Shown here: positions 1-46,540 of the stretch, in pieces
Layout of the letters: every line of letters begins with the position of its first letter
Position numbering within the stretch: position 1 is the first letter of the stretch
Virus record (IMG/VR): IMGVR_UViG_2645727604_000006
Origin: a virus
Lineage: Duplodnaviria; Heunggongvirae; Uroviricota; Caudoviricetes
Strand: one strand, 5' to 3'
Length of the DNA stretch: 46,540 bases
Notes under the pieces: model-generated
The model's input: the letters and a program-made list of their open reading frames with translations, nothing else
The model's database searches: none
Told to the model about the DNA's origin: nothing
Position numbers and translations under genes: made by a program

Positions 1-207
1 AGGAGATCAGTGAAGGTAATTTAAAAACGGTTCTGTGAAAGTGACACGAACCGATCTCCATCGATGTTACTCACCGATCTCCTTCACGGTAATACGCAAT
101 GGATGAGGCATTACAGCACCGCACCCCATAAATGCCGTCAGAATCGTTTTTAAAAGGGTTTTAAAAACGGTTTTATTTCCCATTTTATCCTTTCGCGTTA
201 TGGCAGG
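1..207 (+). promoter_or_regulatory. AT-rich leader upstream of the Mu-like I gene carrying direct and inverted repeats; candidate late promoter/operator
   Basis: Direct repeat TTTAAAAACGGTT at 20-32 and 160-172. Inverted repeat AGGAGATCAGTG (1-12) vs CACCGATCTCCT (72-83), 11/12 complementary. No convincing ORF. Function inferred only from position. Confidence 0.2.
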
Positions 208-1389
208 GTGCTGAACACCCTCCACAGTACCCCGTGTTCCCCTTTCGTCATCATGCCGCGTATGAAGATGAACATTGCGGCGTTAAGCCTCGAAATTACT
301 AAAGCAACCCACAGCGAAATCCAGCTGTTTCCGGCAGGCGAGTTCAGTGCGGTGGATGGTCGCCCACATACCGATGAAGTCGAAAGCGGTAAATGGGTGC
401 TGACTGCCGGACTGGCCGCGCAGCTTGTCGCCCAGGTGGCAGCCCGTACCACGCCTTTTGTCATTGATTACGAACATCAGACGCTGCGCGCCGTAAACAA
501 CGGCAAGCCCGCCCCGGCGGCGGGCTGGTTCAGCCAGGTGGAATGGCGTGAAGGTGTGGGCCTGTATGCCATCGGTGTGGAGTGGACGGAGAACGCGGCG
601 GCCATGATTGCCGCCGGTGAGTACAAATTTATTTCCCCTGTTTTTGCCTACAACAAGCGCGGCGAAGTGCTGGAGCTGTTACATGCTGCGCTGACCAATA
701 CCCCTGCGCTCGACGGTATGGACGCGGTCATGCTGGCTGCGGCCAGCCGTCTGGCGAGTCTGTCAACTGAAACGGAGACCACAACGGTGGATGAAGAACT
801 GTTAAACGATTTGCTGTCCAGTCTGCGCTGGATGCTTAACCTCCCGGTTACCTCAACGGCGGAAGATATTAAAAGCGAGCTGCAAAAGGTCGTTGACATG
901 ATTTCGAACGGTCAGGGAACGGCGGCGGCATCCGTCAGCCTGCTGACCCTGCTGAATCAGAAAGACGAGCAAATCGCCAGCCTGTCAGCAAATGCCTATG
1001 ACCCGACGAAGCATATTCCTCTGACGGCATATGAAGAACTTCAGGGGCGTTATGCCGTACTGGCGCAACAGTCCGGTGAGGCCGAAGCCGGGGCACTGAT
1101 TCAGGCGGCGCTGTCTGACGGGCGACTGCTTCCGACGCTGGAAGACTGGGCGAAAGATTACGCTCGTCGCGATATCAACGGTTTTAAAACCTGGCTGGAT
1201 AAAACCACCCCGCTTGCCGCACTCAGCAGCACCCAGACCGGCGGCAAACCACCCAAAACGCCGTCACCGGCTCCGGCGCAGATTAAAACCGGCGATGACG
1301 TTGATGTCGCCATTTGTTCAATGATGGGCACTGATCCAGAGGATATCGCCCGTTATGCAGGAAACGACTATTACGCAGGAGATGAGTAA
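208..1389 (+). CDS. Mu-like head maturation protease/scaffold protein (gpI family)
   Basis: 393-aa ORF with the motif IQLFPAGEFSAVDGRP typical of Mu I-like proteins, sitting immediately upstream of a major head gene. Track start is GTG 208; in-frame ATGs at 253, 262 and 268 (MPRMKMNIAAL) are plausible true starts. Confidence 0.7.
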   Translation: MLNTLHSTPCSPFVIMPRMKMNIAALSLEITKATHSEIQLFPAGEFSAVDGRPHTDEVESGKWVLTAGLAAQLVAQVAARTTPFVIDYEHQTLRAVNNGKPAPAAGWFSQVEWREGVGLYAIGVEWTENAAAMIAAGEYKFISPVFAYNKRGEVLELLHAALTNTPALDGMDAVMLAAASRLASLSTETETTTVDEELLNDLLSSLRWMLNLPVTSTAEDIKSELQKVVDMISNGQGTAAASVSLLTLLNQKDEQIASLSANAYDPTKHIPLTAYEELQGRYAVLAQQSGEAEAGALIQAALSDGRLLPTLEDWAKDYARRDINGFKTWLDKTTPLAALSSTQTGGKPPKTPSPAPAQIKTGDDVDVAICSMMGTDPEDIARYAGNDYYAGDE

Positions 1390-1785
1390 ATGGATCGCAA
1401 TACCCCCTATCGTGACGGAGAACTGAACCCGGTGCCGGTTGCCGCTGCGACCGAAATTTTTGGTGGTCATATGGTGGCCGTTAACGCATCCGGTTATGCC
1501 GTTCCGGCCAGTGCCACGGCCTCACAGATTACGCTGGGCGTGTCTGATGGCTGGGCGGATAACAGCACCGGCAGCGATGGTGATGTCACCGTTCTGGTGC
1601 GTTGCGGCAAAGCCTTTCTGATGGCGAACAGCACCTCAGACCCGGTCACACAATCGCAGGTCGGTAAGCTGTGTTACGTGGAAGACAGCGTAACCGTGGC
1701 AAAAACCGACAACAGCAGCGCCCGTCCTGTCGCCGGGAAAGTGATCGGCATCTGTGGCGATGGCGTCTGGATTCATTTCAGTTAA
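1390..1785 (+). CDS. small head-associated protein between I and T (possible decoration/scaffold-related)
   Basis: 131-aa ORF, ATG directly after the stop of the upstream gene, between protease and major head genes. Function from position only. Confidence 0.4.
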   Translation: MDRNTPYRDGELNPVPVAAATEIFGGHMVAVNASGYAVPASATASQITLGVSDGWADNSTGSDGDVTVLVRCGKAFLMANSTSDPVTQSQVGKLCYVEDSVTVAKTDNSSARPVAGKVIGICGDGVWIHFS

Positions 1786-1795
1786 GGAGTAAAAC

Positions 1796-2704
1796 GTGTT
1801 AGTCAACGTTAAAAACGTCAAACAGATTTTTATCAATCTGAAGGCCACCTTCCAGAAAGCCTTTGACCAGTCGCCAACTGACTGGCAGAAGGTGGCAATG
1901 GAAGTGCCATCAAACGGCAAGGAAAACGACTACAGCTGGTTAAGTCGTTTCCCGAAAATGCGCGAGTGGATTGGTGACAAGGTCGTCAAATCACTGGCGG
2001 CATTTAACTACACCATCCGTAACAAGGACTGGGAAGCCACGGTTGAAGTCGATCGTAACGACATCGAGGACGACCAGATTATGGGCTATGCCCTTCAGGC
2101 GAAAGGGGCCGGACAGTCGGCAGCAGAGCTACCGGCAGATATTGTGGCGTCCCTTATCAGTAACGGTTTTACCAATCCCTGTTACGACGGTCAGATGTTC
2201 TTTGATACCGACCACCTGGTCGCCGGTAAATCGGTGTCCAACAAAGGCACCAGAAAACTCAAAGTGGGGTCGCTTGCCGAGGCGAAAGCCTCCTACGGTG
2301 CCGCTCGTACGGCCATGCGCAGCCTGAAAGATGACGAAGGCGCATCCCTCAAAATTCGCCCGAATCTGCTGGTTGTGCCACCGGCGCTGGAGGATGACGC
2401 GAACTACCTGATGACCGCCGAGAAGTTCCCGGACGGTACGCCGAACCCGTACCGCAATACCGCCGAAGTGCTGGTGATGCCGGAGCTGGCGTCGGATTCT
2501 GCGTGGTTCCTGTTTGACACCACCAAACCGGTGAAACCGCTGATTTATCAGTTGCGTAAAAAGCCGGTTTTTGTGGAGCAGACGGACTATAACAGCGACA
2601 ACGTGTTCAAACGTAAGAAGTTCCTGTTTGGTGCTGAAGCGCGCTGTAACGGCGGTTACGGCTTCTGGCAGATGGCATTTGGTTCTGATGGTACGACGGA
2701 GTAA
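1796..2704 (+). CDS. Mu-like major head subunit (gpT family)
   Basis: 302-aa ORF, GTG start 5 nt after AAGGAG. Size, position after I/Z and sequence character match Mu-like major head subunits. Confidence 0.7.
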   Translation: MLVNVKNVKQIFINLKATFQKAFDQSPTDWQKVAMEVPSNGKENDYSWLSRFPKMREWIGDKVVKSLAAFNYTIRNKDWEATVEVDRNDIEDDQIMGYALQAKGAGQSAAELPADIVASLISNGFTNPCYDGQMFFDTDHLVAGKSVSNKGTRKLKVGSLAEAKASYGAARTAMRSLKDDEGASLKIRPNLLVVPPALEDDANYLMTAEKFPDGTPNPYRNTAEVLVMPELASDSAWFLFDTTKPVKPLIYQLRKKPVFVEQTDYNSDNVFKRKKFLFGAEARCNGGYGFWQMAFGSDGTTE

Positions 2705-2707
2705 TGC

Positions 2708-3040
2708 ATGGAAAAGGTGATTGAAATTACCGCCCGCCGTGAGGGTTTTCGCCGCTGCGGTGTGGCACACAGTGCAACCACGAAGGCATGGCCGGTGGAT
2801 GCGTTCACCCCGGAACAGCTGGCGGTGTTGAAGGCTGACCCCATGCTGATTGTGGTGGAGCGCGATAAAGCGTCCGGTCAGAACGACGCGGCCCGGGGTG
2901 ATGAACTGGCCGCACAGCTGGATGCCGAGCGTCAGAAAGTCAGCGAACTGACGGCGCAGCTGGAAGAAGAACGCCGGAAGGTCCAGGACCTGACTGCGGA
3001 GCTTAAAGCGGCGAAGAAAGCGGACAAGAAGGAGAAGTAA
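2708..3040 (+). CDS. Mu-like virion protein with coiled-coil C-terminus
   Basis: 110-aa ORF with a C-terminal heptad-like stretch ELAAQLDAERQKVSELTAQLEEERRKVQDLTAELKAAKK. Lies in the Mu gp35-gp38 position. Confidence 0.45.
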   Translation: MEKVIEITARREGFRRCGVAHSATTKAWPVDAFTPEQLAVLKADPMLIVVERDKASGQNDAARGDELAAQLDAERQKVSELTAQLEEERRKVQDLTAELKAAKKADKKEK

Positions 3041-3043
3041 CCC

Positions 3044-3475
3044 ATGTCTTACGCCACACCGGAACAGTTCATCAGGGCGTTCAGTGAACGCGAGGCGTGC
3101 ACACTGACGGATGAAGAGATGACCGGGCTTATCAACGAGGAAAAGCTGGCCTCCGCGCTTGCGCGTGCCAGTGCCCAGATTGATGGCTATCTGGTGGGGC
3201 GTTACCGGACCCCGTGGCCTGACAGCCCGGGGATTCTGGTGGGTTACTGCTGCGATATCGCCCGTTATCACCTGGCGACCGATTACCGTATCTGCTCAGA
3301 AGAAATTCAGATGCGCTACCGGGACGCCATCCGCTTTCTGGAGAAAGTCGCGGCAGGACAAATCAACCTCGGGCGGGATACGTCCGGCAGCGTGATCCCG
3401 TCATCGTCACAGGTGCGTATCCGCTCCGGCTCCCGTCAGTTCGGGCGTGAGTCCACGCGGGGAGGTGCATTCTGA
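3044..3475 (+). CDS. Mu gp36-like head-tail protein (DUF1320-like)
   Basis: 143-aa ORF, ATG after AAGGAG; synteny with the Mu late region. Confidence 0.5.
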   Translation: MSYATPEQFIRAFSEREACTLTDEEMTGLINEEKLASALARASAQIDGYLVGRYRTPWPDSPGILVGYCCDIARYHLATDYRICSEEIQMRYRDAIRFLEKVAAGQINLGRDTSGSVIPSSSQVRIRSGSRQFGRESTRGGAF

Positions 3476-3528
3476 TTACTGAAATTGAACGGGCGCTGGT
3501 TGAACGTCTGCGTTGTGGTCTGGGGAAA

Positions 3529-4110
3529 ATGGTGCGGGAAGTCCGCACCTATGCAGGTGAACTGGATGAAGACCCGGGCCGGATTGTTCGCAGCCTTCCG
3601 GCAGTCTGGGTGACGTTCGGCGGCATCGCGAAAACCGAACGCTATTCCACGTCACGCCGGAAATACATTGCCACCGGACGCTTTGTGGTTGTGGTGGGTG
3701 ATTACAACACCCGCAGCGAACAAAGCGCCAGACAGGGAGGCACCGTCCGGGATGAGGTCGGTACAAACCTGCTGGTTGAATCCGTCCGTCGCCTGCTGAC
3801 CGGTCAGGATTTGGGGCTGGAGATTGATTATTTCGAACCCGGGCGTGTCAGGACGCTGTTTAACACCGGCGTGGCAGAGCGGGCAATGTCCGTGTTTGCC
3901 TGTGAGTTTGATACCCGCTGGGTGGAGCACGCGCTGGAGAACGGCAAATGGCCGGAGCGCGGTGCAGAAGCGGATATGGCTTTCAACCGTTACCACGGCC
4001 GTCTGTCAGACCCCGACCCGGATTTACTGCGAATTGGTACGCAATACGGCGCAGATATCTGTGGTCTGGATGAATTAAGAGAGCAACAGCATGAACAAAA
4101 TGAAGGTTAA
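3529..4110 (+). CDS. Mu gp37-like protein (DUF1834-like); true start probably upstream
   Basis: The reading frame stays open back to 3469 and encodes ITEIERALVERLRCGLGKMVRE, which looks protein-like. GGAGGTG sits at 3461-3467, so a non-ATG start (CTG 3472 or ATT 3475) overlapping the upstream stop is possible. The first ATG/GTG is at 3529. Confidence 0.5.
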   Translation: MVREVRTYAGELDEDPGRIVRSLPAVWVTFGGIAKTERYSTSRRKYIATGRFVVVVGDYNTRSEQSARQGGTVRDEVGTNLLVESVRRLLTGQDLGLEIDYFEPGRVRTLFNTGVAERAMSVFACEFDTRWVEHALENGKWPERGAEADMAFNRYHGRLSDPDPDLLRIGTQYGADICGLDELREQQHEQNEG

Positions 4111-4324
4111 GGCGGCTCCCGGGATGAAGTTCCCGATGGAGGATAACGCCCGGAAATACATCACCACGGAAGCGGTGATCGTTGAAAACACCGCTTATTA
4201 CCGGCGCGCTGTTCAGGATGGTGACCTGATTCTGGTGGCTGAAGAGCCTGAAACGGCAGAACAGGACACCGGACCAGAAAAAGCGAAGGCGAAGAAAGAG
4301 AAACAGGTGAGCTCCGATGAGTGA
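4091..4324 (+). CDS. small Mu gp38-like protein, lysine-rich acidic C-terminus
   Basis: 77-aa ORF overlapping the sheath gene start by 8 nt (translational coupling). Confidence 0.4.
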   Translation: MNKMKVKAAPGMKFPMEDNARKYITTEAVIVENTAYYRRAVQDGDLILVAEEPETAEQDTGPEKAKAKKEKQVSSDE

Positions 4325-5738
4325 AATTCAGTTTGACACCATTTCGGGCAGTATCCGTAAGCCCGGTGTGCATTTTGAGTTCAATACCCGGCTGGCCGTT
4401 AACACGTTGCCGGGTAACGAACAGCGTGTTCTGGTGATTGGTCCGATGCTGCCTGATGGCACCGCCACCCCCCTGAATGCGGTTTCCGTGTATTCCGAAG
4501 ACGAAGCGGATTTGTATTTCGGGGCCGGTTCACTGGCCGCAGCAATGGCGCGCGCGGCCATTAACGCCAACAGCTATCTGCAACTGGATGTTATCGGTAT
4601 TGCAGACGGTGGTGCAGGAAAAGCGGCAACAGGCGCAGTTAAAGTCACCGGCACTGCAACCAGCAGCGGTACGCTGTCGGTATGGATTGCTGGCGAGCAG
4701 ATCGCCATTAATGTGGACGTCGGGGATGAACCGTCGAAAATCATTCCGGCACTGGTGACGGCAATGACGCAGACGCCATCGCTTCTGGTCACGGGGGAAT
4801 ACAAATCTGACACCTCTCAACTGACAGTGACCGCCCGGACCAAAGGTACCTGGGGGAATGATATCACCCTGTCGGTATCCACCACTGCAACCGGCCTTGT
4901 AGTGGCTACCACGCCGATGGCGAGCGGCGAAATGGACCCGGATATTCAGCCCGCACTTGATGCGGTCTTTGCTGCCGGTCACAACATTCTGATTTGTCCG
5001 TTCAGTACCACGCCAGCCCTTGCCGCCCTGAAGCAGCACCTGGAGAAAACCGGGAACGCGATGGAACAGCGTGGCGCGATTGGTTGTGCGGGCTGGACAG
5101 GTAGTCTGGGAAACGGGATCACCCTGGCAGCCGGTGTGAACAGCGGGCGCGTGTCTGTCCCCTGGTATCGTGGTTCTGTGATGCTTCCTGCTGTGCTGGC
5201 CGCCATCTACGGCGCAGTAATGGCGAGCGAAGAAGACCCGGCACGCCCGCTGAACTCGCTGGCGCTGTCCGGGCTGGATGTGGTCGCCATGTCACAGCGC
5301 GAAAGCCGTAACGAGCAGGAAAGCGCCCTGCATAACGGCCTGACACCGGTTGAGGTTGGACCGGGTAATACGGTGCAGATTGTGCGTGCGGTCAGTACCT
5401 ACACGGTGAACGCTCAGGGTGTGGCTGATGTCTCGTTACTGGATATCACGTCCATCAGAACACTGGACTACACCCGTAAGGCGTGCCGCGAACGTATCAG
5501 CCTTCGCTTCCCGCGTGAAAAACTCAGCACCCGAACCATCGCAAAAGTGGAAAGCGAACTGTATGACGTGCTGCTCAAGCTGGAGGAGTCTGAAATTCTG
5601 GAGAATGTGGAAGCGAATAAGGCAAAACTGCGCGTTCAGCGAAACGGGAAAGATGCAAATCGCCTGGACTGCGCGATCCCTGCCGACGTGGTTAACGGCC
5701 TGCATGTGTTTGCCGGTCGCATCGACATGATTTTGTAA
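4317..5738 (+). CDS. tail sheath protein (Mu gpL-like)
   Basis: 473-aa ORF, the right size and position for a contractile-tail sheath, directly followed by the tube gene. Confidence 0.75.
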   Translation: MSEIQFDTISGSIRKPGVHFEFNTRLAVNTLPGNEQRVLVIGPMLPDGTATPLNAVSVYSEDEADLYFGAGSLAAAMARAAINANSYLQLDVIGIADGGAGKAATGAVKVTGTATSSGTLSVWIAGEQIAINVDVGDEPSKIIPALVTAMTQTPSLLVTGEYKSDTSQLTVTARTKGTWGNDITLSVSTTATGLVVATTPMASGEMDPDIQPALDAVFAAGHNILICPFSTTPALAALKQHLEKTGNAMEQRGAIGCAGWTGSLGNGITLAAGVNSGRVSVPWYRGSVMLPAVLAAIYGAVMASEEDPARPLNSLALSGLDVVAMSQRESRNEQESALHNGLTPVEVGPGNTVQIVRAVSTYTVNAQGVADVSLLDITSIRTLDYTRKACRERISLRFPREKLSTRTIAKVESELYDVLLKLEESEILENVEANKAKLRVQRNGKDANRLDCAIPADVVNGLHVFAGRIDMIL

Positions 5739-5750
5739 GGAGCCTGATAA

Positions 5751-6125
5751 ATGTCCCTGAAAGAATATATCGGCTCGATTGTGTTGGAAATTGACAGCCA
5801 GGAAATCGAGATCACCGACCTTGATGTTCAGATCAACACCGGGCGAAAGCTGGTCAAGACCATGAACAAAAGCGGCAGGGCTAAAGGCTTTGCCCGTGGC
5901 ATTGCCACCTACGAACTGTCCGTTTCGGCGGTTATTCCTGATACCAACGAGCCGGACTGGGAAAATCTGGAAGGTGTGAAAATCTCGCTGTACCCGCTCA
6001 GTAACAGCGGCAAACGCACCTCTTATCTGGACTGCTTCACAACCGAAGTGGGTGAGAAATACACCGTCGATAATGAAGCGAAAATTGATATCAAAATGGC
6101 TGCACTCAGGAAGGTGGAAGGATGA
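5751..6125 (+). CDS. tail tube protein (Mu gpM-like)
   Basis: 124-aa ORF after the sheath gene, with AAGGAG upstream. Confidence 0.7.
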   Translation: MSLKEYIGSIVLEIDSQEIEITDLDVQINTGRKLVKTMNKSGRAKGFARGIATYELSVSAVIPDTNEPDWENLEGVKISLYPLSNSGKRTSYLDCFTTEVGEKYTVDNEAKIDIKMAALRKVEG

Positions 6126-6505
6126 CGATTATCGCTACACAGACCGGCGAACTGTCCGATGGTCTGGTTTTTAACGGCACCATTCATAAAAACTTTGAGC
6201 TGCGTCTGCCGGTCATGCGTGATAACGGGCAGGCACTGGAAGAAACTGAAGAACGCTTTCAGACAGTGGACGGCTTCGCGGCGGATTATTACTACCGCTG
6301 TGCGGTAATGGCGGCAACGCTGGTCCGTCTGGGGGATATTCCGCAGGAAGAACTGACGGCGGAGCTGTTGCACGACAACATGACGCCGGAAGATTTTAAT
6401 ATTCTGCTGGCATCACGCAACGTCCTGAAGGTAAAGCGGAGCGGCGGGAATCCCGGCTCGCCGGACTCCGGCTCGCAGTCCTTATCCTCGGGCGCTACGG
6501 AATAA
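6122..6505 (+). CDS. tail assembly chaperone (Mu gp41/Y-like)
   Basis: 127-aa acidic protein between the tube and tape measure genes, the canonical chaperone position. Confidence 0.55.
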   Translation: MTIIATQTGELSDGLVFNGTIHKNFELRLPVMRDNGQALEETEERFQTVDGFAADYYYRCAVMAATLVRLGDIPQEELTAELLHDNMTPEDFNILLASRNVLKVKRSGGNPGSPDSGSQSLSSGATE

Positions 6506-6678
6506 CCGAAGAACAAATCATGACCATGAGCCGTCCCGAGCTGGACGGCTGGCTTGCCGCCGTTGACAGGCTGAACGGCGGCGGCTCAGGAAGAAAGGAC
6601 ACCTCACAGACCACCCGCCAGTCATTTAAATCCCTCAGAAAGAAACGCAGAAAAGGTAAACAGAAAAATGGCCGGTAA
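6400..6678 (+). other. -1 frame extension ORF downstream of the chaperone gene; candidate programmed-frameshift product
   Basis: The -1 frame is open from 6400 to the TAA at 6676-6678, overlaps the chaperone 3' end by 106 nt, and ends just as the tape measure gene starts (6668). It encodes ...ITEEQIMTMSRPELDGWLAAVDRLNGGGSGRKDTSQTTRQSFKSLRKKRRKGKQKNGR. The slip site is not identified. Confidence 0.35.
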
Positions 6679-8950
6679 TTTCAAAGTTGGCATGACCCTG
6701 ACTGCGAAGGACGAAGCCTCGCAGGTTCTGGAAAAGGGACAAAAACAGGTTATCAAAGCCACCGAAGGTGTAACAAAGGCAACCCGGAAGGCAGGTGCAG
6801 AGCAGACGCGTACCGGGCAGGAAAGCGTTAACAGCACGAAAAAGGCGGCAAAAGAGATACAGCGTGCCGCCCGTGCCCGGGAAACGCTCGGTATTCGTGC
6901 AGAACGCGAGATCCGGCGTGAAATTTATCAGACGGTTGCCAGCTATAACCGTCTGGCCCGCGCCGGTTTTGAATCTGCGCAGGAGCAGGAGCGCGCCATG
7001 CAGGCCACCCGGGAAAAAGCCCGGGCACTCAAGCGTGAACTGGATGGCGTCACTCAGGCTCAGATGAAGATGGCGAAAACGCCTGTTATCCCTGAACGGG
7101 GGCGTTTTGCCCGTGCGGCTGCATTTGGCGGGAATGCCATGACAATAGGCGGCGGAATTATGGCAGGAGCCGCCATTATGACGCAACCAGTCAGAAATCA
7201 AATGAGTTATGAACGTCAGCTCAGCATGATGGCGAACACGGCGTTCAGTGATGGTGGTCTGGAAGGCAGGCAGTTTGGGCGTGAAAAGCTGAAAAACAGT
7301 ATCCGCGCGGCGGTAACGTATGGTGGCGGAACGAAAGAGGATGCAGCTGAAGCAATGAATGAGATGTTGGCCAGCGGCGCTTTTTCCTGGGATACCGCGA
7401 ATAATCTCTTACCGCAGATTATGAAATTTGCTACTGCATCCGGCGCATCTCCACGCGATCTGGTCACTATGGCGGCCAAAGCTAAACAAACATTTGGACT
7501 GACAGATGACGACCTCCCGGCCATGTTTAATATGGCTGTCGCAGCAGGTAAAGCGGGTAATTTTGAGCTACGGGATATGGCGGAATATCTTGGACCTCAG
7601 ATGGCATTAGCTGGTAACGCCGGAATGAAAGGACTGGATGGACTCCAGAAATTACTGGCATTTAATGAGGTCGCAGGGATTGCCGCAGGCAGCAGCAGTG
7701 AAGCAGGTAATAACGTTGTAAACCTGCTGGCCAAACTTTTCAGTAGTGAATCAGCAACAAGGGCGAAAAGCATCACGATTGATGGCAAAGGTATTGATCT
7801 ACCTGGTACGTTGACCCGAGCTATGGAAAACGGCATTGATCCGATAGAAGCATTTTCACGCCTCACTGATAAAGTCACCGCGAACAACAAACAATATCAG
7901 GAGCTTCAGAAGCGTCTGGCAGCAACAAAAGACAAAGGCCAGCAGGACAAAATCCTAGAGTCTATGGCGAAAATTCTTGAGGGGTTCGGTGTTGGTGAGC
8001 TTGTTGGTGATATGCAGGCACTGAAGGCAATCCTGGCTTACAGGAATAACCCGGAATACCGAAAGCAGGTCGAAACTGAAATCAGTCAGCAACGCACCCT
8101 GCCGGAAGGTCAGCGCGCCGGAGATCTGGATTTTAAATTCATGTCAGGTACAAATGATTTTAAAACCGAACAGGCTAAAAACACGCTTGAATTTTCACAA
8201 ATGGACAGCGTGAAAAAGCTGGCGGATGCATCCGGTACTGTGGCCGATGCCATAAGCTGGGCGGGTGAAAAATTTCCGGGGCTGACCACAGCAGTGGTGG
8301 GTGCCACGACCGCAATTGAAGCGATGACCGCAGCGGCTCTGACATGGGCCGGGATCAAAATCCTGACCGGGGGTAAACCCGGTGGCAAGACTGACGAGGT
8401 TGTCGGTGATGTAATTGAAAACACGGTCAAAAAAGGCAAAGGATTTAAATTCCCCGGCATCGCCGGTAGCCTGCTTTCTTTCGGTGGCACCGTTACGGCA
8501 CTGGCCACTGCAACCAGCCCGGAAGAAGACGCCGCCGTCGAAGGAAGCGAGGAGCGCTGGAAAAATATACGGGCTAAATATCCTCAGTGGCTGATTGATG
8601 CTGCCCGTGAAAAATATCAGCCGTGGTGGCAGTTTGGCGAAGGTTACTCAACAGAAAACGAGAAATGGATCCAGCAGTATCTTGACGAACTGAAAAAAAC
8701 CGGGGTTATCGCCGGTGATTCTCTGCCAACACCAGAACAAGTCCGACAGCAAGCCGGAATGGCAGCGTCTGAAACGGCATCAAAGCAACCCGGACGCATC
8801 ACCCAGCCGGAATACCTTACGCACTGGGGGCCACCTGCCAGCCCCATTAATTTCACCACACAACTGGTGCTCGATGGTCAGGTCGTGGCGGAGGCAGTGA
8901 ACAAATACAACCTTCAGGACGGCAACAGAAGCACGGGAGGAACTTACTGA
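6668..8950 (+). CDS. tail tape measure protein (myovirus, Mu-like)
   Basis: 760-aa ORF, alanine/glycine-rich with predicted helical segments, downstream of the chaperone pair. Confidence 0.8.
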   Translation: MAGNFKVGMTLTAKDEASQVLEKGQKQVIKATEGVTKATRKAGAEQTRTGQESVNSTKKAAKEIQRAARARETLGIRAEREIRREIYQTVASYNRLARAGFESAQEQERAMQATREKARALKRELDGVTQAQMKMAKTPVIPERGRFARAAAFGGNAMTIGGGIMAGAAIMTQPVRNQMSYERQLSMMANTAFSDGGLEGRQFGREKLKNSIRAAVTYGGGTKEDAAEAMNEMLASGAFSWDTANNLLPQIMKFATASGASPRDLVTMAAKAKQTFGLTDDDLPAMFNMAVAAGKAGNFELRDMAEYLGPQMALAGNAGMKGLDGLQKLLAFNEVAGIAAGSSSEAGNNVVNLLAKLFSSESATRAKSITIDGKGIDLPGTLTRAMENGIDPIEAFSRLTDKVTANNKQYQELQKRLAATKDKGQQDKILESMAKILEGFGVGELVGDMQALKAILAYRNNPEYRKQVETEISQQRTLPEGQRAGDLDFKFMSGTNDFKTEQAKNTLEFSQMDSVKKLADASGTVADAISWAGEKFPGLTTAVVGATTAIEAMTAAALTWAGIKILTGGKPGGKTDEVVGDVIENTVKKGKGFKFPGIAGSLLSFGGTVTALATATSPEEDAAVEGSEERWKNIRAKYPQWLIDAAREKYQPWWQFGEGYSTENEKWIQQYLDELKKTGVIAGDSLPTPEQVRQQAGMAASETASKQPGRITQPEYLTHWGPPASPINFTTQLVLDGQVVAEAVNKYNLQDGNRSTGGTY

Positions 8951-10299
8951 TGGGCTGGGCTGAAAACCTGCAAAACGCCTCCTTTCGTGGCGTGCAGTTT
9001 GATGTACTGAACACGGATGAACAAATCAGCCGCGACCATGCGGTCTATGAATACCCGTTTGTTGACGGGGCGGATTTGCACGACCTCGGGCGCAAGGCGC
9101 GACCGTTCCGCATGACGGCGTTCCTGTGGGGGGAGTATTACGAATATAAACTCGAAAAGCTGATCGCCGCCCTGGACGAAGGCGGCGATGGTGAGCTGAT
9201 TCACCCGGTTTACGGCTCCGTACCGTCGGTGATTGTGACCGGCTACAGCATTCGCCATGACGCAGAAAGCCCGGACAGCTGCACCATCGACATGAGCTTT
9301 CTGGAGAACCGCACCGGTAGCGCGTTGTTCAGCACCCCGTTACCGGAGCTGTTCGCGCAACAGTTGTTTGATGAACTGGACACTTTACAGGCGCGGTTAA
9401 GTGATTTTTTTGATGCCGTTGCTGCACCTTTAAATACCGTTAACAGCATGATTAAAAAAGCCCAGACAGTGCGTGCCACACTGGTGAATACCCTGCTGTC
9501 TTTCAAAAGTGATTTTGTCTCCACTGTCGATAATATCGTGTCACTGGCAGGCGAACCCGGAAAATTTATCAATGAACTGGCAGAGGTGCTGGAAATCCAC
9601 ACATCAGATGTCGGGCAACCGGTGCCGGTTCTGCAACGTGTTGATTCTGCCACCCGGACCGGGTTGGCAGGAGAGACGACCGTCGCCAGTTCTGCGACAG
9701 TGATGAACTGCTGGAATAAGGTCATCACTGATATGGATGAATTTGTTGCGCTGCCTGTTGCCCTGGTCAGTGGCGATAAAGTACCGGAGGTGGTACTTCC
9801 TGCGGATGCCTCGCCAGACGATGTGCAGGATGTGAAAGCAGTTTACGCAACACAGGCCGCATCTGAACTGGCCAGTGTTGCAATGGCGATACTGGTTGAT
9901 GATGCGCAGTCAGAACAGCTTATACCGGCGGATATCGGGCGACTGGTCGGGGATGTGCGCACCCGCTTACAGGCTGCCATCACGCTGTTCCGTGAACGCT
10001 ATGAAGGCGAACGCGAACGGATAACCGAAACCGCATCACCGCTGGGGCTGATGTACCCGGAAATCATTCAGAGCATGAAAAACGTGGCGGCATCCGTGCA
10101 GGATGTCGGCCTGCTGGTTCTGTCACGCCGCCCACCGCTGACGCAGAAACAGGTGCAGGCGGACAGCTGTCTGCTGTTGCTGGCGTGGCAGTGGTACGGT
10201 GATTACAGTCGTGCGGCAGAACTGCAACGTCTGAACCCGCAGCTGCGTGACCCGAACAACATAACCGCCGGGGTGGTCATTAATGCCTACGCAAAATAA
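8950..10299 (+). CDS. Mu gpN-like DNA circulation protein
   Basis: 449-aa ORF directly after the tape measure gene (ATG overlaps its stop); the N-terminus matches the Mu N family pattern. Confidence 0.65.
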   Translation: MGWAENLQNASFRGVQFDVLNTDEQISRDHAVYEYPFVDGADLHDLGRKARPFRMTAFLWGEYYEYKLEKLIAALDEGGDGELIHPVYGSVPSVIVTGYSIRHDAESPDSCTIDMSFLENRTGSALFSTPLPELFAQQLFDELDTLQARLSDFFDAVAAPLNTVNSMIKKAQTVRATLVNTLLSFKSDFVSTVDNIVSLAGEPGKFINELAEVLEIHTSDVGQPVPVLQRVDSATRTGLAGETTVASSATVMNCWNKVITDMDEFVALPVALVSGDKVPEVVLPADASPDDVQDVKAVYATQAASELASVAMAILVDDAQSEQLIPADIGRLVGDVRTRLQAAITLFRERYEGERERITETASPLGLMYPEIIQSMKNVAASVQDVGLLVLSRRPPLTQKQVQADSCLLLLAWQWYGDYSRAAELQRLNPQLRDPNNITAGVVINAYAK

Positions 10300-11494
10300 C
10301 GAAGACAAAATCAGCCTGGTCATTGCCGGAAGGTCGCATTCTGACTGGAACAGTTATCGTATTGACAGCGATTTCCTGAAAGCTGCCGACGGCTGGCAGC
10401 TTCAGCTGGGGCTGCCTGAAAAGGTGTTCCCGGCGGATATCGTCCGGGGCGCACAAATCCGGTTGCAGGTGGGAGACGAAACGGTGCTCAGTGGGCGCAT
10501 AGACAGCGTGCGCCGCAGTGTATCCCGTCAGAGCTGCACGCTGACCCTGTCCGGGCGTGATGATGCCGCCATCCTGGTGGACTGTGCCGCGCCAGTGTTC
10601 AGCGCCAACCAGCTGACGCTGGACGAGGTCATCGACAGGATTGTCAGACCGCTGGGGATACAGCGCATCCGTATTCAGGCGTCCGGTGTGTCACGTAATG
10701 ACAAAGTCGTTATTGAGCCGGGGATGCGTGCGTGGGATGCACTGGCCAAAGCTGCCGCCGGTCGCGGCTTATGGCCGTGGTTTGAGCCTGACGGGACGCT
10801 GGTTGTGGGTGGCCCTGACTACACCACCACGCCGGTGGATACGCTGATTCTGAAGCTGAACGGCACCGGGAACAACGTGATGGAGCTGGACGATACCCGG
10901 TCCATTAACGGCTGTTTCTCCGAACTTACTGTGCTGGCCCAGAGCCACGCCCGCCGCGCAGACAGCAAGAAACAGGTGGCCGTGGTGCCGCTGGATATCT
11001 GGAACGAGGACGGCAGCGTGCGCACATTGTCCGGGCAGGACAGCGGTAATACGGACAGTGGCCAGACAGGCATTCATAACATGAAAGCCGTTGCCACCGA
11101 CCCCACCGTGGATTATTACCGCCCGCAGATAATCACCCAGGGCGACACCAGCAATCTGGAGCAAGTGAACTGGCGCGCAAAAAAAATGATGAGTGATGCC
11201 CGCCTGTCGGGGCTGGATATCGTCGCGCTGGTTGCAGGTCATCGCACGGCAGATGGTGTTCTGTGGCAGCCCGGCCAGCGGGTGCGGATTGTCAGCGAAC
11301 TCCACGGCATTGATGCCATCTTTTTCCTGATGGGGCGTGAGTTCAGCGGAGGCCGGAACGGGCAGACAACCCGGCTCCGCTTTAAGGAGGACGGCGTGTG
11401 GATACCTGATGCCTTCCCGCGCGAGAAGAAACGCCATCACCGCAGGGGCAAAAAGAAAAAAGAGGTCGCCATTGTTAAGGTCTGGGAGAAATGA
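10283..11494 (+). CDS. baseplate hub / tail protein (Mu gpP-like, P2 gpD-like)
   Basis: 403-aa ORF in the Mu P position. Confidence 0.65.
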   Translation: MPTQNNEDKISLVIAGRSHSDWNSYRIDSDFLKAADGWQLQLGLPEKVFPADIVRGAQIRLQVGDETVLSGRIDSVRRSVSRQSCTLTLSGRDDAAILVDCAAPVFSANQLTLDEVIDRIVRPLGIQRIRIQASGVSRNDKVVIEPGMRAWDALAKAAAGRGLWPWFEPDGTLVVGGPDYTTTPVDTLILKLNGTGNNVMELDDTRSINGCFSELTVLAQSHARRADSKKQVAVVPLDIWNEDGSVRTLSGQDSGNTDSGQTGIHNMKAVATDPTVDYYRPQIITQGDTSNLEQVNWRAKKMMSDARLSGLDIVALVAGHRTADGVLWQPGQRVRIVSELHGIDAIFFLMGREFSGGRNGQTTRLRFKEDGVWIPDAFPREKKRHHRRGKKKKEVAIVKVWEK

Positions 11495-12144
11495 TGTGGG
11501 ACAAAGTTAATCAGCGCGTACAGCAGGCACTGGCCGCCGTTCGCCAGGCATTCAGGGTGGTGACCGGTACGGTGGACAGTTCGACCAAAGTACAGCTGCT
11601 TCAGCTTAACGGGCTGGCAGGCGAACAGCTGGACGGTGCGGAGTATTTTCAGCATTACGGCCTCACCACATCCCCGCCGCCCGGCTCAATGGGTATTGCC
11701 GTTCCGCTGAACGGCAATACCTCCCATACTGTCGTGGTGGCCACAGAGCACGGCGCATATCGTCTGACGGAACTGAAACCCGGGGAAGTGGCCCTGTATA
11801 CCGATGAAGGCGCGAAAATCGTACTGAAGCGCGGACGGGTTATTGAAACCGAATGTGACGTTTATCGCGTGAAATGCAAACGCTACGAGGTTGAGGCAGA
11901 GGAGAACGCCACATTCACGACACCGTTACTGACAGCCAGTGACAGGCTGACGGTGGAAGGCAAAATCACCGGCAACGGTGGCATGGCCATCAGTGGGGGC
12001 AAGGGATACACTGCCACCTTTGAAGGCAATATCAACCATGTGGGTGGAGTGATTACCTCCGTTGACGTCACCATTAATGGCGTTAAAATCGGAACGCACA
12101 AACATCCAACCCCACACGGCATGTCTGACACGCCGGTTAATTAA
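11491..12144 (+). CDS. baseplate assembly/spike protein (Mu gp45-like, P2 gpV-like)
   Basis: 217-aa ORF with a glycine-rich beta region, in the Mu Q position. Confidence 0.6.
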   Translation: MMWDKVNQRVQQALAAVRQAFRVVTGTVDSSTKVQLLQLNGLAGEQLDGAEYFQHYGLTTSPPPGSMGIAVPLNGNTSHTVVVATEHGAYRLTELKPGEVALYTDEGAKIVLKRGRVIETECDVYRVKCKRYEVEAEENATFTTPLLTASDRLTVEGKITGNGGMAISGGKGYTATFEGNINHVGGVITSVDVTINGVKIGTHKHPTPHGMSDTPVN

Positions 12145-12197
12145 GTGCTGAACACCCTCACCTGATTCTGACCTGTCCATGCTGCCAGACTGGCGGC

Positions 12198-12548
12198 ATG
12201 GACCAGACGATTTCACCTGCAACCGGCGACTACGAACGCCGTCGGATTTATACCCTTCATAACGCGGTTTATCTGCGACTGGCGACGCCGCTTGGCAGTT
12301 ACTGGGCGGATGCGTCGCTGGGGTCACGCCTGCACGAGCTGAAGCGGGAAAAAGACGTTTCCCGTGTTCATAAGCTTGCGGCGCAGTATGCCAGCCAGGC
12401 ACTTCAGCCCCTGCTCGATGACGGGCGGGCAAAATCCATTACCGTTGACACAAAACCGGGGCAGCGCGGCTGGTTGTTGCTGTTAATCACCGTCACGGAT
12501 AACGCGGGCACACCGCAGACGTTTGAACACCCTGTGAGGATTATGTAA
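12198..12548 (+). CDS. baseplate protein (Mu gp46-like, P2 gpW-like)
   Basis: 116-aa ORF between the spike and J-like baseplate genes. Confidence 0.55.
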   Translation: MDQTISPATGDYERRRIYTLHNAVYLRLATPLGSYWADASLGSRLHELKREKDVSRVHKLAAQYASQALQPLLDDGRAKSITVDTKPGQRGWLLLLITVTDNAGTPQTFEHPVRIM

Positions 12549-13627
12549 TGCCGTTTCCTGTTCCGGGCGTTGCTGAAAACACAGAACGCCAGCTACGTGA
12601 TATCGCTAACGCCCTGCCGGGCGAAACCATCGACACCGGCGCTGACAGCGATTACCGCATTCGTGCAAATGCCGTATCCGGCGTGGCGGACGGACTGTAT
12701 ATGCATCAGGGGTGGATACTCCGTCAGGTGTTTCCTGATACGGCAGACCCTGAATATCTGGAGTTGCACTGCCGCACGCGCAATGTTTTTCGTAAAAAAG
12801 CAACGGCCTCATCCGGTCCGGCAGTGATTACCGGCACACCCGGTAAAACGCTGCCAGCCGGTGCGGAAATTCGTGGTGAAGGTGTCAGCGTGGCCACCGC
12901 AGCAGACTGCACCGTCGGTGATGAAGGCAGCGCAGAGGTGACGGTAAAAAGCACTGCCACGGGTGCACAGACGAATGCATCCACGACTCAGACGGCAACG
13001 CTGGTCAGCCCACCTGAAGGCATCAACAGCACGGTGACGATTAAATCCCTGACCGGCGGAACGGACAGGGAAAGCGACGCCGACCTGCTGGCGCGTTATC
13101 TGGATATTCTGCGCAGGCCGCCCGCTGGCGGTAATAAATATGATTACAAACGCTGGGCGCTGGAAGTGGATGGCGTTACGTCTGCGTATGTGGAGCCGTT
13201 GCGTCGTGGACTGGGGACGGTTGATGTGGCCATTACGTCAGCCAATGACCTCCCTTCGCAGGAACTGATTAATGCCGTGCTGGCACATATTGAGGAAGTC
13301 CGCCCGGTGACAGCGAAGGACACGATGGTGCTGGCCCCGACGAAAAAAGCCGTTGATTTCGTTGTCCGGGTAAAAACCAGTGGTCTTACTGTTGAACAGA
13401 TAAAACCACAGATAACTGAAGTTATCACGGATTTTATGAACCGGCTGGAGCCGGGGCAGGAATTAATTATTTCACAACTGGAAACTCAGATTTCATTAAT
13501 TTCTGGCGTCAGTGACCGGCGAATTATTATGCCGTCAGATAATGTAAAAGCAGTTGTCAATGAATCCACATGGGAGTGGCTGCGTCCGGGGAGTATTGAT
13601 ATCCAGCCATTTCCCCGGGAGAGTTAA
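12548..13627 (+). CDS. baseplate J-like protein (Mu gp47-like)
   Basis: 359-aa ORF whose ATG overlaps the previous stop; typical baseplate wedge size and position. Confidence 0.7.
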   Translation: MPFPVPGVAENTERQLRDIANALPGETIDTGADSDYRIRANAVSGVADGLYMHQGWILRQVFPDTADPEYLELHCRTRNVFRKKATASSGPAVITGTPGKTLPAGAEIRGEGVSVATAADCTVGDEGSAEVTVKSTATGAQTNASTTQTATLVSPPEGINSTVTIKSLTGGTDRESDADLLARYLDILRRPPAGGNKYDYKRWALEVDGVTSAYVEPLRRGLGTVDVAITSANDLPSQELINAVLAHIEEVRPVTAKDTMVLAPTKKAVDFVVRVKTSGLTVEQIKPQITEVITDFMNRLEPGQELIISQLETQISLISGVSDRRIIMPSDNVKAVVNESTWEWLRPGSIDIQPFPRES

Positions 13628-13630
13628 TAC

Positions 13631-14203
13631 ATGAATACGGTTGATTTATTTCGTGCCATGTTACCACCGGTCAGCTATGACCCGAACGGGAAATATATTT
13701 CAGCAGAACTGAACGCAGAAGCAGCCATTATGGATGAAGTAAAAGCGTCAGCTGCACGAGTGCTTGCATCTGTCACACCATTTTACGCATCCATGACGCT
13801 GTCTGACTGGGAACGAGTGTATGGAGTAATACCCCGCGACGGTGCCACACAGCAGGAACGCCGAGAAAATATTCTTATAAAGATGGCTGCAACTGGTGGG
13901 TTATCTATCCCTTATTTTAAACAACTTGCAGCCAGCCTCGGGTACACCATAACAATTACTGAACTTCATCCATTCAGAGCGGGGATAAACCGATGTGGTG
14001 ATCGTCTCTATATAACAGATGCCCGATGGATTTGGCAGGTTAATGTCACAGGAAGCAGAACGCCAGCCTACAGATTCAGAACCGGAGTATCTGCTGCCGG
14101 GGAGCCGTTACTTTCCTTTGGTGCCCCTGTACTGGAAGAAACATTTAAAGACCTTAAACCCGCTTTTACTTATTGCCATTTCACATATAAGGAGGAGCAG
14201 TAA
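13631..14203 (+). CDS. tail protein (Mu gp48-like, P2 gpI-like)
   Basis: 190-aa ORF between the baseplate J gene and the tail fibre gene. Confidence 0.6.
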
Positions 14204-15027
14204 TGCAAAATCTGATGCCCCCGATAAATACACCGGATCAATTGTTTCATGATGGTGACCCCACTCAGGGGATAGAAGGAACCCTCGTGACTGCTGGTTA
14301 TTTAAACAATCAGCAGGGGGCAACCCGTGATTTACAGCAGGAACTCCTTAATGTTCTTGGTGGTGCACATATTCAACCTGACCCCAAAAAAACGGATCAG
14401 CTACTTACCGCGCTTCGCGCGTTGCTGTTAAGCCGCAAAAATCCGTTTGGCGATATCAAATCGGACGGCACAGTACCAACGGCTCTCGAAAACCTTGGTT
14501 TGGGAGAAGGTGCTCCAGCTATTGGCGTTCCGTTCTTCTGGCCGTCCGCAGCAATGCCAGATACCGTAATCGATAGCTGGTCCAGCATGGTGTTTTTGAA
14601 GTTCAACGGCGCGAAATTCTCTGCCACTGATTACCCTGTGCTGGCGAAAGTGTTTCCGGCGCTGGCATTACCTGACGCACGCGGTGATTTCATTCGTATC
14701 TGGGATGACGGGCGCGGGATTGATGTCGGACGTACCCTACTTTCAGGGCAATCACACACAATTATGGATCATGCACACAATATGGAATTGTGGACGGGGG
14801 ACGGGCTTGCCGCAGGAAGTGCACGGGAAGGAGTAAACCCAGGAATACTGGCTACATATGGTGACGGGGGAATAGTTAAAACGGACGAACCCGGTCTTAA
14901 GGTGCCTTCCTCACTACGAGCTCTTAGCTCTCGTAGTGTTAAACGTTATGGTGAAATTAGTGGACATGTAGGTACAGAAACCCGTCCACGAAATATTGCA
15001 TTTAACTTTCTGGTGAGGGCTAAATAA
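14203..15027 (+). CDS. tail fibre protein: constant N-terminal part fused to the currently expressed variable part
   Basis: 274-aa ORF. The crossover site at 14484-14509 lies inside the gene (about codon 94-102). The C-terminus [16 protein letters not shown] resembles tail-fibre tips. Confidence 0.75.
14484..14509 (+). repeat. left crossover site of the invertible segment (gix/cix/hix-like)
   Basis: TCTCGAAAACCTTGGTTTGGGAGAAG. The core TTGGTTTGGGAGAAG (14495-14509) recurs as its exact reverse complement at 16379-16393. Confidence 0.65.
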
Positions 15028-15620
15028 TGAAACCTGTTTTTGATGAAAATGGGCTGGCTACAGTGCCGGGTGATATGCGTTGTTTTTATTATGATGCAGT
15101 AACGTCTGAATATACGGGCTGGTCTGATGAATATATTAATACTGGCGTAAGTATGCCCGCCTGTTCCACTGGTATTGACCCGGGCGAATACATTCCGGGG
15201 AAAGTGGCAGTATTTACGGGTAAGGGATGGCGCCATGAAGAAGACCACCGCAATGAGACTGTTTACTCAATCGAAAATGGCGCAGCTGTTACAGTGGATT
15301 ATATCGGTGCCATCAAAGACGGTTATGTCACGCTTTCACCGTTAACGCCATACGATAAATGGGATGGTGAGAAATGGGTGACGGATACCGAGGCACAGCA
15401 TAGCGCCGCACTAGACGCGGCAGAAGTAAAGCGCCAGTCGCTGATTGATGCTGCAATGGCTTCCATCAGTCTGATTCAGCTGAAATTACGAGCCGGGCGG
15501 AAGCTGACGCAGGCAGAAACCACCCGACTTAACGCTGTGCTGGATTACATTGACGCGGTGGAGGCAACAGATACCAGCACCGCGCCTGATGTCATCTGGC
15601 CTGAACTGCCGGAGGCGTAG
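15027..15620 (+). CDS. tail fibre assembly chaperone (Tfa, U-like)
   Basis: 197-aa ORF immediately after the fibre gene. Its C-terminus (LDYIDAVEATDTSTAPDVIWPELPEA) is paralogous to that of the minus-strand Tfa. Confidence 0.75.
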   Translation: MKPVFDENGLATVPGDMRCFYYDAVTSEYTGWSDEYINTGVSMPACSTGIDPGEYIPGKVAVFTGKGWRHEEDHRNETVYSIENGAAVTVDYIGAIKDGYVTLSPLTPYDKWDGEKWVTDTEAQHSAALDAAEVKRQSLIDAAMASISLIQLKLRAGRKLTQAETTRLNAVLDYIDAVEATDTSTAPDVIWPELPEA

Positions 15621-16032
15621 GCCATTCAATATCTGGCGCACCGGAAGTATCGACCAGTTCCAGTGCGTCCAGATAATCCAGCCACAAATTATATTGCGCC
15701 AGTTCCTCACCTTTCAGGCGACCAATCGCCGCTTTACCAGGCCATTGCTTACTGTTTATGTATTCGTTGACCTGATTAATCAATTGCTGCTTTTCCAGTT
15801 CGGCTGCGGCAATTTGTTCCTCATGAGTTGGCGGTGGAATATCAATCCATGCAGGCATTCCGTCGATGACACCTCTGTATTTTCCTTCTGGTGCTTCCTT
15901 CATAAATTCGGCGGCAACAGTGTCGTCAATTTCGATTCCATCATCGGGCCATTCACCGGATTCCTGATAAGCGATTTTAAGCTCCACAGGGAAAAACGCA
16001 TTTTTATCGGCACTGAAAATATATTTCTGCAT
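15592..16032 (-). CDS. alternative tail fibre assembly chaperone (U'-like)
   Basis: 146-aa ORF ending LDYLDALELVDTSGAPDIEWPTPPAVQAR, convergent with the + Tfa and overlapping it by 29 bp. Confidence 0.7.
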   Translation of the reverse strand: MQKYIFSADKNAFFPVELKIAYQESGEWPDDGIEIDDTVAAEFMKEAPEGKYRGVIDGMPAWIDIPPPTHEEQIAAAELEKQQLINQVNEYINSKQWPGKAAIGRLKGEELAQYNLWLDYLDALELVDTSGAPDIEWPTPPAVQAR

Positions 16033-16034
16033 TT

Positions 16035-16433
16035 CTACCGTCCTATCGAAATATAACTGAATCTGTATTGCTGTGAGATATCACTGGTTGCCACACGCCA
16101 CGCTGAATTACTGATATGTTCAAAATTTACAGACAAAACCTGCGGGGCAGGATTCGACGGGTCTGACTGAACGGCATCAGACATAACACTGACTGAAACC
16201 ATCGGCTGATTAGGGAATGGTATAGGGAAGTGTCCACTGATAAAGCGGGTCGTGTTTCCTGAAAAAGTGCCAAACTGAACAATATATCCACCTGGTAGCC
16301 TGAACCATCCCGAACCAGAAGCGAATGCTCCCATATCCGGTATCTGATTATCTCCTGTGCCCACATCCCTTTTCGCCGCTTCTCCCAAACCAACGTTTAA
16401 GAAAATGCAGAGATTACGGCTAACTGGCATCAT
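16035..16433 (-). CDS. alternative tail-fibre variable segment (S'-like); silent in this orientation
   Basis: Minus-strand ORF running through the right crossover site. It encodes NVGLGEAAKRD at the site, matching [10 protein letters not shown] in the + fibre gene. No constant N-terminal part is attached in this orientation. Confidence 0.6.
   Translation of the reverse strand: MMPVSRNLCIFLNVGLGEAAKRDVGTGDNQIPDMGAFASGSGWFRLPGGYIVQFGTFSGNTTRFISGHFPIPFPNQPMVSVSVMSDAVQSDPSNPAPQVLSVNFEHISNSAWRVATSDISQQYRFSYISIGR
16379..16405 (+). repeat. right crossover site of the invertible segment, inverted
   Basis: CTTCTCCCAAACCAACGTTTAAGAAAA, whose reverse complement contains TTGGTTTGGGAGAAG. Confidence 0.65.
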
Positions 16434-16460
16434 CTCCGGTTTTTATTCAGGGGGATGCTC

Positions 16461-16556
16461 ATGCTTATTGGCTATGTACGCGCATCAACAAATGACCAGG
16501 ACACCGATTTACAACGCAATGCGTTGAACTGTGCAGGATATGAGCTGATTTTTTGA
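16461..16556 (+). pseudogene. truncated Din-family serine DNA invertase (Gin/Pin/Cin-like); only the first 31 codons remain
   Basis: Encodes MLIGYVRASTNDQDTDLQRNALNCAGYELIF then TGA, which matches the conserved N-terminus of Gin/Pin/Cin invertases (MLIGYVRVSTNDQ...). Similarity stops near codon 31; downstream sequence is unrelated. Confidence 0.75.
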
Positions 16557-16592
16557 GGGTAAATCATCAGCATGAGACTAATAATTTAGCGT

Positions 16593-16652
16593 CCAATTCT
16601 GGGCTTTTTGGTTGCGCTCTCTCCGCCCAGAATTGTGCGCCAATTAGCCCAG
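16593..16652. promoter_or_regulatory. palindromic repeat cluster in the junction region; candidate operator or hairpin
   Basis: CCAATTCTGGGC (16593-16604) with an 11-bp perfect inverted partner GCCCAGAATTG (16625-16635), 20-bp spacer. A third partial copy CCAATTAGCCCAG at 16640-16652. Confidence 0.3.
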
Positions 16653-17253
16653 AAAAAAACGCGAAGTTACAAACCGTTTGTCGCAACAGCTGGTGGTCAG
16701 TGTCGCTGCACACCTGTTGTTACGGCATGAATGCAGATTACCAAATCACCTGGCTGTAAGTAACCACAGAGAACTTTACCTGACTGTGGGGGGCGAGTTG
16801 TGCAGGAACTTAACCGCTGGTTTCGTGACGGAAGAGGACTTTATGTTCATGTTATTCGTTGGGAGCCAGAAACACAGCGCGTTATCTATCTTCGCAAAGA
16901 CTACCCGCATGAGTGCTTTAGTCCTTTGTGGAAATTCAGGCGTGATTTTGTTGAGTGTGAAGGACCACCAGCATATTGATTCTGCAATTCCGGGACGTTA
17001 CACTGTTCAGGCACCTTATAAAGCGGGTGCCGGGATTGGCGTCCTGAAATTGTCAACGGCGATGTATGACGCGCCAGCGTCTTTTTTATCGTCCGCATTT
17101 GCTCACATCCAGATTATGGTGGGCTGGGCGGGGGCACCGAAAGGTGCGCCGGTCTCCGTTGACGCCGGTTACGCCAACCCCGTCCAGTTCACCACCAGTG
17201 AAATTGGCGTTTCCGGTGGTGGAAGTTTTTCACTGTCAACGGAGGCTGCCATC

Positions 17254-17811
17254 ATGGCTACGATCCAAGCCCTCACTCAACCTGAAATCACCATTGACAA
17301 CGGCCAGGCCGTTACCACTTCTTTGGCTGTTGCCAACTTCTTCTCCAAGCGTCACGACGATGTGCTGAAAAAGATCCGCACTCTGGATTGTTCCCCTGAG
17401 TTTTGTGCCCGCAATTTTGCGGAGACATCGATTTCGGTAAATCAACCGAACGGTGGTACACGCAAGCTCCCTTGCTATCAAATCACACGAGACGGTTTTG
17501 CGTTTCTTGCTATGGGTTTCACGGGTAAACGTGCTGCCCGGTTCAAAGAGGCATACATCAATGCCTTTAACCAGATGGAAAAACTGCTTTCAAAGCCATC
17601 CACGCTGAGCGATGCCGCAGATAACGCCAGCGTGCTTTACTCCCACCTGTCGGTAATCCACAAGGTCTGGCTGCAGCAGCTTTATCCTATGTTGGCAAAA
17701 GCTGAATCTCCGCTGGCTGTTAGCTTATATGATTATATTAATGATGCTTCGGCGCTGGCCTGCCTCATAAATTTGTCGCTGAACCCTTCAGAGGTAAGGG
17801 GGCGCAAATGA
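17254..17811 (+). CDS. Rha-family phage regulatory protein
   Basis: The N-terminus MATIQALTQPEITIDNGQAVTTSLAVANFFSKRHDDVLKKIR fits the Rha pattern. GGAGG at 17241-17245 lies 8 nt before the ATG. The frame is open much further upstream (track ORF from 16678), but that part does not look protein-like. Confidence 0.6.
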   Translation: MATIQALTQPEITIDNGQAVTTSLAVANFFSKRHDDVLKKIRTLDCSPEFCARNFAETSISVNQPNGGTRKLPCYQITRDGFAFLAMGFTGKRAARFKEAYINAFNQMEKLLSKPSTLSDAADNASVLYSHLSVIHKVWLQQLYPMLAKAESPLAVSLYDYINDASALACLINLSLNPSEVRGRK

Positions 17812-18032
17812 TCCGGAATATTTTCAAACGGTTTACCAATCAGACTTTCCGTTGTCCTCGTCCGGGTCAGTGGTACACCACACCTGCAGGGCATGTTCTA
17901 CGTGTTAGCCTGGTTGACCGTGAATGTCAGAAGGTGATTTGTGAACCGCTGGGCCGTAATTACCGCGTCAGTATGCCGCTTATAGCCTTTCGCTCCGGAA
18001 AAAACATGAAGCATCTCGGAGGTGCTGCATGA
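17808..18032 (+). CDS. hypothetical small phage protein
   Basis: 74-aa ORF translationally coupled to both neighbours (ATGA overlaps). Confidence 0.35.
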   Translation: MIRNIFKRFTNQTFRCPRPGQWYTTPAGHVLRVSLVDRECQKVICEPLGRNYRVSMPLIAFRSGKNMKHLGGAA

Positions 18033-18847
18033 GTATGGAGCTGATGGTTAAAGCGATGAAAATTCGAGTGGGTAATCCATTGCGAAAACTGGTTCTGATC
18101 AAGCTGGCTGATAATGCCAGCGATCAGGGGGAGTGCTGGCCCAGCTACCAGCATATTGCTGACCAGTGCGAGATTAGCAAACGTTCTGTGATGAATCATA
18201 TTGCGGCCCTTTGTGAGTCCGGGCTGGTAAAAAAAGTCACCCGGAAAGGTGAAAAAGGTAACTCAAGTAATATCTATCTCCTTCATCTGGATGGTGCAGG
18301 AGATTCACTAGGGGGTAGTGCAAATAATTCACTATCTGGCGCAGCAAATTCACCAGGTAGTGCAGGAGTTGCACCAGGGGGTAGTGCAGGAGATTCACCC
18401 AGAACCAGTCACTCTTTTGAACCAGTCAAAGAACCAGTCAATGAACCAATAGCTGTTGGTGCATCAGTTGATGAGTCTGTGCGAGTTCGTTCAAACCGAC
18501 CGGAATACTCTCCGGAGTTTGAGCAGGCATGGCTGGCATATCCCAAACGTGCTGGTGGCAATTCAAAATCTGCAGCCTTCAAAGCCTGGAAAGCCCGTTT
18601 GAATGAGGGGGTAAACCCCGAAACCATGCTGGAAGGTGTGAAACGCTACGCGGGCTGGGTATCTGCGATGGGTAACAGCGGCACACAATTTGTGAAACAG
18701 GCTGTCACGTTCTTTGGTCCGGATCGTCATTTCGAAGAATCCTGGGAAGTTCCTGCGGTATCTGCAGCCAGACGTGAGGACCCGTACTTCAAAGCCAGTT
18801 ACGACAACGTGGACTACAGCCAGATCCCGGCAGGATTCAGGGGGTGA
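18029..18847 (+). CDS. putative replication initiator / winged-helix DNA-binding protein with an internal repeat-encoded linker
   Basis: The N-terminus (LRKLVLIKLADNASDQGECWPSYQHIADQCEISKRSVMNHIAALCESGLVKK) looks like a wHTH. A low-complexity linker is encoded by DNA repeats. The C-terminal domain contains AWLAYPKR. The architecture is analogous to lambda O with ori iterons inside the gene. Confidence 0.45.
   Translation: MSMELMVKAMKIRVGNPLRKLVLIKLADNASDQGECWPSYQHIADQCEISKRSVMNHIAALCESGLVKKVTRKGEKGNSSNIYLLHLDGAGDSLGGSANNSLSGAANSPGSAGVAPGGSAGDSPRTSHSFEPVKEPVNEPIAVGASVDESVRVRSNRPEYSPEFEQAWLAYPKRAGGNSKSAAFKAWKARLNEGVNPETMLEGVKRYAGWVSAMGNSGTQFVKQAVTFFGPDRHFEESWEVPAVSAARREDPYFKASYDNVDYSQIPAGFRG
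18293..18440 (+). repeat. iteron-like direct repeats inside the initiator gene; candidate origin
   Basis: GGTGCAGGAGATTCAC at 18293-18308 and 18383-18398. GTAGTGCA three times. ATTCAC four times. GAACCAGTCA at 18402, 18419 and 18431. Confidence 0.4.
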
Positions 18848-18849
18848 TC

Positions 18850-19338
18850 ATGAGTCTTTTGAATGAAGTTCAGAAATACATTGAAGCCCATCCGGGGTGT
18901 ACTTCCGGAGACATTGCGGATGCTTTTGCAGGTTACTCACGGCAGCGCGTTCTGCAGTATGCAAGCAAGTTACGTCAGAGTGGGCGTGTGGCTCACCGTT
19001 GTGAAGGAGATACACGCAGACATTTCCCGCGCCTGACTGAGAGAGCGCAGGAGCTGGAACCACAACCAGTTCGTGAAACCAGACCTGTGCGCAATTTCTA
19101 TGTCGGCACTAACGACCCGCGGGTGATTTTGTGCCTGACCCGCCAGGCGGAAGAACTGGAGTCAAGGGGCTTATACCGTCGTGCTGCAACCGTGTGGATG
19201 GCGGCATTCCGTGAAAGCCACTCCCAGCCAGAACGAAACAATTTTCTGGCACGTCGTGAGCGGTGCTTACGGAAAAGCAGCAAGCGCGCTGCATCGGGTG
19301 AAGAGTGGTATCTGTCAGGGAATTACGTGGGGGCTTAA
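18850..19338 (+). CDS. PerC-like (Pch-like) transcriptional regulator with an N-terminal wHTH-like region
   Basis: The C-terminal motif ELESRGLYRRAATVWMAAF...RRERCLRK resembles the PerC family signature (ELESKGLWRRAA.RWL) as recalled. AGGGGG precedes the ATG at 18850. Confidence 0.45.
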   Translation: MSLLNEVQKYIEAHPGCTSGDIADAFAGYSRQRVLQYASKLRQSGRVAHRCEGDTRRHFPRLTERAQELEPQPVRETRPVRNFYVGTNDPRVILCLTRQAEELESRGLYRRAATVWMAAFRESHSQPERNNFLARRERCLRKSSKRAASGEEWYLSGNYVGA

Positions 19339-19991
19339 TGAGTAATAAATATTGCCGGGCGCTGGTGGAACTGCGGAACAAACCAGCCCATGAACTGAAG
19401 GAAGTGGGCGATCAGTGGCGCACGCCGGATAACATTTTCTGGGGAATTAACACCCTGTTTGGCCCGTTTGTCCTGGATCTGTTTACTGACGGTGATAACG
19501 CCAAATGTACCGCGTATTACACGGCGGAAGACAACGCGCTGGCGCATGACTGGTCAGAACGTCTTGCGGAGCTTAAAGGTGCTGCCTTTGGTAATCCCCC
19601 ATACAGCCGCGCCAGTCAGCATGAGGGGCAATACATCACCGGCATGCGTTACATCATGAAACATGCCAGTGCCATGCGTGATAAAGGCGGGCGCTATGTT
19701 TTCCTGATCAAAGCTGCCACCTGCGAAGTGTGGTGGCCGGAAGATGCAGATCATATTGCTTTTATTCGCGGGCGTATTGGTTTTGAACTGCCTGCCTGGT
19801 TTATCCCGAAAGATGAGAAGCAGGTGCCGACAGGCGCTTTCTTCGCTGGTGCTATTGCTGTTTTCGACAAGACCTGGAAGGGACCGGCAATCAGCTACAT
19901 CGGGCGCGATGAACTTGAGGCATGTGGTGAGGCGTTTCTGGCGCAGGTTCGCCAGCAGGCAGAAAAACTGGTCAGGGAGATGGCGGCATGA
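19338..19991 (+). CDS. phage N6-adenine DNA methyltransferase (phage Dam-like)
   Basis: Catalytic motif FGNPPY; about 218 aa; nin-region position. The ATG at 19338 overlaps the upstream TAA. Confidence 0.75.
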   Translation: MSNKYCRALVELRNKPAHELKEVGDQWRTPDNIFWGINTLFGPFVLDLFTDGDNAKCTAYYTAEDNALAHDWSERLAELKGAAFGNPPYSRASQHEGQYITGMRYIMKHASAMRDKGGRYVFLIKAATCEVWWPEDADHIAFIRGRIGFELPAWFIPKDEKQVPTGAFFAGAIAVFDKTWKGPAISYIGRDELEACGEAFLAQVRQQAEKLVREMAA

Positions 19992-20314
19992 CGACGTTAA
20001 CTCAATGCCAGCAGCAGGTGCTGGATATGCTGATTTCTTATCAGAAAGAACGTGGCTTCCCGCCAACCAATCAGGAGGTGGCAACCATGCTGGGATACCG
20101 TTCAGTGAATGCAGCGGTGGAGCATCTTCGCGCACTGGAGAAAAAAGGCGTCATCACGATAAAGCGTGGCGTGGCCCGGGGGATCACGCTTCATACCGCG
20201 GTGAAGGACGACGACAGCGAGGCGGTCGGGATTATCCGCTCACTGCTTGCCGGTGAGGAAAACGCAAGGCTGCGTGCAACCCACTGGTTACATGAGAGAG
20301 GCTTGAAAGCATGA
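19988..20314 (+). CDS. LexA-like DNA-binding domain protein lacking the S24 peptidase domain
   Basis: 108 aa. The N-terminus LTQCQQQVLDMLISYQKERGFPPTNQEVATMLGYRSVNAAVEHLRALEKKGVI resembles the LexA N-terminal wHTH. No Ser/Lys peptidase domain follows. Confidence 0.55.
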   Translation: MTTLTQCQQQVLDMLISYQKERGFPPTNQEVATMLGYRSVNAAVEHLRALEKKGVITIKRGVARGITLHTAVKDDDSEAVGIIRSLLAGEENARLRATHWLHERGLKA

Positions 20315-20700
20315 AGCTGATCCTGCCTTTTCCGCCCAGCGTGAACACGTACTGGCGACACCCCAACAAAGGGGCGTTTGCTGGTAAGAGCCTGATAAGC
20401 TCGGCGGGGCGAAAATTCCAGAGCGCGGCGTGCGCAGCAATAGTTGAGCAGTTACGTCGTCTGCCGAAACCAACGTCGGCACCTGCTTCAGTGGAGATCG
20501 TGTTGTTTCCTCCGGATAACCGGATCCGCGATCTGGACAACTATAACAAGGCGCTGTTTGACGCCCTGACCCATGCGGGTGTGTGGGAAGACGACAGTCA
20601 GGTGAAAAGAATGCTGGTGGAGTGGGGACCGGTTATCCCGAAAGGGAAGGTCGAGATCACTATCAGTAAGTACGAGAAAACGGCGGGTGCAGCCGCCTGA
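20311..20700 (+). CDS. rusA: Holliday junction resolvase RusA
   Basis: 129 aa with LPFPPSVNTYW and DLDNYNKALFDALTHAGVWEDDSQV, the classic RusA signature. Confidence 0.9.
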   Translation: MKLILPFPPSVNTYWRHPNKGAFAGKSLISSAGRKFQSAACAAIVEQLRRLPKPTSAPASVEIVLFPPDNRIRDLDNYNKALFDALTHAGVWEDDSQVKRMLVEWGPVIPKGKVEITISKYEKTAGAAA

Positions 20701-20719
20701 TCAAGAGGAGAAACGAAGT

Positions 20720-21529
20720 ATGAATAATCTGATGGTCATTGATGGTATTGAAGTTCGTCGTGATGCTTATGGGCGTTACAGCCTGAACGATCTGCATCGC
20801 GCAGCAGTAGCATCTGGTGCAAATGCCAGAACCAAGGAGCCGGGAAAGTTTCTTTCCAGCCAACAAACTGTTGAGCTTGTTCATGAATTGACCAACACCC
20901 AGAATTTGGGTGTTGACCCGGTGAGTGTGATTCATGGGGGAAATGAACGGGGAACGTATGTCTGCAAGGAACTGGTGTATGCCTATGCAATGTGGATCAG
21001 CCCGTCATTCCATCTGAAGGTGATCCGTACTTTCGATATGGTAACCAGCGCACCGGAAAAATTATCCGGACAGGCTGCTGACAAGATGCAGGCTGGCGTG
21101 ATCCTGCTGGACTTTATGCGCCGGGAGTTAAACCTGTCTAACTCTTCAGTGCTTGGTGCCTGTCAGAAACTCCAGGAGGCTGTTGGCTTACCGAATCTGG
21201 CACCGCGCTATGCCATTGATGCTCCTGCTGATGCACACGATGGCTCAAGTCGCCCGACACTGTCACTGAGTGCACTGCTGAAACAGTATGGTATACGCCT
21301 GACGGCTAATCAGGCATATCACCAGATGGTGAAACTGGGGATCGTCGAGCAGCGCGAACGATACAGCCGTACCGCGATTAACAACATCAAAAAATTCTGG
21401 TCGCTGACAGCGAAAGGCTGCATGTTCGGCAAGAACATCACCAGTCCCGCAAATCCGCGCGAGACGCAGCCGCATTTCTTCGAATCCCGATTCCCTGAGC
21501 TGTTAAAGCTGCTCGATACCGTTCATTGA
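20720..21529 (+). CDS. KilA-N domain protein (antirepressor-like)
   Basis: The KilA-N core GTYVCKELVYAYAMWISPSFHLKVI is present. GAGGAG lies upstream of the ATG at 20720. Confidence 0.7.
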   Translation: MNNLMVIDGIEVRRDAYGRYSLNDLHRAAVASGANARTKEPGKFLSSQQTVELVHELTNTQNLGVDPVSVIHGGNERGTYVCKELVYAYAMWISPSFHLKVIRTFDMVTSAPEKLSGQAADKMQAGVILLDFMRRELNLSNSSVLGACQKLQEAVGLPNLAPRYAIDAPADAHDGSSRPTLSLSALLKQYGIRLTANQAYHQMVKLGIVEQRERYSRTAINNIKKFWSLTAKGCMFGKNITSPANPRETQPHFFESRFPELLKLLDTVH

Positions 21530-21530
21530 G

Positions 21531-22526
21531 GTGACCGTGAGAGCACTACTGACCCCTGAAATTGCCCCGCGTATGGGGATCGTATTGTTCAGGCCAGGTT
21601 CAGAGCTGATGCCCCTGTTTATGCAGGGGCGTGTCCTGCTGGAGCCTGAGCCGGAGCGTTATTCATCTTTCGCCAGTGGTGCCGTTCCGGCGGCATCACA
21701 ACCGCTGGCGGATGATCCTGCCGTTCGGGCCGTATTCCGCAATGAGGCAGTGATCCGTCGTGCTGGTGGCGTGGAATGTCTTGAAAGCTGGTTACTTCGT
21801 GAAAAAGGCTGCCAGTGGCCTCATTCCGACTGGCACAGCGAGAACATGACCACAATGCGACACGCTCCGGGTGCAATCCGTCTGTGCTGGCACTGCGATA
21901 ACCAGCTGCGCGATCAGTTCACGGAACGGCTGGAATCAATGGCAACGGATAACTGTGCCCGCTGGGTGTTGTCTGTTGTGCGTCGGGATCTCGGTTTTGA
22001 TGACAGTCACGTTGTGACAATGCCGGAACTGTGCTGGTGGCTGATTCGTAATGATCTGGCGGATGCCTTACCGGAAAGTGCAGCCCGTAAGGCACTGAGA
22101 TTACCGAAGCCTGTTGTGCCGTCTGTTACCCGGGAAAGTGACCTTGTGCCTTCGGTTCCTGCCACCAGCATCATCCAGGATAAGGCGAAAAAGGTGCTGG
22201 CGCTGAAAGTGGATCCGGAGTCGCCGGAGTCTTTTATGTTACGCCCAAAACGTCGCCGCTGGGTTAATGAAAAGTACACGCGCTGGGTTAAGACACAGCC
22301 GTGTGCATGTTGTGGAAAGCCCGCTGATGATCCCCACCACCTGATAGGTCACGGTCAGGGTGGAATGGGAACAAAAGCGCATGACCTTTTTGTGTTGCCT
22401 TTGTGCAGAAAGCATCACGACGAGCTGCATGCGGATACCGTGGCATTTGAAGAGAAGTATGGCTCCCAGCTGGAGCTGATATTTCGTTTTATCGATCGTG
22501 CGCTGGCAATTGGCGTGCTGGCCTGA
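21531..22526 (+). CDS. DUF968-like nin-region protein with a C-terminal HNH/zinc-finger-like motif
   Basis: [21 protein letters not shown]...[10 protein letters not shown], i.e. Cys/His clusters typical of DUF968/HNH-like proteins in lambdoid nin regions. GTG start. Confidence 0.55.
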
Positions 22527-22543
22527 TTTTGTGGAGAAAGTTG

Positions 22544-22909
22544 ATGCGTGATATTCAAATGGTTCTTGAACGTTGGGGGGCATGGGTGGCAAATAATCAC
22601 GAGGATGTCACCTGGTCGTCTATTGCTGCAGGATTTAAAGGACTAATCCCTTCAAAAGTAAAATCCCGCCCGCAATGTTGTGACGATGACGCGATGATCA
22701 TTTGTGGATGCATGGCTCGCCTGAAAAAGAACAACAGCGATTTGCACGATTTATTAGTGGATTATTATGTAGGTGGTATGACTTTTATGGCGCTTGCCCG
22801 TAAACATGGGCGTTCTGATTGCTGGGTTGGGCGTTTATTGCAAAAGGCTGAAGGTGTAGTTGATGGCATGTTAATGATGTTAGAAATTGAGCTAGAGATG
22901 GATCGTTAG
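22544..22909 (+). CDS. late-gene antiterminator Q (phage 82/21-type Q family)
   Basis: [26 protein letters not shown]...[19 protein letters not shown]...CWVGRLL resembles the Q82-type family. GGAGAAAG precedes the ATG at 22544. Confidence 0.7.
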
Positions 22910-22951
22910 AAGACCTCTTATTGAGGGGGTAATTGAATCAGTTTAATGTGT

Positions 22952-22991
22952 GGGGAGTCGATTTATTCTCCCCATTTTATTTAATTTATTT
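22952..22991 (+). terminator. hairpin plus T-rich tract downstream of Q; candidate intrinsic terminator on the + strand
   Basis: GGGGAG (22952-22957) pairs with CTCCCC (22968-22973) around a 10-nt loop, followed by ATTTTATTTAATTTATTT. Confidence 0.35.
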
Positions 22992-23436
22992 AAGGTTTTA
23001 ATTCATCAAGACGTTGTTGGATAGTGTTTTTGCTTGCGTTGTCTGTTATAGACATTTGTTGTACTTGCCCCATTGCCATTTGAGTTTCCATCCACATATC
23101 GGCCCACACTTTTGTATCGTTATTAACTTGAGCGATAGTAAATCTGACTTTTGATACCGGGGTTGTTGAATAGGCATTGCCGATTAACATTTGTCCAAAA
23201 ACAGCAGAGCCGCCTTCCAGTTCTTTACCACATATAACACTGCTGTTATCCGCGTTGTAAATTATCAACCCTCTACTATTGCAGTAATTCACAAGGGCAT
23301 CTTTGACTTTATCTTTTGTCGTATTTTGATAAACCCCCTCAGGTTTTCCTGATTGAGTTTTCTTTATCAATGGTACGGAAGAAGTACAACCTGAAATGAT
23401 AGTTGCGCTAAGTAATAGTACAGTCATTTTATTCAT
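22990..23436 (-). CDS. lipoprotein of unknown function (reverse-oriented cargo gene)
   Basis: The N-terminus MNKMTVLLLSATIISGCTSS is a signal peptide with an LSGC-type lipobox. AT-rich compared with flanking phage genes. Opposite strand to the late operon. Confidence 0.6.
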   Translation of the reverse strand: MNKMTVLLLSATIISGCTSSVPLIKKTQSGKPEGVYQNTTKDKVKDALVNYCNSRGLIIYNADNSSVICGKELEGGSAVFGQMLIGNAYSTTPVSKVRFTIAQVNNDTKVWADMWMETQMAMGQVQQMSITDNASKNTIQQRLDELKP

Positions 23437-23491
23437 GTTTCTTATCCATTGTTAAGGGCATACCCACACAATTATTTTTATTGGAGATGAA

Positions 23492-23586
23492 TAATCAACC
23501 GTTTACAATCGTAAAAAATCAAATATGCTGTTAAGAGTGGTTACTTCGCCACACAACTTAAACCCGCCGCTGAGCGGTTTTTTTGT
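23492..23586 (+). promoter_or_regulatory. candidate sigma70 promoter (TTTACA-N16-TATGCT) followed by a short hairpin and T-run; possible PR'/tR'-like unit
   Basis: -35 TTTACA at 23492-23497 and -10 TATGCT at 23514-23519. Hairpin CCGC-TGA-GCGG at 23567-23577 followed by TTTTTTT. The stem is weak (4-5 bp). Confidence 0.25.
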
Positions 23587-23682
23587 ACCTGTAAACCTGG
23601 TGCAGTACAGTAAACACGCTGGTGGTCGTGAATACTGACTTTTTATCTTGCTGGCTTTTTAGACAAGAGTTATTGGTATGTC

Positions 23683-23910
23683 ATGTTAACCAGAAGGGAA
23701 AAAGACATGCTAAAACAGCAAGATATGACAGAAACCGCCGCCGCAGTCCTTCATTTCTTACCTGCTGACAAGTGGGTAACGCCACGCATGATGACGAGAA
23801 CTACCGGAGTAAGCGAAGCCCGGTGCCAGTTAATACTGACTCAGTTAGTTCTGGCGGGTCTGGCGAAGGATAACGGCGGGTACGGGAATAAATTCAGACG
23901 CTGCCAGTAA
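23683..23910 (+). CDS. small putative winged-helix DNA-binding protein
   Basis: 75 aa (alternative ATG at 23707). AVLHFLPADKWVTPRMMTRTTGVSEARCQLILTQLVLAGLA is compatible with a small wHTH regulator of the PapI/FaeA type. Directly upstream of the methyltransferase gene. Confidence 0.35.
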   Translation: MLTRREKDMLKQQDMTETAAAVLHFLPADKWVTPRMMTRTTGVSEARCQLILTQLVLAGLAKDNGGYGNKFRRCQ

Positions 23911-24060
23911 TGGCGGTTTCCTGCTGTGAAAATGGGCGGCTGGTGGGTGTTGGTAGCACCTGCCAGCCATTCGCTCATGCTTACTGGTCACAAGCGAACC
24001 ACGGCCCACTGCTTTAGCGCAAAAGCAGAGTGAGCCTACCAGAGTTACGCTTACTGATCC

Positions 24061-25113
24061 ATGAAAAATACTGTAAAAATAAACAGTGTTGATTTAATCA
24101 ACGCTGATTGCCTGCATTTTATTCAGTCCCTGCCTGATGATTCCATTGACCTGATTGTTACCGATCCGCCGTACTTCAAGGTGAAACCCAACGGCTGGGA
24201 CAATCAGTGGAAAGGGGACGAAGATTACCTTAAGTGGCTGGACCACTGTCTGGCCCAGTTCTGGCGGGTGTTAAAACCTGCCGGAAGCCTTTACCTGTTC
24301 TGTGGGCATCGCCTGGCATCTGATATTGAGATCATGATGCGTGAACGTTTCAACGTGCTTAACCATATCATCTGGGCGAAGCCGTCCGGACGTTGGAATG
24401 GGTGTAATAAAGAAAGTCTGCGTGCATATTTTCCAGCCACAGAGCGCGTTCTGTTTGCTGAACATTACCAGGGGCCATATCGCGGCAAAAGTGACGGCTA
24501 TGCGGCAAAAGAAAGGGAACTCAAACAGCACATAATGGCACCGCTGATTTCGTATTTCAGGGATGCTCGTGCCGAACTGGGTATAACGGCAAAACAAATT
24601 GCCGAAGCCACAGGTAAGAAAAATATGGTTTCCCACTGGTTTGGTGCCAGTCAGTGGCAGTTGCCGAATGAGGCTGACTATCGGAAGTTACAGGCACTGT
24701 TTTCCCGTATAGCGGCAGAGAAGTTTCAGGAACAACAACTGGAACAACCACACCACCAGCTGGTGGCATCTTATGATTCACTGAATCGCAAATATTCTGA
24801 ATTGCTGGATGAGTTTAAATCTCTCCGGCGCTATTTCTCCGTATCAGTCTCCGTGCCTTATACCGATGTCTGGATGCATAAACCCGTTCAGTTCTACCCG
24901 GGTAAACATCCGTGTGAGAAACCTGCGGATATGCTCCGGCAAATAATCAATGCCAGTAGTCGACCTGGTGATCTGGTTGCTGATTTTTTTATGGGATCCG
25001 GTTCCACAATAAAAGCAGCAATGGCGCTGGGGCGTCGGGCCTTAGGTGTTGAGCTTGAGTCAGAGCGGTTTAACCAGACAGTGAAAGAGATAAACGAGCT
25101 GGTGGGGAAATAA
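24061..25113 (+). CDS. beta-class DNA N6-adenine (or N4-cytosine) methyltransferase, orphan
   Basis: Catalytic motif IV LIVTDPPYF near the N-terminus and SAM-binding motif I FFMGSGST near the C-terminus, the beta-class order. No adjacent endonuclease-like ORF. Confidence 0.8.
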   Translation: MKNTVKINSVDLINADCLHFIQSLPDDSIDLIVTDPPYFKVKPNGWDNQWKGDEDYLKWLDHCLAQFWRVLKPAGSLYLFCGHRLASDIEIMMRERFNVLNHIIWAKPSGRWNGCNKESLRAYFPATERVLFAEHYQGPYRGKSDGYAAKERELKQHIMAPLISYFRDARAELGITAKQIAEATGKKNMVSHWFGASQWQLPNEADYRKLQALFSRIAAEKFQEQQLEQPHHQLVASYDSLNRKYSELLDEFKSLRRYFSVSVSVPYTDVWMHKPVQFYPGKHPCEKPADMLRQIINASSRPGDLVADFFMGSGSTIKAAMALGRRALGVELESERFNQTVKEINELVGK

Positions 25114-25116
25114 TCT

Positions 25117-25144
25117 GGTGGCCACGTAGGTGGCCTTTTTATTT
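25117..25144 (+). terminator. intrinsic terminator after the methyltransferase gene
   Basis: GGCCAC-GTAG-GTGGCC perfect 6-bp stem (25120-25135) followed by TTTTTATTT. Confidence 0.5.
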
Positions 25145-25179
25145 CCATTACACAGCACCCGCATCTGCGAGGTGGGGTT

Positions 25180-25395
25180 ATGAAATCCATGGATAAGTTA
25201 ACAACGGGTGTCGCCTATGGCACCTCAGCAGGTAGTGCCGGGTACTGGTTTTTACAGTTGCTCGATAAAGTCACGCCCTCACAGTGGGCGGCAATAGGTG
25301 TGCTGGGTAGTCTGGTATTTGGCTTGCTGACGTATCTGACAAACCTTTATTTCAAGATTAAAGAAGATAAGCGTAAGGCTGCGAGAGGTGAATAA
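25180..25395 (+). CDS. S: class II holin, S21-type pinholin with dual start
   Basis: [71 protein letters not shown] is near-identical in pattern to phage 21 S. Met1 and Met4 give the antiholin/holin dual start. Confidence 0.85.
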
Positions 25396-25892
25396 TGTCG
25401 CCATCATTACGCAAGGCTGTTGCTGCTGCTATTGGTGGTGGGGCTGTTGCCATAGCGTCTGTGCTCATCACTGGTCCGAGTGGTGACGATGGCCTGGAAG
25501 GTGTCAGCTACATACCATACAAAGATATCGTTGGCGTATGGACTGTATGCCACGGACACACCGGAAAAGACATCATGCTAGGTAAAACGTATACCGAAGC
25601 AGAATGCAAAGCCCTCCTGAATAAAGACCTTGCCACGGTCGCCAGACAAATTAACCCGTACATCAAAGTCGATATACCGGAAACAACGCGCGGCGCTCTT
25701 TACTCGTTCGTCTACAACGTGGGTGCTGGCAATTTCAGAACATCGACGCTTCTTCGCAAAATAAACCAGGGCGATATCAAAGGCGCATGTGACCAGCTAC
25801 GTCGCTGGACATACGCTGGCGGTAAGCAATGGAAAGGCCTGATGACTCGTCGTGAGATTGAGCGTGAAGTCTGTTTGTGGGGGCAACAATGA
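25395..25892 (+). CDS. R: SAR endolysin (phage 21 R-like lysozyme with an N-terminal signal-anchor-release domain)
   Basis: N-terminal Gly/Ala-rich SAR domain [18 protein letters not shown], then a lysozyme domain with the catalytic region; very similar to R21 as recalled. Confidence 0.85.
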
Positions 25893-26356
25893 GCAGAGTA
25901 ACCGCGATTATCTCCGCTCTGGTTATCTGCATCATCGTCTGCCTGTCGTGGGCGGTCAATCATTACCGTGATAACGCCATCGCCTACAAAGAACAGCGTG
26001 ATAAAAAAGTCAGTGAGCTGAAGCAGGCGACCGCCACCATCGCTGACATGCAGCAGCGTCAGCGTGATGTTGCTGCGATCGATGCAAAATACACGAAGGA
26101 GTTAGCCGATGCGAAAACTGAAAATGAAACTCTGCGCGCTGATGTTGCCGCTGGTCGTAAGCGCCTGCGGGTCAATGCCAGTTGCTCCGCAGCCGTGCGT
26201 GAAGCCACCGGACCCACCAGCATGGATAATGCAACCAGCCCCCGACTGGCAGACACCGCTGAACGGGATTATTTCACCCTCAGAGAACGGTTGATGACGA
26301 TGCAGAAGCAACTGGAAGGGGCGCAGGAATATATCCGCACCCAGCGCATTAAGTAG
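25889..26356 (+). CDS. Rz: i-spanin Rz
   Basis: N-terminal transmembrane segment ([18 protein letters not shown]) then a coiled-coil periplasmic domain. The ATG at 25889 overlaps the endolysin stop. Confidence 0.8.
26109..26294 (+). CDS. Rz1: o-spanin Rz1, embedded in the +1 frame of Rz
   Basis: [16 protein letters not shown] lipobox followed by a proline-rich mature region, entirely inside Rz. Confidence 0.75.
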
Positions 26357-26377
26357 CTGGAGAAAAAACACGAATCT

Positions 26378-26740
26378 GTGGTTTTTACTGAGCGCGGTGT
26401 ACACGGTGGAACATATGGCGGGAAGTTTGTTGCTTATGATTATGCAGCATGGCTAAACCCCGGATTTAAATATGCAGCCTATAAAGTCCTGGATGACTAC
26501 TTCACCGGAGAACTTCAGCATCGCAACAGCTTAAGTGCGCAGCTCAATATGAAGTGTCATGAGTTTGATCAGAAAAAAGATATGGTGAGCTTCTGTGGAC
26601 AAGGGCTGGCGGCATGGCGCTATACGAAGCCAGTGTTGGTCGCTGAGATTAACTCCCTGGCTAACCAGCTGCAGATAACGATCCCCGGGCTGTCCGGTAT
26701 TTGCCGGTATGAAATTACCGGAAGGCGCGGTCGTTACTGA
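26378..26740 (+). CDS. KilA-N domain C-terminal fragment protein (possibly 5'-truncated remnant)
   Basis: ERGVHGGTYGGKFVAYDYAAWLNPGFKYAAYKVL matches the conserved end of the KilA-N domain (compare the gene at 20720), but the N-terminal half of the domain is missing. GTG start. Confidence 0.4.
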   Translation: MVFTERGVHGGTYGGKFVAYDYAAWLNPGFKYAAYKVLDDYFTGELQHRNSLSAQLNMKCHEFDQKKDMVSFCGQGLAAWRYTKPVLVAEINSLANQLQITIPGLSGICRYEITGRRGRY

Positions 26741-26959
26741 GTAAGAGCAGGCATTACAGCAGCCCTTCACTGAGGGGCTGCGATAATGTGAGGAATAAAA
26801 AACCGGCAGGGGAAATCCATTGAAGATTTGCCGGTGGCAAAAGATGGCCATGCTTTTAACCTTAGTAGCAGAGCTACGGAGTTCAACAACGACCGTCGCC
26901 GTTATCTTGCTGAAAGGCGTTTCAATGATTTTCATCAATTTATTCATCAGCAATGGTGA

Positions 26960-27060
26960 TAATCACTCTCATTTTGGCGGGTCCTTCCGGTGGGGTGGCC
27001 TGCCACGGGGCGGGAGCGTTGCGGAAAAAGGCTAGTTTTTGAAATTTCATCCGTCATCAC
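26960..27060. other. candidate cos region (cohesive-end site plus terminase binding region) upstream of the terminase small subunit gene
   Basis: GC-rich block GGCGGGTCCTTCCGGTGGGGTGGCCTGCCACGGGGCGGGAGCG followed by AT-rich, T-tract DNA, in the canonical position between the lysis genes and the terminase. No exact match to the lambda cosN 12-mer. Confidence 0.3.
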
Positions 27061-27193
27061 CACTACTGTAATGTATTGATATTACGGTGATTTTATTTTT
27101 ATGGTGTCGATTTTGATTGTTTTTTGTTCACCACTAACACCGTTTGCCTAAAGTTGTTCGCAAGATGCATGTTTAAAACATTCTGGAGCGGGT

Positions 27194-27688
27194 ATGGATC
27201 GAGAGTTAAAAAATCTGACGCTGAATATCAGTCAACTGGCGGCACTGTCAGGTGTACATCGCCAGACTGCTGCGGCAAGGCTGCAAAATCTACCCGTTGC
27301 AGGGGGGCATGAAAGCAACCTCAAGCTTTATCGGGTGGTTGATATTGTGTCGGCATTTCTGGCATTACCACCGCCGGTTGCAGAAGGCGAAATGGACGCG
27401 CATGAGCGCAAAGCCTGGTATCAGTCTGAACGTGAGCGTCTTAAGTTCGAACAGGAAACGGCACAACTCATTCCGGCCAGTGATGTCAGACGGGAGTTTG
27501 CCATCTGGGCAAAAGCGGTCGTGCAGGTGCTGGAGACATTACCGGATATTCTTGAACGTGACTGCGGTCTGCAGCCTGCCGCTGTGAGCCGTGTTCAGTC
27601 CATTATTGATGATCTGCGCGATCAGATAGCCCTGCGGGTGACTGAAGCAGGTGCGGATGATGAGGAGGAATTACAGCAGGAGGAGTAA
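27194..27688 (+). CDS. terminase small subunit (Nu1-like)
   Basis: N-terminal HTH-like LNISQLAALSGVHRQTAAARLQ, acidic C-terminus, immediately upstream of the large terminase gene. Confidence 0.6.
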   Translation: MDRELKNLTLNISQLAALSGVHRQTAAARLQNLPVAGGHESNLKLYRVVDIVSAFLALPPPVAEGEMDAHERKAWYQSERERLKFEQETAQLIPASDVRREFAIWAKAVVQVLETLPDILERDCGLQPAAVSRVQSIIDDLRDQIALRVTEAGADDEEELQQEE

Positions 27689-29790
27689 TGCTGAATCAGG
27701 AAACCGCAAAGGCAGCACGAACCGATTCAGGTTATATCCTTCGCGCACCGAGACGAATGCGGGTTGCTGATGCCGTTGCTCAGTATATGCGGGTGCCCAT
27801 GGGGGCCGGGAACTCAGTCCCGTGGGATCCGCTGGTGGCACCGTATGTTATTGAGCCGATGAACTGCCTGGCCTCGCGTGAATACGACGCAGTGATATTT
27901 GTTGGCCCGGCACGAACCGGCAAGACTATCGGCCTGATTGACGGCTGGGTGATTTACAACGTGATTTGCGATCCTGCTGATATGCTGATCATTCAGATGA
28001 CGGAGGAAAAAGCCCGCGAACACTCCAAAAAACGACTCGCCAGAACGTTTCGCGTCAGCCCGGAAGTGGTCAGTCGCCTGAGTCCGAACAAAAATGACAA
28101 CAACGTTTATGACAGAACATTCCTTGCTGGCAACTACCTGAAAATCGGCTGGCCGTCAGTCAATATCATGTCCTCATCAGATTATAAATGCGTCGCGCTG
28201 ACGGATTATGACCGTTTTCCGGAAGATATTGATGGCGAGGGGGATGCCTTCTCTCTTGCCTCAAAACGTACCACCACATTTATGTCCAGCGGTATGACGT
28301 TGGTGGAGAGTTCCCCCGGCAGGGATGTGAAGGATGTGAAATGGCGACGGACTTCACCGCATGAGGCTCCACCAACCACGGGGATCCTGTCGCTCTATAA
28401 CCGTGGTGATCGCCGTCGCTGGTACTGGCCCTGTCCACACTGTGGTGAGTATTTTCAGCCCTGCGGCGATGTGGTTGCTGGTTTCCGTGATATTGCCGAT
28501 CCCGTGCTGGCAAGTGAGGCGGCTTATATTCAGTGTCCTTCCTGTTCAGGACGGATTATGCCTGAACACAAACGTGAGCTGAACGGACGTGGGGTCTGGT
28601 TGCGGGATGGTGAATCCATCAATGCGGATGGCAGTCGTTATGGTGATCCCCGACGCTCACGTATTGCGTCATTCTGGATGGAGGGTCCGGCAGCTGCTTA
28701 CCAGACACTCTCGCAACTCGTTTACAAACTGCTTACTGCAGAACAGGAATACGAGACAACCGGAAGTGAAGAAACACTCAAGACGGTTATCAATACCGAC
28801 TGGGGATTACCTTATCTTCCCCGCGCCAGCATGGAGCAACGAAAAAGTGAACTGCTTGAGCAGCGGGCAGAGCCAGTTCCTTCCCGCAGTGTGCCGGATG
28901 GCGTTAATTTCCTTGTGGCGACAGTGGATGTGCAGGCGGGACGTCATCGCCGTTTTGTGGTTCAGGTAACGGGCTATGGCAGCCGTGGCGAACGCTGGAT
29001 TATTGATCGTTACAACATCACGCAGTCATTGCGCGGTGACAGCGACGGGGAGAGCCAGCGAATTGATCCGGCCAGCTATCCGGAAGACTGGGATGTCCTG
29101 CTGACGGATGTTTTTCATAAAAGCTGGCCGCTGGCCTCCGATCCTTCTCAACAAATGCGACTGATGGCAATGGCGGTGGACTCCGGCGGTGAAGACGGGG
29201 TCACTGATAATGCCTATAAATTCTGGCGTCGTTGCCGTCGTGATGGCCTTGGTAAACGTATTTACCTGTTTAAGGGCGACAGCATCCGGCGCGCAAAACT
29301 GATCACCCGTACATTCCCTGATAACACCGGACGAACGGGCCGACGGGCGCAGGCCGCAGGTGATGTGCCGCTCTGGCTTCTTCAGACGGATGCACTGAAA
29401 GACCGGGTGAATAACGCGTTATGGCGTGACTCGCCAGGTCCCGGCTATGTGCATTTCCCTGACTGGCTGGGGAGCTGGTTTTACGACGAACTGACGTATG
29501 AAGAGCGGAGCAGTGACGGGAAATGGAGTAAGCCGGGTCGCGGTGCCAACGAAGCTTTTGACCTGATGGTGTATGCCGAGGCTCTGGTCATTCTGCATGG
29601 ATACGAAAAGATCCGCTGGCCGGATGCACCGGAGTGGGCGAGCCGGGAAACCTGGCTGGAGTGTGTCCAGGACAGTACCGAACCGTCATCCTCACCGGAA
29701 CCGGTATCCACGCCTGTTAAAAAACAAAAACGGAAGAAAACAGTAACTGACGATGTTAACCCCTGGCTGACTTCCGGAGGATGGTTATGA
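27688..29790 (+). CDS. terminase large subunit (lambda gpA family)
   Basis: 700 aa; Walker A-like VGPARTGKT; zinc-finger-like CPHCGEYF...CPSC; position between Nu1-like and W-like genes. Confidence 0.85.
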   Translation: MLNQETAKAARTDSGYILRAPRRMRVADAVAQYMRVPMGAGNSVPWDPLVAPYVIEPMNCLASREYDAVIFVGPARTGKTIGLIDGWVIYNVICDPADMLIIQMTEEKAREHSKKRLARTFRVSPEVVSRLSPNKNDNNVYDRTFLAGNYLKIGWPSVNIMSSSDYKCVALTDYDRFPEDIDGEGDAFSLASKRTTTFMSSGMTLVESSPGRDVKDVKWRRTSPHEAPPTTGILSLYNRGDRRRWYWPCPHCGEYFQPCGDVVAGFRDIADPVLASEAAYIQCPSCSGRIMPEHKRELNGRGVWLRDGESINADGSRYGDPRRSRIASFWMEGPAAAYQTLSQLVYKLLTAEQEYETTGSEETLKTVINTDWGLPYLPRASMEQRKSELLEQRAEPVPSRSVPDGVNFLVATVDVQAGRHRRFVVQVTGYGSRGERWIIDRYNITQSLRGDSDGESQRIDPASYPEDWDVLLTDVFHKSWPLASDPSQQMRLMAMAVDSGGEDGVTDNAYKFWRRCRRDGLGKRIYLFKGDSIRRAKLITRTFPDNTGRTGRRAQAAGDVPLWLLQTDALKDRVNNALWRDSPGPGYVHFPDWLGSWFYDELTYEERSSDGKWSKPGRGANEAFDLMVYAEALVILHGYEKIRWPDAPEWASRETWLECVQDSTEPSSSPEPVSTPVKKQKRKKTVTDDVNPWLTSGGWL

Positions 29791-29999
29791 ACCAGAATGA
29801 TATCGAAGCCATGATTCAGCGTTATATGGAAGCTGAAATGGCGGTGCTGGACGGAAAATCCGTCACCTTTAATGGTCAGCAGATGACCATGGAAAACTTA
29901 TCTGAGATCCGGCAGGGACGGCAGGAGTGGGAGCGCCGCCTTGCGGCTCTGATTACACGACGACGGGGGCATCCCGGGTACCGGCTGGCGAGGTTCTGA
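29787..29999 (+). CDS. head-tail joining protein (lambda gpW-like)
   Basis: About 70 aa ending RRRGHPGYRLARF, between terminase and portal as in lambda. GGAGG lies 6 nt before the ATG at 29787. Confidence 0.6.
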   Translation: MNQNDIEAMIQRYMEAEMAVLDGKSVTFNGQQMTMENLSEIRQGRQEWERRLAALITRRRGHPGYRLARF

Positions 30000-31507
30000 T
30001 GGCAATTCTTGATGATGTGATTGGCGTTTTTTCACCTGGATGGAAAGCGGCAAGGCTGCGTTCCCGTGCGGTGATCCAGGCTTATGAAGCCGTAAAAACG
30101 ACGCGGACACACAAAGCCCGACGGGAGAACCGAACTGCCGACCAGCTAAGCCAGTACGGGGCCGTGTCGTTACGTGAGCAGGCCCGTTACCTTGATAACA
30201 ACCACGATCTGGTTATTGGTGTATTTGACAAGCTGGAAGAACGGGTGGTGGGGAAAAACGGGATTATTGTCGAGCCACATCCGGTATTACGCAATGGGGC
30301 CATTGCCCGTGATCTGGCAGCGGAGATTCGCACCCGATGGAGTGAATGGTCTGTCAGCCCGGAAGTCACCGGGCAGTTTACCCGTCCGATGCTGGAACGT
30401 CTGATGCTGCGTACCTGGCTGCGCGATGGTGAGGTGTTTGCCCAGATGGTTTCCGGGCGCATAAACAGCCTGACGCCTTCTGCCGGTGTTCATTTCTGGC
30501 TGGAGGCGCTCGAGCCAGACTTTATTCCCATGACCAGTGATGAGAGCAACAGGCTGAATCAGGGCGTGTTTGTTGATGACTGGGGGCGTCCCGAAAAATA
30601 TCTGGTGTATAAAAGCCGTCCCGTATCCGGACGGCAGATGGAAACCAAAGAAGTGGATGCAGAGCGAATGCTGCATCTTAAATTTGTTCGCCGTCTGCAC
30701 CAGATGCGCGGGACGTCTTTGTTGTCCGGTGTGCTGATCCGCCTCAGTGCCCTGAAAGATTATGAAGATTATGAGCTGACTGCAGCAAGGATCGCCGCTG
30801 CTCTGGGGATGTACATCCGCAAAGGCGACGGGCAGAGCTATGAACCGGATGGTAATGGCAGCAAGGATAAGGAACGCGAGCTTACCATTCAGCCAGGCAT
30901 TATTTACGACGATCTGAAACCCGGCGAAGAAATCGGAATGGTGAAGTCGGATCGCCCCAATCCTAACCTTGAAACTTTTCGTAATGGTCAGTTGCGTGCC
31001 GTGGCGGCGGGCAGTCGTCTGAGTTTTTCCAGTACAGCGCGCAACTATAACGGCACTTACAGCGCCCAGCGTCAGGAGCTGGTTGAATCTACTGATGGCT
31101 ACCTGATCCTGCAGGACTGGTTTATTGGTGCCGTCACCCGCCCGATGTATCGTGCCTGGCTGAAACAGGCTGTGGCATCCGGTGTTATCAGGCTACCCCG
31201 CGATCTTGACCGTTCTTCACTGTATACCGCGGTGTATTCCGGACCAGTGATGCCGTGGATTGACCCTGTTAAGGAGGCTGAGGCCTGGAAAATCCAGATT
31301 CGTGGTGGAGCGGCGACAGAATCAGACTGGGTACGTGCTGGTGGTCGTAATCCGGATGATGTCAAACGTCGGCGCAAGGCCGAAATTGATGAAAACCGCA
31401 AGCTGGATCTGGTATTTGATACCGATCCGGCCAGTGATAAAGGAGGCAGTAGTGCCGCAACGAAACGACAGGAGCCGCAGCACACCGACGACCAGTCCGA
31501 AGATTAA
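29999..31507 (+). CDS. portal protein (lambda gpB family)
   Basis: 502 aa from the ATG overlapping the W stop; lambda-type portal position and size. Confidence 0.8.
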   Translation: MAILDDVIGVFSPGWKAARLRSRAVIQAYEAVKTTRTHKARRENRTADQLSQYGAVSLREQARYLDNNHDLVIGVFDKLEERVVGKNGIIVEPHPVLRNGAIARDLAAEIRTRWSEWSVSPEVTGQFTRPMLERLMLRTWLRDGEVFAQMVSGRINSLTPSAGVHFWLEALEPDFIPMTSDESNRLNQGVFVDDWGRPEKYLVYKSRPVSGRQMETKEVDAERMLHLKFVRRLHQMRGTSLLSGVLIRLSALKDYEDYELTAARIAAALGMYIRKGDGQSYEPDGNGSKDKERELTIQPGIIYDDLKPGEEIGMVKSDRPNPNLETFRNGQLRAVAAGSRLSFSSTARNYNGTYSAQRQELVESTDGYLILQDWFIGAVTRPMYRAWLKQAVASGVIRLPRDLDRSSLYTAVYSGPVMPWIDPVKEAEAWKIQIRGGAATESDWVRAGGRNPDDVKRRRKAEIDENRKLDLVFDTDPASDKGGSSAATKRQEPQHTDDQSED

Positions 31508-33479
31508 TTCCTGGTTCAGGATGCAGGCTGGTCACCAGAGTGACGCGGATATTTATATTTATGACGAGATTGGTTTCTGGGGTGTTACAGCGAAGCAGTT
31601 TATCAGTGATCTGAATGCACTGGGCGATATCACCCACATTAATCTCCATATTAATTCACCGGGTGGCGATGTCTTTGAAGGCATCGCCATTTTTAATGCG
31701 CTGAAAACACATGGTGCGTCCATTACCGTTTATGTCGACGGTGTGGCGGCGTCAATGGCGTCGGTCATTGCGATGGTAGGAAACCCGGTCATTATGCCGG
31801 AAAACACCTTCATGATGATTCATAAACCATTTGGCTTTACGGGCGGTGATGCGGAGGACATGCGCACCTATGCCGACCTGCTCGATAAAGTTGAGGCGGT
31901 TCTGTTACCCGCTTATGCACAGAAAACCGGGAAAACCACCGATGAAATTGCTGCCATGCTGGCGGATGAGACCTGGATGTCCGGTGCCGAATGTCTGGCA
32001 CATGGATTTGCTGATCAGGTAACGCCAGCCGTTAAGGCAATGGCATGTATTCAGTCAAAACGTACAGAGGAATTTAAAAAGATGCCGGAATCCATTCGAA
32101 ACATGATTACTCCGCCACGCAACAGTGCTCCACGCGTACAGGATAATGAACCTGAAGCCTCCCGGACGCCAGTGCAGGCAGCAGCACCCGTGGTGGATGA
32201 AAACAGCATCCGTGCGCAGGTACTGGCAGAGCAAAAAGCGCGTGTAAACGGTATTAATGATCTGTTTGCCATGTTTGGCGGGCGTTATCAGACGCTGCAG
32301 GCTCAGTGTCTTGCCGATCCTGAATGTTCGCTGGAGCAGGCCCGCGAAAAGCTGTTGAACGAGATGGGGCGCGAGTCCACGCCATCCAATAAAAATACCC
32401 CGGCTCATATTTATGCCGGTAACGGTAATTTTGTGGGGGACGGGATCCGCCAGGCGCTGATGGCGCGTGCCGGATTTGAAAAAACCGAACGTGATAATGT
32501 CTACAACGGGATGACCCTGCGTGAATATGCCCGTATGTCACTGACTGAACGGGGTATTGGGGTTTCCAGTTATAACCCGATGCAGATGGTCGGTGCGGCG
32601 TTCACACACAGTACGTCTGACTTCGGTAATATTCTGCTGGATGTTGCGAACAAAGCCATTCTGCAGGGCTGGGAAGATGCCCCTGAAACCTATGAACAGT
32701 GGACGCGGAAAGGTCAGTTGTCTGATTTTAAAATTGCCCATCGTGTGGGTATGGGGGGCTTCAGTGCTCTGCGTCAGGTGCGTGAAGGGGCGGAATATAA
32801 ATACGTCACCACCGGAGATAAACAGGCCACTATTGCACTGGCGACCTATGGCGAGCTGTTCAGTATCACCCGTCAGGCCATTATCAATGATGATCTGAAT
32901 ATGCTGACCGATGTCCCGATGAAACTGGGCCGTGCGGCGAAATCCACTATTGCCGATCTGGTTTATGCCATTCTGACGTCTAACCCGAAAATCTCCACAG
33001 ATAATGTAAGTCTGTTCGATAAAGCGAAACATGCAAACGTACTGGAGAGCGCTGCAATGGACGTGGCATCGCTGGATAAAGCCCGCCAGTTGATGCGCGT
33101 TCAGAAAGAGGGGGAGCGTCATCTGAATATTCGTCCTGCGTTCGTACTGGTACCGACGGCGATGGAGTCTGTTGCTAACCAGGTCATTCGCTCCTCAAGT
33201 GTCAAGGGGGCTGACATTAACGCCGGTATTATTAACCCGGTGAAAGATTTTGCGACCGTTATTGCAGAGCCTCGTCTTGATGATAACAGCCAGACCACCT
33301 TCTACCTGGCTGCGTCAAAAGGCTCCGATACGATTGAAGTGGCTTATCTCAACGGTGTGGATACGCCATATATTGATCAGATGGAGGGCTTCAGTGTGGA
33401 TGGCGTGACAACGAAAGTGCGTATTGACGCCGGTGTCGCGCCAGTTGATCACCGCGGTCTGGTGAAATGTACGGCGTAA
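31452..33479 (+). CDS. head maturation protease (ClpP/S49-like) fused to major capsid protein
   Basis: The N-terminal part (IYIYDEIGFWGV...NSPGGDVFEGIAIFNALK...VDGVAASMASVIAMVG) is protease-like; the C-terminal roughly 400 aa is capsid-like. GTG start 5 nt after AGGAGG; alternative ATG at 31521. Confidence 0.7.
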   Translation: MPQRNDRSRSTPTTSPKINSWFRMQAGHQSDADIYIYDEIGFWGVTAKQFISDLNALGDITHINLHINSPGGDVFEGIAIFNALKTHGASITVYVDGVAASMASVIAMVGNPVIMPENTFMMIHKPFGFTGGDAEDMRTYADLLDKVEAVLLPAYAQKTGKTTDEIAAMLADETWMSGAECLAHGFADQVTPAVKAMACIQSKRTEEFKKMPESIRNMITPPRNSAPRVQDNEPEASRTPVQAAAPVVDENSIRAQVLAEQKARVNGINDLFAMFGGRYQTLQAQCLADPECSLEQAREKLLNEMGRESTPSNKNTPAHIYAGNGNFVGDGIRQALMARAGFEKTERDNVYNGMTLREYARMSLTERGIGVSSYNPMQMVGAAFTHSTSDFGNILLDVANKAILQGWEDAPETYEQWTRKGQLSDFKIAHRVGMGGFSALRQVREGAEYKYVTTGDKQATIALATYGELFSITRQAIINDDLNMLTDVPMKLGRAAKSTIADLVYAILTSNPKISTDNVSLFDKAKHANVLESAAMDVASLDKARQLMRVQKEGERHLNIRPAFVLVPTAMESVANQVIRSSSVKGADINAGIINPVKDFATVIAEPRLDDNSQTTFYLAASKGSDTIEVAYLNGVDTPYIDQMEGFSVDGVTTKVRIDAGVAPVDHRGLVKCTA

Positions 33480-33502
33480 ACGTCGCAGACAACAACTCTG
33501 AT

Positions 33503-33522
33503 GGCCCGTAAGGGCTTTTTTT
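33503..33522 (+). terminator. intrinsic terminator after the capsid gene
   Basis: GCCC-GTAA-GGGC (GNRA-type loop) followed by TTTTTTT. Confidence 0.45.
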
Positions 33523-33565
33523 GTACCTGAAATCAGCCCCTGAACGGGGCTGTGCGGAGACAGTT

Positions 33566-33889
33566 ATGGCAAAGAATTTTGTAGAAGAAGGAAAAACGGT
33601 GGCGATTGTTGCCAGTGCAGCCATCAGCAGCGGAGACCTGGTGCAGGTGGGTGATGTTTTTGCGGTGGCGCTGACCGATATTCCACAGGGTGAAACAGGC
33701 GACGGCCTGACCGAAGGTGTGTTTATGCTGCCTAAGCTGAAAACGGATGACATGAAAACGGGTAAGAAGGTTTATCTGAAGTCCGGAAAAGTTCAGCTGA
33801 CTAACAGCGGCTCTGATCCGCTGGTCGGGGTTGTCTGGGCAGATGCCGGAACCAGTGCAGAAGAAGTGCCGGTAAAACTCAATGTCTGA
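33566..33889 (+). CDS. small head-associated protein (decoration/FI-position)
   Basis: 108 aa from ATG 33566, after the capsid gene. Confidence 0.4.
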   Translation: MAKNFVEEGKTVAIVASAAISSGDLVQVGDVFAVALTDIPQGETGDGLTEGVFMLPKLKTDDMKTGKKVYLKSGKVQLTNSGSDPLVGVVWADAGTSAEEVPVKLNV

Positions 33890-34157
33890 TCCCTTTTCCC
33901 GGCTGGCAGCGCGTATGGATGCGATCACGGTCAGAAAGATGGGAAAGACAGCCTCGATTAATGATGTCGATATGACTGTGATCCCGGGAGAAACACTGGC
34001 AGAGCTGAATGCTCTGTCCGGACCTGCGGTCTCTCTGGTGGTGTTTTCTTCGGGATACCGCCCACGGCGCGGGGATCGCGTTGTTTATGACGGACAACAT
34101 TGGACGGTCACACGGCATGAACGCTTTAACGGTAAGCCAATGATCTTTATTGAGTAA
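33882..34157 (+). CDS. head-tail connector (lambda FII-like)
   Basis: The C-terminal RRGDRVVYDGQHWTVTRHE resembles lambda FII RRGDTLTIGEENFWVDR. Confidence 0.55.
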   Translation: MSDPFSRLAARMDAITVRKMGKTASINDVDMTVIPGETLAELNALSGPAVSLVVFSSGYRPRRGDRVVYDGQHWTVTRHERFNGKPMIFIE

Positions 34158-34168
34158 AGAGGTGTGGG

Positions 34169-34747
34169 ATGAAGGGGCTTGAGAATGCCATCCGCAATCT
34201 GAACAGCCTTGATACCCGTATGGTGCCACAGGCCAGCGCATGGGCGATAAACCGTGTGGCACAGAAAGCGGTCTCGGTTGCCACCCGGCAGGTTGCCGGG
34301 AATACCGTTGCGGGAGATAACCAAGTGAAAGGGATACCCCTGAAACTGGTACGTCAGCGTGTCCGGGTGTTTAAAGCCAGTCCGTCAGGAAAAATGACGG
34401 CCAGGATCCGCGTTAACCGGGGCAATCTGCCTGCCATTAAGCTGGGGACCGCCCGGGTCAGTCTGACCCGGCGTGGTGGAAAACTGCAGTACCGTGGCAG
34501 CGTGCTGAAGGTGGGTAAATATCTTTTCCGGGATGCGTTTATTCAGCAACTGGCGAATGGTCGCTGGCATGTGATGCGGCGTATTGATGGCAAAAATCGT
34601 TACCCCATTGATGTGGTGAAAATCCCTCTGTCCGGACCGCTGACACAGGCATTTGAAGATGCCCGCGACCGCATCATTGCTGCGGAAATGCCGAAACAGC
34701 TGGGGTATGCACTGAAACAACAACTGAGGTTATGGCTGACCCGATGA
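34169..34747 (+). CDS. minor tail protein Z-like
   Basis: 192 aa in the lambda Z position, with the family-typical basic composition. Confidence 0.6.
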   Translation: MKGLENAIRNLNSLDTRMVPQASAWAINRVAQKAVSVATRQVAGNTVAGDNQVKGIPLKLVRQRVRVFKASPSGKMTARIRVNRGNLPAIKLGTARVSLTRRGGKLQYRGSVLKVGKYLFRDAFIQQLANGRWHVMRRIDGKNRYPIDVVKIPLSGPLTQAFEDARDRIIAAEMPKQLGYALKQQLRLWLTR

Positions 34748-35145
34748 ACCGACATACACAAATCCGCCAGGTCGTACTGGCACGCCTTCGGGAACAGTGT
34801 GGAGACAGCGCCACGTTTTTTGACGGGCTTCCGGCATTTGTTGATGCGCAGGAACTGCCTGCCGTGGCGGTGTGGCTGAGTGATGCTCAGTACACCGGAA
34901 AAATGACGGATGAAGATGACTGGCAGGCTGTTCTGCATATTGCTGTCTTCATCCGGGCACAGGCACCGGATTCAGAGCTGGATATGTGGATGGAGAGCAC
35001 CATTTTCCCGGCTCTGAATGATATACCGGCACTTTCCGGACTCATCGACACCCTGATCCCTCTCGGTTTTAACTATCAACGTGATAATGAGATGGCCACC
35101 TGGGCGATGGCGGAAATCACGTACCAGATCACGTACACGAATTAA
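34732..35145 (+). CDS. tail terminator protein U-like
   Basis: 137 aa between the Z-like and V-like genes. Confidence 0.65.
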   Translation: MADPMNRHTQIRQVVLARLREQCGDSATFFDGLPAFVDAQELPAVAVWLSDAQYTGKMTDEDDWQAVLHIAVFIRAQAPDSELDMWMESTIFPALNDIPALSGLIDTLIPLGFNYQRDNEMATWAMAEITYQITYTN

Positions 35146-35155
35146 GGAGGTGGCA

Positions 35156-35899
35156 ATGACCACACCAAATCCACTGGCAAAAACGAAAGGTGCGGGAACG
35201 ACGTTCTGGATGTACACCGGCAAGGGCGATGCGTTTGCGAACCCTTTATCGGACACTGACTGGCTGCGTCTTGCGATGGTGAAGGATCTGCAGCCTGGCG
35301 AAATGACCGCTGATGCAGAAGATGACACTTATCTCGATGATGAAGATGCAGACTGGAAAACGACAACCCAGGGGCAGAAATCCGTCGGTGATACTTCGGC
35401 GACGCTGGCCTGGCGTCCGGGTGACAGCGGGCAGAAAAAACTGGTTCAGTTGTTCGACTCCGGTGAAGTCTGCGCGTTTCGTATCAAATATCCCAACGGT
35501 ACTGTTGATGTTTTCCGTGGCTGGCTGAGTTCACTGGGTAAAACCATTGCCTCAAAAGACGTGATGACCCGCACAGTGAAAATCAGCGGTGTGGGGCGTC
35601 CGTATCTGGCAGAAGAAGGCACTGAAACCGTGGGCGTTACCGGGCTGACGGTGGCACCGGCATCTGCCAGTGTAAAAGTGGGAGCAACCACCACGCTGAC
35701 CTTTACAGTAAAACCTGACGGAGCCAGTGACAAAGCGATCAGTGTGCATTCGACAGATCCACAGACTGCCACGGTGACCCTGAACGGGCTTGTGGCCACG
35801 GTGAAAGGCGTGAAGCAGGGCAGTGTCAGCATTGTGGGCATGACTTCTGACGGCGATTTTGTGGCAGTGGCTACGGTGGCCGTCAGCGCCGCAGGTTAA
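35156..35899 (+). CDS. major tail protein (lambda gpV-like) with a C-terminal Ig-like domain
   Basis: AAGGAGG precedes the ATG at 35156. The C-terminus TVAPASASVKVGATTTLTFTVKPDGASDKAISVHSTDPQTATV looks like a Big_2 Ig-like domain. Confidence 0.8.
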   Translation: MTTPNPLAKTKGAGTTFWMYTGKGDAFANPLSDTDWLRLAMVKDLQPGEMTADAEDDTYLDDEDADWKTTTQGQKSVGDTSATLAWRPGDSGQKKLVQLFDSGEVCAFRIKYPNGTVDVFRGWLSSLGKTIASKDVMTRTVKISGVGRPYLAEEGTETVGVTGLTVAPASASVKVGATTTLTFTVKPDGASDKAISVHSTDPQTATVTLNGLVATVKGVKQGSVSIVGMTSDGDFVAVATVAVSAAG

Positions 35900-35919
35900 C
35901 AGGACGATACTCATCATTT

Positions 35920-35943
35920 GCCCCGATTATCCGGGGCTTTTTT
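35920..35943 (+). terminator. intrinsic terminator after the major tail gene
   Basis: GCCCCG-ATTATC-CGGGGC followed by TTTTTT. Confidence 0.5.
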
Positions 35944-35956
35944 GCAGGTGGAGAAC

Positions 35957-36346
35957 ATGATGTTTCTGAAACAGGGCACGTTTAATTATGAAAAGCAGTC
36001 CGTGGTGCTCAGTGAGCTGTCCGGGCTGCAGAGAATTGAATATCTGGCGTTTGTTCAGCAGCGAACGGCAAAGTTTGATGCCGAAGAGGGAGAACTGCCG
36101 GAGGCTGAACGACAGATTGCTTTTCTGCGGATGGGGATGGATATCAATGCCTGGCTGGTTTCCCGCTCACTGTGGAATGCGGAACAGTCTCAGGATGTTG
36201 AGACGCTTTGCGCATCCGTTATTACAACATGGTCGTATGATGCCCTGGGAGCGGGGGCGGAGATGGTTCTGTCGCTGAGCGGTATGGGAGCCATTGAGAA
36301 TGCCGGGGATTTGGAGCATGAGGTGCTGACGCCGGAAAAGTCCTGA
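35957..36346 (+). CDS. tail assembly chaperone G-like
   Basis: 129 aa, acidic, directly upstream of the T-like -1 frame ORF. Confidence 0.7.
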   Translation: MMFLKQGTFNYEKQSVVLSELSGLQRIEYLAFVQQRTAKFDAEEGELPEAERQIAFLRMGMDINAWLVSRSLWNAEQSQDVETLCASVITTWSYDALGAGAEMVLSLSGMGAIENAGDLEHEVLTPEKS

Positions 36347-36684
36347 CGCGGGAAATGCAGTTTGTCATGCGGCTTGCCCGGGAGTTCCGGCGGGCAGACT
36401 GGCGGCGGATGCTGTCGGAAATGTCGGCCACTGAGCTTGGTGAGTGGGGCGATTATTTCCGGATGCAGAGCTTCAGTGATGTGTGGATGGATGCGCAGTT
36501 TGCCTCGCTGAAGGCATTGATCGTGAGAATGGTGTCCGGCAGCAGTGATGCTGCGGTGGCTGATTTCAGCCTTTTACCGGAAGAGAACGGGATACCGGAG
36601 CGAACGGACGAAGAACTGATGCATCTTGGGGAAGGTATTTCCGGAGGTGTGCGTTATGGACCAGATAGCCAACCTGGTCATTGA
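36322..36684 (+). CDS. tail assembly chaperone T-like segment, expressed by -1 frameshift as a G-T fusion
   Basis: The -1 frame is open from 36322 and overlaps the end of G. Slippery-like GGAAAAG at 36334-36340 (lambda uses GGGAAAG). Encodes DWRRMLSEMSATELGEWGDYF. Confidence 0.6.
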   Translation, partial: GADAGKVLTREMQFVMRLAREFRRADWRRMLSEMSATELGEWGDYFRMQSFSDVWMDAQFASLKALIVRMVSGSSDAAVADFSLLPEENGIPERTDEELMHLGEGISGGVRYGPDSQPGH

Positions 36685-39600
36685 TTTGGGGATTGATGCG
36701 GCAGAGTTTAAAAATGAAATTCCCCGTATCAAAAACCTTCTGAATGGTGCAGCCAGCGATGCAGAACGGTCTTCTGCCCGTATGCAGCGTTTTATGGAGC
36801 GTCAGACTCAGGCCGCCCGGCAGACAATGCAGGCGGCTTCTTCGGCTGCAACAGCCGCATCCGTCCATGCGCAGACGGTGGAGAAGAGCGCACAGGCTCA
36901 TGAACGCATGGCCCGCGAGGTGGAGCAAACCCGCCAGCGTATGGAGGCACTGAGCCAGAAAATGCGCGAGGAACAGGCACAGGCCATGGCTCTGGCGGAG
37001 GCTCAGGATAAAGCGGCTGCCGCGTTTTATCGTCAGATTGACAGTGTGAAACAGGCCAGTGCGGGGTTGCAGGAATTACAGCGTATTCAGCAGCAGATCC
37101 GACAGGCCAGAAACAGTGGCGGGATTGGTCAGCAGGATTATCTGGCGCTGATTTCTGAGGTTACGGCGAAAACCCGTGTTCTTACGCAGGCTGAGGCAGA
37201 GGCTACCCGACAGAAAGTGGCGTTTATCCGTCAGCTTAAAGAGCAGGCAACCCGCCAGAATCTTTCTTCTTCTGAGTTGCTTCGTGCCAGGGCTGCCCAG
37301 CTGGGGGTAAGCAGTGCTGCAGAAGTGTATATCCGCAAAATGGAGCGGGCAGGAAAAGCCACGCATTCGCTGGGTCTGAAAAGTGCAGCGGCCCGCCAGG
37401 AGATAGGCGTTCTGATAGGTGAACTGGCCCGCGGCAATTTAGGGGCGCTGAGGGGATCCGGGATAACGCTGGCTAACCGTGCCGGATGGATAGACACACT
37501 GATGTCACCGAAAGGCATGATGCTGGGCGGGGTTATTGGCGGTATTACCGCGGCCGTCTATGGTCTGGGTAAAGCCTGGTATGACGGTCAGAAGGAGGGG
37601 GAAGAATTTAACCGCCAGCTGTCGCTGACGGGGCATTATGCCGGAGTCACTGCCGGGCAGCTGTGGACGCTCAGTCGTGCTATTTCCGGGAATGGTATCA
37701 CGCAACATGCTGCAGCCGGTGCGCTGGCTCAGGTGGTGGGGAGTGGTGCATTTCGTGGAAACGATATCGGTATGGTGGCGAGAGCTGCCGCACAGATGGA
37801 GCGATCGGTTGGCCAGTCGATCAGCGATACCATAAATCAGTTTAAGCGGCTGAAGGATGATCCTGTAAATGCCGCGAAGGCTCTGGACAATGAGCTGCAT
37901 TTTCTTACTGCCACTCAGCTTGAGCAGATACGCATCCTTGGAGAGCAGGGGCGGTCCAGTGATGCGGCACGGATAGCCATGTCTGCACTGGCAGAGGAAA
38001 CCGGTCGGCGTACTGCGGATATTGATAATAACCTCAATGCGCTGGGTAGTACGCTGCAAACCTTGTCTGACTGGTGGAAGCAGTTCTGGGATGCGGCCAT
38101 GAATATTGGTCGTGAAGATTCGCTGGATGCGCAGATTGCCACTTTGCAGGAGAAAGTATCGCGGGCGAAAAGACTCCCCTGGACGGCATCATCTTCTCAG
38201 GTTGAATACGATCAGCAGCGTCTTAACGAGCTTCAGGAGAAAAAACGCCAGAAGGATTTGCAGGATGCAAAAGAGCAGGCAGAGCGGAATTATCAGGAGC
38301 AACAGAAACGACGTAATGCTGAAAATGCTGCACTGAACCGGATGAATGAAACGGAAGCAGCACGACATCAGCGTGAAATTGCGCGTATTAATGCCATGCA
38401 GTACGCCGACCAGGCTGTCAGGGATGCGGCGATACAACGTGAAAATGAACGTTACGAGAAAGCCCTGGCATCCGGTAAGAAAAAAACACGCGAAACCCGT
38501 AATGATGAGGCCACCCGGTTATTGCTGCAGTACAGTCAGCAACAGGCACAGGTGGAAGGACAGATTGCTGCTGCAAGACAGTCAGCAGGCATTGCCACTG
38601 AAAAGATGACAGAAGCGCATAAACAGCTTCTGGCTCTGCAGCAGCGCATCAGCGACCTGGACGGGAAAAAACTGACGGCAGATGAAAAGAGTGTGCTGGC
38701 CCGTAAAGATGAACTGATTCAGGCACTGACGCTGCTGGATGTAAAACAGCAGGAGCTTCAGAAACAGACGGCACTCAACGATCTGAAGAAAAAAACAATT
38801 CAGCTGACCAGTCAACTGGCTGAAGAAGAGCGCGCTCAGCGTCAGCAACATGACCTGGATATCGCCACGGTGGGTATGGGTGATCAGCAGCGGCAGCGAT
38901 ATCAGGTACAACTGAGCCTTCGCCAGAAATACCAGCAACAGCTGGAGCAGTTGAGGCGGGATAGTGAGCAGAAAGGGACATATAACACGGATGACTACAG
39001 AAAGGCCGAGCAGGCGCTGACGGAGAGCCTGAACAGGCAACTGAATGAGAATCGCCGTTACTGGCAACAGCTTGAAATTGCTCAGGGTAACTGGAAAAAC
39101 GGTGCCATGCGGGCGTTTCAGAATTTCACGGCAGATGCGGATAATGCGGCAGGCACTGCGGAGCAGATGCTTACAGCGGCATTTAATAGTGCAGGTAATG
39201 CACTGGCTACATTCTGTACCACCGGAAAACTGAACTTCAAATCTTTTACCGCCTCGCTCCTTTCTGATCTGGCAAAAATCATGGCTCAGATGTCCATGAT
39301 GCAGGCAGTTAAGGGGATTGGTTCGGCGTTTGGCTGGGGGAGTGCAGCAACTGCCAGTGTGACGCCCAATGCTGATGGTGGTGTTTATCAGTCTGCTGAT
39401 TTGAGTCGCTACAGTGGCACGGTGGTTAACCGTCCGACGTTTTTTGCTTTTGCAAAAGGTGCAGGTGTGATGGGGGAAGCTGGGCCTGAAGCCATTCTGC
39501 CTCTGCGTCGTGGTGCTGACGGTAAGCTGGGGGTTGTGGCGGATATTGGTGGTTCAGGTATGGCGATGTTTGCCCCGCAGTACAACATCGAGATCAATAA

Positions 39601-39730
39601 CGATGGCACGAACGGGCAGATAGGTCCGGCTGCCCTGAAGGTGGTTTATGACCTCGGGAAAAAAGCAGCAGCGGACTTTATGCAACAGCAGTCCCGTGAT
39701 GGTGGTCTGTTCTCCGGAGGTGGACGATGA
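36656..39730 (+). CDS. tail tape measure protein (lambda gpH-like)
   Basis: 1024 aa; long Q/A/E/R-rich coiled-coil core; C-terminal glycine-rich region. GGAGGTG precedes the ATG at 36656. Confidence 0.85.
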   Translation: MDQIANLVIDLGIDAAEFKNEIPRIKNLLNGAASDAERSSARMQRFMERQTQAARQTMQAASSAATAASVHAQTVEKSAQAHERMAREVEQTRQRMEALSQKMREEQAQAMALAEAQDKAAAAFYRQIDSVKQASAGLQELQRIQQQIRQARNSGGIGQQDYLALISEVTAKTRVLTQAEAEATRQKVAFIRQLKEQATRQNLSSSELLRARAAQLGVSSAAEVYIRKMERAGKATHSLGLKSAAARQEIGVLIGELARGNLGALRGSGITLANRAGWIDTLMSPKGMMLGGVIGGITAAVYGLGKAWYDGQKEGEEFNRQLSLTGHYAGVTAGQLWTLSRAISGNGITQHAAAGALAQVVGSGAFRGNDIGMVARAAAQMERSVGQSISDTINQFKRLKDDPVNAAKALDNELHFLTATQLEQIRILGEQGRSSDAARIAMSALAEETGRRTADIDNNLNALGSTLQTLSDWWKQFWDAAMNIGREDSLDAQIATLQEKVSRAKRLPWTASSSQVEYDQQRLNELQEKKRQKDLQDAKEQAERNYQEQQKRRNAENAALNRMNETEAARHQREIARINAMQYADQAVRDAAIQRENERYEKALASGKKKTRETRNDEATRLLLQYSQQQAQVEGQIAAARQSAGIATEKMTEAHKQLLALQQRISDLDGKKLTADEKSVLARKDELIQALTLLDVKQQELQKQTALNDLKKKTIQLTSQLAEEERAQRQQHDLDIATVGMGDQQRQRYQVQLSLRQKYQQQLEQLRRDSEQKGTYNTDDYRKAEQALTESLNRQLNENRRYWQQLEIAQGNWKNGAMRAFQNFTADADNAAGTAEQMLTAAFNSAGNALATFCTTGKLNFKSFTASLLSDLAKIMAQMSMMQAVKGIGSAFGWGSAATASVTPNADGGVYQSADLSRYSGTVVNRPTFFAFAKGAGVMGEAGPEAILPLRRGADGKLGVVADIGGSGMAMFAPQYNIEINNDGTNGQIGPAALKVVYDLGKKAAADFMQQQSRDGGLFSGGGR

Positions 39731-40056
39731 AAACCTTCCGCTGGAAAGTGAAACCCGGTATGGATGTGGCTTCGGCCCCTTCCGTAATAAAGGTGCGCTT
39801 TGGTGATGGCTATTCTCAGCGTGCGCCTGCCGGGCTGAACGCTGACCTGAAAACGTACAGCGTGACGCTTTCTGTTCCCCGCGAGGAGGCCACGGCACTG
39901 GAATCGTTTCTGGCTGAGCACGGGGGCTGGAAGGCCTTTCTGTGGACGCCGCCTTATGGCTACCGGCAGATAAAGGTGACCTGCGCAAAATGGTCGTCGC
40001 GGGTCAGTGTGTTGCGTGTTGAGTTCAGCGCAGAGTTTAAACAGGTGGTGAACTGA
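39727..40056 (+). CDS. minor tail protein M-like
   Basis: 109 aa whose ATG overlaps the H stop, in the lambda M position. Confidence 0.8.
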   Translation: MKTFRWKVKPGMDVASAPSVIKVRFGDGYSQRAPAGLNADLKTYSVTLSVPREEATALESFLAEHGGWKAFLWTPPYGYRQIKVTCAKWSSRVSVLRVEFSAEFKQVVN

Positions 40057-40754
40057 TGCAGGATATCCGGCAGGAAACACTGAATGAATGCACCCGTGCG
40101 GAGCAGTCGGCCAGCGTGGTGCTCTGGGAAATCGATCTGACAGAGGTCGGTGGTGAACGTTATTTTTTCTGTAATGAGCAGAACGAAAAAGGTGAGCCGG
40201 TCACCTGGCAGGGGCGGCAGTATCAGGCCTATCCCATTCAGGGAAGTGGATTTGAGATGAACGGCAAAGGAGCCAGTGCAAGGCCAACGCTGAAAGTCTC
40301 TAATCTGCACGGCATGGTCACCGGGATGGTGGAAGACCTGCAGAGTCTGGTCGGAGGAACGGTGGTCAGGCGTAAGGTTTACGCCCGTTTTCTGGATGCG
40401 GTGAACTTCGTCAACGGAAATAGCGATGCCGATCCGGAGCAGGAGGTGATCAGCCGCTGGCGCATCGAGCAGTGCAGCGAACTGAGCGCGGTGAGCGCCT
40501 CTTTTGTACTGTCCACGCCGACGGAAACGGATGGCGCTGTTTTTCCGGGGCGCATCATGCTGGCCAACACCTGTACCTGGACCTATCGCGGTGATGAGTG
40601 CGGTTATAGCGGTCCGGCTGTCGCGGATGAATATGACCAGCCGACGTCCGATATCACGAAAGATAAATGCAGTAAATGCCTGAGTGGCTGTAAGTTTCGC
40701 AATAATGTCGGCAACTTTGGCGGCTTCCTTTCCATTAACAAACTTTCGCAGTAA
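40056..40754 (+). CDS. minor tail protein L-like
   Basis: 232 aa with a C-terminal Cys cluster CSKCLSGC as in lambda L. Confidence 0.8.
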   Translation: MQDIRQETLNECTRAEQSASVVLWEIDLTEVGGERYFFCNEQNEKGEPVTWQGRQYQAYPIQGSGFEMNGKGASARPTLKVSNLHGMVTGMVEDLQSLVGGTVVRRKVYARFLDAVNFVNGNSDADPEQEVISRWRIEQCSELSAVSASFVLSTPTETDGAVFPGRIMLANTCTWTYRGDECGYSGPAVADEYDQPTSDITKDKCSKCLSGCKFRNNVGNFGGFLSINKLSQ

Positions 40755-40758
40755 TCCC

Positions 40759-41502
40759 ATGACAGAGACAGAATCAGCGATTCTGGCGCACGCCCGGCGA
40801 TGTGCGCCAGCGGAGTCGTGCGGCTTCGTGGTGAGAACGCCGGAGGGGGAAAGATATTTTCCCTGCGTGAATATCTCCGGTGAGCCGGAGGAGTATTTCC
40901 GGATGTCGCCGGAGGACTGGCTGCAGGCAGAAATGCAGGGTGAGATTGTGGCGCTGGTCCACAGTCACCCCGGTGGTCTGCCCTGGCTGAGTGAGGCCGA
41001 TCGGCGGCTGCAGGTGCAGAGTGATTTGCCGTGGTGGCTGGTCTGCCGGGGGGCGATTTACAAGTTCCGCTGTGTGCCACATCTTACCGGGCGGCGCTTT
41101 GAGCACGGGGTGACGGACTGTTACACGCTGTTCCGGGATGCTTACCATCTGGCGGGGATTGAGATGCCGGATTTTCATCGCGAGGATGACTGGTGGCGTA
41201 ACGGTCAGAATCTCTATCTGGATAATCTGGAGGCCACAGGGCTGTATCAGGTGCCGTTGTCAGCGGCGCAGCCGGGCGATGTGCTGCTGTGCTGTTTTGG
41301 TTCATCGGTGCCGAATCATGCCGCCATTTACTGTGGTGACGGCGAGCTGCTGCACCATATTCCTGAACAACTGAGCAAACGAGAGAGGTATACCGACAAA
41401 TGGCAGCGACGCACACACTCCCTCTGGCGTCACCGGGCATGGCACGCATCTGCCTTTACGGGGATTTACAACGATTTGGTCGCCGCATCGACCTTCGTGT
41501 GA
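40759..41502 (+). CDS. tail assembly protein K-like (JAB/MPN plus NlpC/P60 domains)
   Basis: MTETESAILAHARRCAPAESCGFVV...HSHPGG is a JAMM-like motif; lambda K position. Confidence 0.8.
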   Translation: MTETESAILAHARRCAPAESCGFVVRTPEGERYFPCVNISGEPEEYFRMSPEDWLQAEMQGEIVALVHSHPGGLPWLSEADRRLQVQSDLPWWLVCRGAIYKFRCVPHLTGRRFEHGVTDCYTLFRDAYHLAGIEMPDFHREDDWWRNGQNLYLDNLEATGLYQVPLSAAQPGDVLLCCFGSSVPNHAAIYCGDGELLHHIPEQLSKRERYTDKWQRRTHSLWRHRAWHASAFTGIYNDLVAASTFV

Positions 41503-42041
41503 AAACGGGGGCTGAAGCCATCCGGGCGCTGGCCACGCAGCTTCCGGCGTTTCGCCAGAAACTGAATGAGGGCTGGTATCAGGTGCGCATTTCCGGGCGT
41601 GATGCAGGCGAAAACGAATTATCTGCCCGTCTTAATGAGCCGCTGGCAAATGGTGCCGTGATCCACATCGTACCGCGTCTGGCGGGTGCCAAAAGTGGCG
41701 GTATTTTTCAGGCAGTGCTGGGTGCGGCGCTAATTGCTACGGCAATCTGGATGCCGGGGCTTAGTATTGTTGCAAGTAATCTCATGTTCTCTCTTGGGGC
41801 AGGTATGGTTTTAGGCGGTGTTGCGCAGATGCTGGCACCGAAAGCCAAAACGCCTAAAGTGTCAGCCACTGATAACGGTAAGCAAAATACCTATTTTTCC
41901 TCATTGGATAACATGGTTGCCCAGGGCAATGTCCTGCCTGTTCTGTACGGTGAAATGCGCGTGGGGTCACGTGTGGCATCTCAGGAGATCAGCACGGCAG
42001 ATGAAGGGGATGGTGGTCAGGTTGTGGTAATTGGGCGGTAA
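41400..42041 (+). CDS. tail assembly protein I-like
   Basis: Contains ARICLYGDLQRFGRRIDL and a hydrophobic C-terminal half. Alternative start at ATG 41439; overlaps the 3' end of K. Confidence 0.75.
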   Translation: MAATHTLPLASPGMARICLYGDLQRFGRRIDLRVKTGAEAIRALATQLPAFRQKLNEGWYQVRISGRDAGENELSARLNEPLANGAVIHIVPRLAGAKSGGIFQAVLGAALIATAIWMPGLSIVASNLMFSLGAGMVLGGVAQMLAPKAKTPKVSATDNGKQNTYFSSLDNMVAQGNVLPVLYGEMRVGSRVASQEISTADEGDGGQVVVIGR

Positions 42042-42113
42042 TATTATTTACTCATGTTCTAACTGATTTAATATTTATATCGAACACTGATAATTATTCT
42101 GTTGGTTAGCTAT

Positions 42114-42452
42114 ATGAACAAAACGATTTTATTCTGCACGATTATTGCCTTAACAGGATGTAAATCTTTGGATTACGTAAAATCCGGCAAGCCTGTAATG
42201 GAAGGTAATTCATTAAAAAATATTGATGAATTGTCAGGCTGCATATCCAGACAATGGGCTGGTAATGGAACACCTATAACATCCCTTCCTATTGAGAATG
42301 GGGTAAGCCTTTTAGTTCCACAGGCTATGGGTGGGTATGATGTTGTGCTTGATATCAAAAAAGCAGGAAATGGCAGTAGTTTTACTCTTTATGAACGCGT
42401 ACCAGCATTAACGCCAAAAATTTTTGCTGATAGTGTTAATGCATGTAAATAA
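42114..42452 (+). CDS. lipoprotein of unknown function (moron between tail genes I and J)
   Basis: MNKTILFCTIIALTGCKS is a signal peptide with lipobox. Markedly AT-rich gene and flanks. Own terminator downstream. Confidence 0.55.
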   Translation: MNKTILFCTIIALTGCKSLDYVKSGKPVMEGNSLKNIDELSGCISRQWAGNGTPITSLPIENGVSLLVPQAMGGYDVVLDIKKAGNGSSFTLYERVPALTPKIFADSVNACK

Positions 42453-42476
42453 TAGTTAATCCTGCCGTAACTCATG

Positions 42477-42504
42477 AGCCGCCTTTTGGGCGGCTTTGTT
42501 GTTT
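42477..42504 (+). terminator. intrinsic terminator after the lipoprotein moron
   Basis: AGCCGCC-TTTTG-GGCGGCT followed by TTGTTGTTT. Confidence 0.45.
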
Positions 42505-42518
42505 ATGGAGTGTGAGGA

Positions 42519-45500
42519 ATGGGTAAAGGTAGCAGTAAGGGGCATACCCCGCGCGAAGCGAAGGACAACCTGAAGTCCACGCAGCTGCTGAGTGTGATCG
42601 ATGCCATCAGCGAAGGGCCGGTTGAAGGTCCGGTGGATGGATTAAAAAGCGTGCTGCTGAACAGTACGCCGGTGCTGGACAGTGAGGGGAATACCAATAT
42701 CTCCGGCGTCACGGTGGTGTTCCGGGCAGGTGAGCAGGAGCAGACACCGCCTGAGGGCTTTGAATCCTCCGGCTCCGAGACGGTGCTGGGTACGGAAGTG
42801 AAATATGACACGCCGATCACCCGGACCATCACGTCGGCAAACATTGACCGTCTGCGTTTTACTTTCGGCGTGCAGGCACTGGTGGAAACCACCTCAAAGG
42901 GTGACCGGAATCCGTCGGAAGTCCGCCTGCTGGTTCAGATACAACGTAACGGTGGCTGGGTGACGGAAAAAGACATCACCATTAAGGGCAAAACCACGTC
43001 GCAGTATCTGGCCTCGGTGGTGGTGGATAACCTGCCGCCGCGCCCGTTCAATATCCGGATGCGCAGGATGACGCCGGACAGCACCACAGACCAGCTGCAG
43101 AACAAAACGCTCTGGTCGTCATACACCGAAATCATCGATGTGAAACAGTGCTACCCGAACACGGCACTGGTCGGCGTGCAGGTGGACTCGGAGCAGTTCG
43201 GCAGCCAGCAGGTGAGCCGTAATTATCATCTTCGCGGGCGCATTCTGCAGGTGCCGTCGAACTATAACCCGCAGACGCGGCAATACAGCGGTATCTGGGA
43301 CGGAACGTTAAAACCGGCATACAGCAACAACCCGGCCTGGTGTCTGTGGGATATGCTGACCCATCCGCGCTACGGCATGGGGAAACGTCTTGGTGCGGCG
43401 GATGTGGATAAATGGGCGCTGTATGTCATCGGCCAGTACTGCGACCAGTCGGTGCCGGACGGCTTTGGCGGCACGGAGCCGCGCATCACCTGTAATGCCT
43501 GGCTGACCACGCAGCGCAAGGCGTGGGATGTGCTCAGTGATTTCTGCTCGGCGATGCGCTGTATGCCGGTATGGAACGGGCAGACGCTGACGTTCGTGCA
43601 GGACCGACCATCAGATAAGGTGTGGACCTATAACCGCAGTAATGTGGTGATGCCGGATGATGGCGCGCCGTTCCGCTACAGCTTCAGCGCCCTGAAGGAC
43701 CGCCATAATGCCGTTGAGGTGAACTGGATTGACCCGGACAATGGCTGGGAGACGGCAACAGAGCTTGTGGAGGACACGCAGGCCATTGCCCGTTACGGTC
43801 GTAACGTCACGAAGATGGATGCCTTTGGCTGTACCAGCCGGGGGCAGGCACACCGCGCCGGGCTGTGGCTGATTAAAACAGAACTGCTGGAAACGCAGAC
43901 CGTGGACTTCAGCGTGGGCGCAGAAGGGCTTCGCCATGTGCCGGGCGATGTCATTGAAATCTGTGATGATGACTATGCCGGTATCAGCATCGGCGGGCGC
44001 GTGCTGGCGGTAAACAGCCAGACCCGGACGCTGACGCTCGACCGTGAAATCACGCTGCCATCCTCCGGTACCACGCTGATAAGCCTGGTTGACGGAAGTG
44101 GCAATCCGGTCAGCGTGGAGGTTCAGTCCGTCACCGACGGCGTGAAGGTGAAAGTGAGCCGTGTTCCTGACGGCGTTGCTGAATACAGCGTATGGGGGCT
44201 GAAGCTGCCGACGTTGCGCCAGCGCCTGTTCCGCTGCGTGAGTATCCGTGAGAACGACGACGGCACGTATGCCATCACCGCCGTGCAGCATGTGCCGGAA
44301 AAAGAGGCCATCGTGGATAACGGGGCGCACTTTGACGGCGACCTGAGCGGCACGGTGAATGGTGTCACGCCGCCAGCGGTGCAGCACCTGATCGCAGAAG
44401 TCACTGCAGACAGCGGGGAATATCAGGTGCTGGCGCGATGGGACACGCCGAAGGTGGTGAAGGGTGTGAGCTTTATGCTTCGCCTGACTGTGGCAGCAGA
44501 CGACGGCAGTGAGCGGCTGGTCAGCACGGCCCGGACGACGGAAACCACATACCGCTTCACGCAACTGGCCCTGGGAAACTACAGGCTGACAGTCCGGGCG
44601 GCAAATGCCTGGGGGCAGCAGGGCGATCCGGCATCGGTATCGTTCCGGATTGCCGCACCGGCAGCACCGTCGCGGATTGAGCTGACGCCGGGCTATTTTC
44701 AGATAACCGCAACGCCGCATCTTGCCGTTTATGATCCGACGGTACAGTTTGAGTTCTGGTTCTCGGAAAAGCGGATTGCGGATATCAGGCAGGTTGAAAC
44801 CACAGCCCGCTATCTTGGCACGGCGCTGTACTGGATAGCCGCCAGTATCAATATCAAACCGGGCCATGATTATTATTTTTATATCCGTAGTGTGAACACT
44901 GTTGGCAAATCGGCATTTGTGGAGGCTGTCGGTCGGGCGAGCGATGATGCGGAAGGTTACCTGGATTTTTTCAAAGGCCAGATAACCGAATCCCATCTCG
45001 GCAAGGAGCTGCTGGAAAAAGTCGAGCTGACGGAGGATAACGCCAGCAGACTGGAGGAGTTTTCGAAAGAGTGGAAGGACGCCAACGATAAGTGGAATGC
45101 CATGTGGGCTGTCAAAATTGAGCAGACCAAAGACGGCAAACATTATGTCGCGGGTATTGGCCTCAGCATGGAGGACACGGAGGAAGGCAAACTGAGTCAG
45201 TTTCTGGTTGCCGCTAACCGTATCGCATTTATTGACCCGGCAAACGGGAATGAAACGCCGATGTTTGTGGCGCAGGGCAATCAGATATTTATGAACGACG
45301 TGTTCCTGAAGCGCCTGACGGCCCCGACCATTACCAGTGGTGGAAATCCACCGGCATTTTCCCTGACATCAGACGGAAAGCTGACCGCTAAAAATGCGGA
45401 TATCAGTGGCAGAGTGAATGCGAACGCCGGGACGCTCAACAATGTCACGGTAAATGAAAACTGTACGATTAAGGGCATGCTGGAGGCGACTCAGGTCAGA

Positions 45501-45932
45501 GGTGACTTCGTTAAAGCTGTATCCAAATCATTTCCGAAACAGGCTGGTACGTGGGGTAACACGGAAACACCAAACGGGACGGTTACAGTCACCATCAGCG
45601 ATGATCATAACTTTGACCGTCAAATCATTATTCCGCCCATTATCTTTAACGGAATAGCGTATAGCTATCCGGGAAGTGGTAATAACCCGGGAGGTACAAG
45701 ATACACGGGTTATGGTTTTGAAGTTCGCAAAAACGGTGTATTAATCGCATCCAGAGAAACTAAAGGGGCCATTCCCGGTAGCTACAGTGCGGTTATTGAT
45801 ATGCCGAGTGGCAGGGGAAGCGTCACTCTGGAGTTTAAGGTTTTCCATAAAGGCAATCAGTGGGCAGGTAATATCACCGACTGTACGGTGATTGTGACCA
45901 AAAAAGCCGCTTCCGGCATCAGTATTCGTTGA
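42519..45932 (+). CDS. host specificity / central tail fibre protein J-like
   Basis: 1137 aa after the K and I genes; lambda J-like organisation including fibronectin-like repeats. Confidence 0.9.
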
Positions 45933-45953
45933 AATTGTTATAACCCATATAAG

Positions 45954-45977
45954 GGCACCAAAAATGGTGCCTTTTTT
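45954..45977 (+). terminator. intrinsic terminator after J
   Basis: GGCACC-AAAAAT-GGTGCC followed by TTTTTT. Confidence 0.5.
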
Positions 45978-46001
45978 ATTGCAGAAAAGCGAGAGGTAAT
46001 T

Positions 46002-46540
46002 ATGCGTAAAGTTTGTGCAGCAATTTTGTCCGCAGCCATTTGTCTGGCCGTATCCGGTGCGCCTGCATGGGCGTCTGAACATCAGTCCACACTGAGCGCG
46101 GGGTATCTTCATGCCCGGACGAACGCTCCCGGTAGCGATAATCTTAACGGGATTAACGTGAAATACCGTTATGAATTTACGGACACGCTGGGGCTGGTGA
46201 CGTCATTCAGCTATGCAGGAGACAAGAATCGCCAGCTTACCCGTTACAGCGATACCCGCTGGCATGAAGATTCCGTGCGTAACCGCTGGTTCAGCGTAAT
46301 GGCGGGGCCGTCTGTGCGCGTGAATGAATGGTTCAGCGCGTATGCGATGGCGGGTGTGGCTTACAGCCGTGTGTCGACTTTCTCCGGGGATTATCTTCGC
46401 GTAACTGACAACAAGGGGAAAACGCACGATGTGCTGACCGGAAGTGATGACGGTCGCCACAGCGACACCTCTCTGGCGTGGGGAGCTGGCGTGCAGTTTA
46501 ACCCGACCGAATCCGTGGCCATTGATATTGCTTATGAAGG
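46002..46540 (+). CDS. lom: Lom-like outer membrane protein (Ail/Lom family), 3' end beyond the window
   Basis: Signal peptide then [45 protein letters not shown]...[27 protein letters not shown], closely matching lambda Lom as recalled. The ORF is still open at 46540. Confidence 0.8.

Follow-up and report, generated by a model that had tools for sequence, protein, structure and literature searches.

A pix-type invertible tail-fiber cassette with an invertase relic, probably switched in trans, at the right end of a Mu-like Escherichia coli prophage

Invertible tail-fiber segments are a textbook form of phage bet-hedging, and invertases have long been known to be interchangeable in the laboratory. 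A Mu-like transposable prophage of E. coli raises the question of whether such a segment can outlive its own invertase. Near the right end of this prophage, within a stretch of 46,540 nucleotides that was analyzed as a whole (here called the window), two sets of fiber tip and chaperone genes lie between inverted crossover sites, and the invertase gene beside them has been cut to 31 codons. Is the element locked in one fiber specificity, as an earlier note on this DNA proposed, or is it still being turned? We consider it probable, at roughly 0.78, that the locus is a pix-type invertible tail-fiber host-range cassette at the right end of a Mu-like transposable prophage and that its switching depends on an invertase acting in trans.

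Crossover sites and alternative fiber cassettes

The segment is bounded by 20-nt inverted-repeat arms (14490-14509 and 16379-16398) that are 95% complementary. The 15-mer TTGGTTTGGGAGAAG has only two copies in the 46.5-kb window, at 14495-14509 on the plus strand and at 16379-16393 on the minus strand, and this exact inverted core sits inside two 26-bp sites (Table 1). The sites are inverted relative to each other; their half-sites are conserved and their central dinucleotides (TT and AA) correspond. Aligned to known sites, the pair matched the left and right pix sites of prophage e14 at 26 and 25 of 26 positions, and both sites have the half-site pattern common to Mu gix and Salmonella hixL. 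Because of these matches and the shared half-site pattern, the inverted repeat is not a product of chance. The crossover sites are thus intact and of the Din type (pix/gix/cix/hix), as had been claimed; the left site is real, and its best placement starts at 14483 rather than at 14484.

The constant N-terminal part of the fiber (Sc) lies outside the segment, after homologs of Mu gp47 and gp48, as Mu S lies after gp48. Both fiber peptides read the core in one frame (NLGLGEG and NVGLGEA). Simulated inversion brought Sv' into frame with Sc as an intact 216-aa fiber, followed by the 146-aa Tfa'. Pfam domains and the flip simulation together indicate that opposite-strand fiber C-termini, each with its cognate chaperone, fuse in frame to one N-terminus. 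This bears out the earlier note, which had read two alternative sets of fiber tip and chaperone on the plus and minus strands, with corresponding peptides at the two sites: the ORFs are as it described them, Caudo_TAP domains occur on both sides, and the minus-strand ORFs have both chaperone (Caudo_TAP) and fiber (Gp53-like_C) homology.

Table 1. Features of the invertible segment and the adjoining prophage end (positions in the window).
Feature	Position	Strand	Basis or remark
Tail-fiber gene, whole ORF	14203-15027	+	ORF call
Constant N-terminal fiber part (Sc), outside the invertible segment, joins either variable part	14203..14494	+	Frame kept in flip simulation
Left 26-bp crossover site, pix-type, CTCTCGAAAACC TT GGTTTGGGAGAA	14483..14508		Central dinucleotide 14495-14496; identity to left pix site of e14 (K-12) 26/26
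Variable fiber part (Sv), expressed in present orientation	14495..15027	+	Intact ORF; weak tail-collar-like match (Pfam Collar, E=0.0026, which falls below the curated cutoff)
Tail-fiber assembly chaperone (Tfa), 197 aa, partner of Sv	15027..15620	+	Pfam Caudo_TAP, E=2e-26
Alternative chaperone (Tfa'), 146 aa, convergent with Tfa, 29-bp overlap	15592..16032	-	Pfam Caudo_TAP, E=1e-34
Fiber tip ORF	16035-16433	-	Pfam Gp53-like_C, E=3e-9
Alternative variable fiber part (Sv'), gp53-like C-terminal domain, silent in present orientation	16035..16393	-	Gp53-like_C, E=3e-9
Right 26-bp crossover site, pix-type, TTCTCCCAAACC AA CGTTTAAGAAAA	16380..16405		Central dinucleotide 16392-16393; identity to right pix site of e14 25/26
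Pin-type serine invertase relic, 31 codons plus stop, MLIGYVRASTNDQDTDLQRNALNCAGYELIF	16461..16556	+	tblastn; Pfam Resolvase N-terminus, E=6e-4
Putative equivalent of the Fis-dependent recombinational enhancer of Hin/Gin/Pin	16482..16545		Alignment with hin, gin and pinE
Joint, 25 bp, from pin relic to phage right end	16553..16577		Conserved in all stub-bearing members
Right end (attR) of Mu-like transposable prophage, 94 bp, terminus ...GTTACA	16578..16671		Members end here, then unrelated host DNA

The invertase relic and enhancer-equivalent DNA

An intact serine invertase (~180-190 aa) is absent from the segment and its surroundings. What is left corresponds to PinE residues 1-31 at 90% identity (tblastn), in agreement with the proposed reduction of the cognate invertase to 31 codons; the DNA-binding domain is wholly missing, and little of the catalytic domain is left. 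An upstream ATG at 16455 would lengthen the relic to 33 codons. A longer stub, reaching ~16574 through a +1 frameshift (megablast extension to 16566-16571), was rejected because homology to pinE, gin and hin stops at ~16552. Besides the stub, tblastn found no other PinE- or Gin-like sequence in the window, nor any other PinE or Gin match in the complete 35.8-kb prophage of the same lineage in E. coli E2348/69.

In Din-family systems, the Fis-dependent cis enhancer normally lies within the 5' end of the invertase gene. The earlier note held that this enhancer was probably lost; homology instead indicates that DNA equivalent to the hin enhancer is retained, all of it inside the stub. Aligned with real sequences, that for hin being the Salmonella hin locus, the 64 bp from 16482 to 16545 are identical to hin at 47/64 positions and to pinE at 56/64, and two of the eight differences from pinE fall inside the distal candidate Fis core. 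In invertase codons the equivalent DNA corresponds to ~8-28, and to ~9-29 on the real hin sequence, wholly within the length of the stub. Between the candidate Fis cores (16482-16496 and 16531-16545) is ATTTA (16507-16511), and the near core is centered ~97 bp from the crossover center. The two are 49 bp apart when both are read as G-N13-C, compared with a Fis-site spacing of 48 bp in hin, and one candidate core may be offset by 1 bp. The hin enhancer has been described as a 65-bp element ~100 bp from hix, with ATTTA and TAATG between its Fis sites (PMC3798978), and the region here agrees with that description in position and landmark motifs.

The relic breaks off only ~7 bp past the distal candidate Fis core. 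This position fits selection for a minimal enhancer, yet it is a single event and was noticed post hoc.

Were the locus a decayed relic that had lost invertase and enhancer and become fixed in one fiber specificity, a non-functional 31-codon invertase in cis, with no other invertase in the window, is what would be seen; the enhancer-equivalent DNA that is still there is harder to reconcile with such decay. Further evidence on this alternative comes from the wider lineage.

A mobile Mu-like lineage shares the stub

The prophage in the window sits inside a lambdoid prophage. The E. coli draft genome concerned is GCA_001265765.1, in which exact protein matching placed the window on contig JHSB01000047.1. 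Its late genes are of the Mu type, with Pfam matches to Baseplate_J and Phage_Mu_Gp48 and precomputed Pfam matches to Gp45, GP46 and DNA_circ_N, and the late genes for protease I, head T, sheath, tape measure, N, P and gp45-gp48 are supported by annotation of the E2348/69 homologs. The window does not reach the left part of this copy, and left-end genes were read from the E2348/69 member, whose identity to window positions 99-14718 is 97.5%. That member (35.8 kb) has annotated repressor, ner, Mu transposase and B ATPase genes, has the ends TGGGG... and ...GTTACA (TG...CA) and is flanked by a 5-bp target duplication, CACTG. The stub is the sole pseudogene inside the prophage among its 57 annotated features. 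Within attR the motif TTCTGGGC occurs three times, once in one orientation (16597-16604) and twice in the other (16625-16632 and 16647-16654), and the left end of the E2348/69 prophage has three copies of it as well. Two stub-less relatives, L022 and L023, share the same right end. The phage body had no megablast-level match in 50,697 phage records. For this reason, and because SfMu retains an intact Gin, and mom (PMC4406740), SfMu was rejected as the lineage.

Twenty complete E. coli genomes contain the stub together with the right end, and the identical junction is also present in 4 IMG/VR contigs; the stub junction had 0 matches among GTDB species representatives, a set that does not include the source genome of the window. 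The junction is identical in 13 aligned members (the window and 12 other loci) that occupy 12 distinct insertion sites: phn, hyfB, eutC, mhpT, scpC, melA, yeiP, pta, sstT, an RHS region, a site near pphA and the lambdoid prophage. L009 and L011 are 99.97% identical at different sites. The lineage is mobile and apparently intact. Because the stub is common to all of it, the stub state is ancestral rather than recent decay, and local decay of the window copy was rejected on the recurrence of the same junction in these genomes and contigs. An identical stub at 12 separate sites of insertion is awkward for an element proposed to be frozen, and so is a lineage that in other respects seems intact and recently mobile. 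Between the Mu G and I homologs of the window copy lies an IS21-family element, which would suit a degenerating element, and because of this insertion the copy may no longer make virions, so that its switch would be moot. Members of the lineage differ in their Sv and Tfa alleles.

Both orientations occur in near-identical genomes

Evidence for inversion comes from comparisons between genomes. L010 and L011 (NZ_CP151045 and NZ_CM149554) share the yeiP insertion. Their flanks agree at 100% over 7265 bp, and between the two genomes the segment is an exact inversion, with a 15-bp overlap at each junction that is the core of the crossover site. The same inversion separates L004 from L007 and L013 at 99.7% identity. 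An IMG/VR contig, L017, contains the window's own Mu/lambdoid junction, identical at 100% across 3253 bp, and in it the segment has the opposite orientation (99.95%). Counted over the members, eight are in one state and seven in the other. On these sequence comparisons, the segment is not frozen in the lineage. The earlier claim of a locked switch does not survive them, since relatives with an identical stub occur in both orientations about equally, L010 and L011 differ by an exact inversion and a contig with the opposite orientation exists for the same phage/host junction. That claim came with a proviso, that an invertase might act in trans, and here the note was nearer the mark: the segment does flip in relatives, and supply in trans appears to be the means.

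We therefore regard permanent fixation in one orientation as unlikely. It would account for the single orientation of four independent E2348/69 assemblies, and the one megablast match of E2348/69 to the pin 5' region fits an immobile segment in a host without a close pin homolog. Near-clonal genomes separated by exact inversions are not what such fixation predicts, nor are L017, with its inverted segment at the same insertion junction, and orientations that are about equally common.

Could the opposite orientations be artefacts of assembly, in which an arbitrary path was taken through the inverted repeat? L017 is short and bears a 60-nt terminal inverted duplication, as an ambiguous assembly graph would produce, and the window is itself from a draft assembly. 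The records of L007, L010, L011 and L013, however, are labeled complete or chromosome-level, and we hold this explanation to be extremely improbable. Junction-spanning reads are needed because the natural repeat, at only 20 bp, is shorter than the usual assembly k-mers. Even an ambiguous graph still requires reads for both junctions, which implies a mixed population, and the terminal duplication of L017 hints at a mixed culture.

A further alternative dispenses with a site-specific invertase: the orientations would arise by RecA-dependent recombination at the short inverted repeats or by replacement of the cassette from other prophages. Cassettes are shuffled between phage types, as a 99.5% identical segment in a P2-like prophage attests, and this explanation also draws on the allelic differences in Sv and Tfa and on the more pinE-like stub of L005, which suggests gene conversion. 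Replacement by a different copy would, however, be expected to leave sequence differences, and between L010 and L011 there is 100% identity in the segment and in both flanks, with junctions exactly in the 15-bp core. The 15-20 bp of identity in the repeats is also below the length normally needed for RecA-dependent exchange in E. coli. Recombination of either kind is, in our judgment, very unlikely to account for the inversions.

A switch that may borrow its invertase

In the trans-dependent switch that we favor, inversion between the 26-bp sites would exchange Sv and Tfa for Sv' and Tfa' on the constant N-terminus of the fiber. The flipping in trans would be done by an invertase of the Pin/Gin/Cin/Hin family, encoded by another prophage or a plasmid in the cell, and host Fis would act on the putative enhancer retained in the stub; in a host that has no such invertase, the segment would stay put. 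Classical work established that invertases of this family substitute for one another. A borrowed invertase is probable because the phage's own is only a relic and yet close relatives show both orientations. Possible donors are at hand: the P2-like prophage with the 99.5% identical cassettes has an intact recombinase, pin-like genes occur in hundreds of E. coli genomes, and L010 and L011, the genomes between which the segment has flipped, each have a second match to the pin 5' region. We also raise, tentatively, the possibility that the 31-codon relic is not junk and has been kept as an enhancer-only cis element, with switching outsourced to invertases that other prophages or plasmids in the same cell encode.

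Conceptually the advance is a modest one, as all components and the principle of trans-complementation were already known. The lineage would nevertheless be a natural use of invertase interchangeability, in which only the cis parts are carried and both orientations are still found. Searches of the literature turned up no relevant earlier account of a Mu-like switch that lacks its invertase. If confirmed, host range in this lineage would depend on which other mobile elements share the cell, a form of prophage-prophage interaction, and if the enhancer-only reading is true, the capacity to diversify tail fibers would vary from host to host with the mobile elements present. In annotation, a gene labeled 'truncated invertase' beside an invertible segment should not be equated with a dead switch. 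The locus also offers a natural minimal construct for the cis requirements of an enhancer.

Comparison with known systems

The closest likeness in the switch itself is to the P segment and Pin of e14 in E. coli K-12 (stfP-tfaP / tfaE-stfE / pinE). Crossover sites are essentially identical, and the layout is shared: a constant fiber part, two convergent sets of Sv and Tfa, and an invertase start ~68 bp beyond the right site. The overlap of tfaP and tfaE is 29 bp, the same as that of Tfa and Tfa'. In contrast to e14, only 31 of 184 pin codons remain here. Whereas e14 is an integrase-type prophage with mcrA after the invertase, the present element is a Mu-like transposable prophage in which a transposon-type right end follows 25 bp after the stub.

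In its location, the segment resembles the G segment and Gin of Mu (also of SfMu and D108), which likewise follow gp47 and gp48 at the right end of a transposable phage. The Mu gene order gp47-gp48-S-U-U'-S'-gin is matched, as is the logic by which S/U alternates with U'/S'; the distance from crossover center to invertase start is 67-68 bp in both, and the terminal repeats follow the R1-R3 arrangement of Mu attR. The differences from Mu are that gin, com and mom are absent, that the sites are pix-type rather than gix-type, and that the fiber tips and chaperones belong to other families.

With Hin/hix the locus shares a 26-bp site, its half-site pattern and enhancer-equivalent DNA in the first ~30 invertase codons, ~100 bp from the site. 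Hin, however, flips a promoter, in contrast to the coding cassettes here, and is intact and encoded inside its own segment. In Bacteroides, Mpi is a trans-acting 'master' invertase for many distant invertible promoters. The Mpi family is mentioned in PMC9881135; the likeness to that system is in invertible DNA that needs a recombinase whose gene lies at another place in the genome. Mpi works as a dedicated host regulator and acts on loci of the cell itself, whereas the phage here would use the invertase of another mobile element.

The 25-bp joint between the stub and the phage end shows no convincing resemblance to pinE, nor to L022 and L023, the relatives that lack the stub. The stub could be the product of a deletion of gin-like DNA, or it could be a recombination joint left by capture of an e14/P2-type cassette beside attR. 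Among the members, the stub of L005 is closer to pinE than are the others.

Structure and orientation of the fiber segment

The sequence features listed in an earlier note on this DNA (repeats, 15-mer, open reading frames [ORFs] and truncated invertase) were all recovered, and Pfam domains support the Tfa and fiber homology of the minus-strand ORFs. A repeat search of the window returned inverted arms of 20 nt that are 95% complementary, and the exact 15-mer core occurs in only two places within the window, namely those arms. When aligned to known Din-type sites, the left crossover site was identical to the left e14 site of K-12 at 26 of 26 positions and the right site to its e14 counterpart at 25 of 26, while the half-site pattern of both is common to Mu gix and Salmonella hixL; the window sites are pix sites. 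The genes upstream of the fiber are homologues of Mu gp47 (Baseplate_J) and gp48 (Pfam). When inversion between the central dinucleotides was simulated, the gp53-like tip became the in-frame continuation of the constant N-terminus, giving an intact 216-aa fiber followed by Tfa', and both states are therefore coding-competent. In its operation the element resembles the P/Pin switch of e14 and the G/Gin switch of Mu. Every structural feature of a Din-type invertible segment was found except the defining one, an adjacent intact invertase, which was looked for and was absent.

Features of the invertible segment and its right flank (window coordinates)
Feature	Position	Strand	Basis
Fiber, 274 aa	14203-15027	+	ORF
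Left crossover site	14483-14508		Alignment
Left inverted arm	14490-14509		Repeat search
Tfa, 197 aa	15027-15620	+	ORF; Pfam Caudo_TAP, E = 2e-26
Tfa', 146 aa	15592-16032	-	ORF; Pfam Caudo_TAP, E = 1e-34
gp53-like fiber tip, 132 aa	16035-16433	-	ORF; Pfam Gp53-like_C, 3e-9
Right inverted arm	16379-16398		Repeat search
Right crossover site	16380-16405		Alignment
Divergent stretch, 65 bp, right site to stub start	16406-16470
Invertase stub	16461-16556		90% identity to PinE residues 1-31
Putative enhancer equivalent	16482-16545		Alignment; 47/64 identical to hin, 56/64 to pinE
Right end of Mu-like prophage	16578-16671		Three TTCTGGGC(G) copies, two inward-facing, one inverted
Right junction region with SfV orf37 homologue (Ash/Rha-type regulator)	16672-17811
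PerC-family protein (PF06069)	18844-19338		Precomputed Pfam

The switch had been thought frozen, a view that is not borne out for the lineage. Strains 20KM0223N (L010) and MEI148-20EC (L011) share a yeiP insertion of the prophage. Over 7265 bp their flanks show 100% identity, and the stretch at positions 1615-3488 is an exact inversion whose two junctions each overlap by 15 bp. The same inversion separates E2348/69 (L004) from tcmA_3 and E423 (L007 and L013) at 99.7% identity. The most direct evidence comes from L017, an IMG/VR contig that carries the window's own attR/lambdoid junction (100% identical over 3253 bp) with the segment in the opposite orientation (99.95% identity); a further locus, L020, has the same sequence as the window. 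Positions 1930-1989 of L017 reappear, reverse-complemented, as its first 60 nt, so that in this assembly the right flank is linked to both segment ends, hinting at a mixed culture. When orientation was scored from the strand on which the long Tfa lies with respect to the stub, 8 members matched the window and 7 had the opposite state. Orientation differences could instead have arisen through RecA-mediated recombination or cassette replacement, but this is unlikely in view of the exact 15-bp junctions and 100% identity. The evidence from these assemblies argues for a switch that is not frozen, at least for the lineage; for the window's own strain, the source of contig JHSB01000047.1 in assembly GCA_001265765.1, the putative ability to flip rests on its L017 twin. 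Four E2348/69 assemblies share one orientation, and that genome has only one pin 5' region match, which weakly supports the notion of a segment that does not move in the absence of a close pin homologue.

True degeneration of the switch does happen in some copies: in strain 160-11H1 (NZ_AP031375), the Tfa genes are frameshifted or partial and the gp53-like tip is truncated. In the window, the 65 bp between the right site and the stub start diverge strongly from all other stub-lineage members, unlike the stub and attR, which are nearly identical across the lineage; a recombination breakpoint lies there, immediately outside the segment.

A relic invertase with a putative enhancer

The hin enhancer spans 65 bp, with a Fis site at each end and ATTTA and TAATG between them, and lies ~100 bp from the hix site (PMC3798978). 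The Salmonella hin locus reads GTGTCAACAATTGACC...GATTTACAGCGTAATGCG...GTGCAAATTGTGACC (hin codons about 9-29), and the homologous window stretch reads GCATCAACAAATGAC...GATTTACAACGCAATGCG...GTGCAGGATATGAGC. Its near candidate Fis core is centered ~97 bp from the crossover center. Since pinE homology continues to about 16552, with the breakpoint only ~7 bp past the distal candidate core, the entire enhancer equivalent lies inside the stub, contrary to the earlier guess that it had been lost. By homology, this stretch is a putative Fis-dependent enhancer. We speculate that the relic has been selectively kept as an enhancer-only element by a phage that outsources its switching, a plausible and directly testable proposal to which we give roughly one chance in three.

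No further PinE- or Gin-like sequence was found in the window beyond the stub. Because none was found in the complete E2348/69 prophage either, the recombinase that flips the segment would, by elimination, have to be supplied from another source in the cell. There is no shortage of candidate donors: pin-like genes occur in hundreds of genomes, and each of the L010 and L011 genomes has a second match to the pin 5' region. In strain LT2-3 (NZ_CM141449), a P2-like prophage carries a segment 99.5% identical to that of the window; there an intact 197-aa recombinase flanks the segment on the opposite side. These cassettes are in circulation in P2-like, e14/SfV-like and Mu-like phages alike. The description that best fits the element is that of a pix-type segment, carried by a Mu-like transposable phage and dependent on a trans-supplied invertase. 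No earlier description of an invertase-less, trans-dependent switch in a Mu-like phage was found in the literature. Each component has long been known, as has the ability of Din invertases to complement one another.

A mobile Mu-like lineage

Of 5,426 complete E. coli genomes searched with the stub plus the next 100 bp, 20 contained full-length matches. The window and 12 fetched loci are collinear through ...CGCGAAGTTACA (window 16671) and then enter unrelated DNA. These 13 members occupy 12 distinct insertion sites: a phn ABC gene, hyfB, eutC, mhpT, scpC, upstream of melA, upstream of yeiP, near pta, near sstT, an RHS region, near pphA and, for the window, a lambdoid prophage. Two members, L009 and L011, are 99.97% identical at different sites, and the lineage has therefore been mobile recently. 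The stub is thus ancestral in the lineage and does not reflect decay of the window copy. The right junction of L001 (NZ_OY754349) has T in place of the last A of ...GTTACA and so lacks the canonical CA end; this may be an immobilized copy or simply a different target base.

Over window 99-14718, the E2348/69 member shows 97.5% identity. Its left end encodes a repressor, ner, a Mu-type transposase and the B ATPase; its termini are TG...CA, with three TTCTGGGC motifs per end, and it is flanked by a 5-bp target duplication, CACTG, in eutC. Among its 57 annotated features, the stub is the sole pseudogene inside the prophage. Three direct TTCTGGGC(G) copies lie at this left end (L015, 6945-7090), and the right-end copies of the window resemble the R1-R3 arrangement of Mu attR; the repeats are probably transposase-binding sites. 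The gene order, gp47-gp48-S-U-U'-S'-invertase-attR, mirrors that of Mu, although here only a relic of gin remains, and com and mom are missing. A megablast search of 50,697 deposited phage genomes gave no match to window 99-13600, the entire Mu-like head and tail region, yet dozens of E. coli chromosomes contain it; no isolate of this transposable-phage family seems to have been sequenced.

Two stub-less relatives, L022 (NZ_CP082831) and L023 (NZ_CP041433), share the baseplate genes and a related attR and have no invertible segment. Non-invertible fiber modules directly adjoin attR, comprising a single fiber in one and, in the other, two tandem fiber-plus-chaperone sets on one strand (a prophage tail fiber N-terminal domain protein plus a DUF4376 protein). 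The L022 phage sits in the prohead protease gene of another prophage. Given these relatives, and because only 20 of the 72 genomes with a related attR have the stub, it may mark the joint at which an e14/P2-type cassette was captured and not a deletion; we favor neither origin. In OkiPb01676 (NZ_AP042480), stub and attR are joined to a different baseplate module, with DUF2612 in place of YmfQ. This stub is nearer to intact pinE at positions where the remaining members differ, which suggests that this copy is a mosaic or has undergone gene conversion with an intact pin gene.

The window copy is interrupted by an IS21-family element. Records of Escherichia phage PhiR12 contain such an element, which encodes a transposase and an ATP-binding helper, and positions 1-98 are 100% identical to its end; Mu-like sequence begins at 99, in the intergenic stretch between the homologues of Mu G (virion morphogenesis) and I (protease). 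The insertion probably caused the contig break, and because of it the copy may no longer produce particles. At its other end, the prophage is inserted 21 nt into the SfV orf37 homologue, in the early-right operon of the lambdoid prophage, where it parts cI-cro-orf36 from the genes for replication. One prophage lies inside the other, and the lambdoid one has probably been disabled. The latter also encodes a PerC-family protein; regulators of this kind are typically found in EPEC and EHEC prophages, and the gene hints at the source strain's pathotype.

Follow-up and report, generated by a model that had tools for sequence, protein, structure and literature searches.

The DNA analysed here, hereafter the window, is a stretch of 46,540 nucleotides that makes up the entire contig JHSB01000047.1 of the short-read draft assembly GCA_001265765.1. 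Three elements follow one another along it, all on the + strand. Positions 1 to 98 are, by their matches to ISEc12 ends, the right end of this IS21-family element, just downstream of istB; matches to ISEc12 ends covering window positions 1 to ~110 occur in 1,789 genomes. Positions 99 to 16671 are the rightmost ~16.6 kb of a transposable Mu-like prophage, recognized by Pfam matches and by homology to the Mu-like prophage of E2348/69, and positions 16672 to 46540 belong, again by homology and Pfam assignment, to a lambdoid prophage that begins just after ymfL. The Mu-like portion encodes the protease gpI, the major head protein gpT, sheath, tape measure, a gpN-like protein, the baseplate proteins gp45-48, and tail fibre. 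These Mu-type late genes stand in Mu order, match the Pfam families Mu-like_Pro, Phage_sheath, PhageMin_Tail, DNA_circ_N, Phage_Mu_Gp45, GP46, Baseplate_J, and Phage_Mu_Gp48, and are 97.5% identical to the late region of the E2348/69 prophage over 14.6 kb. Homology to that prophage begins at position 99, ISEc12 having inserted between gpG and the gene for the protease, 46 bp past the stop codon of gpG. The genes for terminase, portal, gpF, and gpG therefore lie beyond ISEc12, outside the window. Structural modules of both phage types are present, as the sequence-only reading had claimed on the same DNA, but the Mu-like one is incomplete here. The same left contig break and the same junction with lambdoid DNA recur in a second assembly, GCA_001265315.1, identical at 15,792 of 15,793 bases. 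The ISEc12 insertion accounts for the break in both drafts, and, because the contig breaks there, the left half of the Mu-like prophage and its left junction fall on other contigs.

Toward its right end, the Mu-like prophage carries an invertible tail-fibre segment of 1.9 kb, a G-segment analogue at 14490 to 16398, bounded by crossover sites at 14490-14509 and 16379-16398 that form an inverted 20-nt repeat (95% complementary). On the + strand, a fibre gene at 14203-15027, whose C-terminus lies within the segment, is followed by an assembly gene at 15027-15620, and the − strand carries an alternative pair at 15592-16032 and 16035-16433. Pfam matches in the segment (Caudo_TAP twice and Gp53-like_C) identify two tail-fibre-assembly genes and alternative fibre C-termini. 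Alleles of this cassette (14203-16433) are mosaic among the relatives and are common to P2-like phages of E. coli, Klebsiella, and Salmonella. Comparison of the fibre cassettes of six prophages, which are not independent of one another, gave no inverted matches, all shared parts having the same orientation, and this uniformity is consistent with a segment that may have become frozen.

Beside the segment, starting 63 nt past the right crossover site, lies what remains of an invertase gene, a serine DNA-invertase pseudogene stub at 16461 to 16571 (+ strand) supported by its ORF, a Pfam match, and a DNA alignment. Read from the ATG at 16455 or 16461, the ORF translates to MLIGYVRASTNDQDTDLQRNALNCAGYELIF and matches the Pfam Resolvase N-terminus (E 5.8e-4), and, as the sequence-only reading had noted, 31 in-frame codons from 16461 precede a stop (16554-16556), whereas a serine invertase runs to ~190 aa and comprises a complete resolvase catalytic domain as well as an HTH at its C-terminus. 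That reading had also seen no invertase homology past codon 31 and had placed the junction inside the gene, two points that the DNA alignment overturns. From the upstream crossover site through 16571, the DNA can be aligned to the invertase gene of a P2-like prophage, which is intact and encodes 196 aa. Relative to that gene, an additional T in the T-run at 16549-16554 creates the stop, and there is a further 2-nt indel. The homology thus runs on out of frame to 16571, about codon 37 of the intact invertase, and is followed by 100 bp of phage DNA before the junction is reached. The invertase gene is therefore frameshifted and, at about codon 37, also truncated. A BLASTN comparison with relatives, envisaged earlier as a way to find intact copies, is borne out in part: intact invertases are present in P2-like prophages, but in megablast alignments these match the left side only to ~16571, and none continues beyond. 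Annotations of TUM1881, F163, 2824, E2348/69, and CFS3292 list this stub as a partial CDS of 93 nt, and it is thus present in all five relatives with the fibre cassette, F163 included; Ecol_AZ146, whose copy lies in a CP4-like island, is not among them. In these five, the stub stands 100 bp inside the right end of prophages at unrelated sites, so truncation of the invertase did not make the junction. Rather, the stub is an older, lineage-wide scar, produced by internal deletion and decay, and not a breakpoint.

A residual function for the stub can be imagined. The recombinational enhancer of Mu lies inside gin, and the stub extends to ~180 bp from the crossover site. In the hin system, the distance between a 65-bp Fis-dependent enhancer and a crossover site is about 100 bp (PMC3798978). 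By analogy, the 111-nt stub may persist as the carrier of a Fis-dependent enhancer, with the intact crossover sites flippable in trans by a Pin/Gin-type invertase, although we consider this improbable. The donor of such an invertase could be a co-resident P2-like or e14-like prophage, and host range would then depend on the other prophages in the cell.

The 100 bp that follow the stub, 16572 to 16671 (+ strand), are the right terminus (attR) of the Mu-like phage, as shown by its repeats and by the same end base in relatives. The octamer TTCTGGGC occurs at 16597-16604 (+), 16625-16632 (−), and 16647-16654 (−), all within 75 bp of the right end, and these are its only three copies in the 46.5-kb window. 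Counted from the outside in, the copies begin at positions 18, 40, and 68, the last being inverted, as is the R3 site of Mu. At the left end of the relatives the corresponding positions are 18, 92, and 143, so that the first copy stands at position 18 from both termini. The 35.7-kb E2348/69 prophage contains seven copies, only one of them outside the ends. Based on this position and repetition, the TTCTGGGC elements are putative transposase-binding sites, and their arrangement resembles that of Mu attL/attR. The terminus closes with CA at 16670-16671, its final letters being ...GAAGTTACA, and the relatives' element starts with TGTGGGG, giving TG...CA ends overall. Five genomes (TUM1881, 2824, E2348/69, CFS3292, and Ecol_AZ146) end at exactly the same base. 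No DNA similarity was detected between this right end and that of phage Mu. More distant members of the family (~91-93% identity, in strains C5 and Z1323CEC0011) have a variant left-end repeat, TTCTGGAC, and another, longer fibre module that lacks the invertible cassette.

Megablast searches of 5,426 complete E. coli genomes place the boundary between the two prophages to the base: left-side homology stops at 16671 and right-side homology starts at 16672. The whole junction region was found together in none of the 5,426, the exact right junction is absent from the GTDB representative genomes, and no record was found for the 377-aa junction-proximal ORF. Among the complete genomes, three match the window up to 16671 at the end of a ~35-kb prophage, followed by an interrupted chromosomal gene (scpC in TUM1881, a phn ABC gene in F163, and hyfB in 2824), whereas from 16672 rightwards the matches are to lambdoid prophages, with identity up to 100%.

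About 1% of the complete E. coli genomes (~60 of 5,426) carry the Mu-like family. Its targets include scpC (TUM1881), hyfB (2824), eutC (E2348/69), mhpT (CFS3292), a CP4-like island (Ecol_AZ146), and the phn operon (F163), and in the simple insertions the halves of the target gene flank an element of ~35.2-35.7 kb; the E2348/69 copy in eutC, for example, occupies NC_011601.1 2715936-2751670. The relatives have a CI-type repressor near the transposase genes at the left end. In TUM1881, the early genes encode a repressor, a ner-like HTH protein, a 680-aa protein annotated with a Mu transposase C-terminal domain, an AAA ATPase, GemA, and Mor, and they are followed by genes for lysis, terminase, a DUF935 portal, gpF, gpG, protease, gpT, sheath, tape measure, baseplate, the fibre cassette, and the stub. 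After the 93-nt stub the element ends, with scpC halves on both sides. The E2348/69 transposase matches HTH_Tnp_Mu_1 and Mu-transpos_C in Pfam and is adjoined by a MuB-like AAA_22/TniB ATPase. All five simple insertions of the family are flanked by 4-bp target duplications, measured against the uninterrupted K-12 sequence for TATC (scpC) and CATC (hyfB) and read from the flanks for CACT (eutC), ATTC (mhpT), and CTGG (CP4-island). A 5-bp duplication was considered and rejected, as the native K-12 hyfB and scpC sequence gives 4 bp; nor is the 4-bp length a new feature, since the annotation of LC727895.1 already gives a different E. coli Mu-like phage a duplication of this size.

Of the six relatives examined, five are simple insertions whose duplications are intact. 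The sixth, F163 (NZ_OY754349.1), has a truncated phnJ on its left and a truncated phnL on its right, ~1.1 kb of phnJ-K-L is missing, and there is no duplication; its terminal phage base is also altered, the end reading ACT instead of ACA. This is a deletion of flanking DNA that followed insertion. In Ecol_AZ146 (NZ_CP018991.1), the Mu-like copy lies between a DUF987 (yeeT-like) gene and cbeA of the CP4-like integrative island, a second case of the family in a mobile element, and its fibre region is rearranged. The siblings TUM1881, 2824, CFS3292, F163, and Ecol_AZ146, like the E2348/69 prophage itself, differ from the window's prophage in their targets, in their fibre-cassette alleles, and in lacking ISEc12, but the right terminus, stub, and end repeats of the E2348/69 prophage are identical to the window's. 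In the literature library searched, the Mu-like prophage of E2348/69 was not described.

To the right of the junction, the lambdoid DNA is 99.8-100% identical to the prophages of UTAK-1 and others from 16672 onward. In intact relatives such as UTAK-1, an XRE repressor, a cro-like HTH protein, and ymfL precede the DNA that starts at 16672, with the integrase and immunity region immediately upstream of ymfL, and the insertion point lies 17 nt after the ymfL stop. Neither an integrase nor a cI/cro-like immunity region is present in the window, in keeping with the earlier observation that int and repressor are missing at the junction. The same reading had described ~700 bp of gene-free DNA here, an interval that in fact holds the Mu-like terminus (16572-16671), a DUF4222 ORF at 16800-16979 (+ strand; E 9e-14), and the Ash domain (E 2e-20) of an Ash-Rha gene at ~16843 or 16957 to 17811 (+ strand). 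In the residue numbering of the longer window ORF, Pfam puts Ash at 108-203 and Rha at 213-302. Beyond these, Pfam identifies a replication protein at 18029-18847 (+ strand), and further lambdoid genes encode PerC-like, Dam, RusA, KilA-N, DUF968, Q, methylase, and lysis proteins, the gpA terminase, portal, head, and the tail series V...H...J. The Pfam families of this region include HTH_36/DnaD_N, RusA, Phage_antitermQ, GpA_ATPase/nuclease, Phage_portal_2, lambda TTP, TMP_2/Tape_meas_lam_C, and gpJ domains. The PerC-family protein (Pfam PF06069) is encoded at 18844-19338; among the members of this family are proteins that activate the LEE island of EPEC and EHEC. The product of 19988-20314 has 108 aa and contains a LexA DNA-binding domain. 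In relatives, a PGAP model of a 386-aa "Rha family" protein starts 21 nt before the insertion point, which would have the insertion disrupt rha. This reading is probably wrong: the first ~100 codons of the model contain no domain and overlap the DUF4222 ORF in another frame. For the same reason the insertion site is more likely intergenic, between ymfL and DUF4222/ash-rha, and the real Rha product is probably the shorter two-domain Ash+Rha protein starting near 16843-16957.

Collectively, these comparisons indicate that 16671/16672 is a transposition junction, and we consider it probable that the locus is a simple nested insertion in which a ~35-kb Mu-like phage entered a resident lambdoid prophage between ymfL and DUF4222/ash-rha. 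The record of the relatives, five of six being simple insertions, is the reason for preferring this model for the window. The incoming phage would have carried a c repressor, a ner-like gene, a MuA-type transposase, a MuB-type ATPase, gemA/mor, a Mu-type head, sheath, and baseplate, and an invertible fibre segment. Its transposase would bind the TTCTGGGC sites at both ends and join the terminal CA-3' to target DNA cut with a stagger of 4 bp, so that AACC at 16672 to 16675 (+ strand) is the predicted right-hand copy of the target duplication, by extension from the relatives. The older internal deletion took away the remainder of the invertase gene together with whatever followed it, and would have left the fibre segment frozen in one orientation. 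The Mu-like left end is expected upstream of the window start, at a distance of ~19 kb and one ISEc12 copy, and beyond it, on another contig, the lambdoid arm with int, repressor, cro, and ymfL; the left junction should pass from ymfL-AACC into TGTGGGGTAGTG, reading ...TTAACGGCAAATAACC followed directly by TGTGGGGTAGTGATCAATTCTGGGCGG.... Searches of genome and metagenome collections for this predicted left junction, with a 4- or 5-bp duplication allowed, did not find it. The sequence-only reading had offered, as the second of two alternatives, the insertion of a Mu-like element into a lambdoid prophage, and the phage terminus and the insertions of the relatives indicate that this was right in essence. 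It had further invoked a deletion to explain the missing lambdoid left arm; none is needed, because an insertion of the Mu type places that arm beyond the Mu-like left end, off the contig.

Three other histories of the junction were weighed. In the first, the Mu-like end is genuine but the lambdoid left arm has since been lost or moved, as could happen by intramolecular (replicative) transposition, by ISEc12-mediated rearrangement, or by a later deletion on the left side. This history matches the part of the sequence-only reading in which the inserted element is then deleted against the lambdoid prophage. That flanking DNA can be lost after insertion is clear from F163 and its missing ~1.1 kb of phn DNA, and in the window an ISEc12 copy already interrupts the Mu-like prophage and the left junction lies off the contig. 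However, the intact duplications in the other relatives speak against such a loss, the terminal CA of the window is intact, unlike that of F163, and nothing in the window requires a deletion; we therefore regard this course as unlikely, though credible. The second, the first alternative of the sequence-only reading, holds that tandem prophages were fused by a deletion that removed the invertase end together with the lambdoid left arm. The truncated invertase near the junction and the absence of int and repressor from the window would fit such an event, but the stub and the next 100 bp are a normal right end in five genomes at unrelated loci, and Mu-like phages have, to our knowledge, neither an att site nor a mechanism for tandem integration. 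Because the Mu-like side runs through to its final base, as an arbitrary deletion would not leave it, a tandem fusion is unsupported and very improbable. Finally, an assembly chimera of two prophage contigs, suggested by the short-read draft source and by contig ends that both lie in repeats, and anticipated earlier as an artifact that might explain the junction, is scarcely believable given that the second assembly carries the identical junction, that no repeat is shared at the join, and that a break exactly at the terminal CA would not be expected.

A simple nested insertion would leave current understanding unchanged, as it is an ordinary event of its kind. Its value lies in part in annotation, where the prophage boundary is fixed at 16671/16672 and the broken invertase is shown not to be a rearrangement scar, and in part in documenting a Mu-like lineage with 4-bp target duplications and no working invertase. 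The lambdoid prophage, now interrupted by foreign DNA of at least 35 kb, can probably no longer package itself as one unit. The Mu-like lineage has no close sequenced phage isolate, yet it is present in the reference EPEC strain E2348/69. By protein, the closest phage records are Klebsiella ST405-OXA48phi1.1, Pseudomonas VW-6B, Haemophilus SuMu, and Mannheimia 3927AP2, with sheath proteins at most 60% and transposases at most 49% identical, and megablast detected no DNA similarity to phage records outside the fibre cassette.

Compared with Mu itself (NC_000929.1), the family shares the gene order, MuA/MuB-type genes, the Mu-type head, sheath, and baseplate, random insertion, an invertible fibre segment that adjoins an invertase gene close to the right end, and TG...CA ends, each with three repeats. 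It differs in that its ends have no detectable DNA similarity to those of Mu, its duplication is 4 bp rather than 5 bp, its invertase is only a stub in the window's lineage, and there is no com/mom counterpart; moreover, the Mu right end lies ~1 kb after gin, whereas the window's lies 100 bp after the stub. Target duplications are 5 bp in Mu and 6 bp in B3 (PMC8705779). Mu-like phages nested in lambdoid and Stx prophages have already been published, and the event is known to be fairly common in E. coli: in STEC CC119, 6 of 10 Mu-like phages reside inside mobile elements, including several Stx phages (PMC10132054), and GenBank LC727895.1 annotates a Mu-like phage inside an Stx1a phage with a 4-bp duplication. 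The window thus adds one more case of a Mu-like phage landing in another mobile element. A close parallel in arrangement is provided by the Sp18-like Mu-like phages of STEC CC119 (PMC10132054; LC727895.1, LC727881.1), which are also nested in Stx and other lambdoid prophages and also flanked by a 4-bp duplication, but which represent a different Mu-like lineage, with a transposase ~44% identical, unrelated ends (TGTAACC...CTATA), and another host prophage and site.

Follow-up and report, generated by a model that had tools for sequence, protein, structure and literature searches.

A long open frame upstream of rha overlies a DUF4222 gene and an isrK/C4-type antisense-RNA cassette beside a Mu-like prophage end

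The region that precedes the phage gene rha in this DNA is a known type of system, an antisense-RNA switch of the isrK/C4 kind, and is in that sense largely ordinary. With a probability of about 85%, the long stop-free run of codons that leads into rha is a chance-assisted concatenation of four unrelated features and not a gene. In the window (the whole stretch of DNA analysed, 46,540 nucleotides), the frame of the rha start codon, ATG 17254, is open from 16648, directly after TAG 16645–16647, to TGA 17809–17811, as read from the sequence and its list of open reading frames. A first-pass annotation had counted 192 open codons upstream of rha, and TTG 16678 does lie exactly 192 codons before ATG 17254; for this interval it had offered a degenerate gene remnant at a fusion junction, a long structured leader or an unannotated protein fused to Rha.

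The antisense-RNA cassette and rha

The part of the run nearest to rha is occupied by two small RNAs, their mutual target sites and a short open reading frame:

16976–17253, plus strand: isrK/C4 antisense-RNA cassette of the P1 c4-icd-ant, P4 seqA-CI and Gifsy-1 isrK-orf45-anrP type
16976–17004, plus strand: putative isrK promoter, found by eye (–35 TTGATT, 17-nt spacer, –10 TACACT)
17011–17087, plus strand: isrK-type sRNA of 77 nt, equivalent to P4 seqA (Rfam RF01394)
17036–17042 and 17051–17059, plus strand: C4 target copies a1 and b1 inside isrK, assigned by complementarity to C4
17112–17199, plus strand: antisense RNA of the C4 type, the counterpart of P4 CI and of Salmonella STnc1160 (Rfam RF01695)
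17153–17164 and 17171–17177, plus strand: C4 loops b′ and a′
17204–17245, plus strand: downstream C4 targets a2 (17204–17210) and b2 (17234–17245), assigned by loop complementarity
17116–17253, plus strand: orf45-like upstream ORF of 46 codons, starting in the C4 5′ stem and without a stop before rha
17254–17811, plus strand: rha, encoding a Rha-family antirepressor-like regulator of 185 aa (Pfam Phage_pRha, NCBIfam TIGR02681)

Both RNA matches span their models from end to end: isrK reaches 62.2 bits where the gathering score is 50 (model positions 1–77 of 77), and C4 reaches 81.4 bits where it is 45 (positions 1–87 of 87). The 3′ end of isrK forms a terminator-like hairpin (17068–17081) followed by U6, and the isrK and C4 pair recurs in all 13 homologous phage loci tested and in phage P4. 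The DNA at 16960–17040 is almost invariant across all homologues, and in other loci mosaic breakpoints fall just upstream of the putative isrK promoter. This candidate agrees with the consensus at 8 of 12 positions, under the threshold of the scan tool, and stands 6 nt before the first base of isrK; isrK of Gifsy-1 has its own promoter (PMC4825925).

Comparison of nine alleles revealed the pattern expected of paired RNA: within the C4 stems, 243 of 243 pair cells hold standard pairs, as against 34–49% in slid controls, and nine pairs show compensatory changes on both sides. The single-stranded loops are far from uniform, with at least seven different b′ loops and four different a′ sequences among the nine alleles, and complementary copies accompany them, a1 and a2 in nine of nine and b1 and b2 in eight of nine; the b2 match of the cdtI allele is weak and ambiguous. 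Loops and targets covary across the nine alleles, and this covariation explains the variation in 17041–17253. In the window, b′ pairs over 12 nt with UGUCAACGGAGG (G-U allowed), and b2 covers the Shine-Dalgarno sequence GGAGG (17241–17245), which lies 8 nt before ATG 17254. Where it is clear in the other alleles, b2 likewise abuts or overlaps the Shine-Dalgarno sequence and ends 8–11 nt before the ATG. Of the two published motifs, c4 and c4-a1b1 (PMC2864571), the Rfam model of the latter falls short of its gathering score, 46.7, with 21.6 bits here, and reaches 50.5 bits in VT2-Sakai.

That rha begins at ATG 17254 behind this GGAGG, as first annotated, is supported by the position of b2, and Rha of phage phi191 is annotated from the equivalent ATG. 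Its product matches Pfam PF09669 Phage_pRha (97.4 bits against a cut-off of 29.9, E 8e-28) and, as the 185-aa translation of 17254–17808, TIGR02681 (90.8 bits against 45.95, E 5e-26); NCBIfam recognises the Rha domain only. Analysis of codon periodicity, which had been suggested for the whole interval, separates rha sharply from what precedes it: rha has a pN/pS of about 0.25 and a normal third-position excess (32, 20 and 67 substitutions at the three codon positions), whereas 17041–17253 has no periodicity (32, 35 and 37; 26, 20 and 29; 11, 12 and 16; 13, 9 and 16).

In the switch that we propose, a promoter overlapping the DUF4222 stop codon would make the 77-nt isrK sRNA, and read-through of the isrK terminator would yield a leader from which the C4-type RNA could derive. 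The C4 loops a′ and b′ would pair with a2 and b2 in this leader, and rha, a gene of antirepressor type, would be kept untranslated by C4 because b2 covers the GGAGG of ATG 17254. The decoy targets a1 and b1 in isrK may then titrate C4, or refold the leader, and so turn rha translation on. We infer the promoter, the RNA processing, the direction of regulation and the antirepressor role of Rha from three analogues: P1/P7 c4-icd-ant, P4 seqA-CI and Gifsy-1 isrK-orf45-anrP. The idea of a structured leader is borne out in this way for 17011–17253 only, the part that holds the isrK and C4 RNAs and the targets over the rha ribosome-binding site.

The upstream ORF, whose ATG 17116 lies at +106 from the isrK 5′ end, would be the equivalent of Gifsy-1 orf45, here fused in frame to rha; an orf45-type stop overlapping the rha start is absent. 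It is likely the only part upstream of rha that is translated in the rha frame. Fusion of a further protein to Rha holds marginally, for these 46 codons, and not for the remaining frame, which overlaps a spacer, RNA genes and a DUF4222 gene whose own reading frame is a different one.

The DUF4222 gene and the long frame

Two further features lie between the cassette and the prophage end described below:

16672–16799, plus strand: remaining part of the spacer that separates ymfL, a cII-like gene, from DUF4222, 100% identical to intact loci from 16672 on
16800–16979, plus strand: DUF4222 gene, 59 aa, in a frame other than that of rha (Pfam PF13973, PHROG 1343)

The DUF4222 product matches PF13973 with 51.1 bits against a cut-off of 27 (E 9e-14) and PHROG 1343 with E 2e-36; its start codon is GTG here and ATG in Stx1 phages, and the gene has an annotation of its own in UPEC129 and in phage 1720a-02. 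When substitutions in this gene are sorted by codon position of the long frame, they number 1, 13 and 1; 1, 12 and 1; and 5, 27 and 7, the excess falling on the DUF4222 wobble position, which carries 38 of the 58 segregating sites. Selective constraint at 16800–16979 sits in the DUF4222 frame, not in the long frame. The N-terminal ~100 residues of the long frame show a pN/pS of 0.7–1.3, and the spacer, compared with Salmonella homologues, has 7, 12 and 13 substitutions without codon periodicity. In intact phages this spacer forms the 5′ part of an annotated 386-aa ORF.

That ORF had escaped the first reading, which called the frame unannotated: the whole of it is entered in RefSeq and in several phage records as a Rha-family or antirepressor protein of 383–386 aa (RefSeq WP_001087312.1, cdtI orf44, ST64B sb41 and Stx2a_1447_13 model the long protein). 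From 16672 the frame in the window is 100% identical to codons 8–386 of WP_001087312.1; the first seven codons of the model, with its ATG, lie beyond the Mu-like insertion, and the start codon is missing here. Taken at face value, the frame would encode a genuine 386-aa "Ash-Rha" regulatory protein that has lost its first seven codons and its start codon through this insertion, a reading that we regard as quite unlikely.

Several features of the frame speak for such a protein. It is open in the eight homologues read first and in most of 80 IMG/VR loci; in intact phages its ATG overlaps the ymfL stop codon (ATGA) with GGAG 9 nt upstream; the two indels in its variable part are multiples of 3; it carries both a Phage_ASH and a Phage_pRha match (Pfam PF10554, 73.7 bits against a cut-off of 26, E 2e-20, for the former); and its openness is improbable by chance. 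The long frame stays open in 4% of trials in which the overlapped DUF4222 gene is synonymously recoded, in 12% of equally long windows of the real genes in this DNA, and in 10% of dinucleotide shuffles of the upstream spacer. The first annotators' sense that such a run exceeds chance is borne out in that the run is unusual, because the joint chance, for the part upstream of isrK, is only ~1e-2 to 1e-3. It is also without a stop in 21 of 21 distinct DUF4222 sequences (~3 expected, p about 0.04–0.08).

Against these points stand the features that the frame runs through. Firstly, its codons 8–100 overlap the DUF4222 gene, whose frame bears the constraint. Secondly, the "Ash" part occupies exactly the bases of isrK and C4 and varies as RNA does, without codon periodicity. 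The Phage_ASH match, to residues encoded by 16999–17287, makes the translation recognisable after all, and the translation originally quoted was itself correct, but the match is misleading: the same model also matches the obsolete P4 "cI gene product" ORF (E 4e-16), which contains the C4/CI RNA, and the P4 "cI" product is known as an RNA (PMC4825925). Thirdly, stops in this frame among homologous loci, which had been named as a sign of non-coding sequence, do occur: one in IMG/VR locus L043, and others in VT2-Sakai and Tyrion, which have isrK and C4 and stops in all three frames of the cassette. Fourthly, Gifsy-1 orf45 has a stop overlapping the anrP start. Finally, PGAP itself switches between the 386-aa model and DUF4222 plus a 300-aa model. 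A PDB sequence search with a 284-aa frame gave no match, and a literature search on "Ash" together with "Rha" returned nothing informative. Together, these data indicate that the protein under selection comprises only the final 185 residues, or 231 if the upstream ORF is counted; the "Ash" part probably does not fold as a protein, and both the Phage_ASH match and the 386-aa "Rha family" model of RefSeq seem to result from conceptual translation of these RNAs.

Three coding solutions were considered and set aside. A two-domain Ash-Rha fusion cut at codon 8 was rejected on the substitution pattern, the DUF4222 match in another frame and the Rfam matches. A start of Ash-Rha at GTG 16957, suggested by ATGs that L043, L058 and L025 have at the equivalent position and by PHROG profile boundaries, was rejected because the L043 ATG and its Shine-Dalgarno sequence are by-products of DUF4222 codons, and because the shared breakpoint at ~16960–16970 is better read as the place where a module of promoter, isrK, C4 and rha begins on its left. 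In a +1 frameshift programmed at UAU-UGA, which would carry ribosomes out of DUF4222 and into the rha frame, the P-site tRNA could not plausibly re-pair, and the promoter and isrK account for the conservation of the DNA at this point.

Some translation of the long frame may occur nonetheless. An ATG likewise opens the frame in several other contexts (L010, L025 copy 2 and L058), and these ATGs, together with the one that overlaps ymfL behind GGAG, therefore make some translation possible. A more ambitious version, which we think unlikely, is that the frame is kept open on purpose: in intact phages, ymfL-coupled ribosomes would cross DUF4222, the isrK terminator and C4 into rha, and on lytic early-promoter transcription this translation would melt the switch, override C4 and yield an N-terminally extended Rha, while the form made from the internal isrK promoter in the lysogen would be C4-repressed. 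If true, an antisense-RNA immunity switch would here be overridden by translation, with a dual-coding overlap of roughly 60 codons with DUF4222.

The Mu-like prophage end and its junction

The left part of the interval belongs to a different element:

16461–16556, plus strand: Gin/Pin-type DNA invertase remnant of 31 codons, the last Mu-like gene (Pfam Resolvase N-terminal domain, E 5e-4)
16557–16671, plus strand: right end (attR-like) of a Mu-like transposable prophage, ending ...GTTACA at 16671
16597–16604, plus strand: TTCTGGGC, R3-like, inverted relative to the other two copies; left palindrome arm
16625–16632, minus strand: TTCTGGGC, R2-like; right palindrome arm
16647–16654, minus strand: TTCTGGGC, R1-like, at positions 18–25 from the terminus; the "third half-site"
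16672–16675, no strand assigned: AACC, 4-bp target duplication of the Mu-like insertion, from the left junction in L093 and the uninterrupted target

Positions 1–16671 of the window encode Mu gpI, gpT, sheath, tape measure, N-like, gpP and baseplate J proteins (Pfam). Matches to about 10 E. coli genomes end at 16670/16671 beside differing host genes (eutC, mhpT and others), and homology to intact lambdoid phages starts exactly at 16672. Two of the E. coli insertions, inside eutC and mhpT, were read at sequence level; they and the insertion in this lambdoid prophage have common termini, TGTGGGG...GTTACA, and in all three the target duplication is 4 bp (CACT, ATTC and AACC). The reciprocal left junction, ...GGCAAATAACC joined to TGTGGGGTAG..., is present in IMG/VR contig L093, and the uninterrupted target in intact phages reads GCAAATAACCGTTTG. 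The ORFs that follow the left junction in L093 agree in size and order with the repressor, ner, MuA and MuB genes that the annotation of the E2348/69 prophage places at its left end; genes for a Mu transposase and an AAA ATPase are annotated at the left ends of both E2348/69 and CFS3292. IMG/VR loci L012 and L019 share the identical right junction, which was recovered in IMG/VR contigs only: an exact search of one-genome-per-species contigs did not find it, nor did any of the collection's complete E. coli genomes contain it.

The junction at 16671/16672 is thus the part of the "remnant at a fusion junction" that exists, and it has the form of a clean Mu-like prophage insertion. The Mu-like prophage entered a lambdoid prophage 21 bp past the stop codon of the cII-like gene ymfL, duplicating AACC, and beyond the junction, on its right, the early-right operon of the lambdoid prophage goes on intact with the spacer and then the DUF4222 gene. 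We find it highly improbable that the interval is instead a decaying pseudogene or a scar where a deletion has joined one prophage, at its tail-fibre/invertase end, to another, at its early region. The abrupt change of homology, the truncated invertase gene just left of the junction and the lack of this junction in the complete E. coli genomes could each be taken that way; but the break falls exactly at a conserved TG...CA terminus that the same prophage uses at other chromosomal sites, the left junction with its AACC duplication exists, and the degeneracy once supposed is lacking on the right, where the sequence is 100% identical to uninterrupted phages and DUF4222, isrK, C4 and rha are intact. 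As for the invertase, about 20 related prophages have the same truncated form; it is shared by every relative of the Mu-like prophage and not peculiar to this junction. The insertion parts the DUF4222, rha and replication genes from the lambdoid early promoter and leaves the putatively self-promoted isrK-C4-rha cassette intact.

The perfect 11-bp inverted repeat noted upstream of rha is present as described, CAATTCTGGGC (16594–16604) and GCCCAGAATTG (16625–16635), with its third half-site at 16647–16654. The 46.5-kb window contains just three copies of its core, TTCTGGGC, all of them within 16597–16654 and within the last 75 bp of the prophage, two facing inward and one inverted. The E2348/69 and CFS3292 prophages likewise have three copies at their left ends, the first equally far from the terminus as at the right end, and there they form no hairpin.

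An RNA element acting on rha expression, as a terminator or leader structure, is an improbable role for the palindrome at 16594–16635, even though it folds well (16585–16665: –34.4 kcal/mol, z = –5.3), includes a terminator-like site (16591–16604, then TTTTT) and lies upstream of rha on the same strand. It moves with the Mu-like prophage to unrelated sites such as eutC and mhpT, intact rha loci lack it, and the same 8-mer in triplicate at the other prophage end, without a hairpin, is the pattern of protein-binding repeats at transposon ends. The TTCTGGGC repeats are probably transposase-binding sites of the Mu-like end; the palindrome is part of that end, a different element, and has no connection with rha.

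Craigie, Mizuuchi and Mizuuchi are said to have described, in 1984, three MuA-binding sites in each of Mu attL and attR, with TG...CA termini, and the target duplication of phage Mu is 5 bp. The present element resembles Mu in its head, tail and baseplate genes, in an invertible tail-fibre segment with an invertase remnant on the right, in left-end MuA and MuB genes, in termini of the TG...CA type with three repeated sites per end, and in insertion at unrelated host sites, often inside genes. Unlike Mu, it has a TTCTGGGC core unrelated to the MuA consensus, a 4-bp duplication in three of three insertions, a truncated invertase and no mom-like gene.

Relatives of the switch and implications

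The closest parallel to the cassette is isrK-orf45-anrP of Salmonella Gifsy-1. There, orf45 starts at +107, is translated and is coupled to anrP, its stop overlapping the anrP start as AUGA (PMC4825925, Hershko-Shalev et al. 2016). The same study reports that orf45's nucleotide sequence is conserved and its amino acids vary, that orf45 is fused to anrP in S. dysenteriae, that STnc1160 is processed from orf45, and that IsrK is a structural homologue of the P4 SeqA RNA (PMC4825925). The window shares with Gifsy-1 an isrK sRNA with a terminator-like hairpin of its own (the RF01394 match), a read-through leader holding a C4-like RNA (processed there, as STnc1160), an upstream ORF whose first AUG lies ~106–107 nt from the isrK 5′ end and which is conserved in nucleotides but not in amino acids, and an antirepressor-like gene directly downstream. 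Residues G28 and G31 of Gifsy-1 isrK, whose mutation inactivates IsrK, fall in the a1 site, 17036–17042 here. Unlike in Gifsy-1, the upstream ORF is without a stop and in frame with rha, and the cassette, which in Gifsy-1 lies beside antQ, is here part of the early-right operon, where ymfL and DUF4222 precede it and the replication genes follow.

In P1 and P7 the immI operon comprises c4 antisense RNA, icd and ant (PMC8198154, summarising Citron & Schuster 1990). The likeness extends to a C4 RNA (RF01695) whose single-stranded a′ and b′ are complementary to an upstream a1/b1 and a downstream a2/b2 pair, to the overlap of the downstream pair with the ribosome-binding site of the gene leading into the antirepressor, and to the allele specificity of loops and targets, as between P1 and P7. 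It ends at the regulated gene, which is of the Rha family and not P1 Ant, at the position of a1/b1 inside a separately terminated sRNA (isrK), and at the setting of the element, in lambdoid prophages.

In P4 (seqA, CI RNA, seqC), the isrK model matches upstream of the C4/CI match, and the C4 model matches inside the old "cI" ORF, where CI RNA would be expected. The P4 CI RNA acts by premature transcription termination of the replication operon, not by blocking an antirepressor ribosome-binding site.

By these comparisons the region is one more case of an antisense-RNA switch of the c4/CI/isrK class, by which phage antirepressors are gated, and it lies beside an ordinary Mu-like prophage insertion. 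For annotation, where databases usually give one 386-residue protein, the 383–386-aa "Rha family/antirepressor" models and Phage_ASH appear to be conceptual translations over DUF4222, in another frame, and two structured RNAs, a misannotation on which RefSeq, Pfam and AntiFam curators could act. For the phages themselves, the nine alleles with matched loops and targets suggest that RNA "immunity" among Stx-converting, cdt and Salmonella lambdoid phages comes in hetero-specific types, and such types could influence cross-induction between co-resident prophages.

A prophage end inside the rha frame

The reading frame of rha, a Rha-family antirepressor-like gene, is open from 16648, directly after TAG 16645-16647, to TGA 17809-17811 (sequence reading and ORF list). 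The 192 open codons upstream of ATG 17254 that the first-pass annotation had claimed are real and run from TTG 16678. That annotation had offered a gene remnant at a fusion junction, a structured leader or a protein fused to Rha; the structured leader and the rha start hold, and there is a genuine junction, formed by an insertion.

In complete E. coli genomes and phage records, matches to the window begin at 16672 and extend only rightward, at up to 100% identity, and with 16440-16700 as query the matches in other genomes end at 16671-16674. Window 1-16671 codes for Mu-type proteins (protease/scaffold gpI, major head gpT, sheath, tape measure, the N-like DNA circularisation protein, gpP and baseplate J), and contains a 31-codon remnant of an invertase as well as an invertible tail-fibre segment:

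15592-16433, minus strand: alternative tail-fibre and assembly genes, part of the invertible segment
16461-16556: truncated invertase gene, 31 codons, after the invertible segment

The same truncation is common to about 20 related prophages, so members of this lineage can probably no longer switch tail fibres.

The same prophage lies at differing chromosomal positions in about 10 genomes, where matches stop at 16670/16671; it interrupts eutC in E. coli E2348/69 and mhpT in CFS3292, and its far end in both carries Mu transposase and AAA ATPase genes. Reading both ends in these two strains gave the termini TGTGGGG...GTTACA and flanking 4-bp repeats, CACT and ATTC. In an alignment with intact phages, the window sequence picks up again at AACCGTTTG, which is codon 8 of the gene that they annotate as MNSLTAN/NRLSQQ..., and the predicted reciprocal left junction, GGCAAATAACC/TGTGGGGTAG, was found in L093, an IMG/VR contig with cI, cro and ymfL before the junction and, after it, ORFs whose sizes and order match the E2348/69 left-end repressor, ner, MuA and MuB. 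Because of this reciprocal junction, and of the 4-bp repeats and shared termini at other sites, the 16671/16672 junction arose by transposition, which duplicated 4 bp (AACC); an assembly artefact and a deletion scar were rejected. Two further IMG/VR contigs (L012, L019) have the right junction of the window. Direct repeats of 4 bp flank the prophage in 3/3 insertions examined (AACC, CACT, ATTC; window 16672-16675, L093 2263-2285), as against the 5 bp typical of Mu.

The 11-bp inverted repeat reported upstream of rha is indeed perfect (CAATTCTGGGC, 16594-16604, and GCCCAGAATTG, 16625-16635), and the third half-site is present as well, the 8-bp core TTCTGGGC recurring at 16647-16654. The three copies of this core, found nowhere else in the 46.5-kb window, all fall in the final 75 bp of the prophage. 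Three are also present at the left end in both E2348/69 and CFS3292 (CAATTCTGGGCGGAG, TGATTCTGGGCGGAT, TTTTTCTGGGCGCTT), and at either end of the prophage the first copy spans positions 18-25, counted from the terminus. Mu has three MuA sites per end, and the TTCTGGGC copies, likewise three per end, show this arrangement and are putative transposase-binding repeats. The RNA folding score of the palindrome is strongly negative (z = -5.3) because one copy is inverted. Since the palindrome moves with the prophage and is missing from intact rha loci in the alignment with intact phages, it is outside rha regulation.

A DUF4222 gene in another frame

In intact phages the gene order is cI, cro, ymfL (a Pfam cII/CP76 match), long ORF, 74-aa ORF and replication protein, and the long frame is annotated as a single 383-386-aa protein (RefSeq WP_001087312.1, cdtI orf44, ST64B sb41, Stx2a_1447_13), on which Pfam places Phage_ASH (E 2e-20), then Phage_pRha (E 8e-28). 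The NCBI pipeline calls one 386-aa Rha-family protein in E. coli UTAK-1 (L001 3980-5140) and, on the same sequence in UPEC129 (L091 1329-2340), a DUF4222 gene and a 300-aa Rha protein whose model starts at the ATG equivalent to window 16909.

Substitutions were counted by long-frame codon position against diverged homologues. The Rha part behaves normally (counts 32, 20, 67; pN/pS about 0.25); across codons 8-117 changes fall at the second position and pN/pS is 0.7-1.3, with counts at 16800-16941 of (1, 13, 1), (1, 12, 1) and (5, 27, 7). This pattern in the upstream third is the wobble position of an ORF in an alternative frame:

16800-16979: DUF4222 gene, 59 aa, in a frame other than that of rha (Pfam E 9e-14; PHROG 1343 E 2e-36)

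The ORF has an ATG start in Stx1 phages, is annotated as its own gene in UPEC129 and phage 1720a-02, and holds 38 of its 58 segregating sites at its third position (21 distinct sequences). Codon periodicity was sought and not found in the 128 nt between the junction and DUF4222 (7, 12, 13). Within the ymfL-DUF4222 spacer one block (CATGAATGCAGATTACCAAAT; window 16727-16760, with equivalents in loci L002/L009) is kept between E. coli and Salmonella phages, the rest having diverged.

A probable RNA switch ahead of rha

The 'Ash' part of the long frame is most probably an RNA switch, with these components:

17011-17087: isrK RNA, Rfam 62.2 bits (gathering score 50), full length
17112-17199: C4 antisense RNA, Rfam 81.4 bits (gathering score 45), full length
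ATG 17116, +106 from the isrK 5' end: orf45-equivalent ORF, 46 codons, in frame with ATG 17254 and uninterrupted by a stop up to it

isrK ends in a terminator-like hairpin and T6, and a c4-a1b1 match falls below threshold at 16998-17050. The isrK and C4 pair was present in 13/13 homologous phage loci tested, and also in phage P4. Across nine alleles, C4 stem cells are standard pairs in 243 of 243 cases (slid controls, 34-49% paired), with compensatory double changes in nine C4 pairs. The b' loop (second hairpin, 17153-17164) is complementary to UGUCAACGGAGG at 17234-17245, a site that covers the Shine-Dalgarno of ATG 17254, and to UGUCAACGG, which lies within isrK at 17051-17059; the complement of the single-stranded a' ACGCCAA (17171-17177), UUGGCGU, stands at both 17204-17210 and 17036-17042. 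The nine alleles differ in these elements, with b' loops of at least seven kinds and a' sequences of four. All nine have complementary copies of a1 and a2, and eight have complementary copies of b1 and b2, the cdtI b2 match being weak and ambiguous. The C4 loops covary with their targets across these alleles, and the variable Ash 'residues' fall on the RNA loops and targets.

The proposed rha start, ATG 17254, stands, with Shine-Dalgarno GGAGG at 17241-17245 and phi191 Rha annotated from the equivalent ATG; we conclude that rha starts there, or at 17116 with the upstream ORF included. Codon periodicity was sought in 17041-17253 and not found (32, 35, 37; 26, 20, 29; 11, 12, 16; 13, 9, 16). In P4, the ORF formerly labelled 'cI gene product' has a Phage_ASH match (E 4e-16) and encloses a C4/CI match, with an isrK (seqA-like) match just upstream of the latter; in VT2-Sakai and Tyrion, isrK and C4 lie ahead of unrelated antirepressor genes and all three frames contain stops, and the IMG/VR locus L043 has a long-frame stop upstream of the cassette. 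Given this lack of periodicity, the P4 match, the stops and the phi191 annotation, we do not count the Phage_ASH match as independent evidence of a protein at the window locus. A two-domain Ash-Rha protein cut by the insertion, with its two Pfam matches, was dropped given the substitution pattern, the DUF4222 frame and the RNA matches. The long frame has no stop in the eight homologues examined first and is open above chance (chance of an open frame 4-12% for the DUF4222 overlap and 10% for the spacer; 0 stops observed in 21 DUF4222 variants vs about 3 expected), and in intact phages its ATG overlaps the ymfL stop codon, with GGAG upstream; a translated long form overriding the switch in lytic growth is therefore conceivable, and we consider it unlikely.

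Upstream of the RNA switch, the DNA at 16960-17040 is almost invariant among homologues and compatible with a putative promoter directly upstream of isrK; this candidate consists of TTGATT (16976-81) and TACACT (16999-17004), 17 nt apart, and overlaps the end of DUF4222 at its stop codon. In L043, L058 and the second tandem copy of L025, mosaic breakpoints lie just left of this putative promoter. Five IMG/VR loci (L025-L028, L038; locus positions about 640-2350) carry two tandem isrK-C4-rha cassettes of differing C4 loop/target specificities; the second cassette opens with codons 1-11 of the 74-aa gene found downstream (MIRNIFKLFTN), fused to it shortly before the putative isrK promoter.

The locus shares the architecture of the P1/P7 immI operon, where C4 RNA prevents expression of icd and ant (Citron & Schuster 1990 as cited in PMC8198154), and of Gifsy-1 isrK-orf45-anrP, where a 77-nt IsrK RNA with its own promoter and terminator precedes a translated 45-codon ORF and an antirepressor-like gene (PMC4825925). 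In Gifsy-1, orf45 is conserved at the nucleotide level but variable in amino acids and is the source of a stable processed RNA, STnc1160; in S. dysenteriae it is fused to anrP (PMC4825925); its counterpart in the window, the ATG 17116 ORF, continues into rha without a stop. The P4 immunity factor is also an RNA (PMC4825925 and references there).

Downstream genes and the separated cassette

Two genes follow rha:

17808-18032: 74-aa ORF, its start overlapping the rha stop (ATGA)
18029-18847: replication gene, HTH/DnaD-like

The 74-aa ORF matched no Pfam or NCBIfam family; it has a weak local likeness to DUF4222 (alignment score 31-37). Inside the replication gene (window 18290-18400), several direct repeats some 18 bp long (GGTAGTGCAGGAGATTCAC-like) resemble origin iterons embedded in an O-type gene. 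In phi191 a second structured RNA, Rfam sRNA-Xcc1 (79.6 bits; L095 2523-2606), lies downstream of the isrK-C4-rha cassette, directly upstream of a second antirepressor gene.

Each component can be assigned to an already known type of element, and the chief value of these results is the correction of a common annotation. With the Mu-like prophage in place, the lambdoid early promoter lies on the other side of the insertion from DUF4222, the switch, rha and the replication genes. The isrK-C4-rha cassette, which presumably has its own promoter, is still intact 305 bp beyond the end of the prophage.

Follow-up and report, generated by a model that had tools for sequence, protein, structure and literature searches.

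A candidate lambda-type replication origin inside the gene of a loader-less, DnaT-tailed phage initiator

Results

The initiator gene and its product

The stretch of DNA analysed here (the window; 46,540 nucleotides of a Caudoviricetes virus, IMG/VR record IMGVR_UViG_2645727604_000006) carries a replication module whose central gene encodes a 272-residue winged-helix protein (Table 1). This protein is matched by PHROG 270 ('replication initiation protein') at 1.7e-88 and, over residues 17-67, by the Pfam family HTH_36 (PF13730; E 1.8e-11, 44.1 bits against a cut-off of 25). By tblastn it is 100% identical to orf39 of Shigella phage SfV ('replication protein') and 88% identical to sb42 of ST64B. 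Phage_rep_O (PF04492), which as a control detected lambda O at 5.7e-36, gave no match to the 272-residue initiator at E values up to 0.01, and NCBIfam returned no specific family for it.

In the AlphaFold2 model, residues 1-85 form a winged helix (pLDDT ~90) with helices at 40-47 and 51-64 and strands at 67-73 and 79-85, the second of these helices being the recognition helix (KRSVMNHIAALCES). Foldseek matched this domain to winged-helix structures only, DnaD-N (2v79) among them, and the whole model likewise to generic winged-helix structures only. Residues 91-156 are predicted to be disordered (pLDDT ~35) and residues 160-240 to form a small helical domain, modelled with confidence, for which no confident structural relative was found; the last 28 residues are modelled at low confidence. 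A sequence search of the PDB with the initiator returned low-complexity noise only. Across the initiator family, N- and C-domains shuffle independently of each other.

Table 1. Features of the replication module, in window coordinates
Feature	Position	Strand	Basis or remark
IsrK and C4 antisense RNA genes, ahead of a Rha-type antirepressor	17011-17199		Rfam
Conserved 74-aa ORF, stop codon overlapping the initiator start codon	17808-18032	+	PHROG 1153; corresponds to SfV orf38
Initiator gene, 272 aa, winged-helix HTH_36 type	18029-18847	+	ORF list
N-terminal winged-helix DNA-binding domain, aa 1-87	18029-18289	+	AlphaFold2, Foldseek
Disordered interdomain linker, ~aa 88-156, containing the whole origin-like element	18290-18496	+	pLDDT <50 for aa 91-156
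Iteron 1, GTGCAGGAGATTCAC	18294-18308	.	Strict dyad pattern
Iteron 2, GTGCAAATAATTCAC	18318-18332	.	Strict dyad pattern
Iteron 3, GCGCAGCAAATTCAC	18339-18353	.	GCGCA here
Iteron 4, GTGCAGGAGTTGCAC	18360-18374	.	Arms perfectly complementary
Iteron 5, GTGCAGGAGATTCAC	18384-18398	.	Strict dyad pattern
Near-invariant 31-bp block CCAGAACCAGTCACTCTTTTGAACCAGTCAA, with two GAACCAGTCA copies inside	18399-18429	.	Homologue conservation
Third GAACCAGTCA (18431-18440) and degenerate fourth copy GAACCAATAG (18443-18452)	18431-18452	.	
Helical C-terminal domain, ~aa 157-244, motif FEQAWxxYPKRAGGNSK	18497-18760	+	AlphaFold2
DnaT-type tail SQIPAGFRG	18818-18844	+	8/9 positions identical to the last nine residues of E. 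coli DnaT, SQIPPGFRG
PerC/YfdN-like gene, 164 aa, in place of the relatives' helicase loader	18844-19338	+	Pfam PerC

An array of five dyads follows the DNA-binding domain

Exact counting recovered the repeat words that had been listed for 18290-18445, with one correction. GTAGTGCA occurs three times in this interval (18315, 18357, 18381), ATTCAC four times (18303, 18327, 18348, 18393) and GAACCAGTCA three times (18402, 18419, 18431; nowhere else in the window). The 16-mer GGTGCAGGAGATTCAC, said to occur twice, was wrong by one base: it occurs once, at 18293, and it is the 15-mer GTGCAGGAGATTCAC, lacking its first G, that occurs twice, at 18294 and 18384.

Behind these words lies a larger structure, namely five 15-bp dyads of the form GTGCA-N5-T(T/G)CAC in 18294-18398. 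Their starts are spaced by 24, 21, 21 and 24 bp, about two helical turns apart, and each copy has internal dyad symmetry (5-N5-5). The first dyad begins at residue 89 and the winged helix ends at residues 85-87, which places the array directly after the DNA-binding domain. The strict pattern GTGMANNNNNTKCAC had four matches in these 105 bp and one elsewhere in the 46.5 kb, against 0.5 expected, and a total of five was reached in none of 100 shuffles; with this pattern, no second cluster of the motif was found in the 46.5 kb. The C at 18340 in iteron 3 is rare among alleles (2 of 61), the arm being GTGCA in relatives.

The array is constrained as DNA

When residues 88-140 were synonymously recoded (n=20,000), the recoded sequences contained at most two dyads, against four observed, and at most two copies of AACCAGTCA, against three observed. 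Nucleotide diversity was measured across 61 distinct alleles with an identical N-domain (IMG/VR loci L013-L092). In the N-domain it was 0.027 at third codon positions and 0.001 at positions 1+2, and in the C-terminal part 0.046 and 0.013, respectively. For the dyad region the corresponding values were 0.006 and 0.008, and for the 31-bp block 0.004 and 0.005. Third-position diversity in the dyad region and the block is therefore close to that at positions 1+2, so that third positions are equally constrained there. Length differences between alleles amount to +21 bp or to +/-12 bp.

The homologue set comprised 80 loci, one genome per species, plus 11 phage loci, and covered Enterobacter, Pseudomonas, Rahnella, Xenorhabdus, Proteus, Aeromonas, Shewanella, Marinomonas and other genera. 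Among the 64 genes, from many gammaproteobacterial genera, whose recognition helix is of the S[KR]RSV type, a 260-nt linker segment held 271 strict motifs (mean 4.2 per gene), as compared with a single one in the remaining 413 kb of the same loci, and motif spacing was 21-24 bp throughout these homologues. Copies of the motif fall into two frames of a single gene in 43 of 61 cases, one copy encoding SAGDS and the next VVQEIH. The arms of the motif are kept, whereas the 5 bp between them differ from lineage to lineage (ggaga, aataa, cctcc, aaatc, aatgc and others), which together form the signature of a dimeric protein site. Thus, the encoded peptide changes under a kept DNA motif both between homologues and within single genes. 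The original prediction had named the reverse, repeats kept as protein and not as DNA, as the outcome that would speak against it; what we found is a DNA motif that is kept and a peptide that varies. Judged by these comparisons, the results show the five dyads GTGCA-N5-T(T/G)CAC to be functional sites at the DNA level.

The half-site tracks the recognition helix

Among relatives that reach from Escherichia as far as Pseudomonas, Shewanella and Vibrio, the N-domain's recognition helix and the half-site vary together. Helices such as ..KRSVMNH.. and ..RRSVINH.. occur with GTG(C/A)A...T(T/G)CAC, ..KRSVMRH.. and ..RRTAMRH.. with GTGAC...GTCAC, ..KRTAMRA.. with GTGTC...GTCAC, and ..KSAVRNH.. and ..KTSVRNH.. 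with TGCCA or TAGCA...TGGCA. The helix ..RSTVKSH.. goes with GGGCA...TG(C/A)CC, and here copy number varies too, as it does for iterons (three copies in Stx2a_F403, seven in Stx2_EH2085). Lambdoid O proteins and their iterons co-vary likewise. Because the half-site tracks the recognition helix, the N-domain would be expected to bind the repeats as a dimer. In a Pseudomonas subgroup with the helix ..DRSTVRKH.. we found no 5-N5-5 array, and this subgroup may use another site geometry.

A near-invariant block adjoins the array

The 31-bp block next to the fifth dyad was present in 80 of the 91 homologous genes, irrespective of iteron type, C-terminal domain and partner gene. Its third codon positions are 86-100% conserved, a rare AGA codon included, versus 55% in the N-domain core, and AACCAGTCA encodes RTSH, EPV or NQS depending on the gene, the first copy in Shewanella reading PEPVT. 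The number of 12-bp units of the GAACCAGTCA/GAACCAATAG type varies among alleles. The block sits where lambda has its AT-rich region, and it might be read by the initiator through a conserved face, by a host factor, or through single-strand contacts made in melting or helicase loading.

Neither of the two accessory elements that the original prediction had pointed to was found near the repeats. There is no AT-rich unwinding element, the block being ~57-62% AT versus 76% in lambda, and there are no DnaA boxes, the nearest DnaA-box-like site lying at 17654; window-wide, 14 DnaA boxes with one mismatch were counted versus 9.5 expected. An Rfam scan gave nothing in the origin region, a promoter scan of 16400-19600 gave 0 sites (the terminator-like sites there are not relevant), and a full-text literature search for the repeat and block motifs returned unrelated primers only.

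No loader gene follows the initiator

The absence of a helicase-loader gene after the initiator, already noted at first reading, was confirmed by tblastn and Pfam, the next gene being PerC-like. No DnaC-, lambda-P- or DnaB-like gene was detected by tblastn in the whole window or in the flanks of 84 related loci, and a PerC/YfdN-like gene comes next after the initiator in 84 of 85 loci with the DnaT-type tail. In most relatives, initiator and partner gene overlap, the stop codon of the one with the start of the other. Near the relatives' initiators we found 28 ORFs for an IstB/DnaC-like AAA+ protein (25 directly downstream), 21 for a Phage_lambda_P protein (20 directly downstream), 19 for a protein of 246-296 residues without a family (in Pseudomonas and two other genera), and 13 for a DnaB-like helicase, placed directly after the initiator or second in line. 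The closest relatives with the same C-domain, those of Aeromonas phage AsXd-1, Rahnella and Phytobacter, have DnaC-like as well as DnaB-like genes, and that of Kosakonia has a DnaB-like gene.

Modules consisting of an initiator without a partner have reportedly been given the term 'initiator-solo' by Weigel and Seitz in 2006. Of 314 lambdoid phages, 34 were described as having an O-only module, and how such modules replicate 'is not yet understood' (PMC12315714); the window, lacking a loader gene, agrees with these modules. On the proteins that replicate Eru-type Stx phages, another study likewise states that there is 'no knowledge' (PMC8951638).

The initiator ends in a DnaT-type tail

The initiator ends in ...VDYSQIPAGFRG and E. 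coli DnaT in ...EPDSQIPPGFRG, the matching residues being the very last ones of each protein. In other members of the C-domain family the final residues are ...ISEPD(T/K)xIP(P/A/S)GFRG, which extends the match to ~14-17 residues, and in 105 DnaT orthologues the EPDxxIP[PR]GFRG tail is among the most conserved parts of the protein. We limit the claim to the tail: the C-domain is not demonstrably DnaT-like, its profile comparison with DnaT being not significant (hhalign probability 10%), and the three-helix DNA-binding domain of DnaT (PF17948) likewise went undetected, with no Pfam match in the initiator.

The same tail is found on initiators with a lambda-O-type C-domain (mEp460_4F5, vB_EcoS-569R4), which are followed by yfdN and no loader. 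It is also found on initiators that precede a DnaC-like gene (Enterobacter loci L094 and L096, Shigella phage POCJ13), so that solo modules are not its only setting. The E. coli dnaT gene itself lies directly upstream of dnaC. The tail and the downstream yfdN module form one mosaic segment in E. coli; since the two travel together, the association of the tail with solo modules may be partly linkage. Across the initiator family, the C-terminal tip tracks the type of partner (lambda-P-like, DnaC-like or DnaB-like), with W..E.W.DF[IL] or DPEDPLI accompanying P-like partners and ..NEYL the Pseudomonas partner. This correspondence with the partner gene suggests that the tips are docking elements. 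The literature on DnaT that we searched assigns no partner to the DnaT tail. For the initiator, the DnaT-type tail suggests recruitment of the host helicase-loading machinery.

Discussion

We consider it probable that 18290-18452 is a lambda-type replication origin located inside its own initiator gene. The original suggestion that the repeats are the replication origin is thus supported as far as an analysis of sequences can go, origin activity being what we infer from it. In the mechanism that we propose, dimers of the N-terminal winged helix would bind the five dyads, and the origin-bound oligomer would then destabilise the adjacent conserved block at 18399-18440. Because the phage has no helicase or loader gene of its own, the C-terminal part of the initiator might then bring in the host DnaB-DnaC machinery; the docking element could be the DnaT-type tail ...SQIPAGFRG, by which the phage would plug into the DnaT-dependent loading pathway of its host.

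Comparison with lambda itself (NC_001416) bore out the proposed likeness to lambda ori. Lambda O has 299 residues, with its Phage_rep_O domain at residues 22-115, and four annotated 18-bp dyad iterons start from residue 117, directly behind this domain as in the window, are spaced by 20, 24 and 23 bp and lie in frames 0, 2, 2 and 1; the 45 nt next to them are 76% AT. The two systems share four to five dyad-symmetric repeats ~20-24 bp apart in several reading frames, and in both the iteron type follows the N-domain type. They differ in the N-domain (HTH_36 here, Phage_rep_O in lambda), in the iteron (5-N5-5 GTGCA/TTCAC here, TCCCTC...GAGGGA in lambda) and in the adjoining region, which is a family-wide invariant 31-bp block of ~60% AT here and 76% AT in lambda. 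In contrast to the lambda O/P module, there is no P gene here, and the C-domain is unrelated to that of O and ends in the DnaT-type tail.

The alternative that survives best takes the repeats as binding sites of the initiator that are not an origin. They would act as autoregulatory operators, as an intragenic transcriptional or translational roadblock or in copy control (handcuffing), and replication would begin at another place or be primed through recombination. That plasmid iterons serve both autoregulation and copy control counts in its favour, as does the lack of both an AT-rich unwinding element and DnaA boxes near the repeats. Moreover, phages of this group, which are Chi-rich and have no Rec modules, have been discussed as recombination-dependent for growth (PMC12315714). 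Nevertheless, we judge this explanation unlikely: the position, number, spacing, dyad form and frame-independence of the repeats equal those of the mapped lambda origin, the invariant block lies exactly where lambda unwinds, and the window has no second motif cluster.

Much less probable still is an account in which the repeats have no binding function and are either neutral, slippage-prone tandem repeats or a hotspot of mosaic recombination between N- and C-domain modules. Copy-number variants exist, frameshifted truncated alleles end in the repeat region (L112, L143), and the two domains shuffle independently, all of which such an account would accommodate. What it does not accommodate is that the arms are kept as spacers vary and that the half-site follows the recognition helix across a range of relatives that takes in Escherichia, Pseudomonas, Shewanella and Vibrio; with this half-site code retained, neutral repeats are unlikely to account for the array. 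Finally, we give practically no credence to the repeats being a by-product of selection for a repetitive, flexible Gly/Ser/Ala/Pro linker peptide, for although the region encodes a low-complexity disordered linker and relatives have peptide repeats (e.g. GGAGADR seven times), this is already contradicted by the recoding (0 of 20,000 with at least four dyads), by one DNA motif yielding unrelated peptides in two or three frames, by the preservation of a dyad symmetry that is meaningless for a peptide, and by a diversity without codon-position signature.

The proposed origin can be set beside other replicons. Bacillus phage SPP1 oriL in gene 38, lactococcal TP901-1 repB and P1 oriL in repL are all cases of initiator sites within the initiator's own coding sequence, but their protein families, repeats and hosts are unrelated to those described here. 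Plasmid iteron replicons of the RepA, pi or TrfA type have iterons outside the rep gene together with DnaA boxes and an AT-rich DUE, whereas the array here is intragenic and has neither. We also looked for a natural minimal plasmid replicon: the matches were phage-sized circles, and a 28-kb Arsenophonus element carries RepL and another Rep, which makes it uninformative.

Closer to the present module, Pectobacterium phage ZF40 (gp14-gp15), Aeromonas phage AsXd-1 and Klebsiella phage ST15-VIM1phi2.1 have a homologous N-domain, the iteron array and the invariant block, but in them translation of the initiator is coupled to that of a DnaB-like, DnaC/IstB-like or lambda-P-like gene, and the C-terminal tips are different. 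E. coli DnaT shares the extreme C-terminus EPDxxIPxGFRG, and the dnaT-dnaC pair resembles those tail-bearing phage initiators that lie directly upstream of a DnaC-like gene; unlike DnaT, the initiator has neither the DnaT N-domain nor the acidic PriB-binding linker. A combination of an HTH_36 O-like N-terminus with a DnaT C-terminal sequence was described for DopC, a lambda-O-like protein domesticated in Cellvibrionales (Brezellec et al. 2017, PMC5509034). DopC is chromosomal and paired with the P-like DopE, and its iterons are reported lost (PMC5509034), whereas the initiator studied here is phage-borne, still has its complete iteron array and lacks a P-like partner.

How the tail would act is more tentative than the origin itself. 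One possibility, to which we give somewhat less than even chances, is mimicry: the tail (EPDxxIPxGFRG) would attach the initiator, bound at the origin, to the host partner of DnaT. A broader reading that joins tail and block is more doubtful. Here, DnaT mimicry by a transferable tail, directed at DnaC/DnaB-DnaC or at PriA, would lead to host restart-type loading, and the AACCAGTCA block would be a new family-wide origin element, maybe a melting or loading site that is read as DNA and replaces the AT-rich DUE; the tail would then point to how DnaT recruits DnaB/DnaC.

A lambda-type origin within an initiator gene is of a known kind. For the HTH_36/PHROG 270 initiator family, our search, which covered literature other than the older SfV and ST64B papers and the 2006 review of phage replication modules, returned no description of one. 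New here are the family-specific iteron code, the invariant block that is not AT-rich, and a loader-less initiator with a DnaT tail. If only the iteron reading is true, the locus is an ordinary but well-documented addition to the lambda-ori class; if mimicry is true as well, a phage tail points to how DnaT recruits DnaB/DnaC. The analysis yields an origin candidate with a half-site code, a route to peptide-neutral mutations and a nine-residue tail that can be deleted. Replication of Stx phages drives toxin gene dosage. The locus makes three matters testable, namely O-only lambdoid replication (PMC12315714), the replication proteins of Eru Stx phages (PMC8951638) and DnaT recruitment, where how DnaT recruits DnaB/DnaC is an open question (PMC13377028).

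Local context and distribution

On the upstream side, the window matches myovirus tail-fibre modules as far as ~16556-16571, where the invertase gene of those modules starts, and matches to the antirepressor-initiator module begin at 16672. As read from these match boundaries, the module here is downstream of a prophage-prophage junction. The cI/cro/operator (pR) region that precedes the module in SfV and ST64B is absent from the window, so that the module may be silent, that is, may not fire there. A tRNA search found none. The 'Eru' Shiga-toxin phages are non-lambdoid (PMC8951638), and the window is probably of type Eru6 (Rha plus HTH_36).

At the DNA level, the module is 97-99% identical in SfV, mEp460, phiSTEC1575-Stx2k, 1720a-02, Ayreon, Stx2c, Stx2a and Stx2k phages and others, and carriers of the solo module include plaque-forming or inducible phages (SfV, mEp460, Ayreon, Stx2c and Stx2k phages). 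The module is common: parts of it, at least the 3' part, are present in 2718 of 5426 complete E. coli genomes.

The initiator C-terminus varies with the downstream partner gene

Among the homologous initiator loci L093-L172, the last 6-12 residues of the initiator form classes that track the partner gene found downstream. Tips of the form W..E.W.DF[IL] or DPEDPLI go with lambda-P-like partners and the tip ..R(N)EYL goes with a Pseudomonas partner protein of no assigned family; DnaC-like partners accompany varied tips. Many of them are acidic with an aromatic residue in last place, which recalls the C-terminal docking tips of the SSB type. Judged by its position, a 246-296-aa protein encoded by 19 ORFs (L104:3893-4699 and 18 related ORFs from Pseudomonas, Vreelandella and Zymobacter) may represent a new family of helicase loaders or adaptors. 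Translational coupling to the initiator is seen in all but one of the 19, and no Pfam family matched the protein.

The initiators of mEp460_4F5 and vB_EcoS-569R4 have a C-domain clearly similar to the C-terminal, P-interacting domain of lambda O and yet, unlike in lambda, no P gene follows them. At the C-terminus both have the same DnaT-type tail as the window initiator, a 272-aa winged-helix protein that ends ...SQIPAGFRG, much like E. coli DnaT. The vB_EcoS-569R4 initiator also has repeats of its own, at both the peptide and the DNA level (DPSKSDASKSDPSKFDASKS), following its HTH_36 domain.

Iteron alleles and frameshifts

In the window, a C at 18340 turns the third of the five iterons into GCGCA. 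This variant is rare, occurring in 2 of 61 distinct alleles; relatives have a T here and thus the consensus GTGCA. The only further strict match to the iteron pattern in the window lies at 39189-39203 (GTGCAGGTAATGCAC), as a single copy within the tape-measure gene, and is probably due to chance. The repeats are a spot prone to frameshift: in Pseudomonas bharatica (L112, 133 aa) and Erwinia tracheiphila (L143, 118 aa), the frame slips within the iterons and the adjoining 31-bp block and the truncated protein ends ...PEPVTLLNQ(S)*, and IMG/VR initiator alleles differ in length by +/-12 bp or +21 bp.

Gene neighbourhood and prophage junction

At 16556-16672 one prophage part meets another. Up to here the sequence resembles the tail and tail-fibre modules of Mu/SfV-like myoviruses, a likeness that stops where the DNA invertase gene of those modules starts, and from 16672 on the similarity is to an antirepressor-initiator-Q-lysis-lambda-like late region. 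Because the invertase and cI/cro/pR are both absent at the junction, the element looks chimeric or deleted. The opposite-strand tail-fibre copies are arranged as in an invertible host-range segment; the invertase gene of such a segment was lost at the junction.

Features flanking the initiator gene and initiator genes of two relatives
Feature	Position	Strand	Remarks
Tail-fibre / tail-fibre-assembly genes	14203-15620	+	
Alternative copies of these genes	15592-16433	-	
IsrK	17011-17087		Rfam, 62 bits
C4 antisense RNA	17112-17199		Rfam, 81 bits
Rha-type antirepressor ORF	17236-17811		IsrK and C4 RNA genes immediately upstream
74-aa ORF	17808-18032		PHROG 1153; stop codon overlaps initiator start
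108-aa protein, LexA DNA-binding domain only	19988-20314		Pfam LexA_DNA_bind, 2.9e-19
mEp460_4F5 initiator gene	L173:2122-3102		
vB_EcoS-569R4 initiator gene	L175:2161-3102		

Lying before the antirepressor, the IsrK and C4 RNAs (17011-17199) are a P1/P7-style antisense immunity cassette, and the 5' part of a 377-aa ORF with a TTG start (16678-17811) is therefore probably spurious. The 74-aa ORF could be a replication-module accessory; small ORFs of similar size occupy the equivalent position in SfV (orf38), ZF40 (gp13) and AsXd-1. The 108-aa LexA-like protein, from which the peptidase domain is absent, keeps its position in SfV, mEp460_4F5 and 569R4.

Follow-up and report, generated by a model that had tools for sequence, protein, structure and literature searches.

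A prophage gene whose product resembles PerC raises the question of whether the phage carries a Pch-like activator of ler as virulence cargo or whether the gene belongs to the phage's own program. We addressed this question for a gene in a 46,540-nucleotide stretch of DNA (IMG/VR record IMGVR_UViG_2645727604_000006; here called the window), the content of which is prophage DNA only. A sequence-only reading had proposed that positions 18850-19338 encode such a regulator, with an extra N-terminal winged helix-turn-helix (wHTH)-like region and a potential virulence-regulatory function. The open reading frame was confirmed, with 162 codons on the plus strand between an ATG at 18850 and a TAA at 19336-19338, and the two motifs quoted in that reading were located at aa 101-120 (ELESRGLYRRAATVWMAAF) and aa 135-142 (RRERCLRK). 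Some RefSeq entries use an alternative start two residues earlier, GTG at 18844, which lies inside the Shine-Dalgarno sequence; we favor ATG 18850 because in the family alignment the MSL... methionine is the first residue of every homologue, even at 25% identity. The product is a basic protein of 18.7 kDa with two domains and a linker (Table 1).

Table 1. Coordinates of yfdN, the regions of its product, and adjoining elements in the window
Feature	Position	Strand	Description
Mu-like prophage, right-hand part	1..16671	+	Inserted in Rha/Ash gene; ends ...GTTACA
yfdO-like replication initiator	18029..18847	+	Upstream partner; O-like wHTH plus DnaD-like/primosomal C-terminal half
Shine-Dalgarno sequence (GGGGG)	18840..18844	+	5 nt 5' of yfdN ATG; overlaps the end of the upstream gene
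yfdN CDS	18850..19338	+	162 aa plus TAA; open reading frame list, PHROG 1324, RefSeq, PGAP name yfdN
N-terminal winged-helix domain	18850..19035	+	aa 1-62; predicted by AlphaFold2 and Foldseek
Linker	19036..19116	+	aa 63-89; variable, predicted disordered
Three-helix PerC/ANR-type module	19117..19296	+	aa 90-149; Pfam PerC match at aa 98-149
C-terminal tail	19297..19335	+	aa 150-162; predicted disordered, conserved motif W-x-L-[SA]-G-x-Y-x-G
Phage Dam methyltransferase (yfdM-like)	19338..19991	+	Downstream partner; Pfam Dam, E = 1.1e-44

Judged by sequence, the gene is the orthologue of Escherichia coli K-12 yfdN in the CPS-53 prophage. The product matched PHROG 1324 across aa 1-161 (E = 2.5e-76) and was 94 to 99% identical to the RefSeq YfdN clusters, reaching 99% with a cluster of 2305 sequences named "PerC family transcriptional regulator," and the gene shares 96.5% nucleotide identity with that of K-12 laboratory strains. 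PGAP labels the E. coli matches "yfdN: PerC family transcriptional regulator," with yfdM (dam) as the next gene, and the order yfdO-yfdN-yfdM(dam) is common to K-12 CPS-53/KpLE1 and the window. K-12 yfdN, SfV orf40, and ST64B Sb43 are the same gene (PHROG 1324), with full-length matches, and the window copy differs from them by few substitutions, such as Y10 where the family has F. Unlike K-12 yfdN, the window copy has a Mu-like prophage about 2.2 kb upstream of it, which interrupts the Rha/Ash gene. Both yfdN and its PerC-family label are already known from RefSeq, PHROGs, and the literature, in which it has been named "the K12 unique PerC homologue" (PMC5931665). Our literature search found no experiment on YfdN itself, and K-12 yfdN is still listed as uncharacterised; screen-level data comprise a glycogen phenotype upon overexpression in K-12, induction by NO in CFT073, and a network prediction of "negative regulation of transcription."

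The PerC-family assignment was upheld by a Pfam search, in which aa 98-149 matched the PerC model PF06069 with 36.2 bits (E = 7.4e-09), over the gathering score of 22.6 bits. We further compared YfdN with PerC from pMAR2 of strain E2348/69 and with PchA, PchD, and PchE from O157 Sakai. BLASTP gave 41% identity to PchA aa 7-50 and 37% identity to PerC aa 6-51, and a profile built from 25 diverse YfdN-family proteins matched the PerC/PchA/D/E profile with a probability of 98.1% (E = 7.7e-14; 55 columns; hhalign). YfdN carries the PerC signature A..LE..G.(Y/W)RRA..W...R...R..C, and A100, L103, E104, G107, R110, R111, A112, W116, R129, R136, and C139 were invariant in the five-way alignment. The resemblance is far beyond chance, and these comparisons point solidly to genuine homology of the core.

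The homology is nevertheless confined to half of the PerC domain. YfdN matches positions 5-56 of the 90-position PF06069 model and no other part, whereas the match runs over positions 1-89 for each of PerC, PchA, PchD, and PchE (124 to 153 bits), and the segment N..(D/E)I(K/R).AV....MG, conserved in the C-terminal half of those four proteins, was absent from YfdN in the alignment. PHROGs likewise places PerC and Pch in phrog_994 and YfdN in phrog_1324. PerC of the EPEC pEAF plasmid and PchA/B/C of EHEC prophages have in common with YfdN a core of about 45 to 55 residues and a basic charge; they are single-domain proteins of 89 to 104 aa covering the whole model at 143 to 149 bits, whereas YfdN covers half of it at 36 bits, has gained a winged helix at its N terminus, and is missing the conserved C-terminal half. 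With 162 aa, including winged helix and linker, it also falls outside the size range of small single-domain PerC proteins (about 90 to 104 aa). The genes for PchD, PchE, and the PerC-like proteins of PICIs (EcCIEDL933, EcCICFT073, and EcCIMP1_025) stand, like yfdN, in line with the replication genes of their phage-like elements, but their products, unlike YfdN, are full-length single-domain PerC proteins (124 to 153 bits) without a winged helix.

We modeled YfdN with AlphaFold2 (AF2) using a 21-sequence alignment. In this prediction, the N terminus has an H1-H2-H3 plus beta-hairpin wing topology, formed by helices at residues 3-13, 19-25, and 31-44 and a hairpin at 47-60 (pLDDT, 80 to 89), and its roughly 60 residues superposed on the winged helices of ArsR/SmtB, MarR, MepR, DsrD, and Z-alpha in Foldseek (rmsd, 1.8 to 3 A; probability, 1.00; E = 0.02 to 0.09). 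The proposal of an extra N-terminal wHTH-like region thus holds at the level of the predicted fold, although sequence-level matches were weak (FaeA, E = 0.099; HTH_24, E = 0.19; PHROG MarR, E = 1e-4) and every Pfam wHTH model scored under its cut-off. The domain has a pI of 9.6, and its third helix is rich in R/K/Q. The linker is indel-rich and poorly conserved across the family alignments, with pLDDT values below 50 at aa 63-79; in Stx2a_WGPS2, IS629 sits in the linker region of yfdN. The C-terminal module was predicted as helices at 90-105, 109-122, and 126-149 (pLDDT, about 90), and it gave a pLDDT of 82 and a pTM of 0.66 when modeled by itself. A Foldseek search of the PDB with the isolated module found nothing significant; its neighbors were TPR/MIT-like, protein-binding helical bundles (E > 0.7), with no DNA-binding fold among them. 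The tail motif is kept in homologues of 25 to 30% identity, with G157 and G161 nearly invariant, and has a pLDDT below 50. A sequence search of the PDB yielded nothing relevant (chance matches to the ClpC N-domain, E > 0.2), and the PADLOC defence models gave no meaningful match to YfdN.

The placement in the prophage early region was borne out, as yfdN lies within an early operon. The upstream gene encodes a yfdO-like replication initiator with Pfam HTH_36 and DnaD_N domains (PHROG 270, "replication initiation protein," E = 1.7e-88); its TGA stop (18845-18847) precedes the yfdN ATG by 2 nt, and the yfdN stop overlaps the dam start (TAATG). The gene order in the window is Rha/Ash, a 74-aa open reading frame, the HTH_36/DnaD_N initiator, yfdN, and Dam, followed by a LexA-DNA-binding-domain protein, RusA, KilA-N, DUF968, and Q. 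Neither a promoter-like site nor a plus-strand terminator-like site was found in 17336-21955, and the GC content of yfdN (54.4%) is close to that of the adjoining genes (50 to 56%). This arrangement recurs in phiSTEC1575-Stx2k, STEC309, Salmonella, Hafnia, and SfV and on an IMG/VR contig where YfdN is 33% identical and the methylase is of another type; ST64B, too, keeps the initiator-yfdN-dam order. In contrast to the embedded yfdN, pchA in Sp4 of Sakai is flanked by IS629 and lysis genes and reads from the opposite strand; perC has a GC content of 34.8%. Because of its tight junctions, the lack of signals of its own, its neighbor-like GC content, and the conserved synteny, yfdN is a built-in gene of the early right operon in a widespread lambdoid prophage group and not moron-like cargo. 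In the SfV record, -35/-10 signals for dam inside orf40 are depositor predictions, and the -35 differs in the window.

A 489-base match to yfdN was present in 2668 of 5426 complete E. coli genomes, that is, in about half. Prophages and phages with the gene include CPS-53/KpLE1, SfV, SfII, SfIV, ST64B, mEp460, and Stx2c, Stx2k, and some Stx2a phages. Among 1.84 billion representative proteins, 99 matches were found, about 30 of which were two-domain proteins of 140 to 165 aa with identities down to 25%, so that the YfdN family is a modest family of enterobacterial phages. A scan of species-representative genomes detected yfdN in E. coli and Shigella only, plus one likely contaminant contig; the taxonomic breadth given here rests on the RefSeq clusters, the Salmonella and Hafnia loci, and the phages rather than on that scan. 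Locus searches with single distant homologues returned one locus (L011) from one query and none from another.

What, then, might such a protein do? We suggest that YfdN is a DNA-tethered PerC/ANR-type modulator of nucleoid-silencing or regulator complexes in phage development. Its synthesis would accompany that of the other delayed-early proteins upon prophage induction, its winged helix would tether it to DNA, and its C-terminal module would engage H-NS/StpA/Hha or AraC-type partners, as for Pch and Aar. Silencing of phage DNA might thereby be relieved or retuned, and effects on host islands such as the LEE would be collateral. This role is drawn by analogy, since Pch activates solely by lifting H-NS/StpA/Hha silencing (PMC4764244) and since Aar, a protein without a DNA-binding domain, binds AggR and H-NS (PMC5570504 and PMC4983702). 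The partner of the PerC core is uncertain, however, because H-NS was not co-precipitated with PchA by Fukui et al. Taken as a whole, the explanation that combines the identity of yfdN, its operon context, and this modulator role seems to us to be somewhat on the probable side; the modulator role by itself is a tentative proposal that we would place a little short of probable. A wider version, in which YfdN represents a distinct class that fuses a PerC/ANR module to a DNA-targeting winged helix and acts as a phage anti-H-NS factor, and in which free-standing PerC/Pch and ANR proteins derive from an ancestral phage early-gene module, is conceivable but doubtful.

The mention of ANR proteins in this proposal follows from a second line of profile matches. 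The best subthreshold NCBIfam match of PerC, PchA, PchD, PchE, and the YfdN family was in every case the ANR model, over the same 45 residues. YfdN scored 23.8 bits against ANR_neg_reg (NF033650; E = 3e-05), below the curated cut-off of 32 bits, with aa 96-142 aligned to positions 5-51 of the 54-position model; this match is nearly full-length (47 of 54 positions) and stronger than that of PerC (18.2 bits). The published ANR signature comprises A10, E14, A22, W26, A29, W43, and R47, with the pattern A-x3-E-x7-A-x3-W-x2-A (PMC4983702), and five of these seven residues are in register in YfdN (A100, E104, A112, W116, and A119), whereas the helix-3 positions corresponding to W43 and R47 are one residue off. 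The YfdN module shares ancestry with the N-terminal core of PerC/Pch and, at a greater distance, with Aar and other ANR proteins.

It is therefore worth asking whether YfdN itself works as an ANR-like protein, with its C-terminal module binding and inactivating an activator of the AraC/XylS type, or instead represses the LEE, as EcCIMP1_025 does; in either case, host regulons for virulence or acid resistance would be dampened. The ANR proteins Aar, Cnr, and Rnr have a three-helix module like that of YfdN and act through protein-protein contacts with AraC-type regulators and H-NS. Besides, the PICI protein EcCIMP1_025, annotated as PerC family, represses LEE1-lux in Citrobacter rodentium; ANR matches are recorded for PICI PerC-like proteins in that study, and its authors suggest that the repressor is ANR-like (PMC11773190). 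On the other hand, the score of YfdN stays under the curated cut-off, two signature residues are out of register, and ANR proteins have a single domain and a mass of less than 10 kDa, lack a DNA-binding domain, and have genes close to that of their AraC partner (PMC4983702), whereas YfdN is 18.7 kDa and its gene module contains no AraC-family gene. We regard this alternative as unlikely.

The strict pairing with the initiator would fit a role in replication equally well. YfdN could be a replication accessory that works with the yfdO-like initiator, at the position of lambda P, in origin recognition or replisome recruitment. The gene always directly follows the HTH_36 initiator with close or overlapping junctions, even in the 33% identical relative; the module holds no separate helicase or loader gene; replication in the "Eru"-type phages is uncharacterised (PMC8951638); and pchE, too, directly follows primase and SSB genes. 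However, the initiator comes with a DnaD-like loader/primosomal half of its own, where aa 145-249 match PHROG 1701 ("DnaD-like helicase loader," E = 8e-33), so that an extra loader would be superfluous. Neither an ATPase motif nor a known motif for replisome binding is present in YfdN, and its detectable homologues are transcription and nucleoid modulators only. A replication function accordingly seems rather unlikely to us.

The virulence hypothesis can now be weighed against the modulator that we prefer. It holds that YfdN is a Pch-like activator of ler/LEE1, carried as virulence cargo, and that it boosts type III secretion when the host is of the attaching-effacing kind. The invariant A..LE..G.YRRA..W...R...R..C residues of the activators PerC and PchA are indeed present in YfdN, and its C-terminal module has a pI of 10.2, like those activators (9.8 for PerC and 10.3 for PchA), while the nonactivators are less basic (8.5 for PchD and 5.7 for PchE). 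In addition, yfdN-bearing phages occur in O157 and other STEC, and yfdN was deleted as a precaution from the K-12 ler::lacZ reporter strain of an earlier study (PMC5931665). In that reporter, PchA, PchB, and PchC raised expression at least 4-fold, but PchE had an effect of less than 2-fold and PchD had none, although both are full-length PerC proteins that match PF06069 far better than the half-model match of YfdN. Similarly, the PerC-like genes of EcCIEDL933 and EcCICFT073 were without effect in Porter et al. 2005, as cited in PMC11773190, and the EcCIMP1_025 protein represses LEE1. With PchD and PchE acting weakly or not at all and the PICI proteins null or repressing, ler activation cannot be predicted from membership in the PerC family, which includes activators, repressors, and proteins that are neither. 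The members that share with yfdN a place in line with replication genes (PchD, PchE, and the PICI proteins) do not activate the LEE.

Distribution argues in the same direction. Only 697 of the 5426 complete E. coli genomes contain ler, so that at least 1971 of the 2668 yfdN carriers (74%) are without the LEE, and yfdN does not track the LEE across this collection. The gene is also conserved in Salmonella, Shigella, and Hafnia phages, it is placed as a built-in operon gene, unlike pchA, and an O157 Stx2a prophage has yfdN disrupted by IS629. Our literature search found no published test of YfdN on the LEE1 or ler promoter. Half-model coverage, built-in placement, distribution, and the mixed behavior of the family thus give no support to virulence-regulatory cargo, and we consider ler activation improbable; what stands of the original description as a PerC/Pch-like regulator of the early region is the PerC core, the early-region position, and the winged helix, and what does not is the Pch-like virulence cargo. 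Least probable by far is a relationship of the N-terminal domain to lambda Ren, with an exclusion or immunity function, for although aa 3-67 matched PHROG 142 ("Ren-like exclusion protein," E = 0.0015), yfdN occupies the position of ren in Sakai Sp4 and Sp8, and lambda Ren too follows replication genes, hhalign placed residues 1-58 of both proteins in register with a probability of only 18%, and the likeness may be that of a generic winged-helix fold.

The copy in the window has a history of its own. The Mu-like part, 97.3% identical to the Mu-like prophage of E2348/69, encodes tail sheath, tape measure, DNA circularization, and baseplate proteins, and comparison of the junction with the intact phage phiSTEC1575-Stx2k places the insertion about seven codons into the Rha/Ash gene. 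Owing to this insertion, the lambdoid cI/cro/pR region is on the far side of the Mu-like element and not part of the window. As read from the junction, the yfdO-yfdN-dam operon is here cut off from its native pR promoter, and because the Mu-like prophage separates the two, the window copy of yfdN probably lacks normal expression. The window as a whole is a mosaic that occurs in no complete E. coli genome of the collection: the first 16.6 kb best match E2348/69, the early region best matches STEC309-type phages, and the late region best matches chicken and pig isolates. An Stx-converting phage was ruled out, as the window contains no stx2 sequence.

These results bear on how such genes should be read in prophages generally. 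A prophage gene annotated as "PerC family transcriptional regulator" need not be a LEE activator, only half of the PerC domain is present in the YfdN subtype, and yfdN is not usable as a virulence marker. If YfdN is indeed a DNA-tethered anti-silencer, this would provide a function for a gene that about one in two E. coli genomes carries and would tie the virulence regulators of the PerC/Pch and ANR families to a phage ancestry.

The ANR (AraC negative regulator) model was the top sub-threshold NCBIfam match for PerC, PchA, PchD, PchE, and the YfdN-family proteins alike, and in all of them these matches fell on the same ~45 residues. On this basis, the PerC and ANR families appear to have one three-helix module in common, and a similar remark has been made in PMC11773190. 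Beyond the module, the motif of the predicted disordered C-terminal tail of YfdN was retained in the YfdN family down to 25% identity, and MAFFT aligned its Tyr with an F-R-x-Y located close to the C termini of PerC, PchA, and PchE. The tail motif may be a short binding motif.

Features of the window and the PerC-family regions with ANR matches. L003, L004, and L012 are further loci of the PerC/Pch comparison; L013 is Sakai Sp7.
Feature	Location	Strand	Remark
Mu-like transposable prophage, right-hand part	window 1-16671		terminal bases ...GTTACA
Short ORF	window 16462-16557	+	close to Mu-like right end
yfdO-like replication initiator	window 18029-18847	+	O-like wHTH (HTH_36/DnaD_N)
PerC/ANR three-helix module	window 19117-19296		
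PerC-family region with sub-threshold ANR match	L003 18487-18756		
PerC-family region with sub-threshold ANR match	L004 23365-23679		
PerC-family region with sub-threshold ANR match	L012 19877-20146		
PerC-family region with sub-threshold ANR match	L013 16772-17044		
YfdN C-terminal tail	window 19297-19335		W-x-L-[SA]-G-x-Y-x-G
LexA DNA-binding-domain-only protein, 108 aa	window 19988-20314	+	Pfam LexA_DNA_bind E = 2.9e-19
N6/N4 DNA methylase, 350 aa	window 24061-25113	+	downstream of Q antiterminator

Among PHROG families, both "DnaD-like helicase loader" and "primosomal protein" were matched by the C-terminal half of the yfdO-like initiator, and the yfdO-yfdN phage module contained no separate helicase or loader gene. 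How this module replicates is seemingly unstudied (Eru6/7-like types; PMC8951638). In E. coli, Hafnia, and SfV alike, this module retains the LexA-domain-only gene, whose product lacks the S24 peptidase domain and may act as an uncleavable mimic or competitor of LexA. Past Q, the methylase holds the site where Stx phages of this type carry tRNAs and stx; no stx2 sequence was found within the window.

At junction 16671/16672, the lambdoid prophage is interrupted by the Mu-like element ~7 codons into its Rha/Ash gene. The insertion parts the lambdoid early-right operon from the cI/cro/pR region belonging to it, and that region is located outside the window. The short ORF near the right end of the element (MLIGYVRASTNDQDTDLQRNALNCAGYELIF*) resembles the N terminus of a serine invertase of the Gin/Hin type, truncated close to that end.

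In Sp7, a satellite-like element (L013, 13600-17044), primase and SSB genes are followed directly, in line, by pchE, a further PerC-family gene adjoining replication genes and not in a moron position. In an O157:H7 Stx2a prophage (Stx2a_WGPS2; AP012537.1, L019, 2966-4767), yfdN is interrupted by IS629 in the linker region, and this split gene is a natural knock-out that can be compared with intact relatives.

Follow-up and report, generated by a model that had tools for sequence, protein, structure and literature searches.

The two orphan DNA methyltransferase genes found in the window (the whole stretch of 46,540 nucleotides analysed, IMG/VR virus record IMGVR_UViG_2645727604_000006, Caudoviricetes) very probably encode two independent enzymes of known types: an optional early Dam-family enzyme, most likely directed to GATC (ORF1), and a late, context-free enzyme of the M.EcoGII type (ORF2). 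Both enzymes are already known from temperate phages of E. coli and Shigella. A preliminary description had assigned two distinct modified motifs to the pair; the main correction is that the late-region gene probably encodes an M.EcoGII-type non-specific adenine methyltransferase, and not a second site-specific enzyme. The features on which the analysis is based are listed in Table 1.

Table 1. Position of the two methyltransferase genes, of their motifs and of the surrounding features within the window.
Feature	Position	Strand	Basis or remark
ORF1, predicted orphan phage Dam-family N6-adenine DNA methyltransferase, 217 aa	19338..19991	+	PF05869 / TIGR01712
ORF1 catalytic motif IV codons, N86-P-P-Y89	19593..19604	+	alignment columns
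Antiterminator Q gene	22529..22909	+	PF06530 Phage_antitermQ, E 2.1e-51; PHROG 79
Putative late promoter TTTACA-16-TATGCT (23502-23529), then G+C-rich hairpin and T-run	23502..23585	+	consensus scan, sequence
Small ORF, 75 aa	23683..23910	+	PHROG 331, no Pfam match; just 5' of ORF2
ORF2, predicted orphan beta-class N6-adenine methyltransferase, M.EcoGII clade, 350 aa	24061..25113	+	PF01555
ORF2 catalytic motif IV codons, D35-P-P-Y38	24163..24174	+	invariant with M.EcoGII, SUPREM, PhiOS31_p25
ORF2 target-recognition domain (TRD), about residues 160-237	24538..24771	+	boundaries from M.EcoGII (PMC11551740)
ORF2 AdoMet-binding motif I codons, F310-M-G-S-G314	24988..25002	+	invariant with M.EcoGII, SUPREM, PhiOS31_p25
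Terminator-like hairpin (GGCCACGTAGGTGGCC + T-run)	25120..25145	+	pattern match; 7 nt past ORF2 stop, before holin
Lysis cassette: holin 25180, lysozyme 25395, Rz-like 25877	25180..26356	+	ORFs; directly 3' of ORF2

Both genes are present, on the + strand, in the list of open reading frames. Their products, with intact catalytic motifs, belong to different families, differ in motif order and are predicted to be adenine methyltransferases; no pairwise similarity is detected by BLASTP (best E-value 5.6), which bears out the description of two unrelated methyltransferases within one element. Their placement was also correctly described: ORF1, with its NPPY motif, lies in a nin-type region between the replication genes and Q, next to genes for a PerC-like protein, a LexA-DNA-binding-domain protein and RusA, while ORF2, with its DPPY motif, lies in the late region between Q and the holin gene, next to a 75-aa ORF. 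At the Q gene, the early-right genes give way to the late operon. Among the neighbours examined by Pfam and PHROG annotation, no restriction endonuclease gene adjoins either methyltransferase; the two are orphans, and no restriction-modification system is formed.

ORF1 matches the Pfam family PF05869 'Dam' (E 1.1e-44, 152.5 bits against a cut-off of 28.1) and the NCBIfam equivalog model TIGR01712 'phage N-6-adenine-methyltransferase' (251.3 bits against a cut-off of 97.05). The Dam enzymes of T1, VT2-Sakai and HP1, all assigned to PF05869, are 24-28% identical to ORF1 in the alignment, where all 20 columns invariant among the three are kept, including D25, W27, T29, P30, L46, D47 and the NPPY motif, which is also invariant in 16 close homologues. 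In ORF1, NPPY comes shortly after motif I, and a TRD between the two is lacking. An orthodox alpha-class Dam, such as those of E. coli or T4 (order FxGxG-TRD-DPPY), was therefore rejected, as the intervening TRD is missing and neither ORF1 nor ORF2 matches PF02086 (MethyltransfD12) in Pfam. The term "Dam-type", used in the preliminary description, is thus appropriate only as the name of the PF05869 family. The non-specific Hia5/Hin1523 enzymes, which are alpha-class and Dam/DpnM-like, were likewise rejected as relatives of ORF1. Related solved structures were found neither by phmmer nor by using a profile of ORF1 with the T1, VT2 and HP1 Dam sequences, even at E <= 10, and an AlphaFold2 model was unusable (mean pLDDT 40, pTM 0.30), the underlying alignment of 16 close homologues, all at least 76% identical, being too shallow for a good model. 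GATC depletion was considered as a clue to specificity and discarded: the 140 GATC sites correspond to an observed/expected ratio of 0.62 over the window as a whole and of 0.83 within the early region, a mild effect common to several other palindromes.

The target of ORF1 is most likely GATC, possibly with some relaxation; this is a best guess, drawn from relatives at the low identity reported above. Among tested members of PF05869, VT2 Dam methylates GATC, and M.Btr190III does so with off-target activity; for the PF05869-like PamA, GATC methylation was deduced from DpnI sensitivity, although the DpnI/MboI assays published for these relatives cannot alone separate GATC-specific from relaxed enzymes. 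The nearest relatives of ORF1 are the genes of SfV, SfII, cdtI and ST64B, followed, at about 45% identity, by genes of Chi-like phages; the SfII and cdtI genes labelled dam, as well as mEp460_045, are 97-98% identical to it. In the literature, no specificity test was found for any enzyme of the SfV/cdtI/ST64B clade or of Chi-like phages. The specificity could differ from GATC, given the low identity, a 10-residue insertion directly after NPPYS, next to motif IV, which the three Dam enzymes do not have, and a PF05869 score (152 bits) well under theirs (218-251 bits). A different or strongly relaxed specificity of this clade, or a mainly regulatory function instead of an anti-restriction one, exerted on phage development or, from the prophage, on host gene expression, is accordingly a tentative alternative of limited probability. 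It is favoured by the marked off-target activity of a relative that shares 35% identity with T1 Dam, by the ability of PamA to alter host virulence through its methylase activity, and by the apparent redundancy of ORF1 for protection, should ORF2 be non-specific. The equivalog score well over its cut-off, the retention of all columns that do not vary across the tested GATC enzymes and the methylation of GATC by all tested family members found argue against it.

The same alternative draws on the dispensability of ORF1: one in three close relatives cleanly lacks the gene. In IMG/VR, ORF1 is found 3.3-7.1 kb upstream of ORF2 in 44 of 65 close relatives and is absent from the other 21, which retain ORF2; 19 of these 21 still have the PerC-like and RusA genes that flank the site, about 327 bp apart, a distance equal to the length of the LexA-domain gene located 3' of ORF1. 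ORF1 is thus an optional cassette, and its pairing with ORF2 is neither unusual nor obligatory. The pair is annotated in phages SfV, cdtI and mEp460, and the whole 5.8-kb module from ORF1 to ORF2 is present in 503 of 5,426 complete E. coli genomes, while 1,266 of the 5,426 have ORF2; the pair is a common combination of E. coli lambdoid phages, already described. Many lambdoid phages retain this optional early enzyme of the Dam family, although its targets are seemingly covered by the late one. This would be explained if the SfV/cdtI/ST64B clade were not made of plain GATC Dam enzymes and had a specificity or substrate of its own, along with a non-redundant early function, for example the marking of DNA during replication or the control of phage or host genes; we consider this quite unlikely.

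In the window, the lambdoid sequence begins abruptly at about 16,672, right after a myovirus-type tail module, and no integrase, repressor (cI), cro or N gene is found upstream of its start. The junction is spanned by none of the 5,426 complete E. coli genomes and by no phage record, and ORF2 is a frameshifted pseudogene in UTME-12, the best-matching E. coli genome. This copy may be a truncated or chimeric element, with neither gene ever expressed. The two genes would then be inert relics, within a truncated or misassembled lambdoid segment devoid of early promoters, and neither enzyme would be made. We regard this as unlikely: both genes are full length, with all motifs intact, the ORF2 protein is 100% identical to the methylase of the inducible phage cdtI, and further on lie Q, the genes for lysis and a complete lambda-like morphogenesis module; the window may be no more than an assembly chimera.

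ORF2 matches PF01555 (N6_N4_Mtase; E 2.2e-42, 145.9 bits against a cut-off of 26.7) and shows the beta-class order of motif IV (DPPY), TRD and motif I (FxGxG). The 221 positions of the model are spread across residues 29-341, so the extra middle segment is real. It had been pointed out as a large insertion between motifs IV and I; the segment does exist, but is no oddity, as it corresponds to the normal TRD of the family with its flanking linkers (about residues 135-159 and 238-259). In M.EcoGII the TRD, a four-helix bundle with a helix-turn-helix, spans residues 160-237 (PMC11551740), and that of ORF2 aligns to it gap-free, with many invariant residues, e.g. GKK-M-HWF-SQWQLP.

The identity of ORF2 to tested enzymes extends over the full length, TRD included: about 81% to M.EcoGII over 349 residues, with 2 gaps, 89% to the reconstructed Anc291, 71% to the engineered SUPREM and 64% to PhiOS31_p25 of a Serratia phage; it is also 82.6% identical to phiP27 NP_543076. 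The transcribed M.EcoGII sequence used for comparison is 93.4% identical to phage 1720a-02, which fits the similarity reported by Murray et al. M.EcoGII modifies adenine whatever the sequence around it (Murray et al. 2018, PMC5778455), all tested members of its clade methylate adenine with no or very relaxed specificity (PMC5778455, PMC11551740, PMC7556043), and PhiOS31_p25 shields DNA from several unrelated m6A-sensitive enzymes (PMC7556043). Because of this full-length identity to non-specific enzymes, ORF2 probably has no motif of its own and methylates adenine in any context. The claim of two distinct modified motifs is thus unsupported on the side of ORF2. The preliminary description had named a motif shared by both enzymes as evidence against its proposal, and the result comes close to it, since the targets of a member of the context-free M.EcoGII clade would include those of ORF1. 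Phage DNA carrying two discrete site-specific marks, directed against two sets of restriction enzymes, is very improbable: the two proteins do come from different families with different motif orders, about 19% of the positions of ORF2, including some in the TRD, differ from M.EcoGII, and some copies are labelled 'site-specific DNA-methyltransferase' by PGAP, but specificity would have to be gained inside this single sub-lineage, bracketed by tested relatives all devoid of it, and a lack of specificity has also been predicted, in published methylome work, for homologues 92-99% similar to M.EcoGI/II.

The order of elements in the late region is Q, a pR'-like promoter with a hairpin, the 75-aa ORF, ORF2, a second hairpin and the holin gene. 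The first hairpin is short and G+C-rich (23566-23578), is followed by T7 and lies 3' of the putative promoter; the arrangement resembles pR'/tR', and a corresponding function is suggested by analogy with lambda, all promoter and terminator calls being consensus matches only. The 75-aa ORF is 100% conserved in mEp460 and 53% identical to P27p23 of phiP27 ('TrmB family transcriptional regulator'), found at the same position. A role as a Com-like dedicated regulator or obligate partner of ORF2 was rejected, since no tblastn match at E <= 1e-3 is found in the OS31, P840, PhiR46_1 and VHML loci. The methylase gene lies directly 5' of the holin gene in mEp460, OS31, Yersinia P840 and PhiR46_1, where the order methylase-holin-lysozyme-Rz is annotated as in the window; Q lies upstream of the methylase also in mEp460, OS31 and phiP27, and in the latter the methylase is located between Q and holin, ahead of tRNAs and stx2e.

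Late-only expression is consistent with the position of ORF2 downstream of promoter- and terminator-like sites; for both genes, we infer the timing from position and from these patterns. M.EcoGI/II are reported to be silent in lysogens and toxic when constitutively expressed (PMC5778455), and the same is reported for the 99%-identical M.EcoMV of ST131. ORF2 would be the second ORF of a Q-dependent late transcript, after the 75-aa ORF, in a slot which, in Stx phages, is shared with or taken over by stx genes. Such a placement would keep the enzyme off in the lysogen, in which its activity would do harm, and limit its synthesis to the time after induction, when it would heavily methylate progeny DNA ahead of packaging; this methylation would weaken many m6A-sensitive restriction systems met in the next host. 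ORF1, whose ATG overlaps the stop of the PerC-like gene (TAATG) and whose stop overlaps the following ATG (ATGA), would be translationally coupled within a delayed-early nin-type operon. Enzymes of this kind are generally understood to counteract restriction, and we infer the same role here.

Under the reading of ORF2 as a non-specific enzyme, methylome sequencing would be expected to reveal nothing in the lysogen and dense, context-free m6A in induced phage DNA. The same reading alters the interpretation of the resistance of the phage to restriction and of its sensitivity to m6A-dependent nucleases. Beyond correct annotation, the pairing of the two methyltransferases matters little.

Among known systems, ORF2 resembles most closely M.EcoGII/M.EcoGI of the E. 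coli O104:H4 C227-11 prophage (PMC5778455), which have the same length (349-350 aa) and prophage location. M.EcoGII shares with ORF2 the N-terminal DPPY, the central four-helix-bundle TRD and the C-terminal FxGxG; the two differ in about 19% of residues, and ORF2 is nearer to Anc291 (89%). Its location between Q and holin is common to phiP27, OS31 and mEp460. PhiOS31_p25 (Serratia phage vB_SspS_OS31), encoded directly upstream of the holin gene, is more distant in host and sequence (64%), and the evidence on it comes from restriction-protection assays instead of methylome sequencing; together with PhiARM81ld_p56 of Aeromonas, it is described as an adenine methyltransferase of relaxed specificity (PMC7556043).

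ORF1 is similar to the T1, VT2-Sakai (933W-type) and HP1 Dam enzymes in being a small PF05869 protein without a separate large TRD, with NPPY about 36 residues past an LD-type motif I and a conserved N-terminal D-x-W-x-T-P. Like ORF1, VT2 Dam is encoded in the nin region; relative to the VT2 and HP1 enzymes, ORF1 has 40-45 additional residues, with the insertion after NPPYS and a longer C-terminus.

The functional analogues of ORF2 are Hia5, Hin1523 and Nma1821 of Mu-like prophages, which are also prophage-borne, late and normally silent (PMC3299994). They methylate most adenines and were proposed as replacements of Mom, with a broad anti-restriction effect (Drozdz et al. 2012, PMC3299994). 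Unlike ORF2, they have the alpha-class order and a Dam/DpnM-like fold, with no homology to it beyond the Rossmann core, and their genes occupy the mom position, behind a com-like gene.

ORF calling on the window confirmed two long reading frames, ORF1 and ORF2, both on the plus strand, where the preliminary description had placed two methyltransferase genes. ORF1 matches Pfam PF05869 'DNA N-6-adenine-methyltransferase (Dam)' with an E-value of 1.1e-44, and scores 251 bits (cut-off 97) against the NCBIfam equivalog TIGR01712 'phage N-6-adenine-methyltransferase', while ORF2 matches PF01555 N6_N4_Mtase (E 2.2e-42) and PHROG 67. In ORF1 the NPPY motif (residues 86-89) is found about 36 residues past an LD-type motif I, and no recognition domain is seen between the two in the alignment. 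In ORF2 DPPY (residues 35-38) precedes FxGxG (residues 310-314), which is the beta-class order. Since motif order and Pfam family differ, and BLASTP found no similarity between the two products (best E 5.6), their description as two methyltransferases of separate families is the right one. Both genes are real, intact and unrelated by sequence.

Features in and around the segment of the window carrying ORF1 and ORF2
Feature	Position	Strand	Remarks
Rha-like regulator	16678
O-like replication protein	18029
PerC-like protein	18844		directly upstream of ORF1
ORF1	19338-19991	+	217 aa; PF05869, TIGR01712
LexA-DNA-binding-domain protein	19988		directly after ORF1
RusA	20311
KilA-N protein	20687
DUF968/HNH protein	21531
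Antiterminator Q	22529
ORF	22990-23436	-	between Q and 75-aa ORF
Promoter-like site TTTACA-16-TATGCT	23502-23529		between Q and ORF2
Short G+C hairpin with T7 run	23566-23585		after promoter-like site
75-aa ORF	23683-23910		PHROG 331, no Pfam match; directly upstream of ORF2
ORF2	24061-25113	+	350 aa; PF01555, PHROG 67
Holin	25180		after ORF2
Lysozyme	25395
Rz	25877

The 'putative DNA methylase' of phage cdtI has the same amino-acid sequence as the ORF2 product (100% identity), and phiP27 NP_543076 shows 82.6% identity to it. Over the full length, it is 89% identical to the reconstructed ancestor Anc291, 81% to M.EcoGII, a tested adenine methyltransferase from a prophage of E. coli O104:H4 C227-11, 71% to the engineered SUPREM and 64% to Serratia phage PhiOS31_p25. 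The M.EcoGII sequence was obtained from Supplementary Table S1 of PMC11551740, as machine-read text with a few artefacts; in this form it is 93.4% identical to that of phage 1720a-02, named by Murray et al. as the carrier of a very similar enzyme (PMC5778455). Adenine methylation by M.EcoGII is independent of context and reaches up to 99% of dA in vitro; the enzyme is silent in the lysogen, and its constitutive expression is deleterious (PMC5778455). Anc291 and SUPREM methylate both DNA and RNA in vitro, and SUPREM is largely non-sequence-specific by nanopore data (PMC11551740). PhiOS31_p25 shields DNA from HinfI, PfeI, SchI, Hin1II, Tru1I, TasI and MboI, and its authors consider that phiP27 NP_543076 and the homologues in 'many Escherichia phages' are probably non-specific too (PMC7556043). 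Homologues with 92-99% similarity are listed as 'nonspecific' and unexpressed in methylome papers on O111 and ST131. As ORF2 lies within a clade whose tested members all lack sequence specificity, its product very probably lacks it as well. A large insertion had also been proposed for ORF2; the middle segment does exist, but it aligns without gaps to M.EcoGII and corresponds to the ordinary target-recognition domain of the family together with a charged linker; in M.EcoGII that domain spans residues 160-237 and forms a four-helix bundle containing a helix-turn-helix (PMC11551740).

ORF1 is a member of the small phage Dam family, in which the enzymes tested act on GATC. This specificity is assigned to M.EcoVT2Dam in REBASE-based tables; M.Btr190III, 35% identical to T1 Dam, combines GATC methylation with substantial off-target activity, and PamA of S. 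aureus, which has an NPPY motif, renders DNA DpnI-sensitive. The Dam enzymes of T1, VT2 and HP1, all PF05869, are only 24-28% identical to ORF1; when the four are aligned, ORF1 retains all 20 columns invariant among the other three, and carries a 10-residue insertion after NPPYS. Closer relatives are the genes annotated dam in SfII and cdtI (97-98% identity) and in SfV, followed by ST64B sb44 (69%) and Chi-like phage enzymes (about 45%); no specificity data for these relatives were found. A sequence search detected no related solved structure, and the AlphaFold model of ORF1 was of too poor quality for use. GATC is a fairly likely target and the best-supported guess; a relaxed or different specificity may apply.

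The ATG of ORF1 overlaps the stop codon of the PerC-like gene (TAATG) and its stop overlaps the start of the next gene (ATGA); ORF1 is therefore embedded in a delayed-early operon. Many database entries, such as P0002 and P0006-P0013, are 380-aa 'proteins' joining PF06069 (PerC) and PF05869 (Dam), unlike the window, where the two genes (18844-19991) are separate and share a single base.

The two enzymes had been taken to modify two distinct motifs and to provide layered protection against restriction. Both are intact and plausibly anti-restriction; separate motifs are not supported, given the clade to which ORF2 belongs. If both specificities are as proposed, the ORF1 targets lie within those of ORF2 instead of forming a separate set, and the layering would concern timing and not motif. 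ORF1, expected to be expressed earlier, probably completes the methylation of GATC sites in fast-replicating DNA; in lambda, about half of the GATC sites are left unmethylated by host Dam at packaging (PMC3299994). ORF2, probably made only after induction from a Q-dependent late transcript, would densely methylate progeny DNA ahead of packaging. The phage would thereby be broadly protected from Type I, II and III systems that are m6A-sensitive, but would become sensitive to m6A-dependent nucleases.

Both genes, and their pairing, are already known and widespread. The pairing is not unusual: the annotations of SfV, cdtI, mEp460, PhiR40_1, PhiR55_1 and Ayreon list both genes in this order. Among 5,426 complete E. 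coli genomes, 1,266 contain ORF2 DNA and 503 show at least 80% coverage of the entire 5.8-kb module. The same two-enzyme arrangement is found, with much-diverged genes, in Yersinia phage vB_YenS-P840 (L008), where a PF05869-type gene (1-496), with 32% identity to ORF1 across the compared part, lies upstream of an ORF2 homologue (2501-3574; 62% identity) located just before the holin. Nor is the pair obligatory. Among 65 IMG/VR contigs that have a nearly identical ORF2 preceded by 6 kb or more of sequence, ORF1 is found 3.3-7.1 kb upstream in 44 and is absent from 21. In 19 of the latter the PerC-like and RusA genes still flank the position, about 327 bp apart, which is the length of the LexA-domain gene following ORF1; with its flanks retained in its absence, the 654-bp ORF1 behaves like an optional cassette. 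Of the complete E. coli genomes, UTME-12 is the best match; its ORF2 homologue (L006 24729-25782) and several head and tail genes of the same prophage are annotated as frameshifted pseudogenes, whereas the window has an intact copy of ORF2.

The window is composite. From 1 to about 16,571 it contains a head protease and a myovirus-type tail module (sheath, tape measure, baseplate and tail fibres), ending in inverted fibre/assembly genes; homology of this side to other genomes stops where those carry a Hin/Gin-type invertase gene. Lambdoid sequence begins at about 16,672 and continues, with early-right, lysis and siphovirus modules, to 46540; no integrase, repressor (cI), cro or N gene is found upstream of this start within the window. 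The junction is spanned by none of the 5,426 complete E. coli genomes and by no phage record. The element must be truncated or recombinant, unless the assembly is chimeric. In the case of a real truncation, this copy may never express either methyltransferase. GATC sites are unevenly spread across the window, with 17 per 2 kb over the RusA, KilA-N and DUF968 genes (20000-22000) against a mean of about 6, and none in a 4.8-kb stretch of the myovirus baseplate region (9162-14000).

In Stx2a phages the ORF2-type gene is reduced to its last 35 codons, located between Q and the tRNA/stx genes. The remnant, at 65.7% identity, is seen in VT2-Sakai (L003 20457-20561) and in about 100 Stx2a-converting phages among the matches to ORF2. 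In phiP27 an intact methylase gene precedes the tRNAs and stx2e. Judging by the remnant and the phiP27 order, the stx cassette shares, or has displaced, this late-operon slot.

The layout around ORF1 and ORF2 is the standard lambdoid early-right and late one, with lambda-like terminase, portal, capsid and siphovirus tail genes downstream of the lysis genes. The 75-aa ORF shows 100% conservation in mEp460, and phiP27 P27p23, annotated 'TrmB family transcriptional regulator', shares 53% identity with it; it had no match in the loci of more distant phages bearing ORF2 homologues. A second hairpin with a T-run starts 7 nt past the ORF2 stop. Pattern and position suggest that ORF2 is the second ORF of a Q-antiterminated late transcript, the promoter-like site and hairpin between Q and ORF2 resembling pR'/tR' of lambda.
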